Positions 1-64,000 of a stretch of 64,000 nucleotides of DNA are shown here, piece by piece. Numbering within the stretch: position 1 is the first letter of the stretch; every line of letters starts with the position of its first letter. The notes beneath the pieces were generated by a model. It searched no databases and was not told the origin of the DNA. It saw nothing but the letters and a program-made list of their open reading frames with translations. Source of the DNA: Rickettsiales bacterium (lineage in GTDB: Bacteria; Pseudomonadota; Alphaproteobacteria; Rickettsiales; RGZB01); NCBI GenBank assembly GCA_044356525.1, contig JBIKVZ010000001.1, positions 416,562 to 480,561 of the forward strand. Reading direction: 5' to 3'. A program made the translations under genes and the position numbers.

Positions 1-1175
1 TTGCCGGAGGATGGCACCACGGTGTTGTATGCACGGGCTAAACGCGTGATCGAGTCGAGCAGAATCACAACGTCTTTACCCACTTCCACCAAACGCTTGG
101 CTTTGTTGATGACCATTTCGGCCAGCTGCACGTGGCGGGTGGCAGGCTCGTCAAACGTCGAGCTGACGACTTCGCCTTTCACGGTGCGTGCCATGTCGGT
201 CACTTCTTCAGGGCGTTCGTCAATCAGCAGCACCATCAGTTCCACTTCCGGATGGTTCGCGGTGATGGATTTTGCGATGTTCTGCATCAGCATGGTTTTA
301 CCCGTGCGTGGCGGCGCCACAATCAGTGCACGCTGACCCTTACCGAGCGGGCTCACCAAGTCGATGATACGCGCGCTAGGGTCTTTGCTGGTGGGGTCCA
401 AATGTTCCATCTTGAGGCGCTGATTCGGGTAGAGCGGCGTCAAGTTGTCGAAGTTCACACGGTGGCGCACTTCTTCCGGTTTTTTGCCGTTGATGCAGGT
501 TACGCGCACCAGTGCAAAATAACGTTCGCCTTTTTTCGGCGCACGGATTTCACCCTCCACCGTGTCGCCGGTGCGAAGGCCAAAGCGGCGCACTTGGCTC
601 GGCGAAACATAAATATCGTCCGGCCCTGCCATGTAGTTTGATTCCGTCGATCGCAGGAAGCCGAAGCCGTCTTGCAGCACTTCAAGCACGCCATCGCCGA
701 TAATCACGCCGTTCAGCGCGGCCATCTTTTGTAGAATCACGAATACGAGATCCTGCTTCAGCATGCCGCCGCAATCTTCGATGCCTGCTTCTTCCGCAAT
801 CGCCAGCAATTCTTCGGCTGATTTTGTTTTGAGGTCGCGGATTTTCAGCTCACCCTCTGGGCGTGGGCCTGTCGGTACTTCATCATAATTTTCATCGCCG
901 CCTTGCATGTCGGCGTTTTCATATTGGCCCATATCGCGGTGGTGGCGTGGGTTATATTCCCCACGGTTGCCATTGCCTTCTTCGCGGTTCTGGTTGTTAT
1001 TGCGGCCACCGCGATAATTATCGCGGTTCTGATAGTTTGACCTGCCACCACCGCCGCCACGACGTGGGCGGTTCTGGTATCCGCCAGGGCGGCGTTCTTG
1101 TGAGGAGGGGCGATCTTGCGAGGAGGATTGATTATCCATCTGCGGTGCATCTTCTTTATTTACAGGTGCGTTCAT
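1..1175 (-). CDS. rho: transcription termination factor Rho; C-terminus cut by left window edge
   Basis: Absent from the ORF track because no stop lies in the window. Reverse complement from ATG (complement of 1173-1175) reads [12 protein letters not shown]..., then [27 protein letters not shown], Walker [45 protein letters not shown] and [17 protein letters not shown]. These are canonical Rho motifs. Confidence 0.9.
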
Positions 1176-1477
1176 AAGTCTCTTTTTTGGATTTAAGGGG
1201 TTGTTTTTGAAGGGAAAACCGAGCACGTCGCGTGCTGGTGATAAAACTCAGATGTTGTGTGTGATTTTCTGATGGGAGCAACCGGAAAGACATCCGGAAG
1301 TCCGCTTTCCCAAAGGCGTTTTGCCTGTGTTATCTTCGTGGATAACTGAATTATGATAGCTTGTCAAAGCGTTTTTCGCCCATATGGGCTGTTTTAGGCC
1401 GTTTTTGTCATGAAAGCTTCACATTAGAAGCCCCTAAATTTACCGAAAATTAAGGGTTTTTGCCTATCCTATAGGGC

Positions 1478-3685
1478 ATGGACGAACAACCGCAAACACC
1501 GCCGAATCCTGAGCCTGAAATTCCGCCAGCCTTGCCGGAGTCAGCGCCCACAGCCCCTGTGCCGCCACGCAGAAGCCTTATGGAGCGCGCCGCGGACCGC
1601 GTCGTCACGTGGATGGTGCGGCATCCGGTGCAAGCCAGCCTTGCGGCAGGTGCGATGTTTGCCGGCGGCATGCTCACCGAAACCGCACTCTACGAATTTA
1701 AAGCCACCGACAATAACCAGCCCGCGCATGTGAGCCACATTGATGCGGGGCCCGACGGCACGGTGAAAATGGAAAGTGGGGCAGCGCTGCGCTCAATGGC
1801 CGAAAAAAATCAAGGCATCGGCATCCGCGACAATAACCACAACCGCGAAGAAATACCGAAATTCCTGCTCGACCACGTGGATGACATCGCCGCTACCAAG
1901 GGCATCATCTTCATCGAAATCGAGCAAAGCATGAATGAAAATATCAAAAAATTCTATGCCGATGGTGACATAACTCACTTGAAAGACTTCCATTTCGGTC
2001 CGAGCGAGGTCCGGGATACCTATCTCGAGCTGTTCCAGAAATGCCGCGAGAAGGGCGTGGAGATTCTTTGTTATGACACCGACCCTTGGCGCCGAGACGA
2101 GCGCGCGCAAGAATATTATTCTTCCCCCCATTACAGGGGCGCAGGTCCGCGGCGCGGCGAGGAAGACAGCTTTCCCACCAGCGTTCCGCCCGAGTTGAAA
2201 GAAGGGGAGAGTATCTTCCTCGCAGAGCGTATCGCCGATAATAAAACCATGGCCGACTTTGTGCGCGATACACTAGCCGAGCGCGGCAACCCCACTGACT
2301 GTACGGTGTATTTTGTGTGCGGCAGCTACCACTTTGCAAACCCCGAGCTGCCCCGCATTGAAACCACTAAAGACTGGGTGCGCAGCACAACACATCCTTG
2401 GATGCCGACCCGCGTAGCAAAGGACCTCGACGAACAAATTGCCGACATTCTGCCGCCAGGCCCGCGAAAAGGTGTCGTGAACCTCGACACAAGCCTGCCA
2501 GACAAAGACCATATTCCAAACAGTCCGGGGCCCGTGAAATACACGCTTGTTAAAAGCGCAGAGCCTCCGTTCCGCTTCGGTTACGACACGCCCGAGTTCA
2601 CCTTAAAATTACCGGATGCGGTGTTTAATCGCTATTTGGCGTCACCTGCCTTAAGCGCGCTGCCGGATAAAGAGCGCACAGAGGCTCTAACATCAATTAA
2701 GGATAGCTTCGTTTTGCTCGCAAAAATGGAAACCCTTCTCTCCGAAGAGTTTATTCCCAAAAAAGCTCTTGAGAAACGAACACAGCAAGAACACATGCGC
2801 GCCAGCGCTGCCGGCGACATGCAGGAAAACATCGGCGATGCGCGCAAATTCCTTACCAACGGAGATATGACCAAAGCACTCGATTCGGTGCGCATAATTG
2901 GCTCGCTTGTCGGCCGTCTTAATAACGAAACTGCCGCGAAAGAATATGGCTTATCCGAGGGGGCAAAAAGAATTGTTAGCCTTGGAGCCTCACTTTCTGA
3001 CAATGCCAACCGCTTCGGAAATATCGAGGCGCTTGCTACATTAAACCTGCCCACCCAAAATGTTTTTGTGCCCAGCGGGCCTGCAACCGGCCATGTCACC
3101 GATTTGTCGGCGCTGCCAGAGTCCTCGCGAAAAGGCGCGACATACTATTTCGATGACCGCGCCATGCCCGCACTTGAAAATTTCAAGACCCTGCTGCCAC
3201 AACCCCCCGCCTTTGCAGGGGTGCCAAAAGAAAAGGCCGTAGATGCCCTTATACACGTAAATGATGCTATCTCTGCTTTACGCGATCGGAGATTTCAGGA
3301 TTTCGAATTTCATTTTCGAGCCTTTCAGGATAGCGATGTCGCACGCGCGCTTTCTATAGAGGATTTTAATAAATTCGGCTACACCCTTGGTGACGTATCA
3401 AAGGGTTGTCGGCACATCACGAACGGACAGATGCTGTTAGCCGAAAAGGCGACCGCGCCGGAGGTTGTTTTGGCAAAAACAGCACCAGAGGTCGCGCCGC
3501 TGCCTGCGGCCGAAATGAAAGAGCTTGATGCCATTCGGGCAACCATGCTGGCTACAACAGGCGGGACCCCAGAAAAGCCCCCTGAGCCGCCACAAAGAAC
3601 GGCCGGGTTCGCCGACCGTTTCGTAGAAGAGCGCCGCCACCCTACGCCTTCAGGTCATCAGCAAACCAATGGCCGGACACTGTAA
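1478..3685 (+). CDS. large hypothetical protein, Pro-rich N-terminus plus one hydrophobic segment
   Basis: 735-aa track ORF with no competing long ORF. N-terminus reads PPNPEPEIPPALPESAPTAPVPP, then hydrophobic AAGAMFAGGML. No domain recognisable by eye. Confidence 0.5.
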   Translation: MDEQPQTPPNPEPEIPPALPESAPTAPVPPRRSLMERAADRVVTWMVRHPVQASLAAGAMFAGGMLTETALYEFKATDNNQPAHVSHIDAGPDGTVKMESGAALRSMAEKNQGIGIRDNNHNREEIPKFLLDHVDDIAATKGIIFIEIEQSMNENIKKFYADGDITHLKDFHFGPSEVRDTYLELFQKCREKGVEILCYDTDPWRRDERAQEYYSSPHYRGAGPRRGEEDSFPTSVPPELKEGESIFLAERIADNKTMADFVRDTLAERGNPTDCTVYFVCGSYHFANPELPRIETTKDWVRSTTHPWMPTRVAKDLDEQIADILPPGPRKGVVNLDTSLPDKDHIPNSPGPVKYTLVKSAEPPFRFGYDTPEFTLKLPDAVFNRYLASPALSALPDKERTEALTSIKDSFVLLAKMETLLSEEFIPKKALEKRTQQEHMRASAAGDMQENIGDARKFLTNGDMTKALDSVRIIGSLVGRLNNETAAKEYGLSEGAKRIVSLGASLSDNANRFGNIEALATLNLPTQNVFVPSGPATGHVTDLSALPESSRKGATYYFDDRAMPALENFKTLLPQPPAFAGVPKEKAVDALIHVNDAISALRDRRFQDFEFHFRAFQDSDVARALSIEDFNKFGYTLGDVSKGCRHITNGQMLLAEKATAPEVVLAKTAPEVAPLPAAEMKELDAIRATMLATTGGTPEKPPEPPQRTAGFADRFVEERRHPTPSGHQQTNGRTL

Positions 3686-3688
3686 CGC

Positions 3689-4141
3689 CTAAAACGGCTT
3701 CAGCACCGCCAGCAGGATAATCACAATCATCAGTGCCGTCGGCACTTCGTTTAAAATGCGGAAGTATTTTGCGCTCTTTGTGTTCGCATCTTTTTCAAAA
3801 TCTTTCCGGCGGCGTGAAAGAATACCGTGCACGCCCCCCATCAGCAACACAAGCACTATTTTCGCATGAATCCACTTTGCCGTGCCGGGGCCGCCAAGGC
3901 CGGTCGCAATAATCAGCAGAATGCCGAATACAAACGTCGCAATCATCGCAGGGTTAATAATCACGCGCATCAGGCGGCGCTCCATTGTTTTTAACATTTC
4001 GCTGGCTTCCGATTTCGGCTTCACGCCGCAGTGATACACAAACAGGCGCGGCAGGTAGAGCATGCCCGCCATCCACGCCACCATCGCAATCAAATGCAGT
4101 GCCTTGAGTAGTGCGTAATGTTCCATCAGTGCCGCGCTCAT
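3689..4141 (-). CDS. hemJ: protoporphyrinogen IX oxidase HemJ (UPF0093 membrane protein)
   Basis: 150 aa with four hydrophobic helices. N-terminal KALHLIAMVAWMAGMLYLPRLFVYH is typical of HemJ. It sits in a haem cluster with hemH and hemE. Confidence 0.75.
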   Translation of the reverse strand: MSAALMEHYALLKALHLIAMVAWMAGMLYLPRLFVYHCGVKPKSEASEMLKTMERRLMRVIINPAMIATFVFGILLIIATGLGGPGTAKWIHAKIVLVLLMGGVHGILSRRRKDFEKDANTKSAKYFRILNEVPTALMIVIILLAVLKPF

Positions 4142-4153
4142 TTTTTTTCTCCC

Positions 4154-5245
4154 TTAAGCATGTTTATGGTAGGCGCACGCCGTGCGGTCCTGTGGACAAA
4201 GGCGTTTTTCCGCACACGAATCGAGGTGCGTTTGCCGCGCCATCATTTTTTCGCACATCTGGGTTAGCGCCGTAATAAAAAACGGGTGGTCGTTCAGCGC
4301 GGGCACGCGGAAATATTTTGCCTCTTCCAGCCCATTATCCACTGCCAGTTGGCGATATTGTAAATCCAGCTCCACCAATGTTTCCGAGTGATCCGACACA
4401 AACGCCACGGGCACCAGCACCAGTGGCTGTTTGCGTTTTGCACCGCGTATAATTTCTTCGTCGGTGTACGGTGAAATCCATTCGAGCGGCCCCACGCGGC
4501 TTTGGTAACACACCACATGGTCAAGGCCGGGAATGCCCATGCGCTCCACAATCGCCGCAGTGGTTTGTTCCACCTGCCATTGGTAAGGGTCGCCTTTTTC
4601 AATCACATTTTTTGGCAGGCCGTGGGCACTAAACAGCACGCGTGGTGTTTCACTCGTTTCCTCGAGCGCCCTGTCATATTCTGCGCGCACCAGCGCCGCG
4701 TGCGCGGTAATAAATTCTTCATGTATTGGGTAGCAGCAGAGTTTTTTTGTTGGCGCCACCAGCCCAATTTTCCGTGCGTGCTGCACCCAGTCTTTAAACG
4801 AGGAATCCGTCGTTGTGGTTGAATATTGCGGGTAGAGCGGCACTAGCAGCACTTCGTCTGGCTCAAAGGCCTTAACCTCTTTTGCCACCGCATCACTGAA
4901 CGGATGCCAGTAGCGCATGCTCACAAACACACGGACAGTCGCATTCGCTTTCTTCTTCAGCGACGCTTCCAGTGCGGCGGCTTGTTTTTTGGTCAGTTCC
5001 AGCAGGGGTGATTTGCCACCAATTTGCGCATAAATATCCTGCGCCTCTTCTTCGCGTTTGTGTGAAATCAGCGTTGCCACCATAAAGCGCAAAGGGTTCG
5101 GGAGCGAAATAATGGCAGGGTCAGAAAATAAATTAAACAGGAATGGCCTTACGGATTTTAATGCGTCCGGCCCACCCAGATTAAACAACACCACAGCAAC
5201 TTTTTTCTGTGTTCTTGTCTCAATTATCGGAGCCTTAGCGTCCAC
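4154..5245 (-). CDS. hemH: ferrochelatase
   Basis: 363 aa. VAVVLFNLGGPD N-terminal motif, SAHGLP, FVSDHSETLVELD. C-terminal Cys cluster (CAEKRLCPQDRTAC) suggests a 2Fe-2S type. Confidence 0.9.
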   Translation of the reverse strand: MDAKAPIIETRTQKKVAVVLFNLGGPDALKSVRPFLFNLFSDPAIISLPNPLRFMVATLISHKREEEAQDIYAQIGGKSPLLELTKKQAAALEASLKKKANATVRVFVSMRYWHPFSDAVAKEVKAFEPDEVLLVPLYPQYSTTTTDSSFKDWVQHARKIGLVAPTKKLCCYPIHEEFITAHAALVRAEYDRALEETSETPRVLFSAHGLPKNVIEKGDPYQWQVEQTTAAIVERMGIPGLDHVVCYQSRVGPLEWISPYTDEEIIRGAKRKQPLVLVPVAFVSDHSETLVELDLQYRQLAVDNGLEEAKYFRVPALNDHPFFITALTQMCEKMMARQTHLDSCAEKRLCPQDRTACAYHKHA

Positions 5246-6281
5246 GCACTTGCCTCACCAACCATTCGACATTTTCAATCGGCGTCTGAGGTAAAATACC
5301 ATGACCGAGGTTAAAAATATAGGGTGCGTCACCCAAGGTGCGCTTCAAGTGTTTTACCGCATTGGCGATGGTGGTTTTGTCCGAAAGCAAAATCGTTGGG
5401 TCTAAATTGCCCTGCACCGGCAATTTTCGCTGCAGTTTTTCAGCGGCCCATTCTGCCGGAACCGTGTAGTCGAGGCCAATGGCATCGGGCTTCACCTGGC
5501 GGACGTAATTTTTATAATAAAGCCCTGCGCCTTTCGGGAAGCCGATAATCGGAACATCCGGGCAGGCTTTCCTGACTTTTCTAACTAACTCTGCCGTCGG
5601 GGCATTCACCCAGCGCTGAAAGCTTTTTTCATCCAACACGCCTGCCCATGAATCAAAAATCTGCAGCACTTCTGCGCCCGCTTCCGCCTGCATAATCAAA
5701 TAATCTGCTGTGGCTTCCATCAATGTTTCAATCAGTGCATCAAAGGCTTTTGGGTCTTTGTAGCTTAGTGCTTTTACGTGTTCAAAATGTTTACTTCCGC
5801 CCCCTTCCACCATATAGGTGGCCACGGTCCACGGCGCACCAGCAAAGCCAATCAGCGCCACATCGGGCGGTAATTCTTTTTTCACCCGCACAAGTGCCTC
5901 TGCTACAGGTGAAAGATTTTTCGTGATTTTCGGAATCTGTTTTTCCAGCGCTTTAATGTGCCTTGCCGTTTCAATTTTTGAAAGAACAGGGCCCTCGCCT
6001 TCCACATATTTTAGCTTTTGCCCCAGTGCGTGCGGCACCACTAAAATATCGGAAAAAATAATTGCCGCATCAAACCCAAAACGGCGGATGGGTTGTAGCG
6101 TTACCTCTGCCGCATATTCCGGTGTGTAACATAAGGTTAAGAAATCGCCCGCTTTGGCGCGTATTTTTCGGTATTCCGGCAAATAGCGTCCGGCCTGCCG
6201 CATAAGCCACATCGGTGGCACGGCTTTCTTTTTTCCGTTTAACACTTCAAGAATTGGTTTTTTAATATGCGGTGTGTTCAT
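5235..6281 (-). CDS. hemE: uroporphyrinogen decarboxylase
   Basis: 348 aa. PPMWLMRQAGRYLPEYR signature, IFDSWAG, NLGHGI. Confidence 0.92.
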   Translation of the reverse strand: MNTPHIKKPILEVLNGKKKAVPPMWLMRQAGRYLPEYRKIRAKAGDFLTLCYTPEYAAEVTLQPIRRFGFDAAIIFSDILVVPHALGQKLKYVEGEGPVLSKIETARHIKALEKQIPKITKNLSPVAEALVRVKKELPPDVALIGFAGAPWTVATYMVEGGGSKHFEHVKALSYKDPKAFDALIETLMEATADYLIMQAEAGAEVLQIFDSWAGVLDEKSFQRWVNAPTAELVRKVRKACPDVPIIGFPKGAGLYYKNYVRQVKPDAIGLDYTVPAEWAAEKLQRKLPVQGNLDPTILLSDKTTIANAVKHLKRTLGDAPYIFNLGHGILPQTPIENVEWLVRQVRGR

Positions 6282-6552
6282 AAGGGGGGTACGATAGACA
6301 AGCTACCCTCTCTCTTCAAGCAATAAACCAATTCATTTTTAAGCATCACCTTACTACTTAATAAATAATAATATTTATAAATAAGTCTTTAGTAAGATTA
6401 GTAGGTTGTGAGCATAAGATGAATTACGAACATACGAACAAGATGTTTATTAAAAAAAAAAAATGAAAATTACTTGAGTAAAAGAGAGAACAACTCAAAA
6501 ACCTATTTGAAATAAAATAGAAAAAACAAATGTGAACTCTGTGGGTTATTAT

Positions 6553-6561
6553 TTATCCACG
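6553..6561 (+). promoter_or_regulatory. DnaA box, 8/9 match (TTATCCACG)
   Basis: Read directly; consensus TTATCCACA. Confidence 0.6.
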
Positions 6562-6593
6562 GATTTCACAAAAAGAAAAAAAGCCTATCTACA

Positions 6594-6602
6594 TGTGGAA
6601 AA
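6594..6602 (-). promoter_or_regulatory. DnaA box, 8/9 match (TGTGGAAAA on + strand)
   Basis: Read directly; complement of consensus is TGTGGATAA. Confidence 0.5.
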
Positions 6603-6644
6603 CATATGTGACAAGCATCGTGAAATATGGGATAAAAAGCAGCA

Positions 6645-6653
6645 TGTGGATAA
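6645..6653 (-). promoter_or_regulatory. DnaA box, perfect (TGTGGATAA on + strand)
   Basis: Exact reverse complement of TTATCCACA. Confidence 0.75.
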
Positions 6654-6699
6654 ACACACCACTTATTCATTTTTTATACAGCACCTTTTAACATTACGC

Positions 6700-6708
6700 T
6701 GTGGATAA
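6700..6708 (-). promoter_or_regulatory. DnaA box, perfect (TGTGGATAA on + strand)
   Basis: Exact reverse complement of TTATCCACA, 10 bp upstream of the PDRP start codon. Confidence 0.75.
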
Positions 6709-6717
6709 CATCAGTAT

Positions 6718-7563
6718 ATGACTGCTAAAGAAGCACCTATTAAACATTTTCACCTACATCTCGTGTCAGACTCCACGGGTGAAACCGTCTCGAGCGTGGC
6801 GCGTTCAGTACTGTCGATGTTTGATGGAACGGAGGCAGAAGAGCATTTATGGTCGCTGGTGCGCACCAAAGGTCAAATGGATAAAGTGCTTGAGGGCATC
6901 CGTGAAAATCCAGGGCTGGTGCTTTACACCATCATGGAAGAAAAACTTCAGCAGCAGTTAAAAGAAGGCTGTCGCAGCATGGAAGTGGTGTGCATTCCGG
7001 TGCTCAATCATATTATCCGCGAAATATCAGATTTTCTCGGTCTTAAGAAAATGAAATCAGCGCCGGGCAGGCAATATGAACTCGATGAAGAATATTTTAC
7101 CCGCGTAGAAGCCATTAACTTTGCACTCGCGCATGATGATGGTCAGAATGCTCATAATCTTGATGAGGCTGATATTGTGCTCGTGGGCCCTTCCCGCACC
7201 TCCAAAACACCGACCTGTGTGTATCTTTCTTATCGCGGATATAATTCTGCCAACGTACCTTTCGTAATGAATTGTCCACTGCCAGAAACATTGTTTAATC
7301 TTAAAAAGCCGCTAGTGGTGGGTTTGGTGATTAGCCCTGAGCGCCTGATCCAGATTCGTAAAACGCGCCTGATGTCGCTGAATGAAACACGCGAAACCTC
7401 GTATGTGGATATGGATAAAATCAAAGAAGAAGTGGCCGAGGCACGAAAAATTTATGCCAAATATAACTGGCCGGTGATTGACGTCACGCGTCGCTCGATT
7501 GAAGAAACCGTGGCAAACATTATCAACCTGTATAACGAACGTAAGGCCAAGCACGATGCCTAA
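6718..7563 (+). CDS. pyruvate, phosphate dikinase / PEP synthase regulatory protein (DUF299 kinase-pyrophosphorylase)
   Basis: 281 aa. HLHLVSDSTGET N-terminus and P-loop-like LVGPSRTSKTPTCVYLSYRGYNSANVP. This is the first gene right of oriC, as in Caulobacter. Confidence 0.85.
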   Translation: MTAKEAPIKHFHLHLVSDSTGETVSSVARSVLSMFDGTEAEEHLWSLVRTKGQMDKVLEGIRENPGLVLYTIMEEKLQQQLKEGCRSMEVVCIPVLNHIIREISDFLGLKKMKSAPGRQYELDEEYFTRVEAINFALAHDDGQNAHNLDEADIVLVGPSRTSKTPTCVYLSYRGYNSANVPFVMNCPLPETLFNLKKPLVVGLVISPERLIQIRKTRLMSLNETRETSYVDMDKIKEEVAEARKIYAKYNWPVIDVTRRSIEETVANIINLYNERKAKHDA

Positions 7564-8437
7564 AAAAGCAGGCGTTATTGGTTTTCCCATCGGCCACTCG
7601 CTTTCACCGCGAATCCACGGCTATTGGCTGAAGGAGCATGGTATTGAAGGCAGTTATACGGCCATTGAAGTGCACGCTGGCGAACTGAGTTCTTTTTTAA
7701 AAAGCCTGGCTGAAAATAATTATGCGGGTGTAAACGTGACGCTGCCACACAAAGAAAATGCACTGAAATATGTGGATGAAGTAGAGCCGCTTTCACGCTT
7801 TATCGGCGCGGTGAACACGGTGGTGGTGCGAAACGGAAAACTGCTGGCGACCAACACAGACATGGGTGGGTTTTTTGAAAACCTTGCACAGGGTGCGCCG
7901 GGGTTTGAGTTTCACAAAGGCAAGGCAGTGGTGCTGGGTGCGGGCGGTGCCGCACGCGCCATTATTACGGCGCTGCTTATTTATGGCGTGCCGGAAATAG
8001 TGCTGCTGAACCGCACACGCGAACGTGCAGAAGAAATTAAAAAACATTTTGCAGGCGGCATGCCGGAAGATGACATTACCGGACGGATTGATTGGCAGCA
8101 GCTTGCCGATAAAATTACCATCCTGCCGTGGGAAGAAAAAGAACGGGCACTGGTGGGCGCGAACATGCTGGTCAACACCACGGCGCTTGGCATGAAGGGC
8201 AAAGACAGGCTTGAAATCGACCTCGCCAATTTGCCCACTGCGGCGCTGGTAAATGACATTACCTATAATCCGCTGGAAACAGAATTGCTTGCGCAGGCAA
8301 GAAAGCGGGGCCATCGTGTGGTGGATGGTTTGGGTATGCTGCTGCATCAGGCGGTTCCGGGGTTTGAGGCATGGTTTGGTGTTCGCCCGAAAGTAACGCA
8401 GGCGCTACGCCAGCATGTGCTGGAGGGGATGAAATAA
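7556..8437 (+). CDS. aroE: shikimate dehydrogenase
   Basis: MPKKAGVIGFPIGHSLSPRIHGYWL, NVTLPHK, VLGAGGAARAI, NTTALGM. Start moved from track 7478 to in-frame ATG 7556, which overlaps the upstream stop. Confidence 0.85.
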   Translation: MPKKAGVIGFPIGHSLSPRIHGYWLKEHGIEGSYTAIEVHAGELSSFLKSLAENNYAGVNVTLPHKENALKYVDEVEPLSRFIGAVNTVVVRNGKLLATNTDMGGFFENLAQGAPGFEFHKGKAVVLGAGGAARAIITALLIYGVPEIVLLNRTRERAEEIKKHFAGGMPEDDITGRIDWQQLADKITILPWEEKERALVGANMLVNTTALGMKGKDRLEIDLANLPTAALVNDITYNPLETELLAQARKRGHRVVDGLGMLLHQAVPGFEAWFGVRPKVTQALRQHVLEGMK

Positions 8438-8439
8438 TT

Positions 8440-9057
8440 ATGTTGGTCGTTGGCCTCACAGGCTCTATCGGGATGGGAAAAAGTTACGTGGCAGAACGCT
8501 TGCGTGAAATGAATATTCCTGTGTTTGATGCCGACAATATCGTGCATGAATTGTTTGAGAATCCGGATTCTCCGGCCTTAAGCGGTGTTGAAAAATTATT
8601 CCCCACCTGTGTAGTGGACGGCGTGCTAAACCGCCAAGCGCTCGGCGCAGAAGTCTTTCATAATGCCGAAAAGCGTAAGCAGCTTGAGGCGGTGATTCAT
8701 CCGTTGGTTTTAAAAGAAAAACGCCGCTTCTTAACGCACCAACGCTTGGCAAAGTCACCACTCGTGGTTTTAGATATTCCGCTGCTGTATGAACTGGGCT
8801 GGGAAAAATATTGTGGCGCGGTGATGGTGGCGCATGCACCTGCCGCCATTCAACGCCGCCGCGTGCTGTCGCGCCCCGGCATGACGGAAGAAAAATTTAA
8901 TGCCATCCTCGCGAGCCAAATGCCATCGGTGGAAAAAGAAAAGCGCGCAGACTATGTGATTAACACAGGTGTCACGCGCGGCAAGGTCGTGTCACAACTT
9001 AAAAAAACCATCGCGGCGATGATTGACGGGAAGTTGCGTGAAAGGAAAAAATCATGA
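8440..9057 (+). CDS. coaE: dephospho-CoA kinase
   Basis: MLVVGLTGSIGMGKS P-loop at the N-terminus. Start moved from track 8371 to in-frame ATG 8440, just after the aroE stop. Confidence 0.85.
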   Translation: MLVVGLTGSIGMGKSYVAERLREMNIPVFDADNIVHELFENPDSPALSGVEKLFPTCVVDGVLNRQALGAEVFHNAEKRKQLEAVIHPLVLKEKRRFLTHQRLAKSPLVVLDIPLLYELGWEKYCGAVMVAHAPAAIQRRRVLSRPGMTEEKFNAILASQMPSVEKEKRADYVINTGVTRGKVVSQLKKTIAAMIDGKLRERKKS

Positions 9058-9734
9058 GAGAGATTGCGCTCGATACCGAAACCACGGGCCTAGAGCCGCG
9101 CGACGGTCACCGCATCGTTGAAATCGGCTGTGTGGAGATGGTGGGGCGTATCCGCACCGGTAAACATTTTCATGCCTACTTAAATCCTGAGTGCGACATG
9201 CCGCCCGAGGCTTTCCGCGTGCACGGTCTTTCCACTGAGTTCCTCATGGACAAGCCACTCTTTTCTGAATCGGCAGAAGGGTTTTTGGCCTTCATTGGCG
9301 AAGACGCGCTGGTGATTCACAATGCCGCCTTCGATATGAAATTCTTAAATGCGGAGCTGGCTAAAGTGGGAAAAGAGCCGCTCTCCATGGCGCGGGTAAC
9401 AGACACAATGCTGCTAGCGCGCGCGAAATTCCCCGGTGCCCCGGCAAGTCTTGATGCGCTCTGTCGCCGGTTTAACATCGACCTTTCTTCGCGCACCAAA
9501 CACGGCGCGCTGCTGGATGCTGAGCTGCTCGCAGAAATGTATCTGGAGCTTACGGGCGGCAGTCAGCGCACGCTAGAGCTGGCGGCAAACAATACAGCGA
9601 ATGTGGACGTTGCTGCGCAACAGATGCGTGAAATGCTGGTGCCGCGCACGCATGCCGCATCTGAAGCAGAAGCAGAAGCGCACGGCGCGTTCCTTACGAA
9701 AATCAAAAACCCGCTATGGAAGCAGTCGTCCTAA
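9054..9734 (+). CDS. dnaQ: DNA polymerase III epsilon (proofreading exonuclease)
   Basis: Exo motifs IALDTETTGL, VIHNAAFDMKFL and HGALLDAELLAEMY. ATGA overlap with coaE. Confidence 0.9.
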   Translation: MREIALDTETTGLEPRDGHRIVEIGCVEMVGRIRTGKHFHAYLNPECDMPPEAFRVHGLSTEFLMDKPLFSESAEGFLAFIGEDALVIHNAAFDMKFLNAELAKVGKEPLSMARVTDTMLLARAKFPGAPASLDALCRRFNIDLSSRTKHGALLDAELLAEMYLELTGGSQRTLELAANNTANVDVAAQQMREMLVPRTHAASEAEAEAHGAFLTKIKNPLWKQSS

Positions 9735-10255
9735 GCCGTTTTCTGGCTCTGCGCTTTTTTCTGTAAATACAGCGTGGCAAAATCAATCGGCTCAAGCATC
9801 AAAGGGGCGAAGCCGCTGCTTTGTGTGCAGTCGGCTAAAATGCGGCGCGCGAATGGGAAGAGCAGGCTTGGGCAATATACCAGCAGCACACCCTCGAGTT
9901 CATTCTCCGGCACGCCGATCACGGTGAAGGTGCCGCCATAGCTGAGCTCAGCCAAAAAGCTGGTGTCGTTTTCCACCTGTGTTTTGGCAGAAATATTCAG
10001 CACCACTTCAAACAGACCCTTTTCCTTATTCAGGGCGCCTGCCTTCAGGTCCACGTTAATGTCTACCTTCGGGGGCTGGCCGCCGCCGGCCTGCACGAAC
10101 AGGCTGCCGGGGGCTTTCGGGTTCTCGAATGATAAATCTTTGATATACTGGGCATTTACCACGATGCGCGGCTGGGTTTTCTGCCCGCCCTGAGCGGCTG
10201 CTTTGGAAGCGCCTGCTGGTTTACCGCTGTTTTTGGTCTCTTTTTTATCTGCCAT
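9731..10255 (-). CDS. secB: protein-export chaperone SecB
   Basis: IVVNAQYIKDLSFENP and LLFPFARRILADCT motifs. Start trimmed to ATG at 10255 (MADKKETKN...), dropping the track's 22 extra codons. Confidence 0.85.
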   Translation of the reverse strand: MADKKETKNSGKPAGASKAAAQGGQKTQPRIVVNAQYIKDLSFENPKAPGSLFVQAGGGQPPKVDINVDLKAGALNKEKGLFEVVLNISAKTQVENDTSFLAELSYGGTFTVIGVPENELEGVLLVYCPSLLFPFARRILADCTQSSGFAPLMLEPIDFATLYLQKKAQSQKTA

Positions 10256-10479
10256 TTTTTTTCTCCGCCTGTTGTCAAAAGCACCTGTTTTTGTGCCGGA
10301 TAAGGCTTGCAAAAGCGCCATAATCCCGTATAAGAATGAATTCCCCGCGCCCTAGGTAGCACAGGCGGGGTGGCTTCCGCAAGAGCGAACATCAATTGGC
10401 AAGGGCTTGGCGCGGGCCGTTTTGAACATCAATTTTAACATCACCGGGATTCCCGGTTAGAACGCTTAAGGAGTTTTTC

Positions 10480-12795
10480 ATGGTACAAGCTTCAAATCTT
10501 GGCTTTCCGCGCATCGGTGCACAAAGGGAGCTTAAAAAAGCCACCGAGTCTTTCTGGAAAGGTCAGGTGAAGGAAAGCGATCTGCAAGCAGAAGCTCGCC
10601 GCATTCGCGCTGAAAACTGGAAGACCCAGAAAAATGCCGGCATTGCCGTGATTCCATCGAACGATTTTTCGTTCTATGACCAGGTGCTTGATACCATCTG
10701 CGCTGTGGGCGCGGTTCCTAGCCGCTACGGTTTTGCCGGCGGCCAGATTGACCTCGACACGTATTTCGCCATGGCCCGCGGTTCGCAGGGCAAAGGCCGC
10801 GACGTGGTGGCGATGGAAATGACCAAATGGTTCGACACGAACTACCACTACATCGTGCCGGAATTCAAAAAAGATATAAACTTCCGCCTTTCTTCTACCA
10901 AAGCGGTCGACGAATTCAAAGAAGCCAAAGCCCTTGGCATTGAAACGCGCCCGGTGATTGTTGGGCCTGTTACGCTACTGCTGATTGGCAAAGAGCGTGA
11001 TGGCGGCAATGCGCTAGCGCTGCTTGATAAACTGCTGCCGGTTTACGCCGAGCTGCTGAAAAACCTTGAATCGGCTGGCGCCAAAGCCTTGCAGATTGAC
11101 GAGCCTTACTTGGTGATGGATCTGCCCGAAGGTGCTGCAGCGGCCTACAAAAAAGCCTATGACACACTGGCGAAAGCCACGGGCCTTAAAATTACCATCG
11201 CGACCTATTTCGGCGATCTGCGCGACAACGTTACGCTCGCAGCCAACCTGCCAGTAGCAGGCCTGCATGTGGACTTGGTGCGTGGCGCAGAGCAGCTCGA
11301 TAAAGTGCTGGCCGCGCTGCCAAAGGGCAAAACCCTTTCGCTGGGTCTGATTGATGGCCGTAACATCTGGCGCGCAGATCTTGAAAAAGCTCTCGTGCTG
11401 GCAGAAAAAGCCGCAGCAAAAATCGGCAAAGAAAATGTGCAGATTGCGGGCTCATGTTCACTGCTGCACACGCCGGTGGATTTGAATGCAGAAAAGAAAT
11501 TGGATGCTGAGCTGAAGGGCTGGCTTTCTTTTGCCACGCAGAAACTATCTGAAATTGCTGCGCTCGCAACCGCACTTGAAAAAGGCAAAGATGCCGCGAA
11601 AGAGGCATTTGATGCGAGCAAGAAAGCGATTGATGGTCGTAAAAATTCCAAGCGCATTCACAATGACAGTGTGAAGCAGCTGGTGGCGAACATTTCTAAA
11701 GATCTGCTCAATCGCAAAAGCAGCTTCGGCCAGCGTGCGAAGGTTCAGCACAAAGCGCTGAACCTGCCGATTCTGCCGACGACCACGATTGGCTCCTTCC
11801 CGCAAACGGCGGAAGTACGTGCCGCGCGCGCGAAGTTCAAAAAAGGCGAACTCACCGCTGCGCAGTATGACCAGTTCTTGAAAGACGAAATCGAAAAATG
11901 CGTGAAGTTCCAAGAACAGATCGGCATCGACGTGCTGGTACATGGCGAGTTTGAACGTAACGACATGGTGGAATATTTCGGCGAACAGCTGAAGGGTTTT
12001 GCCTTCAGCGAAAACGGCTGGGTGCAGAGCTACGGCTCACGCTGCGTGAAGCCGCCGATTATTTTCGGTGACGTCTGGCGCGAAAAGCCGATGACTGTCG
12101 ACTGGGCGATTTTTGCACAGAGCAAAACGAAAAAAATCATGAAGGGCATGCTCACGGGTCCCGTGACTATTCTGCAATGGTCTTTCGTGCGTGACGACCA
12201 GCCTCGCCGCGACACGTGCCTGCAAATCGCGTTTGCGATTCGCAAGGAAGTCACAGACCTTGAAAAGGCCGGTATCAAAATCATCCAGATCGACGAAGCC
12301 GCGCTGCGCGAAGGCCTGCCGCTCCGTAAAACCGATTGGGATGCTTACCTGAAATGGGCAGTGGATGCGTTCCGTATTTCCGCATCGGATGTGCGCGACG
12401 ACACGCAGATTCACACCCATATGTGCTACTCCGAGTTCAACGACATCATCGGCGCCGTTGCGGCGATGGATGCCGACGTGATTTCCATCGAAACTTCCCG
12501 CTCCGCCATGGAGCTCTTGGAAGCCTTCGTGGACTTCAAGTACCCGAACGAAATCGGACCCGGCGTGTACGACATTCACAGCCCGCGCGTACCTGCCACG
12601 GCCGAGATGGAAAAGCTGCTGAACAAAGCGCTTGAAGTCTTAAAGCCGGAACAAGTGTGGGTGAACCCCGACTGCGGCCTTAAAACCCGTGGTTGGCCGG
12701 AAGTGACCGACGCACTGAAACACATGGTGGAAGCCACCGAAAAACTGCGTAAAGCCATTGGTGGCGGCACGCAGCAGGAACGTGCTTCTGCCTAA
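10480..12795 (+). CDS. metE: cobalamin-independent methionine synthase
   Basis: 771 aa, two Meth_synt halves. NLGFPRIGAQRELK N-terminus, HTHMCYSEF and NPDCGLKTR Zn-site contexts. RBS AAGGAG before the ATG. Confidence 0.93.
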   Translation: MVQASNLGFPRIGAQRELKKATESFWKGQVKESDLQAEARRIRAENWKTQKNAGIAVIPSNDFSFYDQVLDTICAVGAVPSRYGFAGGQIDLDTYFAMARGSQGKGRDVVAMEMTKWFDTNYHYIVPEFKKDINFRLSSTKAVDEFKEAKALGIETRPVIVGPVTLLLIGKERDGGNALALLDKLLPVYAELLKNLESAGAKALQIDEPYLVMDLPEGAAAAYKKAYDTLAKATGLKITIATYFGDLRDNVTLAANLPVAGLHVDLVRGAEQLDKVLAALPKGKTLSLGLIDGRNIWRADLEKALVLAEKAAAKIGKENVQIAGSCSLLHTPVDLNAEKKLDAELKGWLSFATQKLSEIAALATALEKGKDAAKEAFDASKKAIDGRKNSKRIHNDSVKQLVANISKDLLNRKSSFGQRAKVQHKALNLPILPTTTIGSFPQTAEVRAARAKFKKGELTAAQYDQFLKDEIEKCVKFQEQIGIDVLVHGEFERNDMVEYFGEQLKGFAFSENGWVQSYGSRCVKPPIIFGDVWREKPMTVDWAIFAQSKTKKIMKGMLTGPVTILQWSFVRDDQPRRDTCLQIAFAIRKEVTDLEKAGIKIIQIDEAALREGLPLRKTDWDAYLKWAVDAFRISASDVRDDTQIHTHMCYSEFNDIIGAVAAMDADVISIETSRSAMELLEAFVDFKYPNEIGPGVYDIHSPRVPATAEMEKLLNKALEVLKPEQVWVNPDCGLKTRGWPEVTDALKHMVEATEKLRKAIGGGTQQERASA

Positions 12796-12813
12796 GCGTT
12801 CAGGCATAGAATC

Positions 12814-12848
12814 AAAAAAGGCCACCTTCAAAAAAGGTGGCCTTTTTT
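12814..12848. terminator. bidirectional rho-independent terminator
   Basis: AAAAAAGGCCACCTT-caaaa-AAGGTGGCCTTTTTT between convergent metE and the 12868-13374 ORF. Confidence 0.8.
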
Positions 12849-12867
12849 ATGTCTGTTATTGGCGTAA

Positions 12868-13374
12868 TTAGCGTATGAGCTGCGAACCGCTTCCGCCGCT
12901 GTGGCCTTCGCTATTCTGCCTTAGGGCTTCGCGTGCGGTGCGTTGCTGTTCCATCAGCTCCTGGCGTGACCGTACGGTGCGGTCGCCGTCACGCCCGATA
13001 ATGCCTAACTGTGTGCCGTCTTTGGCAAGCGGCGGCGCATCTTCTGCCTCGCGCGCCGTTGCGGTAGGGGGTTTCTTGGGTTCAAACACATCGAAATAAT
13101 AGTCCATTAGTTTGTCGGGTACCTCGCAGGTTTGCTGCAAGTTATCCATCGCGGCGTTGATGCGGTAATCCAAATTGGCGCGCACCTCGGGATATTTCTG
13201 GGGTTTTGCTTCGTTGATGTCGCACAAATGGATAAAGCGGTCGACCGATTCAGCGGTAGGGTCTTTAATCAGACTATGCATGGATTCTGGCCACTCACTT
13301 GCCAATAGCGGTGTGAGCGGAGCCCCTGCAGCTTCCTGAAACATCAGTAATTTTGGCACGTTACCCATAGTCAC
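12868..13374 (-). CDS. hypothetical protein
   Basis: 168-aa track ORF bounded by a terminator and an intergenic gap. No recognisable motif. Confidence 0.5.
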   Translation of the reverse strand: MTMGNVPKLLMFQEAAGAPLTPLLASEWPESMHSLIKDPTAESVDRFIHLCDINEAKPQKYPEVRANLDYRINAAMDNLQQTCEVPDKLMDYYFDVFEPKKPPTATAREAEDAPPLAKDGTQLGIIGRDGDRTVRSRQELMEQQRTAREALRQNSEGHSGGSGSQLIR

Positions 13375-13502
13375 TCCTATGGCCGCTATTTTACCCCCAA
13401 AAGGGTTAATTTATGATTAATAGGCCGATTTTCTTTGCTTTCCCCACTGTTTTGGGCTATAAACCGCGCGCATACCAAGGCAATCAGCCTAAAAAACAGT
13501 AG

Positions 13503-14996
<1,494 letters not shown>

Positions 14997-15067
14997 AACG
15001 GCTTGCGCGGCTAGCGGTATTTTCTTATATTCACGCCTCAAATTTAACGAACATTGGGGTCGGATAC

Positions 15068-16282
15068 ATGCCAAATATTATCGAACAAGCAACGCGTGCA
15101 ACGCTGGGTCTGGATTTAACCGCTCCCTCCACGGTGGAAGAATACCTCGGTTCTATCCTGATAAGCGGCTTTCTTGTTTCAAACCGTATCATTGACGGCA
15201 CCTCCGGCAACGACATCATCCAGCCCACACTAACGACCACGAATTATATTTTCGGCTTCGGTGGTGACGACGTGCTTTATTCCACCACTGCATTAGGCCA
15301 GACCACGGCGGCGATTCTTTCCGGCGGCAATGGTGCGGACCGTTTTGTGTATGGCACCAATGCAGGCACGGCTCTGGTAGGCACTCTTTCCGGCAGCGTG
15401 CTTGATTTCAGTGTGTCCGATGGTGACGTGATTGATTTGCGCGGAACGGGCCTTGCATTCTCAGACCTTACCATCACCCAAAATGCCAACAACACCAGCG
15501 CGCAGGTGCAGGGCACCGGCATTAACATCGTGGTTTCCGGCACAGACGTTACGCTCACCAGCACTAACGTGCTCACCGATGGTGCAGGCAGCGGCGGCAC
15601 CACGGGCACTTCGGGCGCGGATAATCTTTCCGGCACTACGGGCGATGATGATATTTCCGGCGCGGAAGGCAACGACACCATCACCGCGTCCTCAGGTAAC
15701 GACGACGTAAACGGGAATGCAGGCGCAGATAGCGTCTCTGGCGGCGAAGGCAATGACACGGTGCAGGGCGGGCGCGATAACGACCCGTTCGTGCAGGGCA
15801 ATGCGGGTGCCGACAGCGTAAACGGCAACCTTGGTGACGACACGGTGTTTGGCGGTCAGGGTAACGACACCGCCCGTGGCGGCCAAGGCAACGATAGCGT
15901 GAATGGCAACTTCGGTGACGACACGGTGTATGGCGACTTAGGTGCGGATATTGTGCGCGGCGGTGGCGATAACGACACCATCAATGGCGGCGGCGGTAAC
16001 GACACGATTTACGGCGACCGTGGTAACCATACCCTCACGGGCGGCGAAGGCGCGGACGTATTTGTGTTTAATGCCAGCCATGGCACAGACGTAGTAACGG
16101 ATTTCACGTCCGGTAGCGACATCATCCAATTAGCCTCCGCGCTATTTGCCACGGCAGCGGATGCGGTTGCGGCGCTTACCTATAGCGGCGGGGATGCAAT
16201 CCTCACCACCAGCGGCGGCACCATCACCCTTGATAACATCACCGATGGCAGCCTCACGGCGGCGGACTTTAGCATCGCCTAA
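15068..16282 (+). CDS. RTX-type calcium-binding repeat protein (probable type I secretion substrate)
   Basis: More than ten tandem GGxGxDxxx nonapeptides (GNDTITASSGNDDVNGNAGADSVSGGEGNDTVQGG...). No signal peptide. C-terminal non-repeat tail. Confidence 0.85.
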   Translation: MPNIIEQATRATLGLDLTAPSTVEEYLGSILISGFLVSNRIIDGTSGNDIIQPTLTTTNYIFGFGGDDVLYSTTALGQTTAAILSGGNGADRFVYGTNAGTALVGTLSGSVLDFSVSDGDVIDLRGTGLAFSDLTITQNANNTSAQVQGTGINIVVSGTDVTLTSTNVLTDGAGSGGTTGTSGADNLSGTTGDDDISGAEGNDTITASSGNDDVNGNAGADSVSGGEGNDTVQGGRDNDPFVQGNAGADSVNGNLGDDTVFGGQGNDTARGGQGNDSVNGNFGDDTVYGDLGADIVRGGGDNDTINGGGGNDTIYGDRGNHTLTGGEGADVFVFNASHGTDVVTDFTSGSDIIQLASALFATAADAVAALTYSGGDAILTTSGGTITLDNITDGSLTAADFSIA

Positions 16283-16307
16283 ACACAACAAACCAGAGAG
16301 CAAAAAA

Positions 16308-16340
16308 GGTCGGGTGGCTAAAAACTCCCGACCTTTTTTA
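16308..16340 (+). terminator. rho-independent terminator after RTX gene
   Basis: GGTCGGG-tggctaaaaact-CCCGACC followed by a T run. Confidence 0.7.
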
Positions 16341-16438
16341 TGCTTGATTAACAGTGGCATATAATCGAAAGCGCCTGATTTAACGGTCTTTTAATCTTTC
16401 TGTGCCATACTGACTATCTGCAGGGATTAAGGGAGAAA

Positions 16439-17887
16439 ATGGAACCAAGTCTACAGCTACGCGCTGCGGTCTACGCGCCCCAAGATGTCGTTTATTTAAG
16501 AAATGACGGGCGTATTAGTTTTAGCCCCCGTGGCATCTATCGAGAAAAAAACTCACATGAATTTGTTATTTCACCGAGCGCGGACATTGCCTACTTAGGC
16601 AAAGAAGAATTCCACCCATCACGCAAAAAAGAAACCACCGAGAGGCTGATGCGGATTGCGGCTGAAAAGCTGCCCCACGCCGCAGGCTATGGATCAACAC
16701 TGGTTGATTATTTGGAGGGGCTAATGGAAATTGCCCTCGCGTCGAATATCCTAACCCGCACCGGTGAGCCTGCCGACCAAAAATTAATGTTGGGCCTCTT
16801 AAAGGGCACCACAAAGTTTGATGAGGTTCAGGCTCGTATTGCTGAATTAATGGAAAAAATTCCAGAAGCAGAGCGGCAGGCATTTCTTGAGCCGACAGAA
16901 AAATATGCACTAAACACGGCGGCAAAAGAATTGCATTGGCTGGGCTTTAGTACGGCTGATATTGAGCGTGTGTTACAAGAAGATTCAGAGAATAACGACG
17001 CTACGCGGGCGTTCTTTTCACAACAGTGCTCGAGTGGCTTAGGGGGGCTTGCCACTCAGCAGGTGGCAGCATCATTGTTTGATAAAGTGTCGGGCGCTGT
17101 TGGCCGTGAAATGGGCTTACATGCGCCGATTGCGTTTAGCTTTACTGTCGATAACATGGGCACCCACTCTACAAATGAGACCCATGCGCCGTGGAGCTTT
17201 CCCGCCAGCAATGCCGCGCGGGAAAAGTTGTTGAGCACGTTTGCGGCCTTTGACCCCGATACAAAAAAGCTGCTCGCACAGCCACTGCAGGACCCCAATT
17301 ACAAAGTATTTATGGTGCCTGACATGCACCTTGCCAGCGTGCTACCCCGATTTTTAGATGCAGCCCACGCCTGCCAAGGTGGCCATCATCCGGCGGAGAA
17401 AATAGTGTATGTGGCGACGGAAACGCCAACGCGGGAGAAGCGTAATTTCGACCGTAGTTTTGGCCGCCCGGCACCTTTTTTTGTCAAAGAATTTCAATAT
17501 GAATATATCCCGCACCCGCGTGCGGGTGACATCCGCCACACAACGGCAGAAGAACTAAGTCACGGCGCTATGCATATGGTGTTTGAAAATGCCGGATTTC
17601 CTTATAGCAAAAACGACCGTGCCGCGCGGGCTGGTATTGAAAAACTAGGCGCGCAACTGCAGCAGAACCCAGAGCTACAAGGCTTGCTTCAATATGGCCA
17701 CGGCTTCGATCACAAGGCATTGCTGCACCTTGAAATGCCTGTAAAGGCCCTTGCTTTCCGTGCCGTAGAGGGTGATGCGAAGCTGCGCCAAGCATGGCCA
17801 GAAATGGCAACATTTGTGGAGCGTTTCATGCTTGAGCACGCCAAGAAAATTATGCAGCAGCGCGAAGGCGGCACCGGCGTCGTGTAA
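16439..17887 (+). CDS. hypothetical protein (482 aa)
   Basis: Track ORF with RBS GGGAGAAAATG. No recognisable domain. Confidence 0.55.
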   Translation: MEPSLQLRAAVYAPQDVVYLRNDGRISFSPRGIYREKNSHEFVISPSADIAYLGKEEFHPSRKKETTERLMRIAAEKLPHAAGYGSTLVDYLEGLMEIALASNILTRTGEPADQKLMLGLLKGTTKFDEVQARIAELMEKIPEAERQAFLEPTEKYALNTAAKELHWLGFSTADIERVLQEDSENNDATRAFFSQQCSSGLGGLATQQVAASLFDKVSGAVGREMGLHAPIAFSFTVDNMGTHSTNETHAPWSFPASNAAREKLLSTFAAFDPDTKKLLAQPLQDPNYKVFMVPDMHLASVLPRFLDAAHACQGGHHPAEKIVYVATETPTREKRNFDRSFGRPAPFFVKEFQYEYIPHPRAGDIRHTTAEELSHGAMHMVFENAGFPYSKNDRAARAGIEKLGAQLQQNPELQGLLQYGHGFDHKALLHLEMPVKALAFRAVEGDAKLRQAWPEMATFVERFMLEHAKKIMQQREGGTGVV

Positions 17888-17974
17888 GGGGCGTGCCCCT
17901 GCCTTCGTTAGTAGACAAGCCCCGCCATTCCTGCTACATCAGGGCCATTCTTATGCGTTATACACCCATGGCAG

Positions 17975-18018
17975 GCTCGCGTGGCGGAATTGGTAGACGC
18001 AAGGGACTTAAAATCCGT
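17975..18018 (+). pseudogene. 5' half of an intronless tRNA-Leu(UAA) gene (truncated; no variable/T arm follows)
   Basis: GCTCGCGTGGCGGAATTGGTAGACGCAAGGGACTTAAAATCCGT gives acceptor 5' strand, D arm and anticodon loop CTTAAAA. The stem strand AGGGA does not pair with the following TCCGT. It does pair with TCCCT at 29651 and 31210. Confidence 0.75.
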
Positions 18019-18187
18019 GTTGGCTAACGGCACTGTTTTTAATCGGGCGTGAATTATAGTTGAATTATTGATGGTTAGCAAAAACGACAAAATGAGGTAA
18101 AACTGAAAAATGGAGGCGAAACATCACCGGAACATCACCAGATAGAAATTGGTGTTTATAGGAATGTGTAGTAATCCATAAAATTAA

Positions 18188-18495
18188 GCTCGCGTGGCGG
18201 AATTGGTAGACGCAACGGACTTAGGATATTGAGTGCTCTGGTGGAAATGCCAGAAGTAGAACTGCTCAAATTCGGGGAACGCTCTCAGGTAATGCTGGTG
18301 CCAATCCCGAGCCAAGCCTTGAGGAAACTCAAGGAAGGTGTAGAGACTAGACGGGCAGCACCTAAAACCGCAAGGTCATGGTGAAGGTATAGTCCAGACC
18401 CCAAACATCCTAACGGGTGGCGGCTAAAGCCGTGGTAGGTAAGAAAATCCGTCGGGGGTTTCCCCATACCGGTTCGATTCCGGTCGCGAGCACCA
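18188..18495 (+). tRNA. tRNA-Leu(UAA) interrupted by a group I intron (copy 1)
   Basis: Exon 1 is 18188-18222, exon 2 is 18444-18495. Joined, the exons fold as a class II cloverleaf: GCTCGCG/CGCGAGC acceptor, ACGGA-CTTAAAA-TCCGT anticodon arm, long variable arm, ACCGGTTCGATTCCGGT T arm and encoded CCA. Confidence 0.85.
18223..18443 (+). ncRNA. group I intron (IC3, Azoarcus/cyanobacterial tRNA-intron type), 221 nt
   Basis: Inserted after U34 (5' exon ends ...GGACTT) and ends in G before AAAATCC. The conserved core strings TCAAATTCGGGGAA, CCGAGCCAAGCC and GAAGGTGTAGAGACTAGACGGGCAGCACCTAAAACC match the catalytic core of known bacterial tRNA group I introns as I remember them. Confidence 0.85.
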
Positions 18496-18574
18496 AATTA
18501 TCTAAGTCAATGGCTTACCTAATAACAAAAAACTCTTCTTTTATAGCTAGATTGAACTTCCTGGTTTTTTGGTT

Positions 18575-19420
18575 CTAGCTCCGCTCAGGTTGTGTCGCCA
18601 AAAACTCTCTTACCTCAGCAAGTTTCCTGCGGCTCACAGGAATTGTTTTGTCCATCGACAACACCACACTGCTTTGACCGTTTTTCTCTTTAATGGACTC
18701 TATGTGCTTAGACGCCGCCCAATACGACCGATGCGTTAGAATTCCACTATACTCTGTTGGCAATTGAGCAATCGCGTCTTTTAGGTTATGCAACACCAGC
18801 GTTTCACCCCTCGATGTTACTACGCGCACATAATGCAACTCTGACATCATGTAGATAATATCAGTGCCAATTAGCTTGGCAAATTTAGTGATAAATTCGC
18901 CTTTGCTTTGTGAAGTTGGATCGGCTGGCTTATCAATGGTCACATCCGGCCGGGCTGTTTCATCGGGTTGAACCAAGGTGGTGCTTGAAAAATTAAGCTG
19001 CAAAATGCGCGGCGCATTCATTCCAGCCCATGTCAGTAAAACGGGTGCAAAAACACCGCCGATTTCCTCGAATATAATTTCTTGAGCTTGTGTAAAACTT
19101 TCAACCTGTGACCAATCATCCAGTCCCATCACATAATCAATGCCCAAGGAAAAAGGCAGAAAAACCAGACATCCAAGCAGTCCGGAGAGCAGAATCTTAA
19201 GCCAATCATTCAGCCGGTCAAAAAATGGGCTTTGTTGCAAGCCCACATGAAACAGAATGAGGCACGGCACTAGAAAACCGATTTGAAGTGTCCAGATGAG
19301 AAGCCGTATCAAAAAAGAGCTTCCTGACGTTCCGGCAGGTTCAAGAAAAGTAAATAGCAGGATCAGAATAACACTGAACCAGAAAAAGTATTTTTTCGTT
19401 GAAATATCATTGATTATCAT
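18575..19420 (-). CDS. membrane-anchored LytTR-domain DNA-binding protein
   Basis: 281 aa. N-terminal half has about 5 hydrophobic helices. The C-terminus ELHYVRVVTSRGETLVLHNLKDAIAQLP...THRSYWAASKHI is LytTR-like. Confidence 0.7.
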   Translation of the reverse strand: MIINDISTKKYFFWFSVILILLFTFLEPAGTSGSSFLIRLLIWTLQIGFLVPCLILFHVGLQQSPFFDRLNDWLKILLSGLLGCLVFLPFSLGIDYVMGLDDWSQVESFTQAQEIIFEEIGGVFAPVLLTWAGMNAPRILQLNFSSTTLVQPDETARPDVTIDKPADPTSQSKGEFITKFAKLIGTDIIYMMSELHYVRVVTSRGETLVLHNLKDAIAQLPTEYSGILTHRSYWAASKHIESIKEKNGQSSVVLSMDKTIPVSRRKLAEVREFLATQPERS

Positions 19421-19582
19421 TTGTCTAGCCGCTTATTCGTTGGTGCCTTTCGTGCATAAAACCTGCCGCCCGTGCATAGCCAGTTGATTCATATAAATCC
19501 AGCCAGTTACATGCGCGTGATTAGTTCGCAGTATTACCGCCAATGAATTTAATGCACAACCACTTACTATAGGAACATCACT

Positions 19583-20248
19583 ATGATAAAAAACATTTTT
19601 TTATTATTAATCGCAATGACATTTGCGACATCGCTTTCCAGCACCGCTTTTGCCAATGACAGTGGAAAATGGTACGGAAAACTCTACGGCGGTTCGTCTA
19701 TTTTAGGCGACCAGACGATTAAACAAACCGGTGTTGCCGCTGCGGGTGCTACTGGCAAAAATGACAATGATAGCGGTTTCCTTGCGGGCGGATCTGTTGG
19801 CTACCACTATAACAACAACCTTTCTGCTGAGCTGGCTTGGGATTATATCACGAACGATGCTACCAATAAATTCTCTGACGGCACAAACTTCAATGATGGC
19901 GATTTTTCATCCAGCATTTTCTTCCTGAATGGACGCTATACCTTCGATCCTGTCATGCAAACGAAATTTCGTCCTTATCTGGGTGCTGGTATCGGATACG
20001 TCCAAGAAATCGACATGGACTTAAATGCTGGCGGTGTGGAAACATCCTACAGCAAGAGTGGTGAATTGGCCTATCAGCTCATGGCAGGTGCGTCCTACGC
20101 GATGACTAACAGCATCGATCTAGATGCAGGCGTTCGTTACGTCCGCGTGGATAGCATCAATCTCAAACGTGAAGGTGGCACAGGCGAATTACGAAACGTG
20201 GATTATGATCCTTTGCTCTTCACCATCGGAGCGAGCTACAAGTTTTAG
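19583..20248 (+). CDS. outer-membrane beta-barrel protein (OmpA-like/OmpW-like porin family)
   Basis: Signal peptide MIKNIFLLLIAMTFATSLSSTAFA, alternating-hydrophobicity strands, C-terminal ...GASYKF. Confidence 0.7.
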   Translation: MIKNIFLLLIAMTFATSLSSTAFANDSGKWYGKLYGGSSILGDQTIKQTGVAAAGATGKNDNDSGFLAGGSVGYHYNNNLSAELAWDYITNDATNKFSDGTNFNDGDFSSSIFFLNGRYTFDPVMQTKFRPYLGAGIGYVQEIDMDLNAGGVETSYSKSGELAYQLMAGASYAMTNSIDLDAGVRYVRVDSINLKREGGTGELRNVDYDPLLFTIGASYKF

Positions 20249-20453
20249 ACACGATTTGAATCTTTGGGTGGGAAGTGTTTTGTGCATTGGCTTCCCACCC
20301 AATGGGCGAGCATAAGATTTTGCACAAACTAAAGTTTACGCTCAGCTTATCAGAATAACGCTGGGCACATGGCGCAAGAAAACCGAACCAGAAATACAAT
20401 CGACTGGCTATGTAGTTCATATAGGCACGATTGAAAAATCCTATGGCGATAGA

Positions 20454-20633
20454 ATGATTCTGCGCGATCAGACGGGCAAGCGCATTGGCACCATCGAAGA
20501 AAGTTATGGTGGCAGAAAAACAGTGCGCGATAATCATTACCGAACGCAATATCGCATTGAGCAAGGTTTTGGAGACAGGCTTATTATTCGAGACGCTACA
20601 GGCAAAAGAACTGGCAGTGTTGAATCCAGATAG
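20454..20633 (+). CDS. small repeat-containing ORF (59 aa), possibly a remnant of a longer gene
   Basis: Three repeats of about 20 aa, (S/G)(Y/F)G(D/G)R-x3-RD-x2-GKR-x-G. The same frame is open from 20316 without a start codon. Below the track's length cut-off. Confidence 0.3.
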   Translation: MILRDQTGKRIGTIEESYGGRKTVRDNHYRTQYRIEQGFGDRLIIRDATGKRTGSVESR

Positions 20634-20695
20634 TCACCTGTCAGAATCGGTCGCATGTTCCGATTCTGGATTTTTCACACGCCCGTTATTGTCGG

Positions 20696-22012
20696 ATGAT
20701 CATTGTAAGAGTTGCAGCACTAACCATTAACAAGGAGTGTGTATCCGAGCAACTGATAGGGCTTAAGCAAACGCAGGATTCAATTCAGTCAGATATTTCT
20801 GTATTAGCCGCAGTAACTTCTGGGCAATTAGACGAAGATCTAACAATTTATTCAGCAGTACCATATTTAATGGAGGGGAGCTCCGAAGAGCTAAACGCAG
20901 AAGTTGCTGCGATATTAAACCCTCTTTTGGTGAAGTTTCGTGGCGAAATCTTGGGCAATCTCAAGCCACTTAAAACTAAGTACGATAATGCTCTCGCCTC
21001 TGTAACAGTAGATATCGCTAAACTTGAGCCAGAGCTAAAACCCATTCTTGATAAAATAGCAAAATCTGCCCCTTTGCGAGAAATGGCTGCCGCTGTTAAA
21101 GCTGAGAAAGAAAAGCTCATTACAGTTCTGACGCTAGAAGCCGATATCAGTAAACTGAAGGCAAAGATAGTTTCTTCAGCCGAAGTTATTAATGGATTTA
21201 TTGACAAACGCTTGGAATTGGCTGGCGCAGTAATGCGAGTGATGACAGAGCACCCAGTTTCACGTGGTGACGACCAGCTCAACATTGACATCAAGCCATT
21301 TCTAAAGAGCGCACATATTCAATCCTTGCTTAAGGACCGCATAAAATATCAGAGCAATCTAGAAATTCGTGAGATTGTGCAAACAGCAGAGCCTAAAGAT
21401 ACTGACATCGATGGATATAGGAAGGCAGTAGAGTTGCATGTAAAACAGTCCATTGAAGAGAAGCTAGAATTTAAGGGTGAATATAATCTTTCAGGTGTCT
21501 TGCAAGAGGTCTTAGGTAACGCCTTTTACCTTAATTATGATTTAATGTTACGTGGTGATTCTTTCCGCATAATGTCTCCTGGAAAACGCGCGCTTGCCTT
21601 ATTAAGAATCATTGTTGAACTAGATTCTAGCGAACACCCAATTATTTTAGATCAGCCAGAAGACGATTTAGATAACCGCTCAATTTATGAAGGACTTGCC
21701 ACATACCTAAAATCAAAAAAACAATCTCGTCAGATTATTGTTGTTACTCACAATCCTAATGTCGTTGTCGGTGGTGATAGCGAATATGTTGTTGTTGCTA
21801 ATCAGACTGGTCAAGAGTCAAATCAAGATAATAGAGAATTCAGGTTTGATTATGTATATGGCGGTCTAGAATTGAGCTTCTTTGATGATGCGATACCCTG
21901 GGTTTTGGAACAAAAAGGTATTAAGGAGCATGTTTGCGAAATTCTAGATGGAGGGAAAGACGCTTTCCAGCGACGCGAACAGCTCTACTCCACACTTAAA
22001 GGCAGCACTTAG
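20696..22012 (+). pseudogene. 5'-truncated SMC/ABC-type (TrlF-like) AAA ATPase: coiled-coil plus C-terminal half only
   Basis: ABC signature-like SPGKRALALL, Walker B/D-loop PIILDQPEDDLD and H-loop VVTHNPN are present. No Walker A P-loop occurs anywhere in the ORF or upstream. Confidence 0.55.
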
Positions 22013-22174
22013 AGCGATTGCCTGTCAAAGGGTCAAATTTATGCACCGGTTTATTCGCCTAGAAATGATCTTGAAAGATTTCAATCTGTCCTTTGACACA
22101 AACTCAATCATCTTGACCAACACCGCACTTTTGATTATTGCTCAGAAATCAAACAGCAATAATTGAGGTGTGGT

Positions 22175-22690
22175 ATGCCGCGAGGTGGAAGACGTAAAGG
22201 ATCTGGAAGACCCGCAGGAACCGGTCAGTTTGGAGCTCCGACAAAGTCCATTCGAGTGCCTGTTGGCATGGTCGATAATGTTTTGGAGTATGTGCGGCTG
22301 AAGGGCTTTGCCCTCCCGCTTTATTCCTGCGCGGTATCGGCAGGGTTTCCTTCACCGGCTGATGATCACATGGACGGCAAGCTGGACTTGAACGACCACC
22401 TGATTAAGCACCCCGCCGCCACCTTCTTCGTGAAGGCTACTGGTGAATCAATGATCGGCGCGGGAATTCATGATGGCGATATTCTCATCGTGGATCGCAG
22501 TGTTGAAGCAAAGAACGGTAAAGTGGTAATTGCCGCCATTGATGGTCAGCTCACAGTGAAACGGCTTTCCACCCGACGCGGCAAATCTTGGCTGATGCCT
22601 GAGAACGAAAAATACCAGCCGATTGAGATTAAAGAAGGCAACGATGTTGTCATTTGGGGCGTAGTAACAAACGTCATCCACGCACTGTAG
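22175..22690 (+). CDS. umuD: UmuD-like S24 peptidase (Pol V accessory subunit) with basic N-terminal extension
   Basis: AGFPSPADD, GESM (Ser nucleophile) and VIAAIDGQLTVKRL (Lys). ATG 22175 follows RBS GAGGTG. The N-terminus MPRGGRRKGSGRPAGTG is extra. Confidence 0.85.
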   Translation: MPRGGRRKGSGRPAGTGQFGAPTKSIRVPVGMVDNVLEYVRLKGFALPLYSCAVSAGFPSPADDHMDGKLDLNDHLIKHPAATFFVKATGESMIGAGIHDGDILIVDRSVEAKNGKVVIAAIDGQLTVKRLSTRRGKSWLMPENEKYQPIEIKEGNDVVIWGVVTNVIHAL

Positions 22691-22699
22691 GGGTATCTC

Positions 22700-23968
22700 A
22701 TGCCCATCTTTGCCTTGGTTGATTGCAACAATTTCTACGCCTCCTGCGAGCGCGTTTTCAATCCGAGTCTGGAAGGCAAGCCAATCGTCGTTTTGTCGAA
22801 TAACGATGGCTGCATCATTGCCAGGTCGAATGAAGCCAAAAAGCTCGGCATTCCGATGGGAGGCGCATTTTACTCGCAGAAGGATGTTTGCAGAAAACAC
22901 GGCGTGCATGTGTTCTCGTCAAACTACCAGCTGTATGGCGATATGTCGCAGCGTGTGATGGAAACATTGCGGCACTTTGTGCCGGATATGGAGGTGTATT
23001 CGATAGATGAAGCCTTCCTGTGTTTAGATGGTTTCAGCAGCCGCGATTTGAATGACTACGCGCTAGAAATCAGAAGTGCTGTAAAGCAGTGGACTGGGGT
23101 TCCTGTATCGATCGGCATCGCGCCAACCAAAACACTTGCAAAGGTTGCCAACCACATTGCCAAGAAGCGCACCACTTCAGGTGTTTACAGCCTGCTTACG
23201 CGTGATGAGCAAAATGCCGCCCTTGCCAATCTTGATGTCGAAGAAATATGGGGTATCAGCTCACGCTGGGGCGCACAGCTTAAACAGCGCGGCATTCATA
23301 CTGCCCTACAGCTAAGAGAAGCCAATCCTAAGCTGATACGTCAGCACTTCAGCGTTGTGGGTGAGCGTATCGTAGAAGAACTCCGTGGCAACTCCTGCAT
23401 GCCGCTAGAGATGCACGTTGCGGCTCGAAAGAACATTCTATCGTCCAAGTCTTTTGGGAAGCTGGTTGCTGATCTGCCATCGATTGATGAGGCCTTGGCA
23501 AACTACGCTGCCCGCGCGTGCCTAAAGCTGCGGAAGCAAAAGAGCCGCGCCCAAGGGATTTACGTTTTCGTCCGAACGAATCCTTTTCGAGTTCAGGAGC
23601 CACAGTATCGGAATGGCATGTCCATAGGGTTTTCGGTTCCCACCAGCGACACACGTGCAATCGTTAAAGCCGCAAGCCAGTGTTTGTATCGAATCTATCG
23701 CCCAGGTTTCCGCTACCACAAAACGGGAATTATGCTGCTCGATCTAATTCCAGAATCACACGTGCAGCAAAACCTGTTTTTGAACGTCGATCATAGTCAC
23801 AGCGACAAGCTCATGGTGACGCTGGATAGTCTCAATGAGCGCATGGGTAAAAATACCGTCTTTCTGGCATCGCAGGGCATAAAGCGTGGTTGGCAGATGC
23901 GCTGCGATAATCGATCCCCGCGATATACGACAAATTGGGACGAGTTGGCATTTGCGCGCTGCATTTAG
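22700..23968 (+). CDS. umuC: Y-family DNA polymerase V catalytic subunit
   Basis: MPIFALVDCNNFYASCERVFNP, VVLSNNDGCIIARS, SIDEAFL. Confidence 0.9.
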   Translation: MPIFALVDCNNFYASCERVFNPSLEGKPIVVLSNNDGCIIARSNEAKKLGIPMGGAFYSQKDVCRKHGVHVFSSNYQLYGDMSQRVMETLRHFVPDMEVYSIDEAFLCLDGFSSRDLNDYALEIRSAVKQWTGVPVSIGIAPTKTLAKVANHIAKKRTTSGVYSLLTRDEQNAALANLDVEEIWGISSRWGAQLKQRGIHTALQLREANPKLIRQHFSVVGERIVEELRGNSCMPLEMHVAARKNILSSKSFGKLVADLPSIDEALANYAARACLKLRKQKSRAQGIYVFVRTNPFRVQEPQYRNGMSIGFSVPTSDTRAIVKAASQCLYRIYRPGFRYHKTGIMLLDLIPESHVQQNLFLNVDHSHSDKLMVTLDSLNERMGKNTVFLASQGIKRGWQMRCDNRSPRYTTNWDELAFARCI

Positions 23969-24022
23969 GCGTATGGTTTAGGGGTAACGTACAGTATCAT
24001 CGGCATAAAGATTGTAGGATTT

Positions 24023-24589
24023 ATGAAGGCACTTAATCAAAGAATTACAGGATGGTGTGCAGCAGTAATGGCGCTGATACTGCCCCTATCGCCGTGCCTT
24101 GCAAAAGACGAAAGAAAAATTCCTGTTCCAGTCGAGGTATGGAGAGATGTTTCTACCAAAGAGCTGACGATTGCTGGCATTGGTAAAGCCAAAGACGGTG
24201 ACACCCTCTCCATAGACGGCGTTTTTGATGTGCGCCTGATTGGAATTGATGCGCTGGAAAGAAAGCAGACCTGCTCAATGAATGATGAAGCGTGGAAATG
24301 TGGCGAAGAAGCAAAAGCACTACTTGCAGAACTGGTCGATAATAAGCGGGTCGAATGTGAGAACCGAAAGAAAGAGAAATATGGCCGTTTTCTGTCAGTT
24401 TGTAGAGTTGGCGATATCGTTTTGAATGATGAAATGGTCAGACGCGGCTACGCAGTAGCCTACATGGTTCCTGATTATGTGGATGCCGAAGAAGAAGCAA
24501 AGCTCTCACAAGTGGGCGCATGGGCTGGTGATTTTTTAATTCCTGATGAATGGCGAAAGCGCAAACGCCAGAAAGTACGAAGTTTATGA
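24023..24589 (+). CDS. secreted thermonuclease (SNase-like) family nuclease
   Basis: Signal peptide. DGDTLSIDG..VRLIGIDALE, YGRFLSVCRV and NDEMVRRGYAVAY match the staphylococcal-nuclease fold pattern. Confidence 0.8.
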   Translation: MKALNQRITGWCAAVMALILPLSPCLAKDERKIPVPVEVWRDVSTKELTIAGIGKAKDGDTLSIDGVFDVRLIGIDALERKQTCSMNDEAWKCGEEAKALLAELVDNKRVECENRKKEKYGRFLSVCRVGDIVLNDEMVRRGYAVAYMVPDYVDAEEEAKLSQVGAWAGDFLIPDEWRKRKRQKVRSL

Positions 24590-24909
24590 GCATATCGGTA
24601 AATCAGAAAGAGTTGATTAAGGCACTCCAGCCACCAAAAATGAAGCGCGGGCAGATTCCAAAAATCACTGAGATTCGCGGTTCATTTTCAAGTGACTTGA
24701 TAATCACTGCGCCCGCCCACGAATCCCGCTTACAGGGAAAAGGTACATTCCCTTATCATGTGACCGCCAATGCGCGCATAATACATGAAATGGTGAAGAA
24801 GCTACCGAAGTCAGAAAATGTTGAGTTAGATACACTAGAAAATCAGATTCTATTTCGTATCGGTAGCTTTGTTTTGAAGTTTAATGCGGTTGAAATTCGC
24901 AGCCTGTAA
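24586..24909 (+). CDS. hypothetical protein (107 aa)
   Basis: ATGA overlap with the nuclease stop suggests translational coupling. No recognisable motif. Confidence 0.45.
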   Translation: MSISVNQKELIKALQPPKMKRGQIPKITEIRGSFSSDLIITAPAHESRLQGKGTFPYHVTANARIIHEMVKKLPKSENVELDTLENQILFRIGSFVLKFNAVEIRSL

Positions 24910-25621
24910 AACGAAAAAAAGCCCCGAACCTTTCGGCTCGGGGCGATTGCTAGGGAGGGATAATAACTTCTGATCTGGCTGGATTGTTGGGCATCAACGC
25001 GTCATTGTTGAGCTTGGTGTTAAGCGTGACAATGCCGATGCAAAAGACGTGGTAGCGGATGAAATGGAAGCTGCGTGAGAGAGACCGAAGCCGGATGGCC
25101 GAATGAGGCTGTCCGGCTTTTTTTAGTGATTCGGTTATTCCAAAGAGGCTGCGCAAAATCCTGCAAGTGCGAGCAATTACAATGCCTTGCTGTGATTGTG
25201 TCAGAATTGGAAAATTCCTACCAATCCCACTTTTGAGGGTGTTTTTGACCAAAAGTAGGGTCATTTAGGGGTAAAATCATGTCCCAGTGATGTACCAACA
25301 GGTACCGAAATTCGGAAATAAGGCAAAAAAAGGTGGGCGGAAAGCAATCACGCTTCCCGCCCGAGCTGCACTGGGAGGATAACCGGCCAATAAAAAACCC
25401 AGCGTGGGGATGCCAGCTGGGTGGGGTACGTAATTTTCCGATTATGCTAAGATCATAGCTAACGGCGTGACGCTATGCAAGTGTTTTTATTGTAGTTCAA
25501 TATGTTAGCAAGTTTGCAAACGGTGACAATCCTGCAATTCACGTCATCAACGGGCATAACTATCTGGGTTTCAAAGCATATTATCCTTGCATTTTGAACA
25601 TTTAATCATCAGAATACTAGA

Positions 25622-26782
25622 ATGACATTGCCCCGCCACACACTCACTCAGCAGATTGAACATGCGCTTTCGCGCAATCCCGTGGTGTCGCTTATTGGCC
25701 CTCGTCAGTGTGGCAAGACAACACTCGCACGCGCCATTGGAAAATCTCAGGACGCAACCTTCTTTGATCTTGAACACCCTGTTGATGCCGAGCGGCTAAA
25801 AAATCCGCTCACCGCGCTCGAACATTTGCGAGGATTAGTGGTTATCGACGAAGCGCAGTTGGAGCCAGCCTTATTTCCCGTGCTGCGCGTGCTGGCTGAC
25901 CGCACACCACTTCCTGCACGGTTCTTACTTCTGGGCAGTGCTTCTCCTGATTTGGCGAGCAACATTTCAGAATCACTGGCTGGCAGGATTCACTTCGTGA
26001 ATATGTCTGGGTTCAACCTGCATGAAGTGGGTGCTCCGCATTGGCGAGAGCTTTGGCATCGCGGCGGTTTTCCTCGCTCATATCTGGCAGAATCAGATGC
26101 AGATAGCTTCAAATGGCGTGAGGATTTTATCGCGACATTTTTGGAGCGCGACCTGCGCCGCCTTGGAGTCATGGTGGCACCAGAATCGCTACGTCGGCTA
26201 TGGATGATGATCGCGCATTATCATGGGCAAGTGGCAAAGCTCTCTGATATTGGGCGGTCGCTGGGAGAAAACCACACCACGATCCGCCGTCATCTGGATA
26301 TTCTGGAAGGTGCATTGGTGCTCCGCCAGCTTCAGCCTTGGCATGAGAATGTTGGCAAACGGCAAGTCAAATCGCCGAAAGTATATGTGCGCGATACGGG
26401 TATTCTGCACACGCTACTTGGTTTGGGAAATGCCGCCACGATTGAATCACACCCAAAACTTGGTGCAAGCTGGGAAGGGTTCATCACCGAGCGAATCATA
26501 GAGATGTTCGGTGATCGTAATTGTATGTTCTGGGCAACCCAAGCGGGAGCGGAGCTTGACCTGCTGGTATTGCATCAGGGCAAACGCTACGGCTTTGAAA
26601 TTAAATACGCCGATGCGCCAAAAACCACCAAGTCCATGCGCGAGGCAATTAAAACGCTTGAACTCACCAAGCTGTTTATTGCGTATCCAGGCAGCAAAAG
26701 TTATGTGGTGGATGAACATATTGAAGCAGTTGGCATTGTGGATTTAGAAGCAAAGCTGAAAAACCTCATTGCATCATCATAA
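25622..26782 (+). CDS. AAA-family ATPase with DUF4143-type C-terminal domain
   Basis: Walker A GPRQCGKTTLA, Walker B VVIDEAQ. The C-terminal EIKYADAPK segment is typical of the AAA_14/DUF4143 family. Confidence 0.8.
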   Translation: MTLPRHTLTQQIEHALSRNPVVSLIGPRQCGKTTLARAIGKSQDATFFDLEHPVDAERLKNPLTALEHLRGLVVIDEAQLEPALFPVLRVLADRTPLPARFLLLGSASPDLASNISESLAGRIHFVNMSGFNLHEVGAPHWRELWHRGGFPRSYLAESDADSFKWREDFIATFLERDLRRLGVMVAPESLRRLWMMIAHYHGQVAKLSDIGRSLGENHTTIRRHLDILEGALVLRQLQPWHENVGKRQVKSPKVYVRDTGILHTLLGLGNAATIESHPKLGASWEGFITERIIEMFGDRNCMFWATQAGAELDLLVLHQGKRYGFEIKYADAPKTTKSMREAIKTLELTKLFIAYPGSKSYVVDEHIEAVGIVDLEAKLKNLIASS

Positions 26783-27359
26783 ATCTGTCTTCAGCGTTGG
26801 CGCTGAGACCTGTTACGCTTACGTTGCTGCTCTTTGTACATGGCTTCGTAGATGCTGGATAGATCGTCCAGTACGAGGCTGATGAGCTTCTTGCCTGAGC
26901 GCCTTGGCCACTGCGTCCATTTTTCCAGCGCGTCCACCGCGATGCCCTCTATGCACACCTGATAGGCATCCAATCAATGTCCAGCGGAACAGCCAAGATT
27001 GTTGATATTCGTGATGCCAAAAAGAATGAGAAATGAAACATCACCGAAACATCACCGGAACATCACGAGGGATAGAAATCGATAGTATTTGATAGCAAGC
27101 AGTAGTGATAGGGCAAGCCAAAGAATTTACGAAAAAGCCTTTATATGTAGTCACTTGGATGGTTCTATAGGTGTCTGTAGGAATGTGTGAAAAAATCATT
27201 TTGTTCGTCTTAAAAGGACACAAAATCCTTTTCGTCTAAGGTGGATTGTGTTTGTAAATGAAGGCGTTATAAAAGGAGGGCAAGGCGGATTTTGTTCCGA
27301 AACATCACCGGAACATCACCGAAAAAAGAGTGGTGTAACAGTTTGATTTTAATAGATAA

Positions 27360-27658
27360 GCTCGCGTGGCGGAATTGGTAGACGCAACGGACTTAAGACA
27401 AAAGGATTGAGTGCTCTGGTGGAAATGCCAGAAGTAGAACTGCTCAAATTCGGGGAAGCCTGTAACATGGTAATCCCGAGCCAAGCCTGAGAGAAATTTC
27501 AGGAAGGTGTAGAGACTAGACGGGCAGCACCTAAAACCGAAAGGTCATGGTGAAGGGATAGTCCAGACCCCAAACGGGTGGCGGCGAAAGCCGTGGTAGG
27601 TAAGAAAATCCGTCGGGAGTTAAATCCTGTACCGGTTCGACTCCGGTCGCGAGCACCA
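27360..27658 (+). tRNA. tRNA-Leu(UAA) interrupted by a group I intron (copy 2)
   Basis: Exon 1 is 27360-27394, identical to copy 1. Exon 2 is 27605-27658, with a different variable arm (CGGGAGTTAAATCCTGT) and a T loop TTCGACT. CCA is encoded. Confidence 0.85.
27395..27604 (+). ncRNA. group I intron, 210 nt (diverged paralog of 18223-18443)
   Basis: Same conserved core (TCAAATTCGGGGAA, CCGAGCCAAGCC, GAAGGTGTAGAGACTAGACGGGCAGCACCTAAAACC). Indels and substitutions are confined to peripheral stem-loops. Confidence 0.85.
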
Positions 27659-27714
27659 ACTTGTTTTGAAATTTAAGTGTTGATTTTCTAAATAAGAGAT
27701 GTATAAACACCTCT

Positions 27715-27826
27715 GTCTTAAGGGAGTAACCTGCTCTCCAGTTTGGAGAATGGACGCGTCAACATACTTGCCACAGTGCTGGCATGGCGTGTCCCACCAG
27801 TAAATCGGTGCGGTGAGACTTACGAC
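27715..27826 (+). ncRNA. yybP-ykoY-like manganese riboswitch (tentative)
   Basis: AAGGGAGTAAC..., ...CGTCAACATAC... and ...GGTGAGACTTAC resemble the conserved GGGGAGUAG / UUGACAUAC / AGAGACC blocks. The closing helix is GTCTTAAG/CTTACGAC. It lies directly upstream of a UPF0016 gene, a classic regulon member. Confidence 0.55.
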
Positions 27827-27903
27827 GAAGTGGTTCGCTCAGGGTTGGGCGGAAACACTTTGTCGTATGGTCATCAACCATCGCCCAACCCACTGGTGTT
27901 TAT

Positions 27904-28464
27904 GTGCAAGTACTTCTTTCATCCGCTTCCCTCGTTGCTGTTGCCGAAATGGGCGATAAAACACAGCTGCTTGCGCTCATGCTTGCAGCGCATTATGGCC
28001 GCGCCATACCCATTGTTCTGGGCATTACGCTCGCCACCACACTCAATCACCTTGCTTCCGCTTGGCTTGGTCAGACCATTGGCGTGAATTTCAACTCCCC
28101 CCAGTTTTCACTGGCAGTTGGTGTTCTCTTCATCGGTATCGGGCTGTGGTTGCTTAAGCCAGACACGCAAGATTCCATCAGCAATAAGTTCCTGCGTTTT
28201 AGCCCATTTGTAGCTAGTTTCATCGCCTTTTTTCTGGCAGAGATTGGTGACAAAACACAGCTCGCCACCATTGCGCTTGCCAGCGAATACCAAGCCCTGC
28301 TGTGGGTAACGCTTGGCACCACGATAGGTATGCTCATCACCAATATTCCTGCCGTTTTTCTCGGCGAGGCATTCATCGCCAAAATACCCATGAAGCTGGT
28401 TCGCAATCTCGCATCGCTTGCCTTCATCGGGTTTGGCTTTTATCAACTCATTCAATCATTTTAA
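27904..28464 (+). CDS. UPF0016 (GDT1/TMEM165/MneA) family cation (Mn2+/Ca2+) transporter
   Basis: Two E-x-GDKTQ motifs (VAEMGDKTQLLA, LAEIGDKTQLAT) in a 6-TM protein. GTG start. Confidence 0.85.
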   Translation: MQVLLSSASLVAVAEMGDKTQLLALMLAAHYGRAIPIVLGITLATTLNHLASAWLGQTIGVNFNSPQFSLAVGVLFIGIGLWLLKPDTQDSISNKFLRFSPFVASFIAFFLAEIGDKTQLATIALASEYQALLWVTLGTTIGMLITNIPAVFLGEAFIAKIPMKLVRNLASLAFIGFGFYQLIQSF

Positions 28465-28478
28465 GTAAGGAGACTTCC

Positions 28479-29465
28479 GTGAATTATTCGTTACATCAAA
28501 CCATTCAATCTGAGGCACCTTGCAAGCTGTGCGGTGGCCATGAACTGCAAGTGATCGGTACGCAGGGAAGGCATTTCCAGAAACTCACCACCACCATCTG
28601 TACGGGTTGCGGTCTGATTCATAGCTACCCCATCCCAACCAAAGAGGAACTAGACGAATATTACAGCAAGCAATATCGCAGCGATTACAAGGGTGCATAC
28701 ACGCCCCAGCGCAAGCATATCCTTCGTTATTCGCGTGGGGCGATGCACCGCATTAAGCAGCTGCTTCAGTTTGCAAGCAAAGGCCAGAAGCTGCTGGATG
28801 TAGGCAGTGGTAGTGGTGAGTTTGTGTATATCGCATCGCTGTCTGGCTTTGATGTGCATGGGCTCGAGCCTCACGAAGGCTATTCAGAATATACCCGCAA
28901 AACCTTTGGCGTCCCCATCATCACCGCGCCGCTTGAAAAGGCAGATATTGCGCCTGAAAGCTATGACGTCATTACACTCAACCATGTGCTCGAGCACCTT
29001 CATTACCCGCTAACTTCACTTGGTTATTTAAACCGCTGGCTCAAAATGGGCGGGCTGCTCGCAGTCGATGTGCCCAATATAGCGTCAACACATCATTCCC
29101 CCATCAATCGCTTCCACTACGCACATTTTTATAATTTCAACCATGATACGCTCAAAGCTATGCTTGAGAAATCAGGTTTCACAGTGGAAGCACATCCTGA
29201 CTTTAGTGGCACCACGCTATTCGCCAGAAAGACAGGCGCTCCTGATCCTGAACGTATCATCGCAATGCCAGAGAATTATCAGCGCTTGCTGCATCTGATG
29301 TCGAAAGAAGTGGCAACCGAAAACTACCGTAAGAAAAAACCACTCAAGCGGTTCTTAAGCAAATGCCGACGTTATCCACTGGAGTTCATCGAAGCGATGC
29401 TATTTTGGAATCCCCGTCGCATTGTCAAAAGAGAATTCAAAAAGGCAAATGGTAGTTTTATGTAG
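28479..29465 (+). CDS. class I SAM-dependent methyltransferase with N-terminal CxxC..CxxC zinc ribbon
   Basis: Motif I LLDVGSGSGEF, then ITLNHVLEHL. GTG 28479 follows RBS TAAGGAGA. The track start 28302 would overlap the transporter gene. Confidence 0.75.
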   Translation: MNYSLHQTIQSEAPCKLCGGHELQVIGTQGRHFQKLTTTICTGCGLIHSYPIPTKEELDEYYSKQYRSDYKGAYTPQRKHILRYSRGAMHRIKQLLQFASKGQKLLDVGSGSGEFVYIASLSGFDVHGLEPHEGYSEYTRKTFGVPIITAPLEKADIAPESYDVITLNHVLEHLHYPLTSLGYLNRWLKMGGLLAVDVPNIASTHHSPINRFHYAHFYNFNHDTLKAMLEKSGFTVEAHPDFSGTTLFARKTGAPDPERIIAMPENYQRLLHLMSKEVATENYRKKKPLKRFLSKCRRYPLEFIEAMLFWNPRRIVKREFKKANGSFM

Positions 29466-29496
29466 TGGTTTGGATAAGGTAAGTGGATGTATGAGC

Positions 29497-29700
29497 CACT
29501 TTTCTCAGGGACACTGGCGGGACACTAGAGGGTAAATAATGAGCACAAATGGCAATAGGTGGCAATCAAGCGAACCTTCTGTAACCCGCTGTGGCGTTGT
29601 TGTGTATCGTTATGGATTGTTGTGGCGTGTTTTATACAAAGGACTTAAAATCCCTCGAAGGTTAAACTTCGTGCCGGTTCGATTCCGGCCGCGAGCACCA
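29497..29700 (+). repeat. Repeat A copy 1: conserved ~145-bp arm plus 3' half of tRNA-Leu(UAA)
   Basis: Tandem GGGACACT x2, then GGGTAAATAATGAGCACAAATGGCAATAGGTGG..., and from 29641 GGACTTAAAATCCCTCGAAGGTTAAACTTCGTGCCGGTTCGATTCCGGCCGCGAGCACCA. Confidence 0.85.
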
Positions 29701-29923
29701 CGTCCTTCGTTAACCAAAAATTAAACATCTTCTGCTATATTCTACTTATAAAACAGGTGGGTGTGGATGATTTTTGATTGGTCGCGCTCGGGGGTGGGTG
29801 AAACGAGGTTGTTGTAGACCACTAAGAGGCCACATGGAAAGAAAAGATGCAATACAGTCCGTAAGGAAAGCCATCTTGCAGGCATAGAGGGAAAATTCTC
29901 TCGCCATTTCGGCCATTGATCTG

Positions 29924-31036
29924 GTGGATAAAGCGCTGTGGGAGGAATTCCGCATGAAGGCCCAGTTCGGGTATGAGCAAACTTTTCGTATCGTTCCTGA
30001 AGAGCCTGGCCGTGGGAAGAAAGGGCCGCTGGACGCTAGGAATATCGAAAGGGAATTTCTGGGGCTGGAGGCAAGTGGAAGGCCGCTTCCGAAGCAAGGA
30101 AAAGAATTCCGCCCCATCATTGTGAAATTCCACTACGACAACGAACCGCAGAAGTTTGAAGCAGTAACAAACGTCGGCTCGGCCAAGCAGGTGGCGCGGT
30201 GGGTGGTGATGTTCAGAGAGCTCGCCACTGCGCTGGCACCGGAATATCCTTCCACAAAAACAGCCTCTTTCCAAGGCTCCCATGTGTTGGACCTTACTTC
30301 GCCGTTTGGTGGGCCTATGCGGAAATATACGAATACTAACGGCATCCATGTGAACTTCAGCATCCTCTTCAATGGTGAAAACGGATTTGAGAACCGCGCC
30401 TTACAGATGCATACAATCCATGGCGTGAAGACCTTGTCAGAAGAAACAACGCTTATGGTAGCGCTCTATCCCAATGACTACGAGCGGTATAAAATCTCGG
30501 GCACACACAAGCCAAACTATATCGGGGTAACGGAAGGGAAGGATGATAAGTCCCTTAGGGTGGTAGACGAAGGAAGGTTGAGGCCGCACAAGCGCCGCGT
30601 GGAGGACAGAGTTCCGAGCTCCAGCGCTAATCCGTATTACGCCAGTCTCAGAGTGCTGGTGGGGATGTATCTGGGCCTGGGGGAAAACGTAGCGCTGGAA
30701 CAGGACGGCGAGAAACCGAAGCTAGAAGTTGCTCCTGCTGAATACGGCTATCTTGAAAAGGCCGCCAAATCCGAGGGAGGATTGCCAGCATATCTGAAAA
30801 GTTTCTTTGTTGCCCCTAAAGAAGTGCCGGTAAAAGAAGAAGCCCCCCTCCATGTCATTCCAAAAGATATCGGGGCGGCGATAGAAGAATTCAGGGAAGG
30901 CAAAATACTACGCGAATCCCTTAATGAACTCAGCATGAAATACGGCGAGGGTAGTCCGGTTGGCGACCTTGTTCATGCTCAGGTGTTGCAACGCGCCAGA
31001 GATAATGCGCACGAAGGGCCTACCAAAAGCATGTAG
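29924..31036 (+). CDS. divergent glutamine synthetase-like (GS catalytic domain) protein
   Basis: NGIHVNFSILF (compare GS GxGxHxNFS) and RVEDRVPSSSANPYYASLRVLVGMYLGL (compare GS R-x-E-x-R-x-P-x3-NPYL). An in-frame ATG at 29834 is separated from the ORF by a TAG at 29885-29887. Confidence 0.55.
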   Translation: MDKALWEEFRMKAQFGYEQTFRIVPEEPGRGKKGPLDARNIEREFLGLEASGRPLPKQGKEFRPIIVKFHYDNEPQKFEAVTNVGSAKQVARWVVMFRELATALAPEYPSTKTASFQGSHVLDLTSPFGGPMRKYTNTNGIHVNFSILFNGENGFENRALQMHTIHGVKTLSEETTLMVALYPNDYERYKISGTHKPNYIGVTEGKDDKSLRVVDEGRLRPHKRRVEDRVPSSSANPYYASLRVLVGMYLGLGENVALEQDGEKPKLEVAPAEYGYLEKAAKSEGGLPAYLKSFFVAPKEVPVKEEAPLHVIPKDIGAAIEEFREGKILRESLNELSMKYGEGSPVGDLVHAQVLQRARDNAHEGPTKSM

Positions 31037-31056
31037 AGACTGTAAGCGAAAAAGCC

Positions 31057-31259
31057 CCATTTTCTAGGGACACTACAGGGACACTAGAGGGTAAATAATG
31101 AGGACAAAGGGCAATAGGTGGTAATCAAGCGAGCCTTCTGTAATCCGCCGTGGCTTTGTTAAGTAGCGTTATAGATTGTTGTGGCGTGTTTTATGCAGAG
31201 GACTTAAAATCCCTCGAAGGTTAAACTTCGTGCCGGTTCGATTCCGGCCGCGAGCACCA
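31057..31259 (+). repeat. Repeat A copy 2 (arm plus 3' half of tRNA-Leu)
   Basis: Aligns with copy 1 along its full length with scattered substitutions. The tRNA 3' half (31200-31259) is identical to copy 1. Confidence 0.85.
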
Positions 31260-31385
31260 TAAGCCCAATTCGATTCTCTTGGTTTCAATTAAGCACAGAC
31301 GCAAAAAGAAAGCGGCCCTTTATAGAACGACAGATAAAATGGGATTTCTCGGTTGGCCTATTATTAATAGGTAGTGATAATTAAA

Positions 31386-31976
31386 TTACCGGTCTCTACT
31401 CGGTTTTTTTGGCGTATCATCTGGGCCATCTGAGCCGTATTTTCCTCTTAGAGCATCTTCCCTATCGCGGTAATTACGGTGGACATTGTCAACCATACCA
31501 TCAAAACGTTTGAGCGCCTCACGATCAACATAATCGGGGAGCGACTTATCTTTATGATTGCTATATTCATATACATATCCATGTGCCTCTGGTGCATTTT
31601 GCATCCAACTATTATCGGGGTTAAAATCACGAGCTCTTGGAAAATTTAGTTGTTTCCTGGAAAGTCCATCATTATTGCCCAAATTATCCAAGTAATTATC
31701 AATTTGCTTTCTTTCGACCGCTGTTTCTACGCTGTGTTTATAAACATCTTTTATCATCTCGCCAGCCTTACGCAGGAGCGTAAGGTTCTCAATGTGTTCT
31801 TCAACACTAGCGGGTGTTGCGAATTGGATTTTCACGGTTCCTCGACCAGGAGATTCTACAAGTGCTGTTCCCATGTCAAATCCAGCGTGGCCCAGTACTT
31901 TGTTCCAGTGCTCAACGCGTATAACAGAGTCTGCTCTATCGCGCTCTTCCCACATTTTATTGGCCCAACCGTTCAT
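31386..31976 (-). CDS. hypothetical protein (196 aa)
   Basis: Track ORF, third in a tightly packed three-gene minus-strand set. No motif recognised. Confidence 0.5.
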   Translation of the reverse strand: MNGWANKMWEERDRADSVIRVEHWNKVLGHAGFDMGTALVESPGRGTVKIQFATPASVEEHIENLTLLRKAGEMIKDVYKHSVETAVERKQIDNYLDNLGNNDGLSRKQLNFPRARDFNPDNSWMQNAPEAHGYVYEYSNHKDKSLPDYVDREALKRFDGMVDNVHRNYRDREDALRGKYGSDGPDDTPKKPSRDR

Positions 31977-31985
31977 TCTTCTCGC

Positions 31986-32306
31986 CTATGCCGAGGATGC
32001 ATTACCAGAATTAGAAGGTTTATAATCGCGTTCAGAAGCAACAGAAACACTCAGCGGCGATTTTTTGAAATCGAAAGTGGAATCAGGATACACATCGGCC
32101 AGTTTTGGTCTGGAAAAAAAGAGAGCATCTGATGTTCTCCTTTTTTCTTCTTCAGGAACAGCGGCTTCAAAATCTAGCAGCCTTCTGAACTCGCCGATAT
32201 AGGCCCGCTCCAGAATCCTGTTTCTGTTCTTAGACAAAGATTCACCGGGCTGAATATACTCAGCAAGAATGTTATTAGCTTCTGAAGAAGAGTCTGATTT
32301 TGCCAT
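31986..32306 (-). CDS. hypothetical protein (106 aa)
   Basis: Track ORF, 9-bp gap to the next gene. No motif recognised. Confidence 0.45.
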   Translation of the reverse strand: MAKSDSSSEANNILAEYIQPGESLSKNRNRILERAYIGEFRRLLDFEAAVPEEEKRRTSDALFFSRPKLADVYPDSTFDFKKSPLSVSVASERDYKPSNSGNASSA

Positions 32307-32360
32307 GATAATTCAAAAGTAAGTTTCTCTAGGTATGGAGCTTGGTTGTGGCTTTGTTAA

Positions 32361-33119
32361 TTAGTAGCGCTCAGTCACACGCTGTGTTGATGCAGTAACA
32401 GCCAGCGCTTTGCCCGCCTCGACCTCTTTTGAACGTTCTTCAATGAATTTTTGTAAGGGGGTTTCATTGCCCGCCCAGTTGTCTATCAAAGGTTCTGCTT
32501 TGGTAGCCTCAACGGCCCGTTCTAGGCCTTTTATCATAGTGGCACTCCATTCATCACCTTTCTTAACAAGTGGTGTTACGGTAGAATCACCATCCAGTAT
32601 GCCTCGCGCAAGATTTGCAGCAGCGGATACTGCAGGCTTAAGTTTAGTGGCGAGCTCTCTTGCCGCATCCACGTCTGTTTTACTTAACTGAACCACAAGC
32701 ATGACCATGTTCTGTGCAATGTTTGCCGCTGCAGCGACACCCTCTGCACGGGTTGGATTTTCAGCGGCCATATTAATACCGCTATTACCCCAGTTTGCTT
32801 TTAGCCAATAGATCGGTTCTTCCTCGGGCGCCCCTGTTTTCGCTAGTCTTTGCAGATCCAATACAGCTGCTTCTGCTTTTTGCGTCACCTGCTCGGAAAG
32901 TGATTTATCTACTTCTTCGGGCGAAATCGGAGCACCCGTAAGCTGATTAATTGCCTTTGGATCTAGCGCAAGCAGCACCTTGCCAGCATAGCCCTTCTGG
33001 CCCGATGTCTTCATTTCTTCAAGCCTATTATCTAAACGTAACTGGTCTTGCTCGGAAAGGATGCCCGATTCTACCATTATATGTCCAAGTGGCTTAACAG
33101 TCTCCAGACTCATCTTCAT
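32361..33119 (-). CDS. hypothetical protein (252 aa), Ala-rich helical
   Basis: Track ORF with RBS AGGAGG before the ATG. No motif recognised. Confidence 0.5.
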   Translation of the reverse strand: MKMSLETVKPLGHIMVESGILSEQDQLRLDNRLEEMKTSGQKGYAGKVLLALDPKAINQLTGAPISPEEVDKSLSEQVTQKAEAAVLDLQRLAKTGAPEEEPIYWLKANWGNSGINMAAENPTRAEGVAAAANIAQNMVMLVVQLSKTDVDAARELATKLKPAVSAAANLARGILDGDSTVTPLVKKGDEWSATMIKGLERAVEATKAEPLIDNWAGNETPLQKFIEERSKEVEAGKALAVTASTQRVTERY

Positions 33120-33378
33120 AGATTGCCTCCTAATTCAGGCTATACCCCGCCTTATTATTCTATGCGCAAGTAGTTAAAGAATGGTTAAAAATTAGCGCCT
33201 ATCGCATCTATTGTTATTTTTGAGGGCAATAGTGGGGGCGGCAGGTATGCCGCTGGCACGATAAGAAGATTAACCTACGCCAAGCGATGCAATCATCGGC
33301 CTGAGAATGATGGGCGCACCTTGTTCAATAGAAGGGGACTGCTTGAAGAACCCTAAGAGCTAATTGTCATTTATTTAG

Positions 33379-33529
33379 TTTTATTCTCAGGGACACTACA
33401 GGGACACTAGAGGGTAAATAATGAGCACAAATGGCAATAGGTGGTAATCAAGCGAGCCTTCTGTAACCCGCTGTGGCTTTGTTCTGTAGCGTTATGGATT
33501 GTTGTGGCGTGTTTTATGCAGAGGACTTA
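33379..33529 (+). repeat. Repeat A copy 3 (arm only; ends inside the core at GGACTTA)
   Basis: Same GGGACACT x2 and downstream arm. Homology stops at 33529 and no tRNA 3' half follows. Confidence 0.8.
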
Positions 33530-33762
33530 TGCGGTAGTCCAGCGCCACCCTAAAACTATCAGGTGAGAAATCAGGTATGGGGGCATCTCTTTAATAAAAG
33601 ATTTGAATTATTATTATTTAGTACCCTGGGCGCAGAGATGCAAAATATTTTTACCCACAATCTGATTTTAGTTAATAAATATTCTGTCTAGTTGAGGGGT
33701 GGTATATGAAGTCTTTGAATGACGAACTTCAACTTCATCTGAAGTAAGTTCAGATTCTTGTT

Positions 33763-34293
33763 GTGGGCCCTAGCGCAGAGACAAATAAACTAATTAAAGA
33801 AATTTTTTTAGTACTTGGCTTTAAGCATATTTACACCGCTACTGATCCGGCGGAGGCCGTAAGTATGCTGAGAGAGGTTCGCATCAGCATTATCATCACC
33901 GACCATACTCTCAAAATCTCCCCTACTTCTGATAGTATTTCTATTGATTCTTCTGGCTTACAGATTAAAGGTGTTGAATTGGTTAGGAGCATCCGCTTAT
34001 CGAAAAATTCTCCAAGTCCCTATGTAGCTATCTTGATGGTGGCTTCCAGCAACCTCTCTGGCGAAGAAGCTACCACAATGCGAGATAGTGGTGTGAATGG
34101 CCTGCTGCTACGCCCGCTGGAAGCAGAACAGCTCTGCAAAAAGGTGCGTGACATCATCGAAAGTCCCCGAATCTTTATTACGTCCAAAGAGTACGCTGGG
34201 CCGTGTCGAAGAATCCATAAAACTAAGTGGACGGCAGCAAAAGAGCGGCGGAAAAAACAAATCCAGGTGATTTCTTCCAGAGCCAAAGCATAA
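33763..34293 (+). CDS. receiver (CheY-like) domain protein, degenerate; probably disrupted at its 5' end
   Basis: FKHIYTATDPAEAVSMLREVRISIIITDHTL and ILMVASS fit a REC fold. The beta-1 strand VQILVV lies upstream of the track start and after an in-frame TAA (33745-33747). That stop follows ATG 33706, which has RBS GAGGGGTGG. Confidence 0.55.
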   Translation: MGPSAETNKLIKEIFLVLGFKHIYTATDPAEAVSMLREVRISIIITDHTLKISPTSDSISIDSSGLQIKGVELVRSIRLSKNSPSPYVAILMVASSNLSGEEATTMRDSGVNGLLLRPLEAEQLCKKVRDIIESPRIFITSKEYAGPCRRIHKTKWTAAKERRKKQIQVISSRAKA

Positions 34294-34315
34294 ATTTTTA
34301 CACAAGGAGAGCTTT

Positions 34316-34846
34316 ATGGCGAATGATAACGATATTAAATCTATTGCCGAACCCTATGCTTTGGCGGCGGATTTGACGCTAAAAGAGCTGCTGGGCCCTA
34401 AAGAGCGCCTGGATAAAATCTTTTCAGAAGAAAATATTTCGCGCAGCCAGGCGCTTATTGACGAAGCAAAAAGCAGCTTCTTCGAATCCGCAAGGCCACT
34501 GGTGACAAGCATTTGTAATGCCGCCAAAGTAAATGTGGATATGAAAATTGGTCAGGCACAGCTCAAAACCATCTCTCAAGAGGCGCAGTCGCTTCGGCAG
34601 CAAGCTGACACGCTCAGTTTTCCTTTTGTCGTAAGTGTTTGCTCAAATATTGAGCTTGTGGCGCGGACTGCTGGGAAGTTGGATTTTGATTATACAAAGC
34701 TCATTCGCGAACTTACAAACCTACTCACACTAGCCTTTCAGATGAAAATTATTGATGAAGGTGGTGGAGTGGGTCATAGCGTTATCGAAGCCCTCAAAGT
34801 TCTATCAAATACAATCAAAGGTATAGCAGTTGGCGCCAGCGCCTAA
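34316..34846 (+). CDS. hypothetical helical protein (possibly HPt-like four-helix bundle, no conserved His seen)
   Basis: 176-aa track ORF with RBS AAGGAGAG, directly downstream of the receiver gene. Confidence 0.45.
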   Translation: MANDNDIKSIAEPYALAADLTLKELLGPKERLDKIFSEENISRSQALIDEAKSSFFESARPLVTSICNAAKVNVDMKIGQAQLKTISQEAQSLRQQADTLSFPFVVSVCSNIELVARTAGKLDFDYTKLIRELTNLLTLAFQMKIIDEGGGVGHSVIEALKVLSNTIKGIAVGASA

Positions 34847-35042
34847 GCGGGGCATCCATCGGAATACGCTAGAAACCATAGTCCAGGGGTTTTCCCTTCT
34901 ACCGCAGCTCTTCTGTGATAACAAAGAGCTCGTATTCAATTTTAGGGCCGAGATACGGCCTTTTTTAAAAGCCTCTATGTCCCAATTGGGATTAAAATTC
35001 CTATCCTTATAGGAATTTATCATCGTGGCTAGTGCCTGGAAA

Positions 35043-35062
35043 GTTGGCTGAGACTAGGACTC
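35043..35062. repeat. distal att repeat of the tRNA-Gln island
   Basis: GTTGGCTGAGACTAGGACTC versus GTTGGCTGGGAGACTAGGACTCGAACC at 44075-44101 (3' end of tRNA-Gln). Confidence 0.7.
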
Positions 35063-35168
35063 ACATTTAAACATTAAGTATCTGTTATATAATAATAGTT
35101 AGTAATACACTTTCCTGATGTGCCCCCAAATATGCCCCCAGCCCACTCAGTTGGGGACTTGTCAGGCC

Positions 35169-37799
35169 TTAGTGAGCGTCTGCAAGAAGCTCGTCAATCC
35201 CAGCTTGAAACTCTGGCATCCTTTGGGCTTCATTGTAGAAGGGCAGTCCCCACACCACAAACTTCTTCCCCTTCCACAATTGCTCAATAACGGAGTTTGC
35301 CCGAAGCGTTTTGAGGAAGCTTTCCTTCCATGCATCATTGGCTAGCAGATGGCCACCCTTTGGCTCAATAAAAACCTGATAATGCATGGTGTCCGTTTTT
35401 TGTTTACCAACTAAGAATAATACAAAGTCTGGCTCAAGTGCCTTGCCGTCATCAAAGTTATATAACTTGAAGTGTCTCTCATTTCGTACAAGGTAAACTT
35501 CGGCAAACTTAGCCTTCAACACATCGATGTGCTTATCTATGTATTTAATAAGAAACTTTTCTTCAGACGTGCCATAACAATCATTGAATACAAACCAATT
35601 TCTTGTGTTGGCACTCAAATCTAAATGGAAAGCTATGTTGGCGCTATCATTCATGGATTGGCCAAACTGCTTGTCTTCTGTTTCGTCTTCAGCAAAATTC
35701 AACGTCTTATCAAAAAACACAGAGTTGACCATTTTAGGCTTAAACTCTGAGGTGCCTTTGTACTCTATCTTATCACCAGCAATTGCAATTGCTATTTCTG
35801 CCAGAACTTTGGTAGAGGCATACAGCTTATCATCTGCACTAAGGTTATCAAGTTGTTCGGGCAGAGCTTGAATTTCCACCTTTACTTTACCAAGATAATT
35901 ATCAGCCATTAAAAATTCTTTAGCGGTCTTTAGGTGGGGCAGATGATTTTTTAGGTTAGAAAATTCAAAAAATTCAAATTGGCGCATAGCTCTATGCAGC
36001 ACATTCAAGCCAAAACCATTAAGAGAAAAATATTTCTCTTTGCGCTGTATAGCCGGACTTGTTTCCCTGTTTTCAGCAAAAGCTGTCTCGGATTTAGCAA
36101 AGCCAGTATGCAATTGTACCTTATAAAGCTTCTGTATCAGCGTATTCGGCAAGCCCATAACATCGGCACGGTCATATTTTTTACGGTCATTTAAGAATAT
36201 ATAGCCTGCCTTAAAGAGATGCGTAGCCTTAAAGCTCTCTTTTAACTTCACGGTACGTTGTTTGGTCTCTTTGGCTATAATCCCCGTTTCGCGGAGAGCA
36301 GTGTAAAGCTCCTGAATGTACTTGGGGTTATGTGCGCTGTGATAATATAATTCTTCACAAATTCGCATTTCATTTTCTAGGTCTTTGTCAAACTTACGTT
36401 TGTCAGTCGGCTGGTCAGCCAAAAGGCGGAAGGGACAATACCGCGCACCACGGCCAATTAGCTGCGCCTCACTCATGGTGGTCTTGCCTATGCGATTGCC
36501 TGCATTGCTATCGCGCTTATCATAAAGTCGCACAATATCGAAAAGATTTAGAACATCCCACCCTTCGTTAAGCTTATCTACTGCAAAAACAGCTCGGTAT
36601 TCATTAGATTCTAGTGAGTTAACAGCAATCTGCTTCTGCTCACTCTCTTCTTTGCTATTTACTTCAATTAACTTTTCGGACGAAAAATCGCTCTTCAATT
36701 CTGTAATTAGGTTTTCGGGCGTAATTTTATTAGCATCAAAATAGTCGAATGCCGCTTTAAGAACGGCATCGCCTACTTTGTCTCTCAGAGTCTGGAGTTT
36801 GGGAACACTTAGGGTAGCTATACCATCATTAAACGCTTCAAAAAATTCCTTACTTTCTTTGATGGTCTTCGATTTAAAGAGTAAAACGGGCTTGATGGTC
36901 AATTTATTCTTTTCAAAAATCTTCCGCCGATATTGCGAAAGCAGGATTGCCTGTAGTGCTCGCTCAAGGGGCGGCAAATCAACCTGTAAAACTTTTACCT
37001 CTTTTGAATAACCATCTATACGAAAATCCTTGAGGGGATAATCGAAAATTAGCTTTGGCTTATATTTTTTAGCAAGGCTTTCTTCTGAAAAATCAATGGT
37101 AGCCGTAAATTCTAGTAGTGTGTTTTCTGGATGGGCTTCAAATATACGCTTAACCGTTCCTTCCCAGCTATCTATCTCCAAAAGGTCACCGGTAGTAGCA
37201 CCACGTCGGGTATCAACGTTTATGTGGTGAGCTTCATCTGAAATAAGGACAATTTTTTTATTCTCAAAATCATCATAGGTTAAAGCCCCTTCGCGAGGGT
37301 TATTGAGAGCCATGTGCAGCCCCTGAATAGTTGAGAAAACTATGTTCAAATCATCGGGGTTCCCAGCTTGAAAATTATCCACCTCGCGAATAGCAAACTG
37401 CTTTTCGCCGATTGCTAGTCGCTCTGAGAAAAGGTACTTGGCAGAAAGCGGGTTTAGGAAGTTATCACGGGTCTTTTGGATAATATTACTGCTGTTCACA
37501 AAAAATAAGAAGTTACGGTAGCCTTGCTGATAAAGATGCAGCATTAGCCCCGCCATTATTAATGTTTTTCCACTACCAGTAGCCATGTGGAATAAAAGCT
37601 GGTGGTTTTGGCGTGGTTTGCCCTCAAACGACTCATTCCAGTACTTCAAGAAAAGCTGAAAGGCCTTGTGCTGATAATGGCGTAAAGCAAATTTGGGGCT
37701 AAGATTAGCCACCATGTGAGGGGGTACTTCGGTCTTATCGATAAACTTCTTGCCAAACTCTTCAATTAGACCTTGGTGGAGCGTCTTTATCTCGGTCAT
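35169..37799 (-). CDS. res: Type III restriction enzyme, Res subunit (SF2 helicase-nuclease)
   Basis: 876 aa. Motif I HMATGSGKT, motif II LISDEAHH, and helicase C region QLIGRGAR. Immediately downstream of mod. Confidence 0.88.
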   Translation of the reverse strand: MTEIKTLHQGLIEEFGKKFIDKTEVPPHMVANLSPKFALRHYQHKAFQLFLKYWNESFEGKPRQNHQLLFHMATGSGKTLIMAGLMLHLYQQGYRNFLFFVNSSNIIQKTRDNFLNPLSAKYLFSERLAIGEKQFAIREVDNFQAGNPDDLNIVFSTIQGLHMALNNPREGALTYDDFENKKIVLISDEAHHINVDTRRGATTGDLLEIDSWEGTVKRIFEAHPENTLLEFTATIDFSEESLAKKYKPKLIFDYPLKDFRIDGYSKEVKVLQVDLPPLERALQAILLSQYRRKIFEKNKLTIKPVLLFKSKTIKESKEFFEAFNDGIATLSVPKLQTLRDKVGDAVLKAAFDYFDANKITPENLITELKSDFSSEKLIEVNSKEESEQKQIAVNSLESNEYRAVFAVDKLNEGWDVLNLFDIVRLYDKRDSNAGNRIGKTTMSEAQLIGRGARYCPFRLLADQPTDKRKFDKDLENEMRICEELYYHSAHNPKYIQELYTALRETGIIAKETKQRTVKLKESFKATHLFKAGYIFLNDRKKYDRADVMGLPNTLIQKLYKVQLHTGFAKSETAFAENRETSPAIQRKEKYFSLNGFGLNVLHRAMRQFEFFEFSNLKNHLPHLKTAKEFLMADNYLGKVKVEIQALPEQLDNLSADDKLYASTKVLAEIAIAIAGDKIEYKGTSEFKPKMVNSVFFDKTLNFAEDETEDKQFGQSMNDSANIAFHLDLSANTRNWFVFNDCYGTSEEKFLIKYIDKHIDVLKAKFAEVYLVRNERHFKLYNFDDGKALEPDFVLFLVGKQKTDTMHYQVFIEPKGGHLLANDAWKESFLKTLRANSVIEQLWKGKKFVVWGLPFYNEAQRMPEFQAGIDELLADAH

Positions 37800-37812
37800 T
37801 TTACTTCACCAC

Positions 37813-39720
37813 TTATGACTGTCTAAAAAGCTGTACATTCAGCTTTTTATCATCTGCGCTTATGCCATAGCTTTCATCATCAATTTCACTTAATGGCACA
37901 TAAAGCATATTTTTATCCAACACCTCCATTAGGAAGCGCTTTTGCTCATCCAAACTTAGGGCAGAAAAATCGGAGGTGGCTTTGTTGATGGCCGTAGGGT
38001 CAATCCTATAACTTAGGAAAGCCTTTTCCTGCATTGTCTGCCAAATTTCAGTTAGCTCCACCGTATCCTTGGCACCTTCAATCTGCTCAGAAAAATATTC
38101 GTTAGCTTTAGATATTTCTGCATAAACAAAGGAGCCCTTGCCCATATTCTCAATGACTTTATGCACCCGCTTCGCAGTGAGTGTTTCCACATAGTACATT
38201 TGCTCGCATAGGATAAATTTACGATTACCCTCATCATCATTATTAAGTTCTAGAACTGCATGAGCAGTAGTGCCGCTTCCGGCAAAAAAGTCTAAAATGA
38301 GGGCCTCTTTTTTATTGCCAACCACCGCATACAGACAATCATAAACATTCCAAAGAGATTTTGGAAAATCAAATTTACAATCTGGGACGAGGGCTTTGAC
38401 GATTTGTGTGCCATATTTATTAGCATCATAACGGGTATCCTGCCAGACAGTCCGGTAAGTGCCAAAATCCTTCCCCATCTCAATTTCGTAACCTTTCTTT
38501 GTCTTTTTCGCTCGCAAAAGGTGTTGAATCTCCTCAACGCTCTGTCGAGCATAGCGCCATTTGCGCTCCACTCCTTTTGTATCAATTGGGTAAATATAGT
38601 ATTTATTATCTTGGCATTCGGTCTGTTGTGGATGAATAGACAGGTCATCAACAACGTCTCCAAAACCAACAACGTCTCCATTCTCTACAACTATGGAGTA
38701 AAAACAGTTCTTAGCTGTTGTGCGCTCGGACTCACCACCCCAATTTCTAAAATTAGCCCACTCAGTATCATCAATTTTTCTATCACATATGACCTTCTTG
38801 CCTTTTGGGAAAACAAAGAAGGCGTACTCATGGGTATATGAAAAATTTGTTCCCTGAGCCCCTCTGGGATTGTGAACAATGGTTATACAGTGGGTTTCAC
38901 AGCCGACAAAAACCTCTTCAAGAAGAACGCCAAGATAAAGAAATTCATTCTTATCAATGGCCACAATCATTGCGCCATCAGGCTTTAGCAACTTTCTTGA
39001 TGCCTCAAGGCGATTCCGCATAAACGTTAGCCACGATGAGCGATTGAAAGTGTTGTTGTAACAAAAAGTATTGTTTGGACTTTCGGGATTATATGGCGGG
39101 TCAATGTAGATTAAATCTACCCTTCCAGCATAAGCTCGCTTGAGTGTATGCAGTGCCAGCAAGTTATTTCCCTTGATGACAAGGTTATCATCCTTGGTGA
39201 CTGTTGTTACCTTCTGCACACCATTCTTGTCATATCGTTTGAAATTTGTTAGCGCCTTAGGGGTAAGGAGTCGGTCGATTTGGTCAGGGGCAAGGGTTTC
39301 ATTATAAAAAACCTCGTTACGCTTGGCCTCTTCCTTGGTTTGCCCACCTTCCAGCACACAGTCTTTATAAGGCCACGCTAGAACTATCTCCTTGCTATCG
39401 GTAAGGTATGTGGAGTCAGTTATTAGGCCAATTTTGTTTTTGAAAGCGGTGTAGCTGTCCGGCAGAAATGCCTTATTACTCACAAATTGTTGAAATTTGA
39501 TTTTGTCAAAAACTTTCACCCCAGCTACCTCGGCAAAAAAATGCTTACTAATGGCCGAGTGAGAAAGAAGTAGTTTGAGAAGGTTGGCATCAAGCGCAAG
39601 CCCCAACTCAATCACCTTATTTTTGAGCAGTTGCCCCTCTACCGTCAGGCGGTCATCTTTTGAAAGGAGGACTTTTAGGTCATTTAGTAGGTTTTGCTGC
39701 ATAGGTCTTCTCAAAAACAT
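37813..39720 (-). CDS. mod: Type III R-M DNA methyltransferase, Mod subunit (N6-adenine type)
   Basis: Motif IV IYIDPPYN, motif I ILDFFAGSGTTAHAV, with a variable middle (TRD). Confidence 0.88.
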   Translation of the reverse strand: MFLRRPMQQNLLNDLKVLLSKDDRLTVEGQLLKNKVIELGLALDANLLKLLLSHSAISKHFFAEVAGVKVFDKIKFQQFVSNKAFLPDSYTAFKNKIGLITDSTYLTDSKEIVLAWPYKDCVLEGGQTKEEAKRNEVFYNETLAPDQIDRLLTPKALTNFKRYDKNGVQKVTTVTKDDNLVIKGNNLLALHTLKRAYAGRVDLIYIDPPYNPESPNNTFCYNNTFNRSSWLTFMRNRLEASRKLLKPDGAMIVAIDKNEFLYLGVLLEEVFVGCETHCITIVHNPRGAQGTNFSYTHEYAFFVFPKGKKVICDRKIDDTEWANFRNWGGESERTTAKNCFYSIVVENGDVVGFGDVVDDLSIHPQQTECQDNKYYIYPIDTKGVERKWRYARQSVEEIQHLLRAKKTKKGYEIEMGKDFGTYRTVWQDTRYDANKYGTQIVKALVPDCKFDFPKSLWNVYDCLYAVVGNKKEALILDFFAGSGTTAHAVLELNNDDEGNRKFILCEQMYYVETLTAKRVHKVIENMGKGSFVYAEISKANEYFSEQIEGAKDTVELTEIWQTMQEKAFLSYRIDPTAINKATSDFSALSLDEQKRFLMEVLDKNMLYVPLSEIDDESYGISADDKKLNVQLFRQS

Positions 39721-39754
39721 TAATTACCCCGCAAACATAGTCAGCTAAGCCGTA

Positions 39755-40843
39755 TTAGACAAGTTTGGATTGTATCAGCCTTATAGCTGCCTGTAAGTCT
39801 GCCTTGTCTGGGGTATTTTCTGTTATTTTTAACCCCTTTAGAACCTCGCCTTGCTTATAGGGGTCTATGTTGCCGTAGCTGGTGAAGGTGGTAAGCACGT
39901 TTTCATGGCCTAAATTCTGACTCCATGCCTTGAATTGTTCTGGCGTGGTACAATAACGCTCTGCTACATGTGCAAGCGTATGCCGGAATGAATGGGGGTT
40001 AAAATAAGGCAACCCCGCCGCTTGGAAAGCATCTTTAAAGGTTTGCCGGATAGGCGTGGCTGTTCCCCAAAATTCCTTACTCAGCCCATTGGCTGTAAAA
40101 GTATAAGTATCGTCCAGCACCACCTTGGTTTTGGGGAATAGGGGGTCATTCGGGCTGAACAGCTTTTCTTTTGTAAGGTATTCAAGCCACCCAACCACGA
40201 TGTCCTTAAAATCATCCCCCACGGGAAAGAAATAGGTGATAATTGTTTTGCTGAATTTAGTTTTCACTTCATCGGGGTACTGCTTCACCAGTTCTTTTTG
40301 AATATCCACATGCTTTAACCGCAAAGAGGTAATGGCACTATCTCGCATTCCTGTAAGAATGGTAAATGCTACCAAGGCACGGTTGCGTTTTTCTATATCG
40401 CTGGTGGTGGGCATTCTTTCCACTGCCGTGCGTATTTGCTCAAGGGAAGGGTAATCCCTTAGCTTCTTGCTCTTTGCAGTCCGCACCTCCTTTTCGGAAA
40501 GATTGAAGTATTCAATATCGGGAATGTGGATTCTTGATTTATAGCCATCCTGATAATAAAGCCATTTAAGAAAGGCTTGCAGGTGGTTCATGGTAGATAG
40601 AACGGTAGCTCTGCTGAGTGGTGCGCCGGATTGCAGGGCTTTCTGCTGGGTGAGGTGCTTTTTAAAGCCTATGGCCTGTTCTTTGTTGAAGGTGGCAAAA
40701 TCCTTAAAGCAATTGTAGCTCTCAAAGCGCAGGATGGACTTTCTGATGCCATCAATGGTGCTTTCAGCCTTCCTGTCTGCTTCCCTCAAAAACTTATAAT
40801 ACTCCCGCTTGATACGTTCATTTTTAGGGTTGTATTTTTTCAT
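39755..40843 (-). CDS. tyrosine site-specific recombinase (second integrase of the island)
   Basis: Catalytic region MRDSAITSLRL, HSFRHTLAH, LGHENVLTTFTSYG (R..HxxR..H..Y). Confidence 0.85.
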   Translation of the reverse strand: MKKYNPKNERIKREYYKFLREADRKAESTIDGIRKSILRFESYNCFKDFATFNKEQAIGFKKHLTQQKALQSGAPLSRATVLSTMNHLQAFLKWLYYQDGYKSRIHIPDIEYFNLSEKEVRTAKSKKLRDYPSLEQIRTAVERMPTTSDIEKRNRALVAFTILTGMRDSAITSLRLKHVDIQKELVKQYPDEVKTKFSKTIITYFFPVGDDFKDIVVGWLEYLTKEKLFSPNDPLFPKTKVVLDDTYTFTANGLSKEFWGTATPIRQTFKDAFQAAGLPYFNPHSFRHTLAHVAERYCTTPEQFKAWSQNLGHENVLTTFTSYGNIDPYKQGEVLKGLKITENTPDKADLQAAIRLIQSKLV

Positions 40844-41328
40844 GCTTCATTCGCTCCTTCTATTTCACACTTAACGGGGGGATACTCACGCTCTATTAAG
40901 TGCTCGCCTTGTATCGTCTGCACAGAGAAGGTTTTTGCGTATTCCTCAAGTTTCTTAATAGAGCCCACCTTGTTCATCGGCGTGGTGCACACTGCGCACA
41001 AGGCATGGATATTTAGCTGCTTTCTGTTCCTGATTATAAGGTCGGCCTGCCCCTCCCATGCGGGCTGAGGCTTCCGGCACTTGCAGCAATAAAGCTCGGT
41101 TTCTTTGCAGGTGTATTTGCGCTTAGACTGGCGCAATTTTAAGAAAGCAATCAGTTCACTTCCATGCACCATTTGAGGTTTTAGGCCATCAATGCAGGAC
41201 AAGCCTACTTTTGTCCATCGGTGGACGGCGTTTACATGAACACTTAACCGCTCTGCTATTTCTTGAACGGTATAGCTCAGTTCACACTTAATAAGTCGCG
41301 TGTTGTACGTGCGCTTTTTACGCTTCAC
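40840..41328 (-). CDS. HTH DNA-binding protein with C-terminal Cys-rich (zinc-ribbon-like) region
   Basis: YTVQEIAERLSVHVNAVHRWTKVGL is an HTH. CCKCRKP...CAVCTTP follows. The stop overlaps the recombinase start (ATGA). Confidence 0.55.
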   Translation of the reverse strand: MKRKKRTYNTRLIKCELSYTVQEIAERLSVHVNAVHRWTKVGLSCIDGLKPQMVHGSELIAFLKLRQSKRKYTCKETELYCCKCRKPQPAWEGQADLIIRNRKQLNIHALCAVCTTPMNKVGSIKKLEEYAKTFSVQTIQGEHLIEREYPPVKCEIEGANEA

Positions 41329-41342
41329 TCTACCATCCCGCC

Positions 41343-41552
41343 TTATTCAGTTTTGGCAGTAGGGAAGTTTTCAATAATCGCTTTTATTTCTTCAACGCGC
41401 CATGCCGTGATGCGTTCACCTAGTTTTACGGGTTTGGGGAAGCGCCCAGACTTAACACCAACCCACCAAGTGGATTTTCCCACAGGGATGATTTTTAGGA
41501 TGGTGGAAAGTCTTACAAAGCCGGTTTCAGGAAGAAGGAGATTCTCTGGCAT
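41343..41552 (-). CDS. alpA: AlpA-family transcriptional regulator / excisionase
   Basis: 69 aa. FVRLSTILKIIPVGKSTWWVGVKSGRFPKPVKLGERITAWRVEEI is the AlpA/Phage_AlpA pattern. Confidence 0.8.
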   Translation of the reverse strand: MPENLLLPETGFVRLSTILKIIPVGKSTWWVGVKSGRFPKPVKLGERITAWRVEEIKAIIENFPTAKTE

Positions 41553-41711
41553 TCTTACTACTCCATTAAATTACAAAACAGTCCCCTGCCATTTGGCAGA
41601 GGCCACTTCTGTACTAAGGAAGCCGTTGGGTGGAAGCGAGTGAAATGGAGTCAGAAAAGAACAAAATCAAGTCAGCAAGTAAGTCAGTAAACCAGCAACC
41701 CCAATTTCTGA

Positions 41712-42677
41712 CTATTTGCGGGAAAATTTTTTATGGAAAGGGCTGAGCTTCTGCAAAACCGTGCTTCTTCCAGGCTCAAACCCCCATTGTGTTAAACACC
41801 ACCCCTGCATTTCTAGCACGAAAGCCTCCAATTTTTCTGGATACGTTTCGTTTTTTATTCTTTCGGAAACTTCAAGGTAGAAACTATCCCAATCCCACGA
41901 TGGCCGCCCCCGATTTTTCGTAAGAACTGTTTTGGGTGCATCGTGACTTAGAACATATTGCCCCTGAATCAGTAATACATTTTTTGTTTGTTCGGCGGCG
42001 GGGATAGGGAAAATACTAAAAAGTTCTTCCGTGTGTACGTAGATGTGTATGTAGTGCTTATCTTCAGATTCCGCTGCACTTGAAGACCAGTGTATTTGGT
42101 CAATTCGCCAGAATTTTTCAGGTATTTCTTCATACTCTAAATCACTCCAATTCCAAGAGCTTTTTTTATCAAGCTGCTTTATGGATTTTTCTACAGAAAG
42201 GTGTGGCAGACGCCTCCCAAAAGCTTTGAGCCTACCTTCACGGAGAGCTAAGAATATTTTACTGATGGGCACTTCGGTATAAGCATTAAATTGCTCTTCC
42301 CAAATAGCAATTTTCTCTTCTTGAATCTTCGCTTCCTCCAGTTGTATTCTTAGTTTTTTCTTTTCACTTTCTTCTATATCGTAACTAAGAATCTTTTCTA
42401 TTGTTTCAACAGAAGGCTGATATTCGTCGTTTATTAGGGCTTCATATTCTGGATTGGGGGGAAGACCTACACTCGCGCACTCTTCCGTTGTGATGTACAT
42501 GTTCTCCCAAGGAATTTCGCCTTCATATGTTTGGTCATCTTTTTTGTTATCAAACCTAAAATCCACTCCATTTTCAGTGTAGGATAGAAGCGGGAAACGG
42601 TTAAATCCCACCCAAAGAAGTGCTTCATAAAGAAAGCACCTATCTGAAACATCAACGGGCTGAAGAATTGTAACCAT
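41712..42677 (-). CDS. hypothetical protein (321 aa)
   Basis: Track ORF between AlpA and the integrase. No recognisable motif. Confidence 0.5.
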   Translation of the reverse strand: MVTILQPVDVSDRCFLYEALLWVGFNRFPLLSYTENGVDFRFDNKKDDQTYEGEIPWENMYITTEECASVGLPPNPEYEALINDEYQPSVETIEKILSYDIEESEKKKLRIQLEEAKIQEEKIAIWEEQFNAYTEVPISKIFLALREGRLKAFGRRLPHLSVEKSIKQLDKKSSWNWSDLEYEEIPEKFWRIDQIHWSSSAAESEDKHYIHIYVHTEELFSIFPIPAAEQTKNVLLIQGQYVLSHDAPKTVLTKNRGRPSWDWDSFYLEVSERIKNETYPEKLEAFVLEMQGWCLTQWGFEPGRSTVLQKLSPFHKKFSRK

Positions 42678-42683
42678 GCTGCT

Positions 42684-43907
42684 CTAAGCCCCCTTTTTAC
42701 TATTTACAGAAAGGCTATAGATAGACCTATTGGCTTTGTTTGCGTTGTCTAAATAATCTGCCCACCACTGCATCATTTTCCGGCGTTCGGGTAGGTATTG
42801 GGCGTGGTTATAGGCTGCACGGACTTTGTTGCGCTCCATGTGTGCAAGTTGGCGTTCAATCACATCGGGGGCAAAGCCGTTTTCGTTAAGGATGGTGGAG
42901 GCGGTTGCGCGGAAGCCATGCCCTGTGGTGCGGCTATGATAACCCATGCGGTAAATTGCATAGAGCATGGTATTTTCGCTGATAAAGGTAATAGGCTTAT
43001 GCTCATTCGGGAAAACATGCTCTCTATTGCCGCTATGTTTTTGCTGCTCTTTCAAAAGGGTGATTGCTTGCTTGGAAAGAGGAACGATATGCGGGTCTTT
43101 CATCTTCATGCGTGAAGCAGGGATACGCCACTCAGCCTTTTCAAAGTTTATTTCCTGCCACGTTGCGCCGCGCAGTTCTGTGGTGCGGACAAAGGTAAGT
43201 ATCAAAAGCCTTAAAGCCCGTTTTGTTTGAGGTGTCCCATCATAAGCCTCCAGCTTTTGTAGAAATTCTGGCAACTCGTTTGGTTTCAGGTGGGCGTGAT
43301 GTTTTCTATTAGGGGTTTTTAGTGCGCCGCGCAGGTCTGTAACGGGGTTACGTTCCGCTCTTCCTGTAGCAATCGCATAGGCATAGATACGCCTACAATA
43401 CTGTGCAATGGTTTGCGTTAAATCTAATGCGCCTCGCTTTTCAACGATTTTTAAAACGGAAAGCACCTCAGGCGCATTAATTTCTGCAATGGGGCGCTTA
43501 CCTAGCTTTGGGAAAATATCAGCTTCCAGCCGCTTAATTACAGCATCGCCATGCTTCTTGCTCCAAGTGTGTAAATTAGTTTCATGCCATTCGCGGGCAA
43601 TGGCCTCAAAGGTATTCTCGCTATTTAGCAGGGCAATGCGCTTGGCTTCTTGCTTTTTCTGGGAAGGGTCAATGCCTTGAGAGATTGCCTTTCGTGCATT
43701 TGTCCGCCTCTCGCGTGCTGCTGCAAGGCTTGTTTCTGGGTAAACGCCAATGGCTAAGCGCTTTTCTTTTCCAGCGATGCGGTATTTGAGCCGCCAGTAT
43801 TTTCTGCCATTGGGCATTACCTCAAGATATAGCCCGCTACCGTCTGAGAGCTTGCGGGGCTTAGGAGAGGGCTTGGCATTCCTGCAAATAACGTCTGTAA
43901 GTTTCAT
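42684..43907 (-). CDS. int: P4-type tyrosine integrase
   Basis: MKLTDVICRNAKP..LSDGSGLYLEV..GRKYWRLKYR (DUF4102-type N-terminus), TFVRTTELR, HGFRATAST, AAYNHAQY. Start set at ATG 43907 rather than track 43949, which would cover the TGCCCCCA repeats. Confidence 0.9.
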   Translation of the reverse strand: MKLTDVICRNAKPSPKPRKLSDGSGLYLEVMPNGRKYWRLKYRIAGKEKRLAIGVYPETSLAAARERRTNARKAISQGIDPSQKKQEAKRIALLNSENTFEAIAREWHETNLHTWSKKHGDAVIKRLEADIFPKLGKRPIAEINAPEVLSVLKIVEKRGALDLTQTIAQYCRRIYAYAIATGRAERNPVTDLRGALKTPNRKHHAHLKPNELPEFLQKLEAYDGTPQTKRALRLLILTFVRTTELRGATWQEINFEKAEWRIPASRMKMKDPHIVPLSKQAITLLKEQQKHSGNREHVFPNEHKPITFISENTMLYAIYRMGYHSRTTGHGFRATASTILNENGFAPDVIERQLAHMERNKVRAAYNHAQYLPERRKMMQWWADYLDNANKANRSIYSLSVNSKKGA

Positions 43908-44075
43908 TTTGGGGGCATTTTTCCCTAGCTGCAAAAAAGATGCCCCCATTTATGCCCCCAAATGGAGGTACATGTCAACACACGGGAACGGACGGGAGTG
44001 GCCAGTGCATATCTCTATGACTGGCTATTTGCCTATGTTTTTATGGATTTTATTGGACGGAGTGGAATGAAGAGT

Positions 44076-44149
44076 TGGCTGGGAGACTAGGACTCGAACC
44101 TAGATAAACAGAGTCAGAGTCTGTTGTCCTACCATTAGACGATCTCCCA
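44076..44149 (-). tRNA. tRNA-Gln(CUG)
   Basis: Reverse complement TGGGAGATCGTCTAATGGTAGGACAACAGACTCTGACTCTGTTTATCTAGGTTCGAGTCCTAGTCTCCCAGCCA. It forms a cloverleaf with anticodon loop CTCTGAC. Confidence 0.9.
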
Positions 44150-44264
44150 ACAGAAAGGCAAAATTGCGGCATTAGCACGCAAGGAGCCGCTTTTATAAAA
44201 TAAGCTGCTCAACTTGTCTATATCTAAGGTATTCCTCGGAATCATGAAACCAGGTCAGATTTGT

Positions 44265-44293
44265 AGCACCAGTGTAGCACTGGTGCTTTTTTT
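44265..44293 (+). terminator. hairpin plus T-run between the two tRNA genes
   Basis: AGCACCAGTG-tag-CACTGGTGCT then T7. It is nested in a longer inverted repeat AGATTTGTAG...CTACAAATCT. Confidence 0.5.
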
Positions 44294-44328
44294 AAAAACT
44301 ACAAATCTTCTGAAACTGGCGGTTTTCT

Positions 44329-44405
<77 letters not shown>

Positions 44406-44673
44406 ACAAGAAACAGGGGGAATGTTAAAAACCCCTCAAGAATCAGGCTCGTGTCTATATCACGCTTGAATGAATAAGCAAATCTTTTATTCTCCGCAGG
44501 GCCGCGCAAAACCAAGGCGGCAAACGCTATATGCCATGGTCTGTGGGCCGCCCCCCTTTTTCACACCGATGCGCCTTAAAAGATGCGCAAAAAAGCCCCC
44601 CCCAACGGGCCTGATTCCATTAATCATTTGTTAATCTAAATGGCGTAAAATCAGTGCGATAAGGGTTTTCCGC

Positions 44674-46014
44674 ATGCGCCAAACACGCTACCACGACTTA
44701 CCGTTTCACGACCTGCCTGCGGGGGAATATCGCGCCGAGGTGCGCCTGCCCGCGCTCGAAATCACGCGTGAAAACATGCGTTACGTTAAAGAAAAATTTG
44801 GCATCACCTTCACTGCGGGGGCAGATGTTGAGGGCTATGCGGTGGATGCAAGCGGCGTTTCAACAGAAAAGATGCTGGACATGACGCATCTCTATGAAGG
44901 CCATGAAAAAAGCATCGCCCATCGCTATTTTGGGTCCTATGGCTCGCGGCCCTATTTTGCGAAAATCGATAAAGAGGCGGGTCAAGGGCAATATGAAGTT
45001 TCCACCCAGATGCACCCGCCGGATTTCATCGCCATGTTGTTTGCCGCCATCCGGCTGATTGCCACGCGTGATGCCAAAAAATATGGTGTCGATTACATCG
45101 ATTTTGGCGACAAGCCTTTTCCGTCGGAAGGTGGGGATGGCACCATCGGCAAAAACGAACGTGCGGGCAATGCAGGGCACGTTCATATCGGCGCGGTGGA
45201 CGAACTGGGGAATAATATTTTCAACTGCGCAGAAAAATATAGCTACCATCCGCTGGCCTACCACGTGGCAAACACCATGCTACCTTTGCTGCGCGACGCC
45301 ACGCTGATTTTTGGTGCCACCGAAGCCTCGTATGACCGCTTTAAAGGCATCATGAATAATCCTGAAACCATTGCCTTCGGGAGCGAGAAGAAAAAGGGCA
45401 CGGCGCTACGCATCACCTATGGCGAGGGGCCGCATTTTGAGGTGCGTTATGGCGGCGCCTCGATGGACCCTTACCTCGCCATGGCGGTGATTACATCGGC
45501 CTTCCGGCAGGCGCTCGACGAACATGTGAAGGTAGAGGTGCGGCCCACGCCGCCGCCACCGCCACCAAAACCGCCTGAGCTGGACTGGATAGAAAAGCTT
45601 GCGCTGCTGCACCCCGCGGCTGAAAAAATATTAACGTGGACGGGGCTGGTGAATAGTTTTGAAATGAATTTGATTAGAAATCCAACACCGCCACCCGTGG
45701 CAGAAAAGCCGGAAACATACCGCCATCTTGTCACGCCACAGGCGATTATTCCGGCAACCGAAATGGCGCGTTTTCCAATCCCCAATTCGCTGGCGGAAGC
45801 GCAGCAGATTTTCCGCGACAGCGAACCGATGCAGCAGATGCTCGGTAAACTACACGGGTTTGTTCTGGAGTATTACGCCAACACGTGTGGGCGCACCAAA
45901 GAGGCGGAAGCTCCGCCGCGTGACGCGCCGACACCGCGCATGCCACCGCCCGCCGCCGACTGGTCCACGGAAGCAAAGCCCGCACTCAAACCTAAAAGCG
46001 GCTGGGAGATTTAG
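44674..46014 (+). CDS. divergent glutamine synthetase-like protein with Pro-rich C-terminal region
   Basis: NAGHVHIGAVD (GS GxGxHxH-like), RITYGEGPHFEVRYGGASMDPYLAMAVITSAF (GS E-x-R...NPYL-like), then PTPPPPPPKPPE and NPTPPPVAEKPE. Confidence 0.55.
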   Translation: MRQTRYHDLPFHDLPAGEYRAEVRLPALEITRENMRYVKEKFGITFTAGADVEGYAVDASGVSTEKMLDMTHLYEGHEKSIAHRYFGSYGSRPYFAKIDKEAGQGQYEVSTQMHPPDFIAMLFAAIRLIATRDAKKYGVDYIDFGDKPFPSEGGDGTIGKNERAGNAGHVHIGAVDELGNNIFNCAEKYSYHPLAYHVANTMLPLLRDATLIFGATEASYDRFKGIMNNPETIAFGSEKKKGTALRITYGEGPHFEVRYGGASMDPYLAMAVITSAFRQALDEHVKVEVRPTPPPPPPKPPELDWIEKLALLHPAAEKILTWTGLVNSFEMNLIRNPTPPPVAEKPETYRHLVTPQAIIPATEMARFPIPNSLAEAQQIFRDSEPMQQMLGKLHGFVLEYYANTCGRTKEAEAPPRDAPTPRMPPPAADWSTEAKPALKPKSGWEI

Positions 46015-46105
46015 TGGGGGTGGATTATCGATTTCTGGGAATCGTTATGATTTGAAGGAGCTTATTGCCAAATTCTTTAATGAAAAGAAGCTGTAAGCTT
46101 TATAA

Positions 46106-46879
46106 TTAAGCAGTTTCACCAAGTACTTCTTTTGAGCGCCGTGGTATTTGCGACTTACACAACACCAAGGCCTTTGCCGCTTCTTCAAGCATGAGTCCTA
46201 GTTCATTGGCATCGGGAAGATAGGCTATAGTTTCATATCTAGCTTTAGTGCGCGCAGCAGACAATCGATTAAGTAGCGGTGCAAGATCACCGCCTATAAT
46301 TTGGTTTTTCTTTCTCTCATTAATTTTATTTTTATGCCGTTGTGATTATATTTTACCTCTCCTGGGGTCATCAACAAAAGGCATTTGGACATTAGTTCCA
46401 CGGAGCTAAAGAGATTATCTATAAAACTTCTGTATCTGCTTTTTTGCAGATTGTTCTGAGCAGAATCATAGAATTCTTTTGCAGCTTTGTAGCATTCTGC
46501 GACATGGCCACTATTATATGTGAAATTAAAGGTGAAAACCCAAGTATTACCAGTGCGTATTAAAACAACGTGAGCATGGTTAATCTCATCCTGTGGGGGG
46601 CTTGATATCTAATACTTGTACCTCATCCGCCGAAACTAAATCGCCAGGGCCAAGATCTTGGATACGTTCTTTGGGAATTGATACCTGAAATATAGAGCTT
46701 ACCTCTTCGTTTAGTCGGACAACCAGAGGCTTTCCGTCCCCGAACATTACAACTTCGGCGGAGTTTAAAATAAAAGATTCTGTGATTTGACCAGACTGCT
46801 TACGTTTCTCAAGCTCTGGATTAATCCAGAGCTCAAAGCATTGTTCGAGGAATCTATTTACACCTTTTTGGTCGAGCAT
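46106..46879 (-). pseudogene. HEPN-like protein gene broken by two frameshifts
   Basis: The 97-aa track ORF (46586-46879) continues in another frame after a C-run (complement of 46595-46602) as ...QDEINHAHVVLIRTGNTWVF..AECYKAAKEFYDSAQNNL..SVELMSKCLLLM.... It continues again after an A-run as ...GGDLAPLLNRLSAARTKARYE..., stopping at 46106. Confidence 0.45.
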
Positions 46880-47110
46880 GTTTTTGACTTGTTATATTGG
46901 CAGTTCGAATCCCATCATTAGTTTTAGCTCAAAGGCCAAAAGAATCAAATAAGACATCAATAACTTAATTGTTATAAGAAGGGCAACGCTACGAGGATTG
47001 ATTCAGAAAACGCTAGGGCGTTTTCTTCACCCCTTCGGGGCGCGGGGCGCCCAAAAAGCCGTTGGCATTTTGTCGAACAGAGGTTCTTATCCAAGCGCCG
47101 CTCCGCCATT

Positions 47111-47137
47111 AAAAAAGCCCCACGCGGGGGCTTTTTT
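47111..47137. terminator. bidirectional terminator downstream of tRNA-Ser
   Basis: AAAAAAGCCCC-acgc-GGGGGCTTTTTT. Confidence 0.7.
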
Positions 47138-47139
47138 AA

Positions 47140-47231
47140 TGGCGGAGCGGAGAGGATTCGAACCTCCGATACGGTTTAACCCGTATAACGGTTTAGCAAA
47201 CCGCCGCCTTCGGCCACTCGGCCACCGCTCC
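47140..47231 (-). tRNA. tRNA-Ser(GCU)
   Basis: Reverse complement GGAGCGGTGGCCGAGTGGCCGAAGGCGGCGGTTTGCTAAACCGTTATACGGGTTAAACCGTATCGGAGGTTCGAATCCTCTCCGCTCCGCCA. It is class II with a long variable arm. Confidence 0.9.
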
Positions 47232-47538
47232 TAACCATTCGATATCTTCGGGGGCTAGGCCCCCAGAAGGAAACTCTATATAAAGGGTTTTAAACGGAAG
47301 GGCAAGACCGTTTACCGCCTTGGTTTAGGGCGGTTTTGCGCCTTTTTTGGGGCATAAACCCCCCGCATTACCCCTGTTGCACAAATACAACACACCCGCC
47401 CTTCCGGCCATTTCGCCGCCCTGCTTCTCTTTTCCAGTAACCTTTTATTAACCACGCGCTGCCATTCTGGCTGAACCCGCGTGGTGCATCTCCCGAATGC
47501 TATGTATCACGCGGGTAACGACTCTAAAGGAGACGAGT

Positions 47539-48105
47539 ATGAAAAAATTTCTGCCCTTACTGATGATTCTTGTGCTTGGCGCTGCTGGCACTGCCGCCGC
47601 AAGTTACGATGATGTTCCGTTTTACGTCGGCGCCGGTTATGCCCACACGACGCTTTCCTATGAGGGCAATCTTGACCAGAGTTTTGCCGATAATTTTCCA
47701 GGCGGCGAAGTGTTCGGCGGTTACCGCTTCCATGAATATGGCGCGATAGAATTCGGTGGCTATGTCACCATGGAAGAAGAACAGCGCAATGGCACGCTCA
47801 CCACAAATTTTCAGATGATGGGCGCTTACGCGAGCTTGATGGCCATCGCGCCTGTGCATGAAAACCTGAATCTGCTCGCGGATGTGGGTTATATGATTAT
47901 GTATAAAGATATTTCTGCCACCTCTGCTTTTGGCGGAAGCGCTGCGGATGATGGCACACAGGACGGGGTTCGTGCCGGCCTAGGGTTTGAAATCCTGTTC
48001 AGCGAAGAATTCGGTCTGCGCAGCATGGCGCATTACCTGCAAGACACATCCGATGGTATCGACTACCAGCTGCAATATAGCGCAGCGGTGGTGTACCACT
48101 TCTAA
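47539..48105 (+). CDS. outer-membrane beta-barrel protein
   Basis: ATG 47539 follows RBS AAGGAG. Signal peptide MKKFLPLLMILVLGAAGTAAA, and C-terminal ...AAVVYHF. Start trimmed from track 47497. Confidence 0.7.
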   Translation: MKKFLPLLMILVLGAAGTAAASYDDVPFYVGAGYAHTTLSYEGNLDQSFADNFPGGEVFGGYRFHEYGAIEFGGYVTMEEEQRNGTLTTNFQMMGAYASLMAIAPVHENLNLLADVGYMIMYKDISATSAFGGSAADDGTQDGVRAGLGFEILFSEEFGLRSMAHYLQDTSDGIDYQLQYSAAVVYHF

Positions 48106-48252
48106 GAAATACCGTTGCTTCAAGGGGGAGGAAACCAAGAAGCAACGCGTGGGGGGAGAGAACGGCGGGACGCAAGTTTTACTCGACTTGGTCCCGCCGT
48201 TTCGTTTATAACCTGTGCAACGGTTTAAGCCATTTTCTTCGGGAACATCTGC

Positions 48253-49017
48253 GTGAAACATACCTCCCCTGCCGCGGCGTTGAAACACGCTAAAAAACAA
48301 AAATTCTACGAAACATGGACGTTTCTTATCCTTGTATGCGTGGTGGTGCCGATTGTGCTGCGCAGTTTTGTGTTTACGCCGTTCCACATTCCGTCGGGCT
48401 CCATGAAGTCTGGCCTCTTGGTGGGCGACTATATTTTCGTTTCCAAATCGGCCTATGGGTACAGCCGTTACTCCATGCCACTTGCCCCGCGTTTGTGGGA
48501 AGATCGCATTTTCTTTGAGGAGCCAGCACGCGGCGATGTTATTGTGTTCCGCCTGCCGTCAAACCCTTCCATTGACTACATCAAGCGCCTCGTCGGTTTG
48601 CCGGGCGACACCATTCAGGTAAAGCGCGGCGTGCTTTTCATTAACGGCAAAGCCTTGCCGCGTGAAGATCTCGGCTGGTGGGAAGAAAAAGACGAACGCG
48701 GGCGCGCGCACCGCTACCGCCAATTTAAAGAAACCATGCCCGAAGGCAAAAGCTACATTGTGCTCGACGATGCGCCGAATGGCCCGCTAGATGATACGGA
48801 TGTCTACACCGTGCCAGCCGCGCATTATTTCTTCATGGGCGATAACCGCGATAATTCACAGGATAGCCGCGTCATCAGCATGGTGGGCTATGTGCCAGCA
48901 GAAAATCTGGTGGGTAAAGCCAAGCGCGTATTCGTTTCCGCCGATGCACCGTTCTACATTATCTGGAAATGGCTGGCGAATATCCGCACCGATCGTTTCT
49001 GGCAGGCCATCGAGTAA
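48253..49017 (+). CDS. lepB: signal peptidase I
   Basis: IPSGSMKSGLL (Ser box), YIKRLVGLPGD (Lys box), GDNRDNSQDSR. Confidence 0.9.
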   Translation: MKHTSPAAALKHAKKQKFYETWTFLILVCVVVPIVLRSFVFTPFHIPSGSMKSGLLVGDYIFVSKSAYGYSRYSMPLAPRLWEDRIFFEEPARGDVIVFRLPSNPSIDYIKRLVGLPGDTIQVKRGVLFINGKALPREDLGWWEEKDERGRAHRYRQFKETMPEGKSYIVLDDAPNGPLDDTDVYTVPAAHYFFMGDNRDNSQDSRVISMVGYVPAENLVGKAKRVFVSADAPFYIIWKWLANIRTDRFWQAIE

Positions 49018-49021
49018 CCGC

Positions 49022-49693
49022 ATGAATCGGTTCACGCAAAAACTGGGCCATGTGTTTCGCGATCCTTCGCTACTCAAAGAGGCGCTCACACACCCCAGCT
49101 TTGGCGCACCGAATTACGAGCGTCTGGAATTTTTAGGCGACAGTGTCCTCAGTCTGCTCGTCACCGAATACCTGCTTACGTTTTATCCCAAGGAAGATGA
49201 AGGCGCGCTCGCGAAGCGCCGCGCGCAATTGGTGCGGGGCGAAACCCTCGCCAAAATGGCAGAAAAAATTCATTTGGGCGATGCGTTGATTTTGGGCGAT
49301 GGCGAAGAAAAAACCGGTGGCCGCGAGAACGTTGCCAATCTTGAAAATGCTTTTGAGGCGCTGCTGGGCGCCATGTATCTTGATGGCGGGCTGAAGGCGG
49401 CCAAAGCCTTCCTGTTACCACTTCTAGACCCCCACGCCGCCAGTATGGCCGAACCCCCGCGTGACAGTAAAACCTTACTGCAGGAATGGGCGCAGAGCCT
49501 TGGGCTACCCCTGCCACACTACACACTGATTGAAGCCACCGGCCCCGCGCACGCACCGCTGTTTTTGGTGGAAGTGAGTGTCGAAGGTAAGGGTATGGCG
49601 CGCGGCAGCGGCGCTTCAAAAAAAGTTGCCGAGCAAGATGCGGCGGGCGCGCTGCTCGCGCAGCTTGGCGAAGCCCCCCGCCCCGTGCTATAA
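49022..49693 (+). CDS. rnc: ribonuclease III
   Basis: MNRFTQKLGHVFRDPSLLKEALTHPSF, signature ERLEFLGDSVL, and a C-terminal dsRBD (SKKVAEQDAAGALL). Start trimmed from track 48791. Confidence 0.9.
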   Translation: MNRFTQKLGHVFRDPSLLKEALTHPSFGAPNYERLEFLGDSVLSLLVTEYLLTFYPKEDEGALAKRRAQLVRGETLAKMAEKIHLGDALILGDGEEKTGGRENVANLENAFEALLGAMYLDGGLKAAKAFLLPLLDPHAASMAEPPRDSKTLLQEWAQSLGLPLPHYTLIEATGPAHAPLFLVEVSVEGKGMARGSGASKKVAEQDAAGALLAQLGEAPRPVL

Positions 49694-49702
49694 GCTTAAG
49701 GC

Positions 49703-50629
49703 ATGAACAATCCCCGCACAGATCTTTCTTCTCAGTGTTGTTCGGTGATCGCCCTTGTGGGTGAAACGAATGCTGGTAAGTCCACACTGCTCAACACACT
49801 GGTGGGCAGCAAGCTTGCCATCGTTACCCCCAAGGTGCAAACCACGCGCACGCTTTTGCGCGGCATCGTCATGGCGGGCCAGACCCAGCTCATCTTTGTC
49901 GACACACCCGGCATCTTCACCCCCAAACGCGGCCTCGAAAAATCCATGGTCAAAACCGCATGGAGCGGTATGGATAGCGGCGACACAATTTTATTACTCA
50001 TAGACAGCCATCGCGGCATCACCCCTCATCTAAACACGATTTTAGAAGGCATCGAAAACCGCGTGAAACGCGGTGGCGTGCGGGCCATTGCGGTGCTGAA
50101 TAAAACTGACAGCATCACACCGGAAAAATTATTACCGCTCGCTGCGGCGCTGGGCGAAAAAAACATTTTCGAACAGGTGTTCATGATCAGCGGCCTCACT
50201 GGCGATGGGGTAGACGACGTGAAGAACTACCTCGCGGAAGGTGCACCCAAACAACCTTGGATGTTCCCCGAAGACCAGATTACCGATGCGCCGATGCGCT
50301 TTATCGCCGCTGAAATCACACGCGAAAAACTGTTCATGAAATTGCGGCAGGAGCTGCCGTACTCCCTGATGGTAGAAACCGAAAAATGGGAAGAACGTCC
50401 GGTGTCGAAAACCGAGCCCGCAGGTGGTGTGAAAATACATCAGGCTATTGTTGTAGAGCGCGAAAGCCATAAAAAAATCGTACTGGGTAAAGGCGGTGGC
50501 ACCATCCGCGCCGTGGGTGAAGAAGCGCGCAAAGATTTAGAGCGCATGCTGTCGCAGCACGTGCATTTGTTCCTGTTTGTAAAAGTGCGGGAAAACTGGC
50601 AGGATGATACATCGAACCTGACGTTATAA
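49703..50629 (+). CDS. era: GTPase Era
   Basis: G1 GETNAGKST, G3 DTPG, G4 NKTD, and a C-terminal KH domain (VERESHKKIVLGKGG). Confidence 0.92.
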   Translation: MNNPRTDLSSQCCSVIALVGETNAGKSTLLNTLVGSKLAIVTPKVQTTRTLLRGIVMAGQTQLIFVDTPGIFTPKRGLEKSMVKTAWSGMDSGDTILLLIDSHRGITPHLNTILEGIENRVKRGGVRAIAVLNKTDSITPEKLLPLAAALGEKNIFEQVFMISGLTGDGVDDVKNYLAEGAPKQPWMFPEDQITDAPMRFIAAEITREKLFMKLRQELPYSLMVETEKWEERPVSKTEPAGGVKIHQAIVVERESHKKIVLGKGGGTIRAVGEEARKDLERMLSQHVHLFLFVKVRENWQDDTSNLTL

Positions 50630-50643
50630 GAGGTCCTCACGCC

Positions 50644-51156
50644 ATGCGCATGGTATTTTTGCTGACGGTGTTTGCCTTAAGTTTCGCGCCTGCTGCGCAC
50701 GCCTTCGATTATTGCCGCTGCAAGTATGAATGGACGCCTGCCGAAAGCTGGGAGCGCTCGGGTCGCGTGTTCGCCGGTAAGGTCGTTGAGGTCAAAGATT
50801 ACGGCACTAAAAAACTGCGTGTGTATTTTGATGTTAGCAAAAGCTGGCGTGGGCCCGCGCAGGAGCAGTTGCGCCTCTTTACCGACCGCGCCGATACATA
50901 CGGTGTTTTGAAATATGGCATCAGCTGCGGCTATCCCTTTGAGCAGGGCAAAGAATATCTCGTCTATGCGTTTTACGAAAAACACAGCCCGCTGACCGTT
51001 GATAAATGCACCCGCACACGGCTTTTGTCTGAAGCGGGTGAAGATTTAATTGCGCTGGGTGAGCCCGATGTCACCTTCACACCGGAAGGCCCACGCTACC
51101 GTAACCCTCCCACCCCTGCCGGAGTGTCGTATGAACCTCTCTCGCCGACTGAATAA
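50644..51156 (+). CDS. secreted CxC-motif protein, possible TIMP/NTR-like OB fold
   Basis: Signal peptide ...FAPAAHA, then FDYCRCKYEWTPAESWERSGRVFAGKVVEV..., later SCGYPFEQGKEYLVYA and DKCTRT. Confidence 0.55.
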   Translation: MRMVFLLTVFALSFAPAAHAFDYCRCKYEWTPAESWERSGRVFAGKVVEVKDYGTKKLRVYFDVSKSWRGPAQEQLRLFTDRADTYGVLKYGISCGYPFEQGKEYLVYAFYEKHSPLTVDKCTRTRLLSEAGEDLIALGEPDVTFTPEGPRYRNPPTPAGVSYEPLSPTE

Positions 51157-51778
51157 ATCGCTCCTGTGCACGGCGCTGCTGCTGTGCGTGACGCTGCCGC
51201 AGGCAGCGGATGCCAAGCGGCGTGACCCCACCATGTCGCAAGATTGCGGCTGCCCGGGAACGCGTTTCCCGATGGAAAATGCAGCCATTGCGTTTAAGGG
51301 CACCCTCACCCACATCACCGAAACCACCAAAGAAGTGCGTGGTTTTCCATTTGAGTTTGTCGACCTTACCTTCCGCATCGAAACATTGTGGCGCGGCCTG
51401 CCGGTAGACATCACCGAATACACCATCCGCACCGACTCCACCTCATGCGGGTATGGCCGTATCTTCGCGCCTGATGGCGGCGGCAATATCATTGGCGGCA
51501 CCTTCGGCGTGTTTGCCAGCGACCCTTATTTAAGCGTCTGCGACAGTGTAGTGGTGGATGAAACATGGTTTCCAAAAAACAAAAACCCGTTTGTGTCCGA
51601 TGCCAATCAACCGAAAAAACCTGCTGGCTCGTGGGACAAACGCTACCCCGACGGCTGGGTCGACTTGCAAGAAAAAGAAAAAGAGCGGATGGAAAAAGAG
51701 CGCGAGGCAGCACCGTCTGATTTTGACCCGCGTGCACGCTCACCCGAGCAGCAATATAACCGTGTTAACCCGCAATAA
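51131..51778 (+). CDS. secreted CxC-motif protein, paralog of the preceding gene
   Basis: ATG 51131 gives MNLSRRLNKSLLCTALLLCVTLPQAADA, then DCGCPG...AIAFKGTLTHI...SCGYGRIF. Start trimmed from track 51050. Confidence 0.55.
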   Translation: MNLSRRLNKSLLCTALLLCVTLPQAADAKRRDPTMSQDCGCPGTRFPMENAAIAFKGTLTHITETTKEVRGFPFEFVDLTFRIETLWRGLPVDITEYTIRTDSTSCGYGRIFAPDGGGNIIGGTFGVFASDPYLSVCDSVVVDETWFPKNKNPFVSDANQPKKPAGSWDKRYPDGWVDLQEKEKERMEKEREAAPSDFDPRARSPEQQYNRVNPQ

Positions 51779-52670
51779 AGGCTTCCAGGCGCTGACGTAA
51801 TTTTTGTTGCAGCGTGGCGAGCTGCGCCGTATCTGGTGTTGAAATAAGGTGTGACACATCGCCTTTTTTCGCGGCATCAATAAAATCTGCCACACTCACT
51901 CGCCTCAGCAATGTTTCATAGCCTGAAAAACGCTCCGTGCGTTGACCGATATCCAGAAAAATAACCGGCGTACCAAAAGCAAGGCACGGCAGCGCCGCAT
52001 GCAGCCGCGCCGTTACCACCAACTTTGCGCCGGCGTAAATCGCTAATAATTCTTCTGCACACTGCATTCTTTTTTCCAGACTGTGGCACAGCGTCAAATG
52101 CGTCACTTTTTTCGCAGCGGAACGCATTTCTTTCGGCAGTTTACGCCATATGTCATAACGGTGCGTCGTTAGCGGTAATGTGCCAAAAGGGTCGGCAAAA
52201 ACAACCGTCTCCGTACGCGCCACGTTCGGCCGCTTCAGTGTCAGCGTCAGACAACCGGTAAATTCGGCGGGCACACCCATTGCGTCAAAAGCCTTAAGCG
52301 TGGCAATGTCACGGCAACCAATGGGCGCATGGTCTGTATAATAGGCTCGGTGTTTTTCATCCAGCACTGAGCCCTGCGGTAGGCGTCCCAGCACGGTATC
52401 ATACACACGCGCGCGGATATTCTGCGCGCCGGTAGGCCGCCCATGGAACGAAACAAATAACGGTTGGATATTTTGCGTAGGTGGCCACTGGCGAGGATTG
52501 TGCATATACCAGCCATTCATGATGCATTTTGTACCTGCAGGCATCTGCGCCTTAGCAATTTTCTCACGGTTAATCCACACATCTACCTGCGGCATATATT
52601 GCCGCGCGGCAAGCGTTTGAATGTCGTCTCCTAAACTGGGGCCCGCATTATAGGCCAGTGCAAAAGTCAT
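51765..52670 (-). CDS. polysaccharide pyruvyl transferase-like protein (tentative)
   Basis: 301-aa track ORF. The N-terminal AYNAGPSLGDDIQTLAA and C-terminal VVTARLHAALPCLAFGTPVIF resemble the PS_pyruv_trans pattern. Assignment is by eye only. Confidence 0.4.
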   Translation of the reverse strand: MTFALAYNAGPSLGDDIQTLAARQYMPQVDVWINREKIAKAQMPAGTKCIMNGWYMHNPRQWPPTQNIQPLFVSFHGRPTGAQNIRARVYDTVLGRLPQGSVLDEKHRAYYTDHAPIGCRDIATLKAFDAMGVPAEFTGCLTLTLKRPNVARTETVVFADPFGTLPLTTHRYDIWRKLPKEMRSAAKKVTHLTLCHSLEKRMQCAEELLAIYAGAKLVVTARLHAALPCLAFGTPVIFLDIGQRTERFSGYETLLRRVSVADFIDAAKKGDVSHLISTPDTAQLATLQQKLRQRLEAFIAG

Positions 52671-52788
52671 GTGCGCATCAATCTCATGAAAAATGCATTA
52701 TGCGCAAGGACCACGCTTCTAAAAAGGATTTTTGTTTTTTTACACACAGTGCATAGCCACGCGCACCGCTTCGTGTTAAAATCCGCGC

Positions 52789-53544
52789 ATGGAATGGCAC
52801 GACACCGCACTCATCCTCTCCACCCGCGCGTATGGCGAGCACGCACTGCTCGTGCGTGTGTTTTCGCGTGAGCAGGGTGTGTATAGCGGCATGGTGCGGC
52901 TTTCAAAAAAAGCGCGGGCAGGTGTGCAGCCCGGCAATGTGGTGGAAGCGCATTGGAGCGCGCGGCTCGAAGACCAGCTCGGTAGTTTACGCGTAGAGCC
53001 TGCCAAGGCCTTCTCCGCCCTCATCATTCAAGACGGTGCAAAACTCAATGCCATGAACGCGGCCCTCTCGCTTATCGTAGCCGCCATGCCAGAGCGTGAC
53101 CCGCACCCATCGCTTTATGTTTCGCTGCTGAATTTCCTTTCCGTCCTTACGCGCGGCCAGCCGGAAGATTGGCTCAAAACCTATGTGCTGCTTGAAATGG
53201 AATTGTTAAAAGAACTCGGTTTCGGGCTCGACCTCACCACCTGCGCGGCCACCGGTGTACATGAAAACCTGATATATGTATCGCCCAAATCAGGCCGTGC
53301 TGTGTGCGAAAGCGCCGGAAAAATCTATCACGATAAGCTATTGCCCCTGCCCGCATTTTTATCCGGCGGGAGCGGCGATTCCCCCGTCACCGATATTTTC
53401 GGCGGGCTGCGTTTAACGGGTTATTTTCTAGAAAAACATCTGCTTGAATATTCCCGCCACGGTCTGCCGCAGGCGCGCGAACGTTTACTATCGCTTGTTT
53501 CCGGCGTGCTCTCTCCGGCGGCCCCCTGCCCTCTGCCCGCATAG
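52789..53544 (+). CDS. recO: DNA repair protein RecO
   Basis: MEWHDTALILSTRAYGEHALLVRVFSREQGVYSGMVR is an OB-fold N-terminus typical of RecO. It sits downstream of era, as in many bacteria. Confidence 0.85.
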   Translation: MEWHDTALILSTRAYGEHALLVRVFSREQGVYSGMVRLSKKARAGVQPGNVVEAHWSARLEDQLGSLRVEPAKAFSALIIQDGAKLNAMNAALSLIVAAMPERDPHPSLYVSLLNFLSVLTRGQPEDWLKTYVLLEMELLKELGFGLDLTTCAATGVHENLIYVSPKSGRAVCESAGKIYHDKLLPLPAFLSGGSGDSPVTDIFGGLRLTGYFLEKHLLEYSRHGLPQARERLLSLVSGVLSPAAPCPLPA

Positions 53545-53602
53545 CGTCTTGGTTAAAAAGCCTTGAAATCCGCCATTCTTATGGTGTAAAACCCTTACAC
53601 AC

Positions 53603-55834
53603 ATGTCAAAAAAGAAAACGCCCATTGCTGAAACTGTCGTCTCCGTGGACTTTACCGCCGCGCTGGAGGACCGTTATTTTGCCTATGCGCTTTCCACCAT
53701 TATGTCGCGCTCCCTGCCCGACGTGAGGGATGGTTTAAAGCCCGTACATCGCCGTTTGCTCTACGCCATGTTGCAGCTGAAACTCGACCCCAAGTCCGGC
53801 TATAAAAAATGCGCCCGCGTGGTGGGTGACGTAATTGGTAAATACCACCCGCACGGTGACGTAGCGGTGTATGACACCATGGTACGCCTCGCGCAAAGTT
53901 TCTCGGTGCGCTACCCGCTCGTGGAAGGTCAGGGGAACTTCGGCTCGGTGGATGGCGATAACGCCGCCGCCATGCGATACACCGAAGCCAAGCTGACCGA
54001 CGCGGCCATGTCGCTCCTCGAAAACTTACACGACGATACGGTGGATTTCAGGCCGACCTACGATGGCTCTGAATCCGAACCCATCGTACTGCCTGCCGCT
54101 TTCCCGAATCTGCTCGCCAATGGCGCCGAAGGCATTGCCGTGGGCATGGCGACCTCTGTGCCGCCGCATAACGTGGGCGAGCTGTGTGATGCCTTGCTGC
54201 ATTTGATTAAAAGCCCGAATGCGCGCACCGAAACGCTGGTCGATTTAGTGCCGGGGCCTGATTTCCCCACCGGTGGCGTACTGGTGGAGCCACGTGAGAA
54301 CATCGTCAATGCCTATGAAACGGGGCGTGGCTCATTCCGCCTGCGCGCCAAGTGGGAAAAAGAAGAGCTCTCCCACGGCCTGTACCAAATTGTGGTGACA
54401 GAAATTCCGTATCAGGTGCCAAAATCGCGCCTGATTGAAAAAGTCGCCGAAGCCTTTAAAGAAAAGAAACTCGCGCTGCTGGGCAATATCCGCGATGAAT
54501 CGGCGGAAGATATCCGCATTATTTTTGAGCCGCGCAGCCGCACGGTGGATGCTGAAATGCTGATGGAATCCATTTTCAAAACCACGGATTTGGATGTGCG
54601 CATTTCGCTTAACCTCAACGTGCTCTCTGCCTCCGGTATGCCGAAGGTGATGAGCTTGCGTGAGGCTTTGCAGGAATTTTTGGATCACCGCCATGTGGTG
54701 CTGCAGCGCCGCAGTAAATTCCGCCTCGAGAAAATCGACCACCGGCTTGAGGTGCTCGAAGGCTTGCTGATTGCGTATTTAAATCTTGATGAAGTGATTC
54801 GCATCATCCGCAGTGAAGATGAGCCCAAGCCCATCATGATGAAAAAGTGGAAACTCACCGACGTGCAGGTGGAATCCATCCTTAACATGCGCCTGCGTAG
54901 TTTGCGCAAGCTGGAAGAAGTTGAAATCCGCAGCGAGCATAAAGAGCTTTCCTCTGAAAAAGCGACCTTGAAAGCCCTGCTGAAGGACGAGCCACTGCGC
55001 TGGCAGAAAATCGCCGAGGAAATTAAAGAGATTAAAACTCGTTTCGGCTCCAAAACAACCCTTGGTAAGCGCCGAACTGCCTTTGGTGATGCGCCAAAAT
55101 CCGACATTGTCTCCATCGAAGCCTTTGTGGAGAAAGAGCCCATCACGGTTATCTGCTCCAAGCAGGGCTGGATTCGTGCGCTGAAAGGTCATGGCGAAGA
55201 ATTACTCGATAACCTGAAATTTAAAGAAGGTGACGAGCTGCGCTTTGCCTTGAAGGCACAAACGACCGACAAACTTCTCATGTTCGGCACGGATGGCAAA
55301 TTTTACATCATCGGTTGCGACAAGCTCCCGGGCGGAAAAAGCCAGGGTGAGCCGGTGCGCATCATGGTCGATATGCCGCAGGAACACGATATATGTAACC
55401 TGATGGTGTACCATTCAGGTCGCAAGCTATTGCTCGCCTCTTCGCTGGGCAAAGGCTTCGTCGCAACGGAAGATGATGTTGTGGCGCAAACGCGCAGCGG
55501 CAAGCAGGTGCTGAATGTGGGCGAAGGCGTGGCGCGCGTATGCGTGCCGATTATGCCGGGCAATGACCACGTCGCCGTCATCGGCGAAAACCGTAAATTG
55601 CTGGTGTTCCCGCTCGCCGAGGTGCCTGAAATGGCGCGTGGTGCAGGCGTGATTTTCCAGAAATACAAAAATTCCGGCCTGAGCGATGCGAAAGTATTTA
55701 CGCTGGCCGATGGCCTAAGTTGGGGCCTCGGTAATCGCACGCGCACCGAAACCAACATCACCCAGTGGGTGATCAAACGCGCCGCTGTCGGCTTCCTACC
55801 GCCACAGGGTTTCCCGCGCGAGAATAAGTTTTAA
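53603..55834 (+). CDS. parC: DNA topoisomerase IV subunit A
   Basis: [22 protein letters not shown] and active-site [10 protein letters not shown]. 743 aa, with no GyrA-box (QRRGGKG) seen. Confidence 0.85.
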
Positions 55835-55851
55835 CCATTCGGTTTAATTTC

Positions 55852-56199
55852 TTGAAAATAAAAATCTATCACAATCCGAAATGCAGTAAGTCGCGTGAGG
55901 CGCTGGCGCTTCTACAGCAGAAAAAAATTGCGCCGGAAATTGTGGAATTTTTAAAAAATCCGCCCACGGAAGCAGAGCTTGTCGCCATTTTGGCCGCGCT
56001 TAAACTTTCCGCGCGTGATGTGCTCCGCACCAAAGAGCCGGAATATAAAGAACTCGGCCTCAGTAACCAAAAAATCACCGAAAAGCAAATCATAGGGCTG
56101 ATTGTTTCGAATCCGAAACTATTAGAGCGTCCCATCGTGGTGAATGGAAAAAAGGCCGTTATTGGCCGCCCGACTGAAAATATTCTAGCGATTCTGTAA
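55852..56199 (+). CDS. arsC: ArsC-family (arsenate reductase/Spx-fold) protein
   Basis: IYHNPKCSKSREAL, ...LERPIVV... The pattern parallels glutaredoxin-type ArsC. TTG start. Confidence 0.75.
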   Translation: MKIKIYHNPKCSKSREALALLQQKKIAPEIVEFLKNPPTEAELVAILAALKLSARDVLRTKEPEYKELGLSNQKITEKQIIGLIVSNPKLLERPIVVNGKKAVIGRPTENILAIL

Positions 56200-56314
56200 T
56201 TCCGCTTCAGCACTGCTTAATAAATCGTTACCTAAAAAATATGTTTTTGCATCCCGCCCGTAATATGTTACTTGTTTTTCAAGGCGATATTAATTTTGAG
56301 GCGTGTAATTCGGC

Positions 56315-57100
56315 ATGGCGAAGCCAAAACGGAAAAAATCACCTTCTCCTAAAAAGAAGGGCCCTGCCAAAAAGAAGGCCGCCTCGCCGCGCAAAAAGCA
56401 CGTCTCTCATAAAAAGCCCACCCGCCGTAAGCCCGTTAAAAAACCTGCTCTTAAGCCCGAAACCCTAACGGCAAAAGAAAAAGCGCAGGTACTGAAAACG
56501 GGCGTAACGGCTGACCTTATCACCCACGTTCCGGGGCATTTGCTGCACGCACCGCCACGCCCTGTTTCGGTTTCTGAGCGTGCGCCGGGGCTTATTCAGA
56601 TGGCCGCTGCCATCGACCAGTTTAATTTGCTTGTTGGCTATATTCTTTCATGGCTGTCACTTGTCATGGTGTTGCTGATGACGCTTGTCGTGGCCTTACG
56701 CTACCTGTTTTCTGTCAGCTATGTGTGGCACAGTGAACTGGTGCTCTATTGCCATGCCACATTATTTATGGGAGCGGCAGGTTATACCTTGCTCCGCGAA
56801 GGCCATGTAAGGGTTGATGTGTTCTACCAACATTTCAGTGAAAAAACAAAAGCATATGTTAATCTTTTCGGAAGCGGAATATTCCTTTTCCCATCGTGCT
56901 TGGCACTGATTTACTTCTCCGATGACTTTATCCAGCGCTCATGGCACCTGAAAGAGGGCTCCACCGAATATGGTGGTCTGGCGGGTGTGTTTTACATCAA
57001 GTCCCTCATCTGGGTGTTTGCTGGGGTTATCATGCTGCAGGGCATTGCTCTGTGCGCCCGTGCGATTGAAACCTTAAAGCGGATTTGGCGCCATGGCTGA
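56315..57100 (+). CDS. dctQ: TRAP transporter small permease (DctQ-like) with Lys-rich N-terminal extension
   Basis: The C-terminal ~165 aa have 4 TM helices (FNLLVGYILSWLSLVMVLLM..., HVRVDVFY). The first ~95 aa are KKKxP-rich. An alternative internal start is possible at 56603. Confidence 0.7.
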   Translation: MAKPKRKKSPSPKKKGPAKKKAASPRKKHVSHKKPTRRKPVKKPALKPETLTAKEKAQVLKTGVTADLITHVPGHLLHAPPRPVSVSERAPGLIQMAAAIDQFNLLVGYILSWLSLVMVLLMTLVVALRYLFSVSYVWHSELVLYCHATLFMGAAGYTLLREGHVRVDVFYQHFSEKTKAYVNLFGSGIFLFPSCLALIYFSDDFIQRSWHLKEGSTEYGGLAGVFYIKSLIWVFAGVIMLQGIALCARAIETLKRIWRHG

Positions 57101-58523
57101 GTTTTTAACCATCATGATGTTTGTCGGGCTATGCCTTGGTTTGCTCACGGGCTTTCCGGTAGCCTTCGTGCTCGCCGGTGTGTCGCTGATTTTTGCAGGT
57201 ATCGGCAGTGCATTTGGTGTATTTGACCCATCGTACCTTACGGCCCTACCGAGCCGGATTTACGGCACAATGATGAACGACTTACTGCTTGCCGTTCCGT
57301 TATTTATTTTCATGGGCACGATGCTTGAAAAATCCCGCATTGCCGAGCGCCTCCTGACAGCAATGGCACGCCTGTTTGGTGGTAGGCCAGGCGGCCTGGG
57401 CCTTGCGGTTGTGTTGGTGGGCGGCATTTTAGCCGCCTCAACCGGCATTGTGGGTGCCACGGTTGTGACCATGGGGCTTATCGCCCTGCCCGCCATGCTG
57501 AAAAGTAAATACAGCCCCCGCATTGCCACCGGTGCCATTTGCGCCTCGGGCACGCTGGGGCAGATTATCCCGCCCTCGATAGTACTTATTCTCCTGGGAG
57601 ATCAGATTTCTTCATCCTGGCAAACGGCACAGATGAAAATGGGCAACATGTCGCCCACGCCTGTGAGCGTCGCTGACCTATTCACCGGTGCGATGCTGCC
57701 GGGTTTTGGTCTTGTGTTGCTTTATGCGCTCTTCCTATGGGGCTACTCGCTATACCGCCCGAAATCCATGCCCCCGATGCGGAAAATTCGCCAGCTTACG
57801 CTCAGGCAGCTTCTCTGGGTGTTGGTTCCACCACTATTGCTGATTGCAGCGGTGCTTGGCTCGATTTTGGCCGGACTGGCTACGGCCACGGAATCTGCTG
57901 CGATTGGCGCTTTTGGCGCCATGGTACTGGCCTTTGTGCAGAGAAAACTTACCCGTCGCAACCTTACCTATGTGGTGCGTGAAACCACCAAAAACACCTG
58001 CATGGTGTTTGCCATTTTAATTGGCGCGGCATTTTTCACCGTGGTGTTCCGCGGTGTTGGTGGGGACGATGTGGTGCACCATGCCCTTGCCAACCTGCCG
58101 GGTGGCCTGTTTATGGCCATGCTGGTGGTGATGGTGGTGATGTTTTTGCTTGGCTTCTTCCTTGATTTTATTGAAATCATTTTTGTAGTGGTGCCGATTG
58201 TTGCTCCGGTGCTGCTGCTTTTGGGGGCAGATCCGGTGTGGCTTGCCATCATGATGGCGGTGAATCTGCAAACCTCCTTCCTTACCCCGCCGTTTGGCTT
58301 TGCGCTATTTTATCTGCGGGGAGTAGCGCCTGCACAGGTTAAAACCAGCGACATCTACCGGGGTGTAGTGCCGTTTATTGCACTACAGATAGTGATGCTC
58401 TGCATCATTGCGGCTTACCCCAAAATTGCTACCTGGCTACCAGAAACACTGTACGGCACGAATTTTAAAACGGTGGCGCCTGCCATGGAAGGTTCCATCC
58501 CGATTCACACCATCGATTTCTAA
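57093..58523 (+). CDS. dctM: TRAP transporter large permease (DctM)
   Basis: 476 aa, polytopic. Start overlaps the dctQ stop. Confidence 0.88.
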   Translation: MAEFLTIMMFVGLCLGLLTGFPVAFVLAGVSLIFAGIGSAFGVFDPSYLTALPSRIYGTMMNDLLLAVPLFIFMGTMLEKSRIAERLLTAMARLFGGRPGGLGLAVVLVGGILAASTGIVGATVVTMGLIALPAMLKSKYSPRIATGAICASGTLGQIIPPSIVLILLGDQISSSWQTAQMKMGNMSPTPVSVADLFTGAMLPGFGLVLLYALFLWGYSLYRPKSMPPMRKIRQLTLRQLLWVLVPPLLLIAAVLGSILAGLATATESAAIGAFGAMVLAFVQRKLTRRNLTYVVRETTKNTCMVFAILIGAAFFTVVFRGVGGDDVVHHALANLPGGLFMAMLVVMVVMFLLGFFLDFIEIIFVVVPIVAPVLLLLGADPVWLAIMMAVNLQTSFLTPPFGFALFYLRGVAPAQVKTSDIYRGVVPFIALQIVMLCIIAAYPKIATWLPETLYGTNFKTVAPAMEGSIPIHTIDF

Positions 58524-58533
58524 AAGGTTAGAC

Positions 58534-59073
58534 ATGCTCGGATTTGGCAAAAAAATAACACCGCAGCAAAAAGCGGTTCAGGACGCACAAACGGTAATCG
58601 AGCGTACGCGTTACCCGCTATTGCGTGCAGCGTGGGGCGAATACCGCCGCATCAAGCGCATGAGCGATACGTATGACAACCTCGACCAAGGTGAAAATCT
58701 CTACACCACACCAGAATGGTTTGGTTTGCATAAGCTCATTGCCTATGGTGGGGACTTCAACAAGTTTGATCTATACGAGCTCTATATTCTTCGCAGCCTG
58801 AAAACCGGCTACACCATGTATGACGAAACCATGCATGTGTTGATGGACCATCACGATGACGAAAAAGAGGCACAATATTTATTCGCCGCGCACCCTTCCC
58901 TTTCCAAGCATGTGCCGCCCGAATTTAATAATTCGCGGCAGGTGATTAAAGTGCTGGTGGAAGTCGCCAACCAGTACCGCCATGACATGGAAGATTTCAG
59001 CGGCCTTTATGCTGAGAAAATTGATGAAGCGATTGTAAAAATCGTGAAAGCCGCTGCCAAAAAAATCGGGTAA
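58534..59073 (+). CDS. hypothetical protein (179 aa)
   Basis: In-frame ATG 58534 (MLGFGKKITPQQ) after the dctM stop. The track start 58408 would overlap dctM. Confidence 0.5.
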   Translation: MLGFGKKITPQQKAVQDAQTVIERTRYPLLRAAWGEYRRIKRMSDTYDNLDQGENLYTTPEWFGLHKLIAYGGDFNKFDLYELYILRSLKTGYTMYDETMHVLMDHHDDEKEAQYLFAAHPSLSKHVPPEFNNSRQVIKVLVEVANQYRHDMEDFSGLYAEKIDEAIVKIVKAAAKKIG

Positions 59074-59079
59074 AATCGA

Positions 59080-60852
59080 TTACGCGCTGAGTGATTTTCC
59101 GGCTGCGGTGCCGTCATCGTCGTTCGCCGCCGCGCCGTTCTTCGTAATCACGCGCGCCGCAGGCAGCACCACACGGGCCGTTGTGCCCTTCCCTTTTTGG
59201 CTGGTCAGGTCAAAGCGCCCGCCATGCAGCTCCACCAGCATTTTGCATAAGGGAAGCCCCAGCCCCGTGCCGCCATAACGCGGGTCTTTATGCACCTGCC
59301 CGAACACGGAAAGTGCGCGCGGAATATCCGCCTCGTCCATCCCGATGCCAGTGTCAGAAACCGTAATCACCATTTCGCCGTGGGTGCCAACGCCAGCATG
59401 CAATTCCACCCGCCCGCCTTTGGGTGTAAACTTCACGGCATTTGATAGCAGGTTCAGCAGCACCTGTTTTAGTTTGCGTTCATCCACGAACAGGCTTGGT
59501 AGATTTTCTGGTGCGTGCGCCGTAATCATAATGCCTTCGCTACGCGCTTTTTCTACGAACATACGCACACAGGTTTGCACCAGCTTGGCGGTGATCACTT
59601 TTTCAGGACGGATTTCAAGCTTGCCCGCCTCACCTTTAGAGAATTCCAGAATATCATTAATCAGCTCCAGCAGATGCGTGCCGCACATACGGATGTCTGA
59701 CAGGCGTTCTTTCTGCTTCGTGTTCATTTTGCCGAAGTAACCCGCTTCCAGCATTTCCGAAAAACCAATCACCGCGTTCAGCGGAGTGCGCAGTTCATGG
59801 CTCATATTGGCAAGGAATTCCGTTTTGGCCTGGTTGGCCATCACGGCGGCTTGTTCCGAGCGTTCTACGCGCTGCATCTGGCGCGCCATGGTCATGGCAA
59901 AGCCCACAATTACCAATGCGAACAGCGCGAATAAACCAAGGAACACCCCGTCATTAATGCGGCTCTGCCACCACTCTTTAAAAATGTCATCCCCGCGGCT
60001 CACGAGCCCCGTCACCAGCCTTAAATTCGGAATATAACCATAGCTGTAAATGCGCACATCTTTGGTGCTGAGGCGGCGTTCGTTCGTGCCGTCTATTTTT
60101 GTACCCACGGGGGCCACCGGCGCCACGCCCTGCTCCATCACCAATTTACGCAACGTCGAAAGCTCAGCGGGGTCGTCCGTCACGGAAAGCAGTGTGTTGC
60201 CGTCATCGCGCAGCAGCACCATTTTACTGCTTTTGCCGCCTTCGAGCGATTCGAAGAAATCCAGCAAATACGCATTGTTAATCGCCGCCAGCACCATGCC
60301 CGCAAACGAGCCGTCGATGTGCGTTAAGCGGCGCGTCATAATAATCAGGCCCTTATCCTGAATGAAGCTTTGCTTTGGCGCCACATACAGCAAGTCAGGG
60401 TCGTCGGACTCCTGATGCACCATAAAATAATTTTGGTTCTTGAGGGTTTCTTTGCCCTCCATCCATGTCTGGTAGCCTTGCTTGCGGTAAATCGCGGTGA
60501 TTTCACCGGTGCTGTCAGTCATCAACATGGCAGAAATTTGTGGGGTATCATCCACCCACATCATGAAGTTGTTCAGTATGTCTTCAGTGAGCTTGTTGCC
60601 GAACAGTGCGTTAAAATATTGGCGCTCGCTTGCGCGGCGCAGTGTCATATCCACCGCCAGGAACGTTAGTTCCGCATGGTCCGATAAAATGCGGCGCAAG
60701 CGGTCTGCCTCATAGGCGCCGCTTTGAACCGACTGCTTATAATCTTCACGCGCACGATGCACCACGGCAAAGGTGTTCACCAGCATCACAACGATACTGA
60801 AAACGACCAGCACAATGGCCAGGGGGAGGCGCTGCTTTTTATTGTTTATCAT
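59080..60852 (-). CDS. sensor histidine kinase with periplasmic (Cache-like) sensing domain
   Basis: Two TM segments flank a ~270-aa domain. H box MSHELRTPLNAV, N box LLNLLSNAVKFT, DTGIGM, GGTGLGL. Confidence 0.85.
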   Translation of the reverse strand: MINNKKQRLPLAIVLVVFSIVVMLVNTFAVVHRAREDYKQSVQSGAYEADRLRRILSDHAELTFLAVDMTLRRASERQYFNALFGNKLTEDILNNFMMWVDDTPQISAMLMTDSTGEITAIYRKQGYQTWMEGKETLKNQNYFMVHQESDDPDLLYVAPKQSFIQDKGLIIMTRRLTHIDGSFAGMVLAAINNAYLLDFFESLEGGKSSKMVLLRDDGNTLLSVTDDPAELSTLRKLVMEQGVAPVAPVGTKIDGTNERRLSTKDVRIYSYGYIPNLRLVTGLVSRGDDIFKEWWQSRINDGVFLGLFALFALVIVGFAMTMARQMQRVERSEQAAVMANQAKTEFLANMSHELRTPLNAVIGFSEMLEAGYFGKMNTKQKERLSDIRMCGTHLLELINDILEFSKGEAGKLEIRPEKVITAKLVQTCVRMFVEKARSEGIMITAHAPENLPSLFVDERKLKQVLLNLLSNAVKFTPKGGRVELHAGVGTHGEMVITVSDTGIGMDEADIPRALSVFGQVHKDPRYGGTGLGLPLCKMLVELHGGRFDLTSQKGKGTTARVVLPAARVITKNGAAANDDDGTAAGKSLSA

Positions 60853-61007
60853 TGATCAGGCTTGCGTATACTTATCCCACTGGTTTAGTTTCGGCGGTAA
60901 CCGCCAAAAAATCAATCTTTTCCTATGGTCTGGACACACTCCGCGCCTTAGGAAATTGGCTCACTATAGGCAAAATAGGTTAACAAAGTGTTAAGGCTTG
61001 GAAAATA

Positions 61008-62334
61008 ATGGTGTTTCGTATCCAAAGCGCTGCTTTTGCAGGCATTGAGGCCACACCGATTGAGGTGCAGGTGCAGGTGTCTGCCGGCATGCCCGCCTTC
61101 ACCATTGTGGGGCTGCCGATAAGGCTGTGGCTGAGTCGCGCGAGCGCGTAAGGGCAGCGCTTTCGGCCCTTGGCCTATCCCTCTGCCCGCCAAACGCATC
61201 ACCGTAAACCTTGCCCCTGCTGATTTGCCCAAAGAAGGCAGCCATCTGGATTTACCCATTGCTCTAGCGCTGCTCGCCAGCATGGAAGCGGCGCCGAAAG
61301 ACGAAATCGCCCGCTTCTTCGCGCTGGGTGAATTATCGCTCGATGGGCGCATCCGCCCCGTGACAGGTGTGCTACCTGCCGCCATTACCGATGCCAGCCA
61401 CACGGCGGGCCTTATTTGCCCCGAAGAAAACGGCCCTGAAGCCATGTTCGCCAGCGATGCGATGGAAATCCTCGCCGCGCCCTCTCTCCTCGCCCTTATC
61501 AATCATTTCCGTGGCCTAAGCCGCTTGAACCCACCCAGCATGCCGAGCGTGCTGGAGGACGCGCTCTATCCTGACCTTGCCGACATCAAAGGCCAGCGGC
61601 CTTACCGCGCGCCGCATCATTCGAGCTCCATGCCCGCATTGGTGGGTGGTGGCGTAAAAGCCAAACCGGGTGAAATTACCCTCGCGCATAAAGGCGTGCT
61701 GTTTTTAGATGAGCTGGCTGAGTTTCCGCGCCAGGTGCTTGATTCACTCCGCCAGCCACTTGAAACACGCAATGTTACCGTGGCGCGTGCACAGGCGCAC
61801 ATCACATACCCCGCCGATTTTCAGCTTATCGCCGCCATGAATCCGTGCCGCTGCGGTTATTTGTTTGATGCCGCGCGCGCCTGCAACAAAGCACCGCGCT
61901 GTGGGGAAGATTATATGGGCAAACTCTCCGGCCCATTACTTGACCGCTTTGACGTGATTATCGAAGTGCCGGAAGTTGCGCCAAAAGATTTACTCACCGG
62001 CACGCATACACCGTCTGAGCGTTCGGCAAATGTTGCCTTACGCGTGGCCAAGGCGCGCGATATTCAGCAAGCACGATATGAAGCTGCGGGCATCAGCGTT
62101 AATGCGCAGGCCGATGGTGAAGTGCTCGAAGCGGCCACACAACTTTCTGCTGAGAGCAGGGCGCCGCTCATCGACGCGCTCGAAAAAATGGGCTTATCCA
62201 TGCGTGGTCACAACCGTGTGCTGCGCGTGGCACGTACCATTGCAGACTTAGCCGGAGCAGGGGACATCGCCCGCGAACATCTGCTCGAAGCGCTCAGTTA
62301 TCGCCACCGCCATAATCTAAAAATGGCCGCCTAA
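61008..62334 (+). pseudogene. comM: Mg-chelatase-like ATPase ComM/YifB, N-terminal region disrupted by two 1-nt frameshifts
   Basis: Frame 0 from ATG 61008 reads MVFRIQSAAFAGIEATPIEVQVQVSAGMPAFTIVGLP. Frame -1 from 61118 reads DKAVAESRERVRAALSALGLSL. The track ORF frame from about 61183 reads PAKRITVNLAPADLPKEGSHLDLPIALALL..., continuing to 62334 with the AAA core GVLFLDELAEF. Confidence 0.75.
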
Positions 62335-62843
62335 GCAATTTCCACGATGCCGCGGCTCATGCGCGCCTGTTCCACTTTTTCACGCAGCACGGCGCGTACG
62401 GCGTCGGGGTTTTTAATCGCGGAAATTACCGCCACAGGCGTGGAATCATCATTCGTGTTCATAATCACATTACCGCAGCCCACAATGTTTAATTGAAAGG
62501 GGCGGTAGGTGGTGGTGTCGCGCACGCGGTAGAGTTCTAGTTCATGAATCTGGCGGTTAAAAATACCGTATCTTTCGCGCAGCACTTGTTCGGTCATTTC
62601 ATACTGGTGAAAATGAACCACCAGCCATTTCCACGCCATAATCAGCACGGGAAAAGCAGTAATAATCTGCTGCACCAGCGTGGCTTTTTCACCCACGCCC
62701 GGCATGTGCATAAGCCATCCGGCAATCTGTTGCTGCATCACAATATTCAGCACAATAAATATTGCCCAGAAACCGAATGCATTCGCATTCACCCATTGGC
62801 TGGGGCTACCGTGCCAAATTACATCAGCCGCATGTTTGCACAT
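62331..62843 (-). CDS. membrane protein with bacterial PH (bPH_2/YdbS-like) domain
   Basis: Two TM helices, then YEMTEQVLRERYGIFNRQIHELELYRVRD. Start set at ATG 62843 (AAGGA upstream) rather than track 62891. Confidence 0.6.
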   Translation of the reverse strand: MCKHAADVIWHGSPSQWVNANAFGFWAIFIVLNIVMQQQIAGWLMHMPGVGEKATLVQQIITAFPVLIMAWKWLVVHFHQYEMTEQVLRERYGIFNRQIHELELYRVRDTTTYRPFQLNIVGCGNVIMNTNDDSTPVAVISAIKNPDAVRAVLREKVEQARMSRGIVEIA

Positions 62844-62973
62844 AAAAATCCTTACTTTCATAAAGCCAGTTTCTTGGCACCAGTTAACCACAGGCGGGCA
62901 GGGAGGTTAAGTGTTTTTATCAGCGCGCCTATGGGGCTTCCCGCCTGCGCGTATTCCTGCTAGTATACTCGCC

Positions 62974-64000
62974 ATGAAACCGGCCTTTCCGCAGCAGCGT
63001 ACCACTATTTTTGCACCCGCCACCACGCCGGGCAAATCGGGCATTGCCATTGTACGCGTGTCAGGGCCGGGGGCAAAAAGTGCGATTGAGGCGCTCACAG
63101 CCTCTGCCTGCCCACCACCGCGTTATGCGGCGCTTCGTAAAATAATGGTGCCTAAAACGAATGATGTGATTGATAAAGGCCTCGTGCTGTTTTTCCCTGC
63201 GCCGCACAGTTTCACCGGCGAGGATATCGCTGAGTTTCACCTGCATGGCAGTCGCGCCATTTTAAACCTGATGCTGGCCACGCTGGCAAAGTTTGATGGT
63301 TTTCGCCCAGCCGAGGCGGGGGAATTTTCCCGCCGCGCGTTTGAAAATGGGCAGATGGATTTAACCCAGATTGAAGGGCTAGCTGACCTGATTGATGCTG
63401 AAACAGCGCTACAACAAAAACAGGCCATGCGGCAAATGGAGGGCGAGCTTGGCAAGCTTTACAATGGCTGGCGCGACCAGCTCTTGGGCATCATGGCGCT
63501 GATCGAAGCCTACATCGATTTCCCCGACGAAGATTTGCCCGAAAGCCTGAAGGAAGAATTCGTGGCCTCGGTCAGCTTCCTCATGAAGGCGCTTGAGGTG
63601 CACATGAAAGATACGCGCGGCGAGACCTTAAGGGCAGGGGTCGTTATCACTATTTTGGGTGCGCCCAACAGCGGTAAATCCACACTACTCAACTGGCTCG
63701 CCAAGCGCGATGTGGCGATTGTTTCGCATATTGCCGGCACCACGCGTGATGTTATTGAAGTGCAAATGGACCTTGTGGGTTTCCCCGTTACCCTGTGCGA
63801 TACGGCTGGTTTGCGTGAAACAGATGACGTGATTGAGTCAGAAGGCATTCGCCGGGCTATCGAGAAATCCACGCACGCAGATATCAACCTCGTGCTGTTT
63901 GATGCCGCAACCTATCCAAACAAGCTCGATGCCACCAGCCTTGGTCTATTAAATAGCAATAGCATCGTGCTCCTAACCAAAGCGGATATGGCGACCCTGC
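62974..64000 (+). CDS. mnmE: tRNA modification GTPase MnmE; C-terminus cut by right window edge
   Basis: Absent from the track because no stop lies in the window. MKPAFPQQRTTIFAPATTPGKSGIAIVRVSG, SFTGEDIAEFHLHG, G1 GAPNSGKST, GTTRD, DTAG. Confidence 0.88.
   Translation, partial: MKPAFPQQRTTIFAPATTPGKSGIAIVRVSGPGAKSAIEALTASACPPPRYAALRKIMVPKTNDVIDKGLVLFFPAPHSFTGEDIAEFHLHGSRAILNLMLATLAKFDGFRPAEAGEFSRRAFENGQMDLTQIEGLADLIDAETALQQKQAMRQMEGELGKLYNGWRDQLLGIMALIEAYIDFPDEDLPESLKEEFVASVSFLMKALEVHMKDTRGETLRAGVVITILGAPNSGKSTLLNWLAKRDVAIVSHIAGTTRDVIEVQMDLVGFPVTLCDTAGLRETDDVIESEGIRRAIEKSTHADINLVLFDAATYPNKLDATSLGLLNSNSIVLLTKADMATL

Follow-up and report, generated by a model that had tools for sequence, protein, structure and literature searches.

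Classical tRNA-targeting elements carry a tRNA fragment in their attP site and restore a recombinant gene (PMC7192596). In 'gene replacement', exemplified by a tmRNA-encoding element in the tmRNA gene of Rhodobacter and by hrpB islands, this does not apply (PMC7192596). The tRNA-Thr locus of Caldiarchaeum consists of a 5′ fragment, a 1.8-kb recombinase element, and an intron-containing tRNA (Sugahara 2012, PMC3293823). The classical group I intron of cyanobacterial and plastid tRNA-Leu(UAA) genes is designated Leu.3Ug, with the insertion site CUU/a...g/AAAA (Williams 2020 preprint; PMC4476775). No published description of replacement by a tRNA with a group I intron was found. In the 64,000-nucleotide stretch of DNA from a Rickettsiales bacterium analysed here (the window), an intronless host tRNA-Leu(UAA) gene is split, and it is replaced by an island gene rather than rebuilt. 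Features are on the plus strand unless indicated; no overall strand is assigned to the E1a cargo or to E3.

The split tRNA-Leu(UAA) gene and its junctions

The displaced 5′ half of the host gene (17975..18013) comprises the acceptor strand GCTCGCG (17975-17981), the D arm, the anticodon stem strand AGGGA (18002-18006), and the loop CTTAAAA (18007-18013); TCCGT and then non-tRNA sequence are found downstream. Two mutually identical 3′ halves, consisting of TCCCT, a long variable arm, the T arm, and CGCGAGC-A-CCA, are located at 29651-29700 and 31210-31259, i.e. 11.6 and 13.2 kb from the 5′ half. The first of these forms, together with core copy 2, the segment 29641..29700, which ends in CGCGAGCACCA. 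The sequence-only reading had taken these segments as halves of one intronless tRNA-Leu(UAA) gene, and the sequence reads in this way: joined in silico, as that reading had proposed, they were called tRNA-Leu(taa) of 89 nt by ARAGORN. The partner of AGGGA is, as also described there, the distant TCCCT and not the adjoining TCCGT. The latter stands beside the 5′ half because the junction base is of the island type, the island tRNA genes using an ACGGA/TCCGT stem. As it stands, the segment 17950-18140 gives no tRNA by ARAGORN or Rfam, with no T arm after the core, and an ARAGORN scan of the window called no tRNA-Leu.

The core that had been ascribed to all junctions, GGACTTAAAATCC, was found by pattern search in three exact copies in the window, at 18004 (core copy 1, attL, 18004..18016), 29641, and 31200. 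When up to two mismatches were allowed, there were seven matches versus 1.43 expected from shuffles, and seven were reached in 0 of 100 shuffles. An uninterrupted gene, which the earlier reading had suggested looking for in related genomes, is present behind the same upstream flank in L007, a MAG labelled Rickettsiales, as are the closest relatives among the fetched genomes. This locus is 85% identical to window positions 17882-18016 and continues into an intact tRNA (60.3 bits, Rfam), the 3′ part of which is 95-97% identical to 29637-29700 and 31200-31262. In a second empty site (L032), an intact tRNA stands behind IMPDH. Mis-binning of mobile DNA is possible in MAGs, to which most of the comparison genomes belong. 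The three exact cores and the uninterrupted gene in L007 therefore support the proposed site-specific insertion with crossover in the anticodon stem-loop.

Two further claims need revision. The host gene had been regarded as destroyed; no 3′ half follows the 5′ half, and therefore the gene itself was not rebuilt, but the implied loss of tRNA-Leu(UAA) function does not follow, as the insert contains two complete intron-bearing genes that the earlier reading had not noticed, the first beginning 171 nt past the junction. In addition, the 11.6 kb between the halves is not a single insertion: a tandem array of ~4 att-bounded segments extends to ~33530, and the 11.6 kb is its first part.

Organization of the tandem array

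The left end of the insert starts directly after the core with a terminator-like hairpin, GTGTTGGCTAACGGCAC, and a T run (18017..18043). The hairpin is 98-99% conserved in L013 and L023, and L004 contains a comparable one (GTGTC-TAAC-GACAC). The leader further contains two direct iterons, (R)AACATCACC, 11 bp apart (18119..18138), which are candidate arm-type or operator sites, and a promoter-like site, TTTATA-18-TAAAAT (18155..18184), recognized by its match to the consensus and ending 3 nt before the first intron-bearing tRNA gene (copy A). The iteron has 11 matches in the window versus 0.77 expected; eight are on the plus strand, and seven of these cluster at 18119-18138, 27036-27066, and 27300-27319. 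The same iteron arrangement was found in L004 and L027.

The cargo of the first segment, E1a (18575..26973), encodes a LytTR regulator, an OMP beta-barrel protein, an ABC/SMC-like ATPase, UmuD, UmuC, an SNase nuclease, a DUF4143 ATPase (PADLOC PDC-S01), and a DUF6456 protein, together with small ORFs; no recombinase was found in it. The junction between E1a and E1b (27036..27319) consists of three iterons (27036-27066), a degenerate core, GGACACAAAATCC (27216-27228), and two further iterons (27300-27319), and appears to be a decayed hybrid att site. E1b carries a Mn riboswitch-like leader and genes for a GDT1 cation transporter and a methyltransferase (27709..29465) and ends in a right-end arm (P arm copy 1, 29494..29640) with AGGGACACT and CGGGACACT repeats. 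The AGGGACACT repeats of this arm differ from those of the left leader, and none of the fetched loci contains a homolog of the arm; E1b may thus combine two element types in a chimera.

E2 (29701..31052) contains a glutamine-synthetase-like gene (29924-31036) and is followed by P arm copy 2, core copy 3 (31200-31212), and the second 3′ half (together 31053..31259). The sequences 29494-29700 and 31053-31259 thus form a direct repeat of 207 nt with 90% identity, each copy ending with a 3′ half. E3 (31260..33530) contains unknown ORFs on the minus strand and ends in P arm copy 3 (33376-33530), the core of which breaks off after GGACTTA, without a 3′ half behind it. Both E2 and E3 start with a tRNA 3′ half, a restoring feature seen in these inner segments only.

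No integrase was detected in 18014-33530 by Pfam searches of the larger ORFs (down to 119 aa) or by tblastn with four integrases, and no cognate integrase was found for the AACATCACC iteron type. The recombinase of the window element is therefore inferred by analogy with related islands, which would point to a tyrosine-recombinase mechanism. Lacking their own integrase, the window elements may be either fixed remnants or elements moved in trans. The two integrases that the window does encode (39755-43949) belong to a separate island adjoining tRNA-Gln.

Intron-bearing tRNA-Leu(UAA) genes of the insert

Copy A (18188..18495) consists of exon 1 (18188-18222), a group I intron of 221 nt (18223-18443), and exon 2 (18444-18495). 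Copy B (27360..27658), located 9.2 kb further on, has the same structure, with exon 1 at 27360-27394, an intron of 210 nt at 27395-27604, and exon 2 at 27605-27658. The two introns matched Rfam Intron_gpI (RF00028) with 57.6 (copy A) and 55.8 bits (copy B), respectively, versus a gathering score of 50. ARAGORN reported copy A as tRNA-Leu(taa) i(36,221) in genomic form and as tRNA-Leu(taa) after in-silico splicing, and copy B as tRNA-Leu(taa) with a 210-nt intron, which likewise becomes a canonical tRNA-Leu(UAA) when spliced in silico. The copies are ~84% identical to one another and differ in the variable arm, and copy B is 95% identical to a gene in L026. The anticodon stem of copy A is ACGGA/TCCGT.

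In both copies the intron lies between U34 and A35, within the crossover core. Exon 1 ends in ...GGACTT, the intron in ...GGTAAG, and exon 2 starts with AAAATCCGT, giving the U-1 and omega-G that type Leu.3Ug requires. The core sequence of the intron is also of the IC3-like kind known from Azoarcus and Anabaena. In an RNAalifold covariation alignment of 38 intron-bearing tRNA-Leu genes, the tRNA stems and intron helices read as P1-P9 were recovered, and compensatory double changes occur at 41 of the 78 pairs. At the splice site, 33 genes have a U.G pair and four a C-G pair, and the intron ends in G in 37 of the 38. These compensatory changes and the promoter-like site are indirect indications that the replacement gene may be functional. 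UUA accounts for 10% of the Leu codons of the host genes in the window.

Related islands in other genomes

The module at 17980-18495 was found in two other MAGs, at 99.4% identity in L013 and 98.3% in L023, behind host 5′ halves that differ from that of the window. Their acceptor strands, GCGGACG and GCTCTCG, cannot pair with the CGCGAGC of the island tRNA, and thus the island tRNA is a replacement and not a rebuilt gene. The parts are arranged in the same way in L004 and L027, with lower identity.

The design recurs in a family of islands that carry an integrase. In L037 and L016, a divergent tyrosine integrase is encoded between the displaced 5′ half and the intron-bearing tRNA, and at least 421 relatives of this integrase were found in metagenomes. 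Among 80 metagenome loci sampled for layout, the integrase gene is preceded in 65 by a tRNA-Leu 5′ half ending at the anticodon loop (those detected in the first motif scan start ~166-198 nt before the gene) and is directly followed in 59 by a complete tRNA, called tRNA-Leu by ARAGORN in 58 cases. Displaced and island genes have the same anticodon in nearly all pairs (UAA to UAA with intron, 17 loci; CAA to CAA, 16; cross case, 1), and their acceptor stems are identical in only one of 36. Both ends are seen in L071, 6.2 kb apart: a 5′ half, the integrase gene, the intron-bearing tRNA, cargo, and a core with the matching 3′ half (TCCCT...CGTCCGC). In L089, an island-type CAA tRNA has itself been invaded.

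Twenty of 27 integrases scanned as a family matched Pfam Phage_integrase (best E-value 3e-6) and 24 matched Phage_int_SAM_5; three scanned singly against Phage_integrase gave 19.9 bits, 21.5 bits, and no hit, all below the 27.1-bit cut-off. R233, R329-H330, and Y360-Y361, candidates for the R...R-H...Y residues of tyrosine recombinases, are invariant in this family, the protein of which is not encoded in the window, and sequence searches gave no PDB or NCBIfam match.

Proposed mechanism and alternative explanations

The locus is probably the product of site-specific islands in tRNA-Leu(UAA), the outer part of which replaced the host gene with an intron-bearing copy. The host would be an uncultured freshwater alphaproteobacterium with a tandem array of integrative elements in this gene. 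Recombination would occur in the anticodon stem-loop GGA-CTTAAAA-TCC, the 7-nt loop and inverted stem bases of which make it a usual target of tyrosine integrases. The inner elements E2 and E3 appear to be of the classical kind, and each would have rebuilt the gene from its 3′ half. E1a and E1b (18017-29640) form the outer and presumably most recent part, which is of another kind: its left end provides no 3′ half, offering instead the hairpin, iterons, promoter-like site, and complete intron-bearing tRNA-Leu(UAA) gene, and the host gene therefore stays split. UUA would then be decoded by the product of the island's own gene after self-splicing. Because the whole tRNA is carried, no acceptor match is needed, so such an island could enter any host with a conserved anticodon stem-loop. 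Furthermore, the intron interrupts the crossover core of the replacement gene, which therefore lacks a contiguous copy of it and should not be a substrate for the integrase behind the insertion. We infer from this arrangement that the intron may confer immunity.

The chances are close to even that the replacement is real and the intron has no role, a lineage having captured an intron-bearing tRNA-Leu(UAA) and kept the intron as inherited baggage, with self-targeting avoided otherwise or irrelevant. The CAA-type relatives argue for this and weaken the immunity idea, as the latter is also weakened by the invaded CAA tRNA of L089: 16 of their replacement genes are intronless, with an intact loop, versus six with an intron, and in at least two (L091 and L092) the replacement core matches its target at every position compared. 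Within the integrase family, the island tRNAs have one common acceptor stem, GCGGGCG, suggesting common descent, and the intron-bearing tRNA-Leu looks resident in L026 and L018; the intron could simply be inherited. Against this, every UAA replacement seen (~32 ARAGORN calls in the integrase family and ~12 in the window family) carries the intron and none is intronless. Crossover can be confined to positions 29-38, with the intron in the middle of the interval, and in most intronless CAA replacements the loop-closing pair or loop position 32 differs from that of the target.

It is conceivable, though less likely than not, that islands spread the classical tRNA-Leu(UAA) group I intron among distant bacteria, destroying the resident intronless gene and putting an intron-bearing allele where it stood. 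The loci can be read as stages: an island with cargo (the window and L071), the module with a 5′-half scar between housekeeping genes (L023 and L013), and the intron-bearing gene alone (L026). The intron would be retained because it splits the target and thereby protects the replacement both from its own integrase and from rivals that act on the anticodon loop. If true, bacteria would thus lend support to the old idea that introns of tRNA genes shield them from integrating elements.

It is very unlikely that the outer element is a classical rebuild island whose copy of the 3′ half beside the 5′ half has decayed, the damage being tolerated thanks to another tRNA-Leu(UAA); a second such gene may exist elsewhere in the genome. 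E2 and E3 of the same array are of the rebuild type, and L059 represents a rebuild-type relative within the integrase family, but what follows the core is a leader conserved at 98-99% in three genomes, with its hairpin, iterons, and promoter-like site, and the 3′ half is equally absent after the 5′ half in most of the 65 displaced-half loci of the integrase family.

A false join through repeated tRNA-like sequences during assembly is extremely unlikely. The region does contain five tRNA-Leu-derived repeats besides the 207-nt direct repeats, and short-read contigs are interrupted there, with L002 stopping at 18214 and L046 covering no more than 31230-33418. Nevertheless, a 32-kb JGI contig covers window positions 6439-35110, with its two fetched pieces 100% and 99.99% identical, and a 77-kb contig from a different sample shows its genes in the same order; there are also 100% matches in two Logan runs, and the identical attL junction occurs beside the 5′ halves of other hosts in L013 and L023. 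A genuine split tRNA gene as in Nanoarchaeum, with separately transcribed halves joined in trans, is suggested only by the perfect geometric fit of the halves and has a negligible probability, given that the sequence behind the 5′ half and that ahead of the 3′ halves form duplexes of -16.0 and -16.4 kcal/mol versus shuffle means of -17.7 and -17.9 and thus show no extra complementarity, that relatives have an intact gene, and that bacteria are not known to have the archaeal splicing endonuclease pathway.

Comparison with known systems

Cis-mobilizable elements that arise by accretion, such as those related to ICESt1 and ICESt3 of Streptococcus, lack an integrase, are flanked by att sites, and are arranged in tandem. 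The window elements share with them the att-like bounds, the absence of recombination genes, and stacking at one target. Unlike in the ICESt1/ICESt3 type, the window revealed no partner with an integrase, and mobilization in cis or in trans is therefore only a possibility. The intron shares with the classical Leu.3Ug intron the site between U34 and A35, the U-1.G pair, and omega-G, but it is found here in non-cyanobacterial genomes, on mobile DNA, and beside the relic of a replaced intronless gene.

Islander/TIGER-type islands and prophages with tyrosine integrases (PMC4383910, PMC7192596) also insert into tRNA genes at a symmetric core in the anticodon stem-loop and share the short direct repeats at the ends, the displaced fragment at one end, and tandem arrays. 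The outer window element differs from these in that it has no fragment beside the junction, the host gene stays split, and no integrase is present. In the tRNA-Thr locus of Caldiarchaeum, the order of parts is that of L037, L016, and L071, and the intron-bearing tRNA is of the same identity as the fragment; however, this is a single locus in Archaea with protein-spliced introns, and it was read as intron gain and not as a replacement strategy (PMC3293823). The gene-replacement elements (PMC7192596) resemble the window element in that they disrupt their target without restoring it and bring along a complete homolog of it. The window differs from them in that the target is a tRNA gene, the replacement has a group I intron at the crossover, and a large environmental family shows the arrangement repeatedly (a displaced half in 65 of 80 loci; at least 421 integrase relatives).

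Split of the host tRNA-Leu(UAA) gene

The 5' half of the host tRNA-Leu(UAA) gene is located at 17975-18013 (GCTCGCG-TG-GCGGAATTGGTAGACGC-A-AGGGA-CTTAAAA). TCCGT comes next, and the sequence beyond it lacks a T arm. The 3' half (TCCCT, a long variable arm, the T arm, and CGCGAGC-A-CCA) is present in two identical copies at 29651-29700 and 31210-31259. No tRNA-Leu was called by ARAGORN in the window or in the split locus as it stands, and the sequence obtained by joining the halves in silico was called as tRNA-Leu(taa), confirming that they are the two halves of one tRNA-Leu. The core sequence at the anticodon loop, GGACTTAAAATCC, occurs exactly three times in the window, once at each junction (7 matches at two or fewer mismatches against 1.43 expected). 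A 207-nt direct repeat, whose two copies are 90% identical, carries a 3' half at the end of each copy; a third, more diverged copy (33376-33530) stops after GGACTTA. What comes after this truncated core (33524-33600; TGCGGTAGTCCAGCGCC...) is not a tRNA 3' half, nor is it the leader that follows the core at the left end of the insert. The junctions are thus as described in the sequence-only reading, namely a split gene with a shared core.

That the arrangement is an assembly chimera is countered by the same order and sequence in independent assemblies: a 32-kb JGI contig spans 6439-35110 in two fetched pieces (100 and 99.99% identical), the gene order recurs in a 77-kb contig assembled from a different sample, and two Logan assemblies match the window at 100%. 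Samples containing this population include JGI 3300044855 and 3300059473 as well as SRR11646531. The split locus is real, not an artefact, and represents an insertion into a tRNA-Leu gene. The uninterrupted gene sought in relatives was found when the 5'-half sequence was scanned against one genome per species. In a MAG labelled Rickettsiales (L007; L-numbers denote comparison loci from other genomes, MAGs, and metagenome contigs), the tRNA is intact (Rfam tRNA, 60.3 bits), the upstream flank is 85% identical to 17882-18016, and the tRNA 3' part is 95-97% identical to the 3' halves of the window. The left part of this attB corresponds to attL of the window and the right part to attR, with the switch within the 13-bp core. 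An intact tRNA-Leu with an IMPDH homolog directly upstream was also found in L032.

Organization of the inserted array

The array can be read as four att-bounded segments, E1a, E1b, E2, and E3. E1a (18017-27215) begins with a terminator-like hairpin right after the core, followed by two AACATCACC iterons, a promoter-like site, and a complete tRNA-Leu(UAA) gene (copy A); the leader (GTGTTGGCTAACRGCACTGTTTTTAATCGGGCG) lies between the core and copy A. Its cargo encodes a LytTR regulator, an OMP, an ATPase, UmuDC (UmuD/UmuC pair, 22163-23968), a nuclease, and a PDC-S01-type ATPase (25622-26782; a DUF4143 ATPase matching the PADLOC candidate defence family PDC-S01, E = 2e-80), and its right end consists of three iterons and a degenerate core, GGACACAAAATCC, at 27216. 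E1b (27229-29640) contains two iterons, a second tRNA-Leu(UAA) gene (copy B), a Mn-riboswitch-like leader, a GDT1 transporter gene, and a methyltransferase gene, and ends in an arm with AGGGACACT repeats, the repeat types differing between its two sides. The Mn2+ riboswitch (yybP-ykoY)-like element (27709-27897) lies inside the inserted DNA, falls slightly short of the gathering score (42.5 against 45 bits), and directly precedes the GDT1-family cation transporter gene (27904-28464). E2 (29651-31199) and E3 (31210-33530) both start with a 3' half and end with an arm of the E1b type. A recent duplication of host DNA was rejected as the source of E2, whose glutamine-synthetase-like gene shares just 26% identity with the paralog on the host side (44674-46014).

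No integrase gene was found in 18014-33530. The right-end arm pattern (GATTGTTGTGGCGTGTTTTATNNNNNGGACTTA) had no match in the metagenome and viral contig collections scanned; as it is present in the JGI contig L045, these collections do not contain this population. The leader pattern had no match in the viral contig collection, and no homologs of the right-end arm, the E1a right end, or the sequences after the 3' halves were found in the other fetched loci.

Island-borne tRNA-Leu(UAA) genes with group I introns

A repeat search revealed further copies of the tRNA 5' part at 18185 and 27357, each followed by a 3' part after ~210-220 nt, and Rfam placed a group I intron between the two parts in both cases (57.6 and 55.8 bits; gathering score, 50). 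Copy A consists of exons at 18188-18222 and 18444-18495 with a 221-nt intron, and copy B of exons at 27360-27394 and 27605-27658 with a 210-nt intron. Both were called as tRNA-Leu(taa) from the spliced sequences and, with introns allowed in ARAGORN, from the genomic sequences. Copy B is ~84% identical to copy A and 95% identical to the gene in L026. The anticodon stem of both copies is ACGGA/TCCGT; TCCGT stands beside the host 5' half because the junction base is of the island type. Both introns reside between U34 and A35 (CTT | AAAA), with a U preceding the 5' splice site and a G as the final intron base. The insertion site is identical to that of the classical cyanobacterial/plastid intron, written CUU/a...g/AAAA and designated type Leu.3Ug (Williams).

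For the selection test, the two genes of the window were aligned with 36 intron-bearing tRNA genes from other loci. RNAalifold recovered the acceptor, D, anticodon, and T stems from these 38 genes, the anticodon stem closing across the intron, as well as intron helices that were read as P1, P2, P3, P4, P6, P8, and P9. Compensatory double changes were present at 41 of the 78 pairs, and the splice-site pair was U.G in 33 sequences and C-G in 4. At such loci, intron-blind annotation pipelines report no tRNA-Leu(UAA).

Probable replacement of the host gene

Textbook tRNA-targeting islands rebuild the target gene, which therefore stays functional. The earlier statement that the host gene is destroyed holds in that it is split with no adjacent 3' half, and is incomplete in that the insert brings complete tRNA-Leu(UAA) genes. 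The core, leader, and copy A (about 17980-18495) form a module shared with L013 (99.4% identity) and L023 (98.3%), and the 5' halves preceding it there are different: that of L013 has the acceptor GCGGACG and a different D loop, and that of L023 the acceptor GCTCTCG and the stem CCAGA. Neither can pair with the island tRNA 3' strand CGCGAGC. The same layout is found in L004 (78% identical; host acceptor, GCCCGCG) and L027. Because the module is conserved behind different host 5' halves, the complete tRNA is part of the insert and moves along with it. The 5' half in the window has its true partner in the distant TCCCT...CGCGAGC half. The host gene thus appears to have been replaced, not rebuilt, with an essential decoding function predicted to have passed to the island; UUA accounts for 10% of leucine codons in the host genes of the window. 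A whole replacement tRNA would let the element enter hosts with differing acceptor stems. We infer that carrying it removes the need to match the host acceptor stem, a freedom that would explain the presence of the same module behind several host 5' halves.

Related islands carrying a putative integrase gene

In a related family of islands, a protein of 395-405 aa is encoded between the displaced 5' half and the intron-bearing tRNA (L037 and L016). This putative tyrosine integrase is 67-76% identical among L037, L016, and L033, and a truncated copy is present in L003. Pfam Phage_integrase was matched over the whole catalytic domain by 20 of the 27 members scanned and the SAM-like N-terminal domain by 24 of 27; R233, R329-H330, and Y360-Y361 are invariant. 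Sequence searches gave no match to an NCBIfam model or a PDB sequence.

A metagenome scan yielded at least 421 relatives, the best 80 of which were analysed. In 65 of these 80 loci, the integrase gene is preceded by a tRNA-Leu 5' half that terminates at the anticodon loop, with many different acceptor stems; the 5' halves from the first motif scan begin ~166-198 nt before the integrase gene. Downstream of the integrase gene, 59 of the 80 have a complete tRNA, which was called as tRNA-Leu in 58, the exception being an intron-bearing gene (L048) miscalled as Phe(GAA). Approximately 32 are Leu(UAA) with introns of 201-253 nt, Leu(CAA) is represented by 18 genes without an intron and 6 with one (Leu.3Cg of Williams), and 2 are Leu(UAG). 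In L098, L099, L112, and L114, the group I intron of tRNA-Leu(CAA) follows C34, the unusual C-1 'Leu.3Cg' type. UAA was displaced by intron-bearing UAA at 17 loci and CAA by CAA at 16, with one cross case, and the acceptor stems of the displaced half and the island tRNA agree in only 1 of 36. The displaced 5' half in L089 (9816-9860) has the stem GACGG, typical of island-borne tRNA-Leu(CAA), and a replacement gene has therefore itself been invaded there.

A whole island is visible in L071, comprising, in order, the 5' half (GCGGACG...AGGGA-CTTAAAA), the integrase gene, tRNA-Leu(UAA) with a 204-nt intron, cargo, and a TTACACA-repeat arm. Its right end, GGACTTAAAA-TCCCT...CGTCCGCACCA, is the host 3' half that matches this 5' half and lies 6.2 kb away from it; it was recovered with a strict T-arm plus acceptor pattern, a looser 3'-half pattern giving chance matches alone. 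In L033, L049, L050, L065, L077, and L108, an attP-like junction lacking a 5' half lies 100-260 nt upstream of the integrase gene, and TTACACA-type repeats flank both sides of a core such as ATCGGACTTAAAAGCCGAT. These junctions may represent circular forms, plasmid-borne copies, or junctions within tandem arrays. As IMG/VR contains only a single relative of the integrase, the elements are probably islands, not prophages. A different arrangement occurs in L022 (5' half at position 7649, reverse strand). The tRNA-Leu(UAA) 5' half there, whose acceptor is GCTCGCG, is joined at the anticodon loop to a non-pairing 3' part that ends in CCTAGGCACCA, as if a rebuild-type island had brought in the 3' half of a different host.

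The neighbouring tRNA-Gln island

A P4-type island (35169-44149), separate from the tRNA-Leu array, lies beside a tRNA-Gln gene (44076-44149, minus strand). It encodes a 421-aa P4-like integrase (42684-43949), a second tyrosine recombinase of 362 aa (39755-40843), and a type III restriction-modification system (res, 35169-37799; mod, 37813-39720), and also holds an AlpA-like gene. Both recombinases were rejected as the cognate enzyme of the array, being unrelated to the integrase of the related islands (hhalign gave nothing between that family and the P4-like integrase); no core or arm repeats were found near either gene. No tRNA-Gln-linked direct repeat was detected at seed 12 in 31000-48000. 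In L018 (5170-6858), a P4-like integrase 49% identical to the 421-aa protein is encoded directly downstream of an intron-bearing tRNA-Leu(UAA), which appears to be an ordinary 3'-end target for this other island type. A tRNA-Ala(agc) called by ARAGORN at 17026-17098, inside a 482-aa ORF (16439-17887), is most likely a false positive because it has no Rfam tRNA match.

Crossover site and a possible role of the intron

The crossover is confined to tRNA positions 29-38. attL turns island-type by positions 39-41 (CTTAAAA|GC for the integrase family; for the window, TCC|GTG, a limit set by the host stem CCAGA of L023), and island-type sequence in attR extends as far as position 28. With its insertion site at 34|35, the intron falls in the middle of the 29-38 interval, where it would prevent the replacement tRNA from serving as a second target within its own element. 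This role is suggested more tentatively than the freedom from acceptor-stem matching. Against it, intronless CAA replacements exist, most of which differ from their targets at the loop-closing pair or loop position 32, but those in L091 and L092 do not, and the island-type CAA tRNA of L089 was invaded. Randau and Söll (2008) reportedly proposed that introns in tRNAs shield genes from integrating elements. The present system allows a direct experimental test of whether an anticodon-loop intron protects a tRNA gene from integrases.

Intron-bearing alleles at host loci

In L023 (1331-3164), a 520-nt module consisting of the 5'-half scar, the leader, and the intron-bearing tRNA lies directly between two housekeeping genes, a CinA-like gene and the RNase H gene, and has a GC content of 48%, against 57% upstream and 58-64% downstream; neither cargo nor a host 3' half is present within the visible 1.8 kb. 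L013 (69-2635) is similar, the module residing among housekeeping genes (for Bax1-I, MetRS, and a Na/H exchanger) without cargo and with host-like GC on both sides, and in L026 a CinA-like gene is followed by a B-type intron-bearing tRNA without a scar. This is the pattern that would be expected if islands leave an intron-bearing allele behind. The distribution of the tRNA-Leu(UAA) intron is patchy and has long been debated; the islands offer a DNA-level route for its horizontal spread without a homing endonuclease or reverse splicing.

Comparison with known systems

Leu.3Ug and Leu.3Cg are among the thousands of bacterial tRNA group I introns catalogued by Williams, but that survey makes no link to islands. 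No paper tying tRNAs with group I introns to integrative islands was found in the literature searched, which was mostly without subscription journals. The order of parts in the integrase-carrying islands (5' fragment, recombinase, and intron-bearing tRNA) is that of an archaeal tRNA-Thr locus (PMC3293823). In classical islands, the tRNA is restored by a fragment carried on attP, and tandem arrays are formed (PMC7192596; PMC4383910). 'Gene replacement' has been named, with a tmRNA-encoding element in the Rhodobacter tmRNA gene (PMC7192596), and the principle is therefore already known. The split and the insertion are real, and probably represent this known principle, gene replacement, here with a tRNA that bears a group I intron.

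Follow-up and report, generated by a model that had tools for sequence, protein, structure and literature searches.

Group I introns that interrupt tRNA genes of bacteria mostly lack homing endonucleases, and their horizontal transfer is therefore considered probably infrequent (2026 survey, PMC13011429); endonuclease genes occur only in introns longer than 500 bp (PMC13011429). Classical bacterial tRNA introns are placed in IC3, and 81% of tRNA introns fall in IC (bioRxiv 10.1101/2020.01.27.920355; PMC13011429). The cyanobacterial and plastid ‘Leu.3Ug’ intron (Nostoc/Anabaena PCC 7120) interrupts the same tRNA as the introns described here, at the same U34/A35 site (CUU/a...g/AAAA), and is likewise small, with U at −1, a terminal G and no endonuclease gene (bioRxiv 10.1101/2020.01.27.920355; PMC13011429). 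We liken the two by position and features; unlike ‘Leu.3Ug’, our host is alphaproteobacterial and the gene lies on an insert which destroyed an intronless resident gene. Williams’ ‘Leu.3Cg’ introns, with C at −1, comprise 72 cases in Proteobacteria. The IC3 introns of Azoarcus tRNA-Ile(CAU) and Agrobacterium tRNA-Arg(CCU) are also small bacterial tRNA group I introns, but in other tRNAs and inserted at 36/37; we found no reported link of either to integrative elements in the accessible literature.

Classical tRNA-targeting islands (Islander, PMC4383910) resemble our locus in their anticodon-centred att site, their split target with a displaced fragment, their tandem arrays, and in a tyrosine integrase next to attL, which related elements share, whilst the insert described here has none. 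These islands regenerate their target by a partial gene copy, whereas in our locus the target remains disrupted and the substitute is an entire gene, separately promoted and usually intron-split. Islands leaving a 5′ fragment are a minority class, and the 5′ part of the gene then comes from the island itself (PMC4383910). The nearest precedent found is archaeal, as far as the citing source describes it: in Caldiarchaeum, a tRNA fragment is followed by a 1.8-kb recombinase insert and a tRNA gene (Sugahara 2012, cited in PMC4033280), and split or intron-containing tRNA genes are proposed to impede integration (Randau and Soll 2008, cited in PMC4033280). From that account, both the fragment–recombinase–complete gene layout and the idea that an anticodon-region interruption removes a target for integration recur here; the archaeal cases differ in having protein-spliced introns or split genes, and in that the host gene would be the one protected, whereas here a mobile element would carry the interrupted gene. 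Homing likewise turns an intronless-allele locus to intron-bearing expression and is targeted to the intron insertion site, but our locus shows no endonuclease ORF and no gene conversion; the intronless allele is instead physically split, and site-specific recombination adds a whole foreign gene. An incomplete literature search found nothing on intron-bearing tRNA genes as island-borne substitutes or tied to integrative elements.

Intron-split tRNA-Leu(UAA) genes in the window

The window (the whole 64-kb stretch of Rickettsiales DNA that was analysed) has the origin-type context of Alphaproteobacteria that had been described for it: hemH-hemE is followed by a 30%-GC gap with four DnaA boxes, and then by aroE-coaE-dnaQ-secB-metE-guaB. 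The original prediction placed a group I intron after U34 of a tRNA-Leu(UAA) gene at 18188–18495, and the covariance-model check that it proposed agrees: RF00028 (Intron_gpI) matches 18213–18417 with 57.6 bits (E = 5e-12, Rfam scan of the window), above the gathering score of 50 bits, and the 221-nt intron has U.G at its 5′ splice site and ends in G. The motifs quoted in that prediction are all present in the sequence. The core motifs AAAUUCGG..GAA, CCGAGCCAAGC and GGUGUAGAGACUAGACGG presumably resemble those of Azoarcus. Besides this gene (copy A), the window holds a second complete intron-bearing tRNA-Leu(UAA) at 27360–27658 (copy B), with a 210-nt intron matched by RF00028 at 27385–27580 (55.8 bits). 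Spliced in silico, copy A gives an 87-nt and copy B an 89-nt tRNA-Leu(taa), each a perfect cloverleaf with A73 and CCA (ARAGORN), and from their sequences the two genes look functional. A promoter-like site, by consensus match, ends 4 nt ahead of copy A; a promoter scan upstream of copy B gave no such site. Paired AACATCACC repeats precede both genes (Table 1), and may serve as arm sites for a recombinase or belong to a promoter. Copy B, the truncated 5′ half at 17975–18016 and the 3′ halves at 29641–29700 and 31200–31259 were absent from the original prediction.

Table 1 Features of the tRNA-Leu(UAA) locus, in window positions
Feature	Position	Strand	Basis or remark
Displaced 5′ half of resident intronless tRNA-Leu(UAA), attL side	17975..18016	+	Direct repeat of 5′ exon, family D5
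Inserted DNA, ~11.6 kb, with both intron-bearing genes and cargo	18017..29640	.	Pfam, GC, absence from L130
Start of insert: terminator-like hairpin GTGTTGGCTAACGGCAC, then T-run	18017..18043	+	Terminator scan
Two AACATCACC direct repeats, 11-nt period	18118..18140	+	Repeat family D3; conserved ahead of copies A and B as well as in L056
Promoter-like site TTTATA-18-TAAAAT	18155..18184	+	Consensus match only
Copy A 5′ exon, tRNA positions 1–34, ends ...ACGGACUU (U34)	18188..18222	+	
Copy A group I intron, 221 nt, terminal G (G18443)	18223..18443	+	RF00028 57.6 bits
Copy A 3′ exon, A35 to encoded CCA, starts AAAAUCCGU	18444..18495	+	
Additional upstream-arm copy (AACATCACC x3 ... TAGGAATGTGT), without tRNA gene	27034..27200	+	Repeat family D3
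Two AACATCACC repeats ahead of copy B	27299..27320	+	
Copy B 5′ exon	27360..27394	+	
Copy B group I intron, 210 nt, terminal G (G27604)	27395..27604	+	RF00028 55.8 bits, nhmmer 193 bits
Copy B 3′ exon	27605..27658	+	
Right arm of insert, first copy of 207-nt unit, GGGACACT x2 at 11-nt period	29494..29640	+	Repeat family D1
Core and displaced native 3′ half, attR side	29641..29700	+	95.3% identical to 3′ part of intact L130 gene
Second right-arm copy (31053–31199) with core and native 3′ half (31200–31259)	31053..31259	+	96.8% identical to L130
Third right-arm copy; ends GGACTTA then diverges, without tRNA 3′ half	33376..33529	+	

Homologs of the intron were gathered by a pattern scan and 81 of them aligned; the pattern was designed to exclude the cyanobacterial intron core and fixed GTAGAGACTRGACGG and GAAAATC, and with them part of P7/J7-3 and the G before AAAATC, so the invariance of these positions is by construction. 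RNAalifold on the 81 homologs recovered the exon anticodon stem, P1, P2, P3, P4, P5, P6, P8 and P9 to P9b, to which P7, a pseudoknot with P3, was added manually. Across the resulting 13-helix structure 97.7% of cells are standard pairs, compared with 81.9 ± 0.3% in shuffles (none of 500 attained 97.7%) and 31–44% in slid controls. Double-sided changes occur at 41 pairs, including an A-U to G-C change in P7 in 12 sequences, and the 5′ splice-site pair is U-1.G in 80 of the 81 and C-G in one. Copy A matches the profile of these homologs far above chance (nhmmer, 205 bits, E = 2e-62) and forms standard pairs at 60 of 60 consensus base pairs; its P1 pairs CUUA with UGAG and sets U34.G at the 5′ splice site. 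The P1–P9 fold of the original prediction is seen in the family structure and in copy A alike. Copy B has lost only the peripheral P9a hairpin, all core helices being intact in the pair check, and its differences from copy A in P5 and P6 are compensatory. Both window introns therefore retain the family fold and are predicted by this model to self-splice: guanosine would attack after the P1 U.G pair, the terminal G would then take part in exon ligation, and a normal tRNA-Leu(UAA) would result from either copy. At 221 and 210 nt they hold no endonuclease ORF and have no room for one. The window intron is ordinary for the classical Leu 34/35 type, and introns like it are common among these bacteria; it stands out by its carriage, twice, on an insert that splits a native gene at the intron’s own site.

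The split resident gene and the insert

Upstream of copy A, the repeat search finds its 5′ exon again at 17975–18016, where it runs on through CTTAAAATCC with no intron and ends in a 13-nt core, GGACTTAAAATCC (18004–18016), equivalent to tRNA positions 30–42. This 13-mer occurs exactly three times in the window, in the displaced 5′ half and in the two displaced 3′ halves, both of which terminate a 207-nt repeat unit. Joined at the core, the 5′ half and either 3′ half reconstruct a perfect 89-nt intronless tRNA-Leu(UAA), with the anticodon stem AGGGA/UCCCU against the compensated ACGGA/UCCGU of the intron copies. The crossover lies within tRNA positions 30–42, with the intron site (34/35) close to the middle of the core.

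The related genome GCA_964467255.1 (L130) provides an empty site. Its ortholog (82% identical) of ORF482 (16439–17887), the last core gene before the fragment in the window, is directly followed by an intact intronless tRNA-Leu(UAA), which equals our reconstructed native gene except for one compensated variable-arm pair. Nucleotide homology with L130 runs to window position 18016 and resumes at 29637 and again at 31200, therefore 18017–29640 is inserted DNA, with a repeated segment to 31199; as L130 shares nothing with the window beyond the tRNA site, the far boundary of the insert is set by the displaced 3′ halves only. The horizontal carriage suggested by the original prediction is borne out by this empty site. 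On the attL side the core is followed by a hairpin and then unrelated DNA, with no partial gene copy that would regenerate the target, and the hairpin, judged from its sequence, would stop transcripts of the truncated native half. A box homologous to it, GTGTCTAACGACAC, takes the corresponding position in L056, which is the cassette’s closest relative and where the window’s order of fragment, core, hairpin box, two AACATCACC repeats and gene is repeated, with no cargo in common. Other strains represented in metagenomes also contain this island, or their contigs end within the repeated exon, and no empty site was seen among them.

The insert has a GC content of 43–50%, compared with ~53% in the core, and carries a LytTR regulator, an outer-membrane protein, an SMC-like ATPase, UmuD/UmuC and a nuclease (Pfam), as well as an AAA_14 ATPase, a Mn-riboswitch-like element with a GDT1 gene and a methyltransferase. 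Two cassettes, three copies of the right arm and one further arm remnant make up this mosaic region; the arm remnant, at 27034–27200, is probably the relic of a decayed tandem element. No integrase was found within 18017–29640 (Pfam and homology search), so that the window elements are only putatively mobile; integrases at 39755–40843 and 42684–43949 lie outside the insert, and neither these nor any other part of the 64 kb is homologous to the recurrent integrase family described below. The window elements may be decayed, and their recombinase presumably acts in trans or has been lost. An intron remnant near 33.5 kb, after the third right-arm copy, was considered and rejected, as the 81-intron profile matches only copies A and B in the window.

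We conclude, with a probability of about 0.8, that integrative DNA split the native tRNA-Leu(UAA) and brought with it whole intron-split substitute genes. Foreign DNA would have entered the anticodon stem-loop of the resident intronless gene by site-specific recombination at GGACTTAAAATCC, leaving that gene split and not regenerated from a partial copy, with the element supplying a whole gene in its stead. The intron-bearing copies would act as a replacement because the insert cut the host’s own intron-free gene in half, and copies A and B would be the only working tRNA-Leu(UAA) genes of the cell.

Recurrence of the architecture

A pattern scan with one genome per species returned at least 120 matches, of which at least 101 were verified as tRNA-Leu(UAA) split after U34 by in-silico splicing and ARAGORN. 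Hosts among the matches listed are mostly Rhodobacterales, Caulobacterales, Hyphomicrobiales and Sphingomonadales, with others in Acidobacteriota, Eremiobacterota, Burkholderiales and Gammaproteobacteria; a tRNA-Leu(UAA) intron in a gamma-proteobacterium was reportedly described in J. Bacteriol. in 2002. The original prediction had regarded a Leu(UAA) intron as unexpected in a proteobacterium, which these matches, at least 101 at species level and mostly alphaproteobacterial, contradict, and 34/35 tRNA-Leu introns in Pseudomonadota were already present in surveys (PMC13011429; bioRxiv 10.1101/2020.01.27.920355). Over 1,200 plasmids and many phage contigs likewise carry intron-split tRNA-Leu(UAA) genes.

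Among the matches listed, 23 of 102 verified loci have a same-strand duplicate of the 5′ exon upstream, and ~19 of these 23 are truncated intronless 5′ halves ending in the anticodon loop (...GGACTTAAAA|), at a distance of 170 nt to 1.5 kb from the intron-bearing gene. Spacers of ~1.5 kb between fragment and gene encode a conserved protein of 390–457 aa, a tyrosine integrase: all seven members tested match PHROG ‘integrase’ (1e-33), five of seven Pfam Phage_integrase and six of seven the SAM-like N-domain, whilst the PDB yields no sequence match to the integrase profile, and NCBIfam a weak one, to XerA. In at least 16 loci, from both Alphaproteobacteria and Acidobacteriota, a tblastn match to this integrase sits immediately upstream of the gene with the intron. 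The integrases of the family are only 50–60% identical. About three quarters of the sampled chromosomal intron-bearing genes have no fragment or integrase near. Within the 8-kb genome loci, no native 3′ half came up in a strict search, the elements being longer than these stretches; in L050 a downstream 3′ fragment does not match the 5′ fragment of the same locus. L070 and L071 were rejected as split-target cases, since their fragments are T-arm and acceptor pieces only, as expected from a classical island at the 3′ end of an intron-bearing gene.

Starting from the integrase, a profile scan of metagenome contigs gave at least 579 relatives, and the best 80 loci were analysed. An intron-split gene lies within 600 nt downstream on the same strand in 42 of the 71 loci with enough downstream sequence, and a truncated tRNA-Leu 5′ half lies just upstream in 45 of the 64 with both flanks; only one of the 64 has a complete tRNA-Leu there. 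Thirty elements target tRNA-Leu(UAA): 27 carry an intron-split substitute, none an intronless one, and in three the substitute is missing or decayed. Fifteen target tRNA-Leu(CAA), with five intron-split substitutes, four intronless ones and six missing or decayed. Four of these five intron-split substitutes (L298, L311, L329 and L331) are tRNA-Leu(CAA) genes with C at −1 and the fifth is a UAA gene, so that this integrase family also carries substitutes of the ‘Leu.3Cg’ type, whereas the window copies are of the U-1 (UAA) type. The sequence GGACT(T/C)...AAAATCC is kept in 32 of 32 intron-split substitutes, whilst the four intronless substitutes, from two lineages, all have a mutated core. A second complete element, L301, comprises fragment, integrase, intron-split gene and both ends: the core joined to a native 3′ half is found twice, at distances of 6.3 and 10.7 kb, and each copy reconstructs a tRNA-Leu(UAA) with an acceptor stem different from that of the substitute.

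The best-supported reading of these loci is an element family that destroys its tRNA-Leu target and brings a whole substitute gene, usually intron-split, with the window holding decayed, tandem, integrase-less members of the elements that target the tRNA-Leu anticodon stem-loop. A large tyrosine-integrase element family, with members in both Pseudomonadota and Acidobacteriota, installs intron-split genes exactly where an intronless allele is destroyed, and integrative elements, conjugative and resistance plasmids and phages together offer whole intron-split tRNA-Leu genes a concrete and common route of transfer. This alters how the patchy distribution of the ‘ancient’ tRNA-Leu intron is to be read, and offers a testable reason for the intron’s position in the anticodon loop.

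Alternative origins and the role of the intron

Three other accounts of the window were weighed. If the intron-bearing gene were the lineage’s own, vertically inherited, and the nearby tRNA pieces unrelated debris, one could point to how common intron-bearing tRNA-Leu(UAA) is in Alphaproteobacteria and to the lack of a fragment or integrase at most sampled loci, but L130 is intronless at the same position, homology breaks exactly in the anticodon stem-loop, the fragments rebuild an intronless gene down to a compensated stem pair, and the insert is of lower GC with accessory cargo; we regard vertical inheritance as highly improbable. The same very small chance is given to a mini-element that supplies only the 5′ exon and intron and recombines at AAAATCC, making the gene a chimera with the native 3′ exon. 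In its favour, displaced 5′ fragments do occur in islands as a recognised minority class (159 in Islander, PMC4383910), and no more than 170 nt to 1.5 kb separates the fragment from the gene downstream. The exons nonetheless speak against it: in 18 of 18 tested loci the two exons of the intron-bearing gene pair perfectly with each other, where the displaced fragment would mismatch in the anticodon stem (at least ten loci) or the acceptor stem (at least five), and both in the window and in L301 the native 3′ halves are found a long way downstream. The chimera was rejected by this exon-pairing test, and because the 3′ exon pairs with its own 5′ exon and not with the fragment, the intron-bearing gene is foreign as a whole. 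It is also improbable, if less remotely so, that copies A and B are non-functional relics and that a functioning tRNA-Leu(UAA) is encoded elsewhere in the genome: the region shows decay and has no integrase, copy B lacks the P9a hairpin and a promoter-like site, and the genome outside the window may hold another such gene, but every core helix is intact in both copies, their differences are compensatory, the exons give perfect cloverleafs with A73 and CCA, and the sole native gene seen at the locus is destroyed.

Within our preferred reading, that of an insert bringing whole substitute genes, the intron itself may or may not matter to the element. We give even odds to the intron being a passenger with no role in recombination, the elements needing a whole substitute tRNA-Leu gene and having captured an intron-bearing allele by chance. 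In phages, tRNA clusters contain this intron-split gene with neither an integrase nor a fragment close by, some elements of the same integrase family have intronless substitutes, and precise intron loss is rare, therefore persistence of the intron needs no selection. Against chance capture, the intron sits near the centre of the 13-nt core, none of the 27 substitutes in UAA-targeting elements is intronless, all four intronless substitutes are core-mutated where all 32 intron-split ones retain the core, and compensatory change keeps the intron fold across integrases only 50–60% identical. We also put forward, tentatively and as the less than even prospect that it is, that the intron is kept for a role at the DNA level, splitting the element’s att core (CTT|AAAATCC) whilst the RNA still matures by self-splicing. 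Without an intron, a substitute would inevitably present an intact duplicate of the att core only a few hundred bases away from attP, and the intron would remove that core at the DNA level; the interrupted gene could not recombine with attP, attL or attR, would be shielded from rival tRNA-Leu-targeting elements as well, and the interruption would be free of cost at the RNA level. Such a role agrees with the difference between mutated and retained cores, in which the intronless side comprises two lineages only. If true, integrase-driven vehicles would turn intronless tRNA-Leu loci intron-bearing, a ‘homing by proxy’, which would explain both the spread of endonuclease-free tRNA introns between phyla and their location in the anticodon loop.

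Annotation of intron-split genes and displaced halves

In practical terms, standard tRNA finders miss intron-split genes, and displaced halves are open to mis-annotation. For example, ARAGORN on the raw window detected neither intron-bearing gene, both being called only once spliced in silico, and an unannotated copy adjoins aac(3)-IId on the more than 1,200 resistance plasmids.

Carriers on plasmids, in viruses and in metagenomes

The intron-split tRNA-Leu(UAA) is also present, unannotated, on more than 1,200 plasmids, where it adjoins a tmrB-like AAA ATPase gene and aac(3)-IId; these are for the most part resistance plasmids of the conjugative type, with E. coli, Klebsiella, Salmonella and Acinetobacter as their hosts, and pCTX-M3 is an example. 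The structure of the plasmid gene is intact, yet it scores below the Rfam cut-off. Its nearest relatives in the sample are copies on Hyphomicrobiales chromosomes (Enterovirga, 92%), with homology continuing into the upstream arm of the element. These observations hint at an alphaproteobacterial origin for the flank of the aac(3)-IId resistance module.

The intron-split gene was likewise common in viral contigs from IMG/VR, at least 79 being verified among the 120 matches listed (L133-L252). Within that list it was frequently part of a tRNA cluster, with as many as 30 genes, and neither an integrase nor a tRNA fragment adjoined the clustered copies. Partial matches (phage hits H31-H39) came from Agrobacterium phage Atu_ph07 and from records of uncultured phages, 0.6-0.7 Mb in size.

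Four metagenome loci (L298, L311, L329 and L331) instead carried an intron-split tRNA-Leu(CAA) with C at position -1, which corresponds to Williams' 'Leu.3Cg'. These genes are substitutes, the elements that bear them splitting tRNA-Leu(CAA) and encoding an integrase of the same family as the UAA-splitting elements. In two Eremiobacterota genomes the intron-bearing gene is followed, after ca. 4 kb, by tRNA-Leu T-arm and acceptor pieces, an arrangement which looks like a classical island with its insertion point at the 3' end of that gene.

Other features of the window

Two kinds of short direct repeat, both with an 11-nt period, were found in the window: AACATCACC repeats, which are also kept in the closest relative of the cassette (L056), and GGGACACT repeats. 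Both kinds could be arm sites of a recombinase, or else have a regulatory role. After the second intron-bearing copy, the inserted DNA carries a manganese riboswitch-like element (yybP-ykoY) scoring 42.5 bits, slightly below the cut-off of 45, with a GDT1/UPF0016 cation transporter gene directly downstream. To the right of the inserted DNA lies more mobile DNA (33376-44149).

Coordinates of features in the window and in related loci
Feature	Position	Strand	Remark
Gap adjacent to hemE	6282-6717		intergenic
RTX calcium-binding repeat protein gene	15068-16282
tRNA-Ala(AGC) call	17026-17098		within ORF482
AACATCACC repeats	18118-18140, 27034-27066, 27299-27320		upstream of intron-bearing genes
yybP-ykoY-like element	27709-27897
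GDT1/UPF0016 gene	27904-28464
GGGACACT repeats	29508-29526, 31067-31085, 33390-33408		inside 207-nt right-arm unit
Third right-arm copy	33376-33529
Type III restriction-modification pair	35169-39720	minus
Integrase and HTH protein	39755-41328	minus
P4-type integrase	42684-43949	minus	adjoins tRNA-Gln
tRNA-Gln	44076-44149
Intron-split tRNA-Leu(UAA), pCTX-M3 (L001)	NC_004464.2, about 61824-62127
T-arm and acceptor pieces, Eremiobacterota	L070, about 4200-4310; L071, about 4570-4690

In the left flank, a tRNA-Ala(AGC) called by ARAGORN is probably a false positive, there being no Rfam tRNA match at that position, permissive threshold included. The RTX gene is missing from the otherwise syntenic relative with the empty site (L130, GCA_964467255.1). 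The gap beside hemE has a GC content of 30% and holds four DnaA boxes, of which two are a perfect TTATCCACA; no TTAA-N7-TTAA sites were found in it, and the gap is consistent with a chromosomal replication origin.

Follow-up and report, generated by a model that had tools for sequence, protein, structure and literature searches.

Lambda-type tyrosine integrases cleave DNA at positions 6-8 bp apart that flank an overlap that must match, and one class of these enzymes reportedly uses the anticodon loop as its overlap. The tandem accretion of att-flanked elements devoid of an integrase is familiar from the CIMEs of the Streptococcus ICESt1/3 literature, and the patchy occurrence of tRNA-Leu(UAA) introns without homing endonucleases has been the subject of a long dispute between ancient inheritance and lateral transfer. 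tRNA genes are common targets of tyrosine integrases (Islander, PMC4383910). In actinobacteriophages, tRNA-dependent lysogeny has been described, with complementation as well as lethality shown experimentally (Guerrero-Bustamante & Hatfull 2024, mBio, PMC10865867). With respect to introns, PMC13011429 gives limited horizontal spread as the accepted view for tRNA introns that have no homing endonuclease, while Randau & Soll (2008), as relayed in a passage of PMC4390854, proposed that disrupted tRNA genes resist integration and serve as a host defence in archaea. Our literature search found no paper that connects tRNA genes bearing group I introns with integrases, broken target halves or islands.

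Here we analyse a 64-kb stretch of alphaproteobacterial DNA (the window), in which the visible tRNA-Leu(UAA) genes are two intron-bearing copies and a split gene. We consider it likely that the second intron-bearing copy is the replacement gene of a second tandem element, with integration in the anticodon loop and an intron that blocks attB.

The split native gene and the element array

A native, intronless tRNA-Leu(UAA) gene is broken in the window at 18016 and at 29641/31200. Its 5' half, on the host side of attL, occupies 17975..18016 (+), is syntenic with the intact gene of locus L151 and ends in the core GGACTTAAAATCC (18004-18016), which encloses the putative crossover loop CTTAAAA (18007-18013). 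The core together with the native 3' half stands on the host side of attR at 31200..31259 (+), where the match to L151 extends 3 nt beyond ACCA. Exact copies of the core occur three times (18004, 29641 and 31200) against 0.03 expected in the window, and joining the 5' half to either 3' half (29654-29700 or 31213-31259) yields a tRNA-Leu(UAA) fold; at attL itself, non-tRNA sequence comes directly after 18016 and no tRNA is restored. An empty form of the site is found in L151, a relative of about 90% identity whose syntenic tRNA-Leu(UAA) gene is intact and intronless and whose flanks also match those of the halves. The preliminary description had placed the intron inside a 13-bp recombination core; this core and the position of the intron hold, but comparison of junctions (in L098 and at 27209-27215 of the window) reduces the obligatory shared segment to the 7-nt anticodon loop CTTAAAA.

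The GC content is 0.40-0.51 between 18 and 44 kb as opposed to mostly 0.50-0.57 in the flanks, and the intron genes are placed within the low-GC insert between the native halves. As only intron-bearing tRNA-Leu(UAA) is seen at many alphaproteobacterial loci, one could turn the relationship around and regard the intron genes as native and the intronless halves as imported att fragments. We give this practically no credence: it is refuted by the L151 gene, runs against the position of the intron genes inside the insert, and leaves their anticodon stem (ACGGA/TCCGT) unlike that of the rejoined halves (AGGGA/TCCCT), from which it differs by a compensatory pair.

The array would consist of a pair of intron-tRNA elements, one small element of canonical type and an orphan arm, with the first element (E1a) reaching from 18017 to about 27.2 kb and containing copy 1, and the second (E1b) reaching from about 27.2 to 29.64 kb and containing copy 2. 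The left (P') arm of E1a (18017..18187, +) starts with a terminator-like hairpin (18017-18033) and a subsequent T run, and carries two AACATCACC motifs 11 bp apart (18120-18139); it is 78% conserved with L036 and identical in the metagenome contig L141. Copy 1 starts 171 bp after the broken 5' half, as close to it as the preliminary description had reported. The E1a cargo (18496..27036), assigned by Pfam and tblastn, encodes a LytTR regulator, an OMP beta-barrel protein, an SMC-like ATPase, UmuD/UmuC, an SNase and a DUF4143 ATPase, with no integrase among them. Three AACATCAC(C) repeats 11 bp apart (27037..27066, +) are candidate P-arm sites of the E1a right end, and a candidate E1a/E1b junction (27209..27228, +) is formed by CTTAAAA (27209-27215) and an adjoining degenerate core, GGACACAAAATCC (27216-27228, 2 mismatches). 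Chance alone should produce about 1.4 cores with two mismatches per window when both strands are counted, so that the placement of the inter-element junction between the repeat clusters is suggestive, not proof. The segment 27030-27225 shows no significant homology to the three right arms (z = 0.8-2.6), and our claim at 27030-27228 is confined to the repeat layout and the degenerate core.

The P' arm of E1b (27301..27320, +) again has two AACATCACC motifs 11 bp apart, 40 bp upstream of copy 2, and the E1b cargo (27659..29493, +) comprises a GDT1-family cation transporter (27904-28464) and a methyltransferase (to 29465). It is followed by the first copy of the right (P) arm (29494..29640, +), in which GGGACACT occurs twice 11 bp apart (29508-29526), and by the core (29641-29653) and tRNA-Leu 3' half (29654-29700) of the small element E2, a canonical-type attP remnant (29641..29700, +) whose homology to the L151 gene ends at ACCA. 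The remainder of E2 (29701..31199, +) contains a glutamine-synthetase-like ORF (29924-31036) and the second right arm (31053-31199), with GGGACACT twice at 31067-31085. The third right arm (33376..33527, +) is 95% identical to the second and ends in GGACTTA, after which unrelated sequence begins, an orphan or secondary junction. The right arms differ among each other by just 5-10%, and the window arms use different motifs on the left and on the right, as opposed to the single motif on both arms of L139. We also considered the flank of the orphan junction (33521 onward) as a truncated intron, which would signify integration into an intron copy, and rejected it, the alignment score of 30 comparing with 27.7 +/- 4.4 for shuffled sequences. 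Phage structural or lysis genes were not detected in the array.

Neither Pfam nor tblastn with the L139 integrase and six integrases of a sister family detected a tyrosine integrase between 18017 and 33527, and neither of the two associated families has a member in or beside the array; the array's integrase genes may have been lost or never been present. The sole window match of the L139 integrase in tblastn is a weak one (22.7% identity) to a P4-type integrase at 42684-43949 that adjoins a tRNA-Gln gene. When this integrase was considered as the cognate enzyme, its upstream region proved a poor match to the right arms, and a direct repeat of tRNA-Gln was not found. Integrases are present in the relatives L139, L134/L135 and L146-L150. 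That of L139, at the right end of the element, is P4-type (Phage_integrase 64 bits, Arm-DNA-bind_3 60 bits), whereas in the sister family a different tyrosine integrase follows the broken half and precedes the intron gene. This family is large, with 7339 clusters at E <= 1e-20 among 8000 scored; its Micavibrio member lies over the Pfam cut-off at 29.5 bits, and a comparison with PDB sequences returned no significant match.

The two intron-bearing tRNA-Leu(UAA) genes

Copy 2 (27360..27658, +) is made up of exon 1 (27360-27394), a group I intron of 210 nt (27395-27604) and exon 2 (27605-27658), and copy 1 (18188..18495, +) of exon 1 (18188-18222), an intron of 221 nt (18223-18443) and exon 2 (18444-18495). 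That both are complete genes inside the split one, as had been proposed, is borne out by the Rfam matches and by the spliced cloverleaves. The Intron_gpI model (RF00028) scores 55.8 bits at 27385-27580 in copy 2, covering model positions 1-253 of 253, and 57.6 bits at 18213-18417 in copy 1, with a gathering score of 50. Removal of the intron at GGACTT / ...G / AAAATCC leaves canonical tRNA-Leu(UAA) cloverleaves of 89 nt (27395-27604 out) and 87 nt (18223-18443 out). Default ARAGORN missed both genes and recovered them when introns were allowed; an alternative Phe(aaa) call for copy 2 was ruled out by its homology with copy 1. Intron-split tRNA-Leu genes of this type are overlooked in RefSeq annotation and in the output of default tRNA finders alike, which concerns annotation generally. 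A related intron-tRNA copy resides on hundreds of resistance plasmids, where annotation has likewise missed it.

In copy 2 the intron interrupts the anticodon between U34 and A35. Sequence reading together with the spliced cloverleaf places the splice sites after exon 1 ...GGACUU and after the intron end ...GGUAAG, with exon 2 starting AAAAUCC. In P1, ACUU is able to pair with GAGU 14 nt downstream, putting U-1 into a U.G wobble, and the omega G is present. Copy 2 thus carries the features of the RF00028 'Leu.3Ug' class, namely gathering score, core coverage, U-1, omega G, the 34/35 insertion and covarying helices. The structure of the intron is conserved: an alignment of 8 sequences of the sub-lineage exhibits compensatory double changes in 20 of the 58 predicted pairs. 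We infer that the copy 2 intron is a small IC3-type self-splicing group I intron, with splicing predicted from its sequence. Its core presumably resembles those of Azoarcus and cyanobacterial IC3 introns.

The two copies share 86.5% identity overall. Their first exons are identical (35/35), the introns share 84.7% identity and are set apart by four blocks of indels (P1 loop, P5 region, P6 and P9), and the second exons (85.5%) diverge in the variable arm and at a single base of the T loop, a pattern already noted in the preliminary description, which had left open old paralogs or two separate elements. The identical exon 1 and long identical stretches of intron core could suggest that copy 2 is a simple segmental duplicate of copy 1 inside one element, an origin we regard as very improbable. 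The 13.5% difference, with its indel blocks and compensatory P6 changes, exceeds the 5-10% between the right arms, and the flanks of the copies are unrelated save for the arm repeats. Moreover, copy 2 comes with a repeat pair of its own and lies near a degenerate core, L036 is nearer to copy 1 (85.5%) than to copy 2 (80.3%), and the copy 1 module (arm plus intron tRNA) is attached to other cargo in L141. In L098 two elements form a clean tandem, joined at CTTAAAA and with an intron tRNA in each. Copy 2 most likely derives from a second element added in tandem, to judge from the sequence, which answers the earlier question in favour of separate elements as opposed to a recent duplication.

Both copies could in principle be silent, with the cell served by another tRNA-Leu(UAA) gene or by wobble of an isoacceptor. 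A promoter scan made no sigma-70-like call upstream of copy 2, and the gene inventory covers the 64-kb window. The scan employed the E. coli consensus, however, while the host is an alphaproteobacterium; both copies retain perfect cloverleaves and full intron cores above the Rfam gathering score, compensatory changes preserve the intron helices across the sub-lineage, and the module is conserved between genomes. All this makes silent relics improbable. On our reading the intron copies would be expressed, spliced, able to complement the lost gene, essential and immune as targets.

Related loci and the role of the intron

The module recurs in other genomes. In L036, an unrelated genome with different flanks and cargo, the 5' half, core, arm and intron tRNA are kept at 78% over 536 nt. 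L139 represents a complete 8.7-kb element that runs from the 5' half through arm repeats, intron tRNA, cargo, P4-type integrase and arm repeats to the core and native 3' half. In no fewer than 40 other loci, from Alphaproteobacteria, Acidobacteriota, Binatia and others, a broken native 5' half is followed, usually after a tyrosine integrase, by an intron-bearing tRNA-Leu. The integrase is directly upstream of the intron gene and co-oriented with it in 39/120 intron loci, and the broken 5' half ends in CTTAAAA in 22 of the 23 loci with sufficient upstream sequence. Carried and broken genes covary in their anticodon, which is UAA in most loci and CAA in L047, L084 and L061. The acceptor stem of the element tRNA reads GCGGGCG in 88/112, whereas native halves vary by host. 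Native 3' halves were not found in 8-kb genome slices, where the elements exceed the slice length. A right-arm 25-mer had no match in metagenome contigs, nor did a right-arm 23-mer or the intron core among 2.9 million viral contigs. Five viral matches of the left-arm motif, on gut-phage contigs beside integrases, were dismissed, being about the number expected by chance for an 18-base pattern in otherwise unrelated sequences.

These comparisons strongly support the claim made from the window that the elements carry a substitute for the gene they destroy, on the strength of the empty site in L151, the L036 module, the further loci and the anticodon covariation. Integration would proceed by a tyrosine-recombinase crossover in the CTTAAAA anticodon loop of the host's intronless gene. 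The intron-tRNA elements would leave attL as a dead 5' half followed by the hairpin and arm-type repeats, and each would bring a whole tRNA-Leu(UAA) gene immediately inside its left arm, from which mature tRNA would arise only after splicing between U34 and A35. With the intron in place, more than 200 bp lie between the two half-sites of the anticodon stem, so the replacement gene should not serve as attB for its own integrase, which would mean self-deletion, or for incoming relatives. That the 7-nt crossover loop is cut in two by the intron makes such protection from integration plausible. The intron thus plausibly makes the carried copy a non-target, with which the intronless state of all broken halves is in keeping.

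Is the intron always part of the module, as had been asked at the outset? It accompanies the left arm in L036, L141 and L139, and 6 of 8 loci sampled by integrase combine a broken half, an integrase and an intron tRNA, one of the other two being canonical and one having an intronless replacement. The latter, L149, combines the same integrase family with a tRNA-Leu(CAA) whose loop is identical to that of the target and whose stem differs, so that the intron is not obligatory. The association of intron and integrase is itself biased, since most loci were chosen via the intron core and the unbiased sample numbers eight.

The replacement might accordingly be true and the immunity false, with the intron a selfish passenger of a captured ancestral tRNA gene, retained since the gene is needed. 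L149 copes without it, the phages of tRNA-dependent lysogeny bring intronless tRNAs (PMC10865867), cyanobacterial and plastid tRNA-Leu genes hold group I introns at the same position with no link to elements reported, and 46/120 intron loci have neither integrase nor broken half, their intron tRNA-Leu being an apparently ordinary gene. We nevertheless rate a mere passenger as unlikely, if worth serious attention. The anticodon-stem strand of the element's exon 1 equals the native strand in roughly half of the loci with an integrase, where an intronless form of the carried gene would present a perfect core; in intronless L149 it is the stem that differs. In addition, the intron form prevails in the integrase-selected sample, and the insertion point is in every case the centre of the 7-nt identity segment.

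If the intron is indeed kept because it abolishes attB, a further and more tentative step, which we think possible without favouring it, is that group I introns without an endonuclease reach new bacterial tRNA-Leu genes chiefly through gene replacement driven by integrases. The island would destroy the resident intronless gene and leave its own intron-bearing copy as the sole functional one; loss of attB would shield the island from self-recombination and shut out competitors, and after decay of the island the genome would look like a plain host of an intron-bearing tRNA-Leu. A widespread integrase-linked replacement module would supply a direct and testable mechanism for lateral spread of tRNA-Leu(UAA) introns, and the bacterial tRNA group I intron would gain a concrete role or vehicle. 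It would also offer a possible way for an element to hold a copy of its own target without cutting by its own integrase, and tRNA-dependent integration, reported in 2024 from actinophages only, would widen to non-phage islands of several phyla.

Comparison with known systems

With CIMEs the array has in common att-bounded segments, shared arms and the lack of an integrase in most of them; target, recombinase family and the replacement tRNA set it apart. Canonical tRNA-gene islands (Islander/TIGER) likewise combine a tyrosine integrase with an anticodon-loop crossover and a displaced 3' tRNA fragment at the far end, a layout seen in Micavibrio aeruginosavorus ARL-13 with an integrase of the sister family and echoed in the window by the tRNA 3' half of E2. 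In such islands, however, the target is regenerated from the attP-borne 3' half and no extra tRNA is carried, whereas the intron-tRNA elements leave a dead 5' half. The intron shares with the 'Leu.3Ug' class of cyanobacteria and plastids (Williams 2020, bioRxiv 10.1101/2020.01.27.920355) its CUU/AAAA insertion point, U-1, omega-G, small size and lack of an ORF. The hypothesis of Randau & Soll, in the form in which it is relayed, also has interruption of a tRNA gene remove an integration target; it deals with archaeal host genes that are split or carry protein-spliced introns, whereas here the gene would belong to the element, with a predicted ribozyme as its intron.

Of the known systems, tRNA-dependent lysogeny comes closest. 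In both systems the attB of a tyrosine integrase lies in the anticodon-loop region of a tRNA gene, arm-type repeats surround the core, and the tRNA is not rebuilt because the common core is short (about 10 bp there, 7-13 bp here). Secondary sites there keep only CTT, as the orphan junction of the window keeps only GGACTTA, and the element carries a tRNA, with two Leu(UAA) copies in the window and UAA/CAA covariation elsewhere. Complementation is experimental there and predicted here from sequence, and the tyrosine integrase is missing from the window array and present in its relatives. The carriers there are temperate phages with intronless tRNAs, whereas those described here are non-phage islands with defence, UmuDC and transport cargo, in Alphaproteobacteria, Acidobacteriota, Binatia and other hosts. 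What is new is this phylogenetic breadth and the intron, a group I intron that splits the carried tRNA exactly in the core.

The split native gene and the intron-bearing copies

Positions 17975-18016 hold the 5' portion of an intronless tRNA-Leu(UAA) gene that ends with GGACTTAAAATCC and then gives way to unrelated sequence. This 13-mer has three exact matches in the window (0.03 expected), and the other two, at 29641 and 31200, each lead into the same 47-nt 3' part of a tRNA; joined to either of these, the 5' part folds as tRNA-Leu(UAA) in ARAGORN. GC content is 0.40-0.51 across 18-44 kb as compared with mostly 0.50-0.57 in the flanks. The host is an uncultured alphaproteobacterium, whose nearest named IMPDH relatives (~74%) are labelled "MAG Alphaproteobacteria/Rickettsiales bacterium". 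A close relative, L151 (GCA_964467255.1), shares ~90% nucleotide identity with the window across 11.4 kb of synteny and carries an intact intronless tRNA-Leu(UAA) at the exact syntenic position, after the same 482-aa gene. This empty site is the decisive control. Similarity of L151 to window 31200-31262 extends beyond ACCA and that to 29637-29700 ends at ACCA; therefore, the native 3' half is 31213-31259, and 29654-29700 came with a small element. An RTX-repeat gene at 15068-16282 is missing from L151 (window 15000-16317), synteny being otherwise kept, and 3' of the tRNA-Leu gene the two share RTX-repeat similarity only. The ARAGORN call of a tRNA-Ala(AGC) at 17026-17098, within the 482-aa ORF (16439-17887), is without support from the Rfam tRNA model and is probably a false positive.

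The preliminary description had placed two intron-bearing tRNA-Leu(UAA) genes inside the split gene, and both Rfam and ARAGORN bear this out. Two group I introns score above the Rfam gathering threshold in the window, at 18213-18417 (57.6 bits) and 27385-27580 (55.8 bits, full model coverage). Default ARAGORN calls no tRNA-Leu gene in the whole window; with introns allowed, it recovers copy 1 (18188-18495) and copy 2 (27360-27658). With splice cuts set at GGACTT / intron ...G / AAAATCC, introns of 221 nt (18223-18443) and 210 nt (27395-27604) are removed, leaving products of 87 and 89 nt, respectively, that fold in ARAGORN as canonical class II tRNA-Leu(UAA) with an encoded CCA. U-1 can form a U.G pair in a short P1 (ACUU/GAGU) and the intron ends in G; this predicted setting is that of the classical "Leu.3Ug" class of Williams' catalogue. 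The anticodon stem reads ACGGA/TCCGT in the intron copies versus AGGGA/TCCCT in the rejoined halves. As described earlier, exon 1 is identical in both copies, the introns (84.7% identity) differ by indels, located in the P1 loop, the P5 region, P6 and P9, and exon 2 (85.5% identity) differs in the variable arm. The P6 hairpin has undergone register-shifting changes between the copies, yet retains a 7-bp stem and GAAA loop in each, and compensatory double changes occur in 20 of the 58 predicted intron pairs in an alignment including six relatives. Because intron pairing is kept and the predicted splicing leaves clean cloverleaves, the copies look like maintained ribozymes rather than decaying relics.

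Anatomy of the array

Between the tRNA halves, Pfam identifies a LytTR regulator, an OMP, an SMC-like ATPase, UmuDC, an SNase, a DUF4143 ATPase, a GDT1 transporter, a methyltransferase and a glutamine-synthetase-like protein, and no recombinase. Homologues of the integrases found in related elements (the sister family and L139, below) are likewise missing from the array. A right arm of ~150 bp is present in three copies, 90-95% identical, that end at 29640, 31199 and 33520 and all contain GGGACACT twice, 11 bp apart. The third (33376-33527) ends with GGACTTA and continues into unrelated DNA, with no 3' half of a tRNA after it; this could be a junction at a secondary site or a truncated one. 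Its flank, considered as an intron remnant, is not intron-like. The left-arm repeat AACATCACC forms a pair with 11-bp spacing at 18120-18139, between copy 1 and the broken end of the native 5' half (attL, 18016), another such pair at 27301-27320, 40 bp upstream of copy 2, and a set of three at 27037-27066. Between the latter two clusters, CTTAAAA (27209-27215) is followed by a two-mismatch core, GGACACAAAATCC (27216-27228), which is suggestive of a worn junction of two tandem elements; on its left side, no significant similarity to the other right arms was found. The proposed elements, E1a (18017-~27215) and E1b (~27216-29640), would each begin with arm repeats and an intron-bearing tRNA. E2 (29654-31199), the small element beyond them, is of the classical restoring type, because it carries its own 3' half. 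The array is probably a tandem accretion, partly decayed and without an integrase.

A terminator-like hairpin with a T run (18017-18033) follows straight after the core at attL. The core is likewise followed by a similar palindrome in L036 (2086-2105) and L139 (oriented, ~1212-1235), so that all three elements of this sub-type have one. It could terminate transcripts of the orphan 5' half, or else be a recombinase site.

The sole cargo of the 1.5-kb E2 is a protein with a glutamine-synthetase catalytic domain (29924-31036); a second such protein lies in the backbone at 44674-46014, just past a tRNA-Met gene. The window also holds a second low-GC island (33600-44150), in which a P4-type integrase (42684-43949, minus strand) abuts tRNA-Gln(CUG) and tRNA-Met. 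Also in this island are another tyrosine recombinase (39755-40843), beside an HTH_17 neighbour, and a type III restriction-modification pair (35169-39720); a search for a direct repeat of tRNA-Gln that would mark the island's far end gave none.

The same design in other genomes

A scan for the intron core with a 26-nt word, one genome per species, returned at least 120 loci from Alphaproteobacteria, Acidobacteriota, Binatia, Bdellovibrionota-like MAGs and other groups, and at nearly all of the 120 listed the intron lies within a tRNA-Leu anticodon loop. In 39 of these 120, a ~400-aa tyrosine recombinase stands directly 5' of the intron gene, co-oriented, and where enough upstream sequence was available (23 loci), a broken native tRNA-Leu 5' half (...CTTAAAA) precedes the integrase by 50-140 nt in all but one (22/23). 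Some ten further loci among those listed resemble the window, with a broken half 50-250 nt 5' of the intron gene and no integrase. The carried tRNA has the acceptor stem GCGGGCG in 88 of 112 cases and the acceptor stems of the native halves are host-specific; where the broken gene is tRNA-Leu(CAA) (L047, L084, L061), the carried intron gene is likewise Leu(CAA). Both the acceptor stems and the anticodon matching are evidence that the elements bring this tRNA with them. Two tandem elements in L098, each with its own intron tRNA, are joined at ...CCTTAAAAGTCC..., and therefore the shared segment is the 7-nt loop.

The closest locus to the window's module among the matches listed, L036 from an alphaproteobacterial MAG, aligns to window 17975-18500 with 78% identity across 536 nt in the order broken 5' half, core, palindrome, AACATCACCGCAACATCACC and intron tRNA; outside these 536 nt its surroundings have no homology to the window. 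When metagenomes were scanned with exon 1 of the window's copies as query, one contig, L139, proved to hold a whole element of the window's sub-type, 8.7 kb long: a native 5' half, a left arm with TAGGTACC twice, the intron tRNA, cargo, a minus-strand P4-type integrase with an Arm-DNA-binding domain, a right arm with AGGTACC twice, ACTTAAAAT and, last, the native 3' half. Other contigs have copy 1's arm and gene on other cargo (L141) or sister-family integrases 5' of the same tRNA type (L138, L140). The same scan found an intronless tRNA-Leu(UAA) whose 5' half equals the element's exon 1 (L143, Ga0247843_1000001, 7634-7950); a 17-nt repeat of the tRNA 3' end (TCCGGCCGCGAGCACCA) ~200 nt downstream may have been left behind by some other small element that targeted the 3' end. 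In IMG/VR gut-phage contigs (L127-L131), AACATCACCGTAACATCAC is found at prophage ends, once just past a tyrosine integrase gene; we rejected these as relatives, as the match count is about that predicted by chance and the sequences are otherwise unrelated.

The sister family, in which a tyrosine integrase lies between the broken half and the intron tRNA, is large: 7339 of the 8000 clusters scored match its integrase at E <= 1e-20. Its members are named "integrase" wherever sources give a name, and the Micavibrio member exceeds the Pfam cut-offs for Phage_integrase and SAM-like domains. To lessen the bias of intron-based locus selection, we picked eight members by protein. Six of the eight show broken half, integrase and intron tRNA-Leu(UAA), and in one, L149 (Acidobacteriia MAG JAIQFN010000008.1, 9836-11332), a broken Leu(CAA) half and the integrase are accompanied by an intronless tRNA-Leu(CAA). 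The eighth, from Micavibrio aeruginosavorus ARL-13, follows the canonical layout: its tRNA-Leu is intact and intronless, the integrase comes next, a repeat of the 3' half lies 10 kb away, and there is no additional tRNA.

A related tRNA-Leu(UAA) with a group I intron (~73% identity) adjoins an AAA-ATPase / aac(3)-IId / IS26 module in E. coli plasmid CP142529.1 (27166-27632; L144 3826-4292) and in NZ_CP023816.1 (L154), with TAGGTGCA twice, 11 bp apart, ahead of it and a core-like GCGGACTTAAAA ~160 nt upstream. This gene is carried by 1275 PLSDB plasmids (Escherichia, Klebsiella, Salmonella, Acinetobacter), and 646 of 5426 complete E. coli genomes also have it. In RefSeq the place is without a tRNA annotation, the sole overlapping feature being a hypothetical protein, and our literature search found no papers on the gene. 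It looks like the left-end fragment of such an element, moving with the resistance module.

Probable replacement, possible immunity and known systems

Read at the sequence level, these loci demonstrate that the anticodon loop of an intronless tRNA-Leu is where the elements enter, that the gene is left unrepaired, and that they bring a matching tRNA-Leu, intact save for a structurally conserved group I intron. That they supply a substitute for the gene they destroy, as had been proposed for the window, is well supported and holds far beyond it (L151, L036, the sister family); we consider a replacement function of the carried tRNA highly probable.

Lambda-type tyrosine integrases cut 6-8 bp apart, and the overlap, with half-sites on either side, must match. 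Anticodon-loop integrases, in Williams' 2002 account, reportedly use the loop as overlap and the stem arms as half-sites. The intron follows loop base 3, which leaves the carried gene's DNA without a contiguous overlap and with half-sites more than 200 bp apart; the loop would be remade solely in RNA, by splicing. At about half the loci with an integrase, the carried exon 1 has the same stem strand as the native gene; there, a copy lacking the intron would offer a perfect attB within the element, a real problem that an immunity role of the intron would solve. The natural control for this idea is L149, whose carried loop, CTCAAAATC, equals the core: its replacement tRNA-Leu(CAA) is intronless, which counts against the intron being necessary for the element, although its anticodon stem is unlike the target's and this divergence may be how it avoids targeting. 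Immunity conferred by the intron is therefore an attractive and directly testable interpretation, which we hold to be possible but slightly short of an even chance.

Randau & Soll, as summarised in PMC4390854, proposed for archaeal host genes that interruption makes a tRNA gene resistant to integration. Catalogues of bacterial tRNA introns make no mention of a link to integrases or islands, and one states that horizontal transfer appears limited (PMC13011429). Our search of the open-access literature found no papers on the association of intron tRNAs with integrases; an earlier description may exist. The closest described system is the tRNA-dependent lysogeny of actinophages, in which the core is short, the tRNA is not rebuilt and lysogeny requires that the phage supply a tRNA of that isotype (PMC10865867). 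The third right arm (33376-33527), ending GGACTTA, can be likened to the secondary sites of Fionnbharth, where the conserved bases are CTT only (PMC10865867). The window differs from this system on two counts, being neither a phage nor equipped with an integrase in its array, and what it adds is the intron in the carried tRNA.
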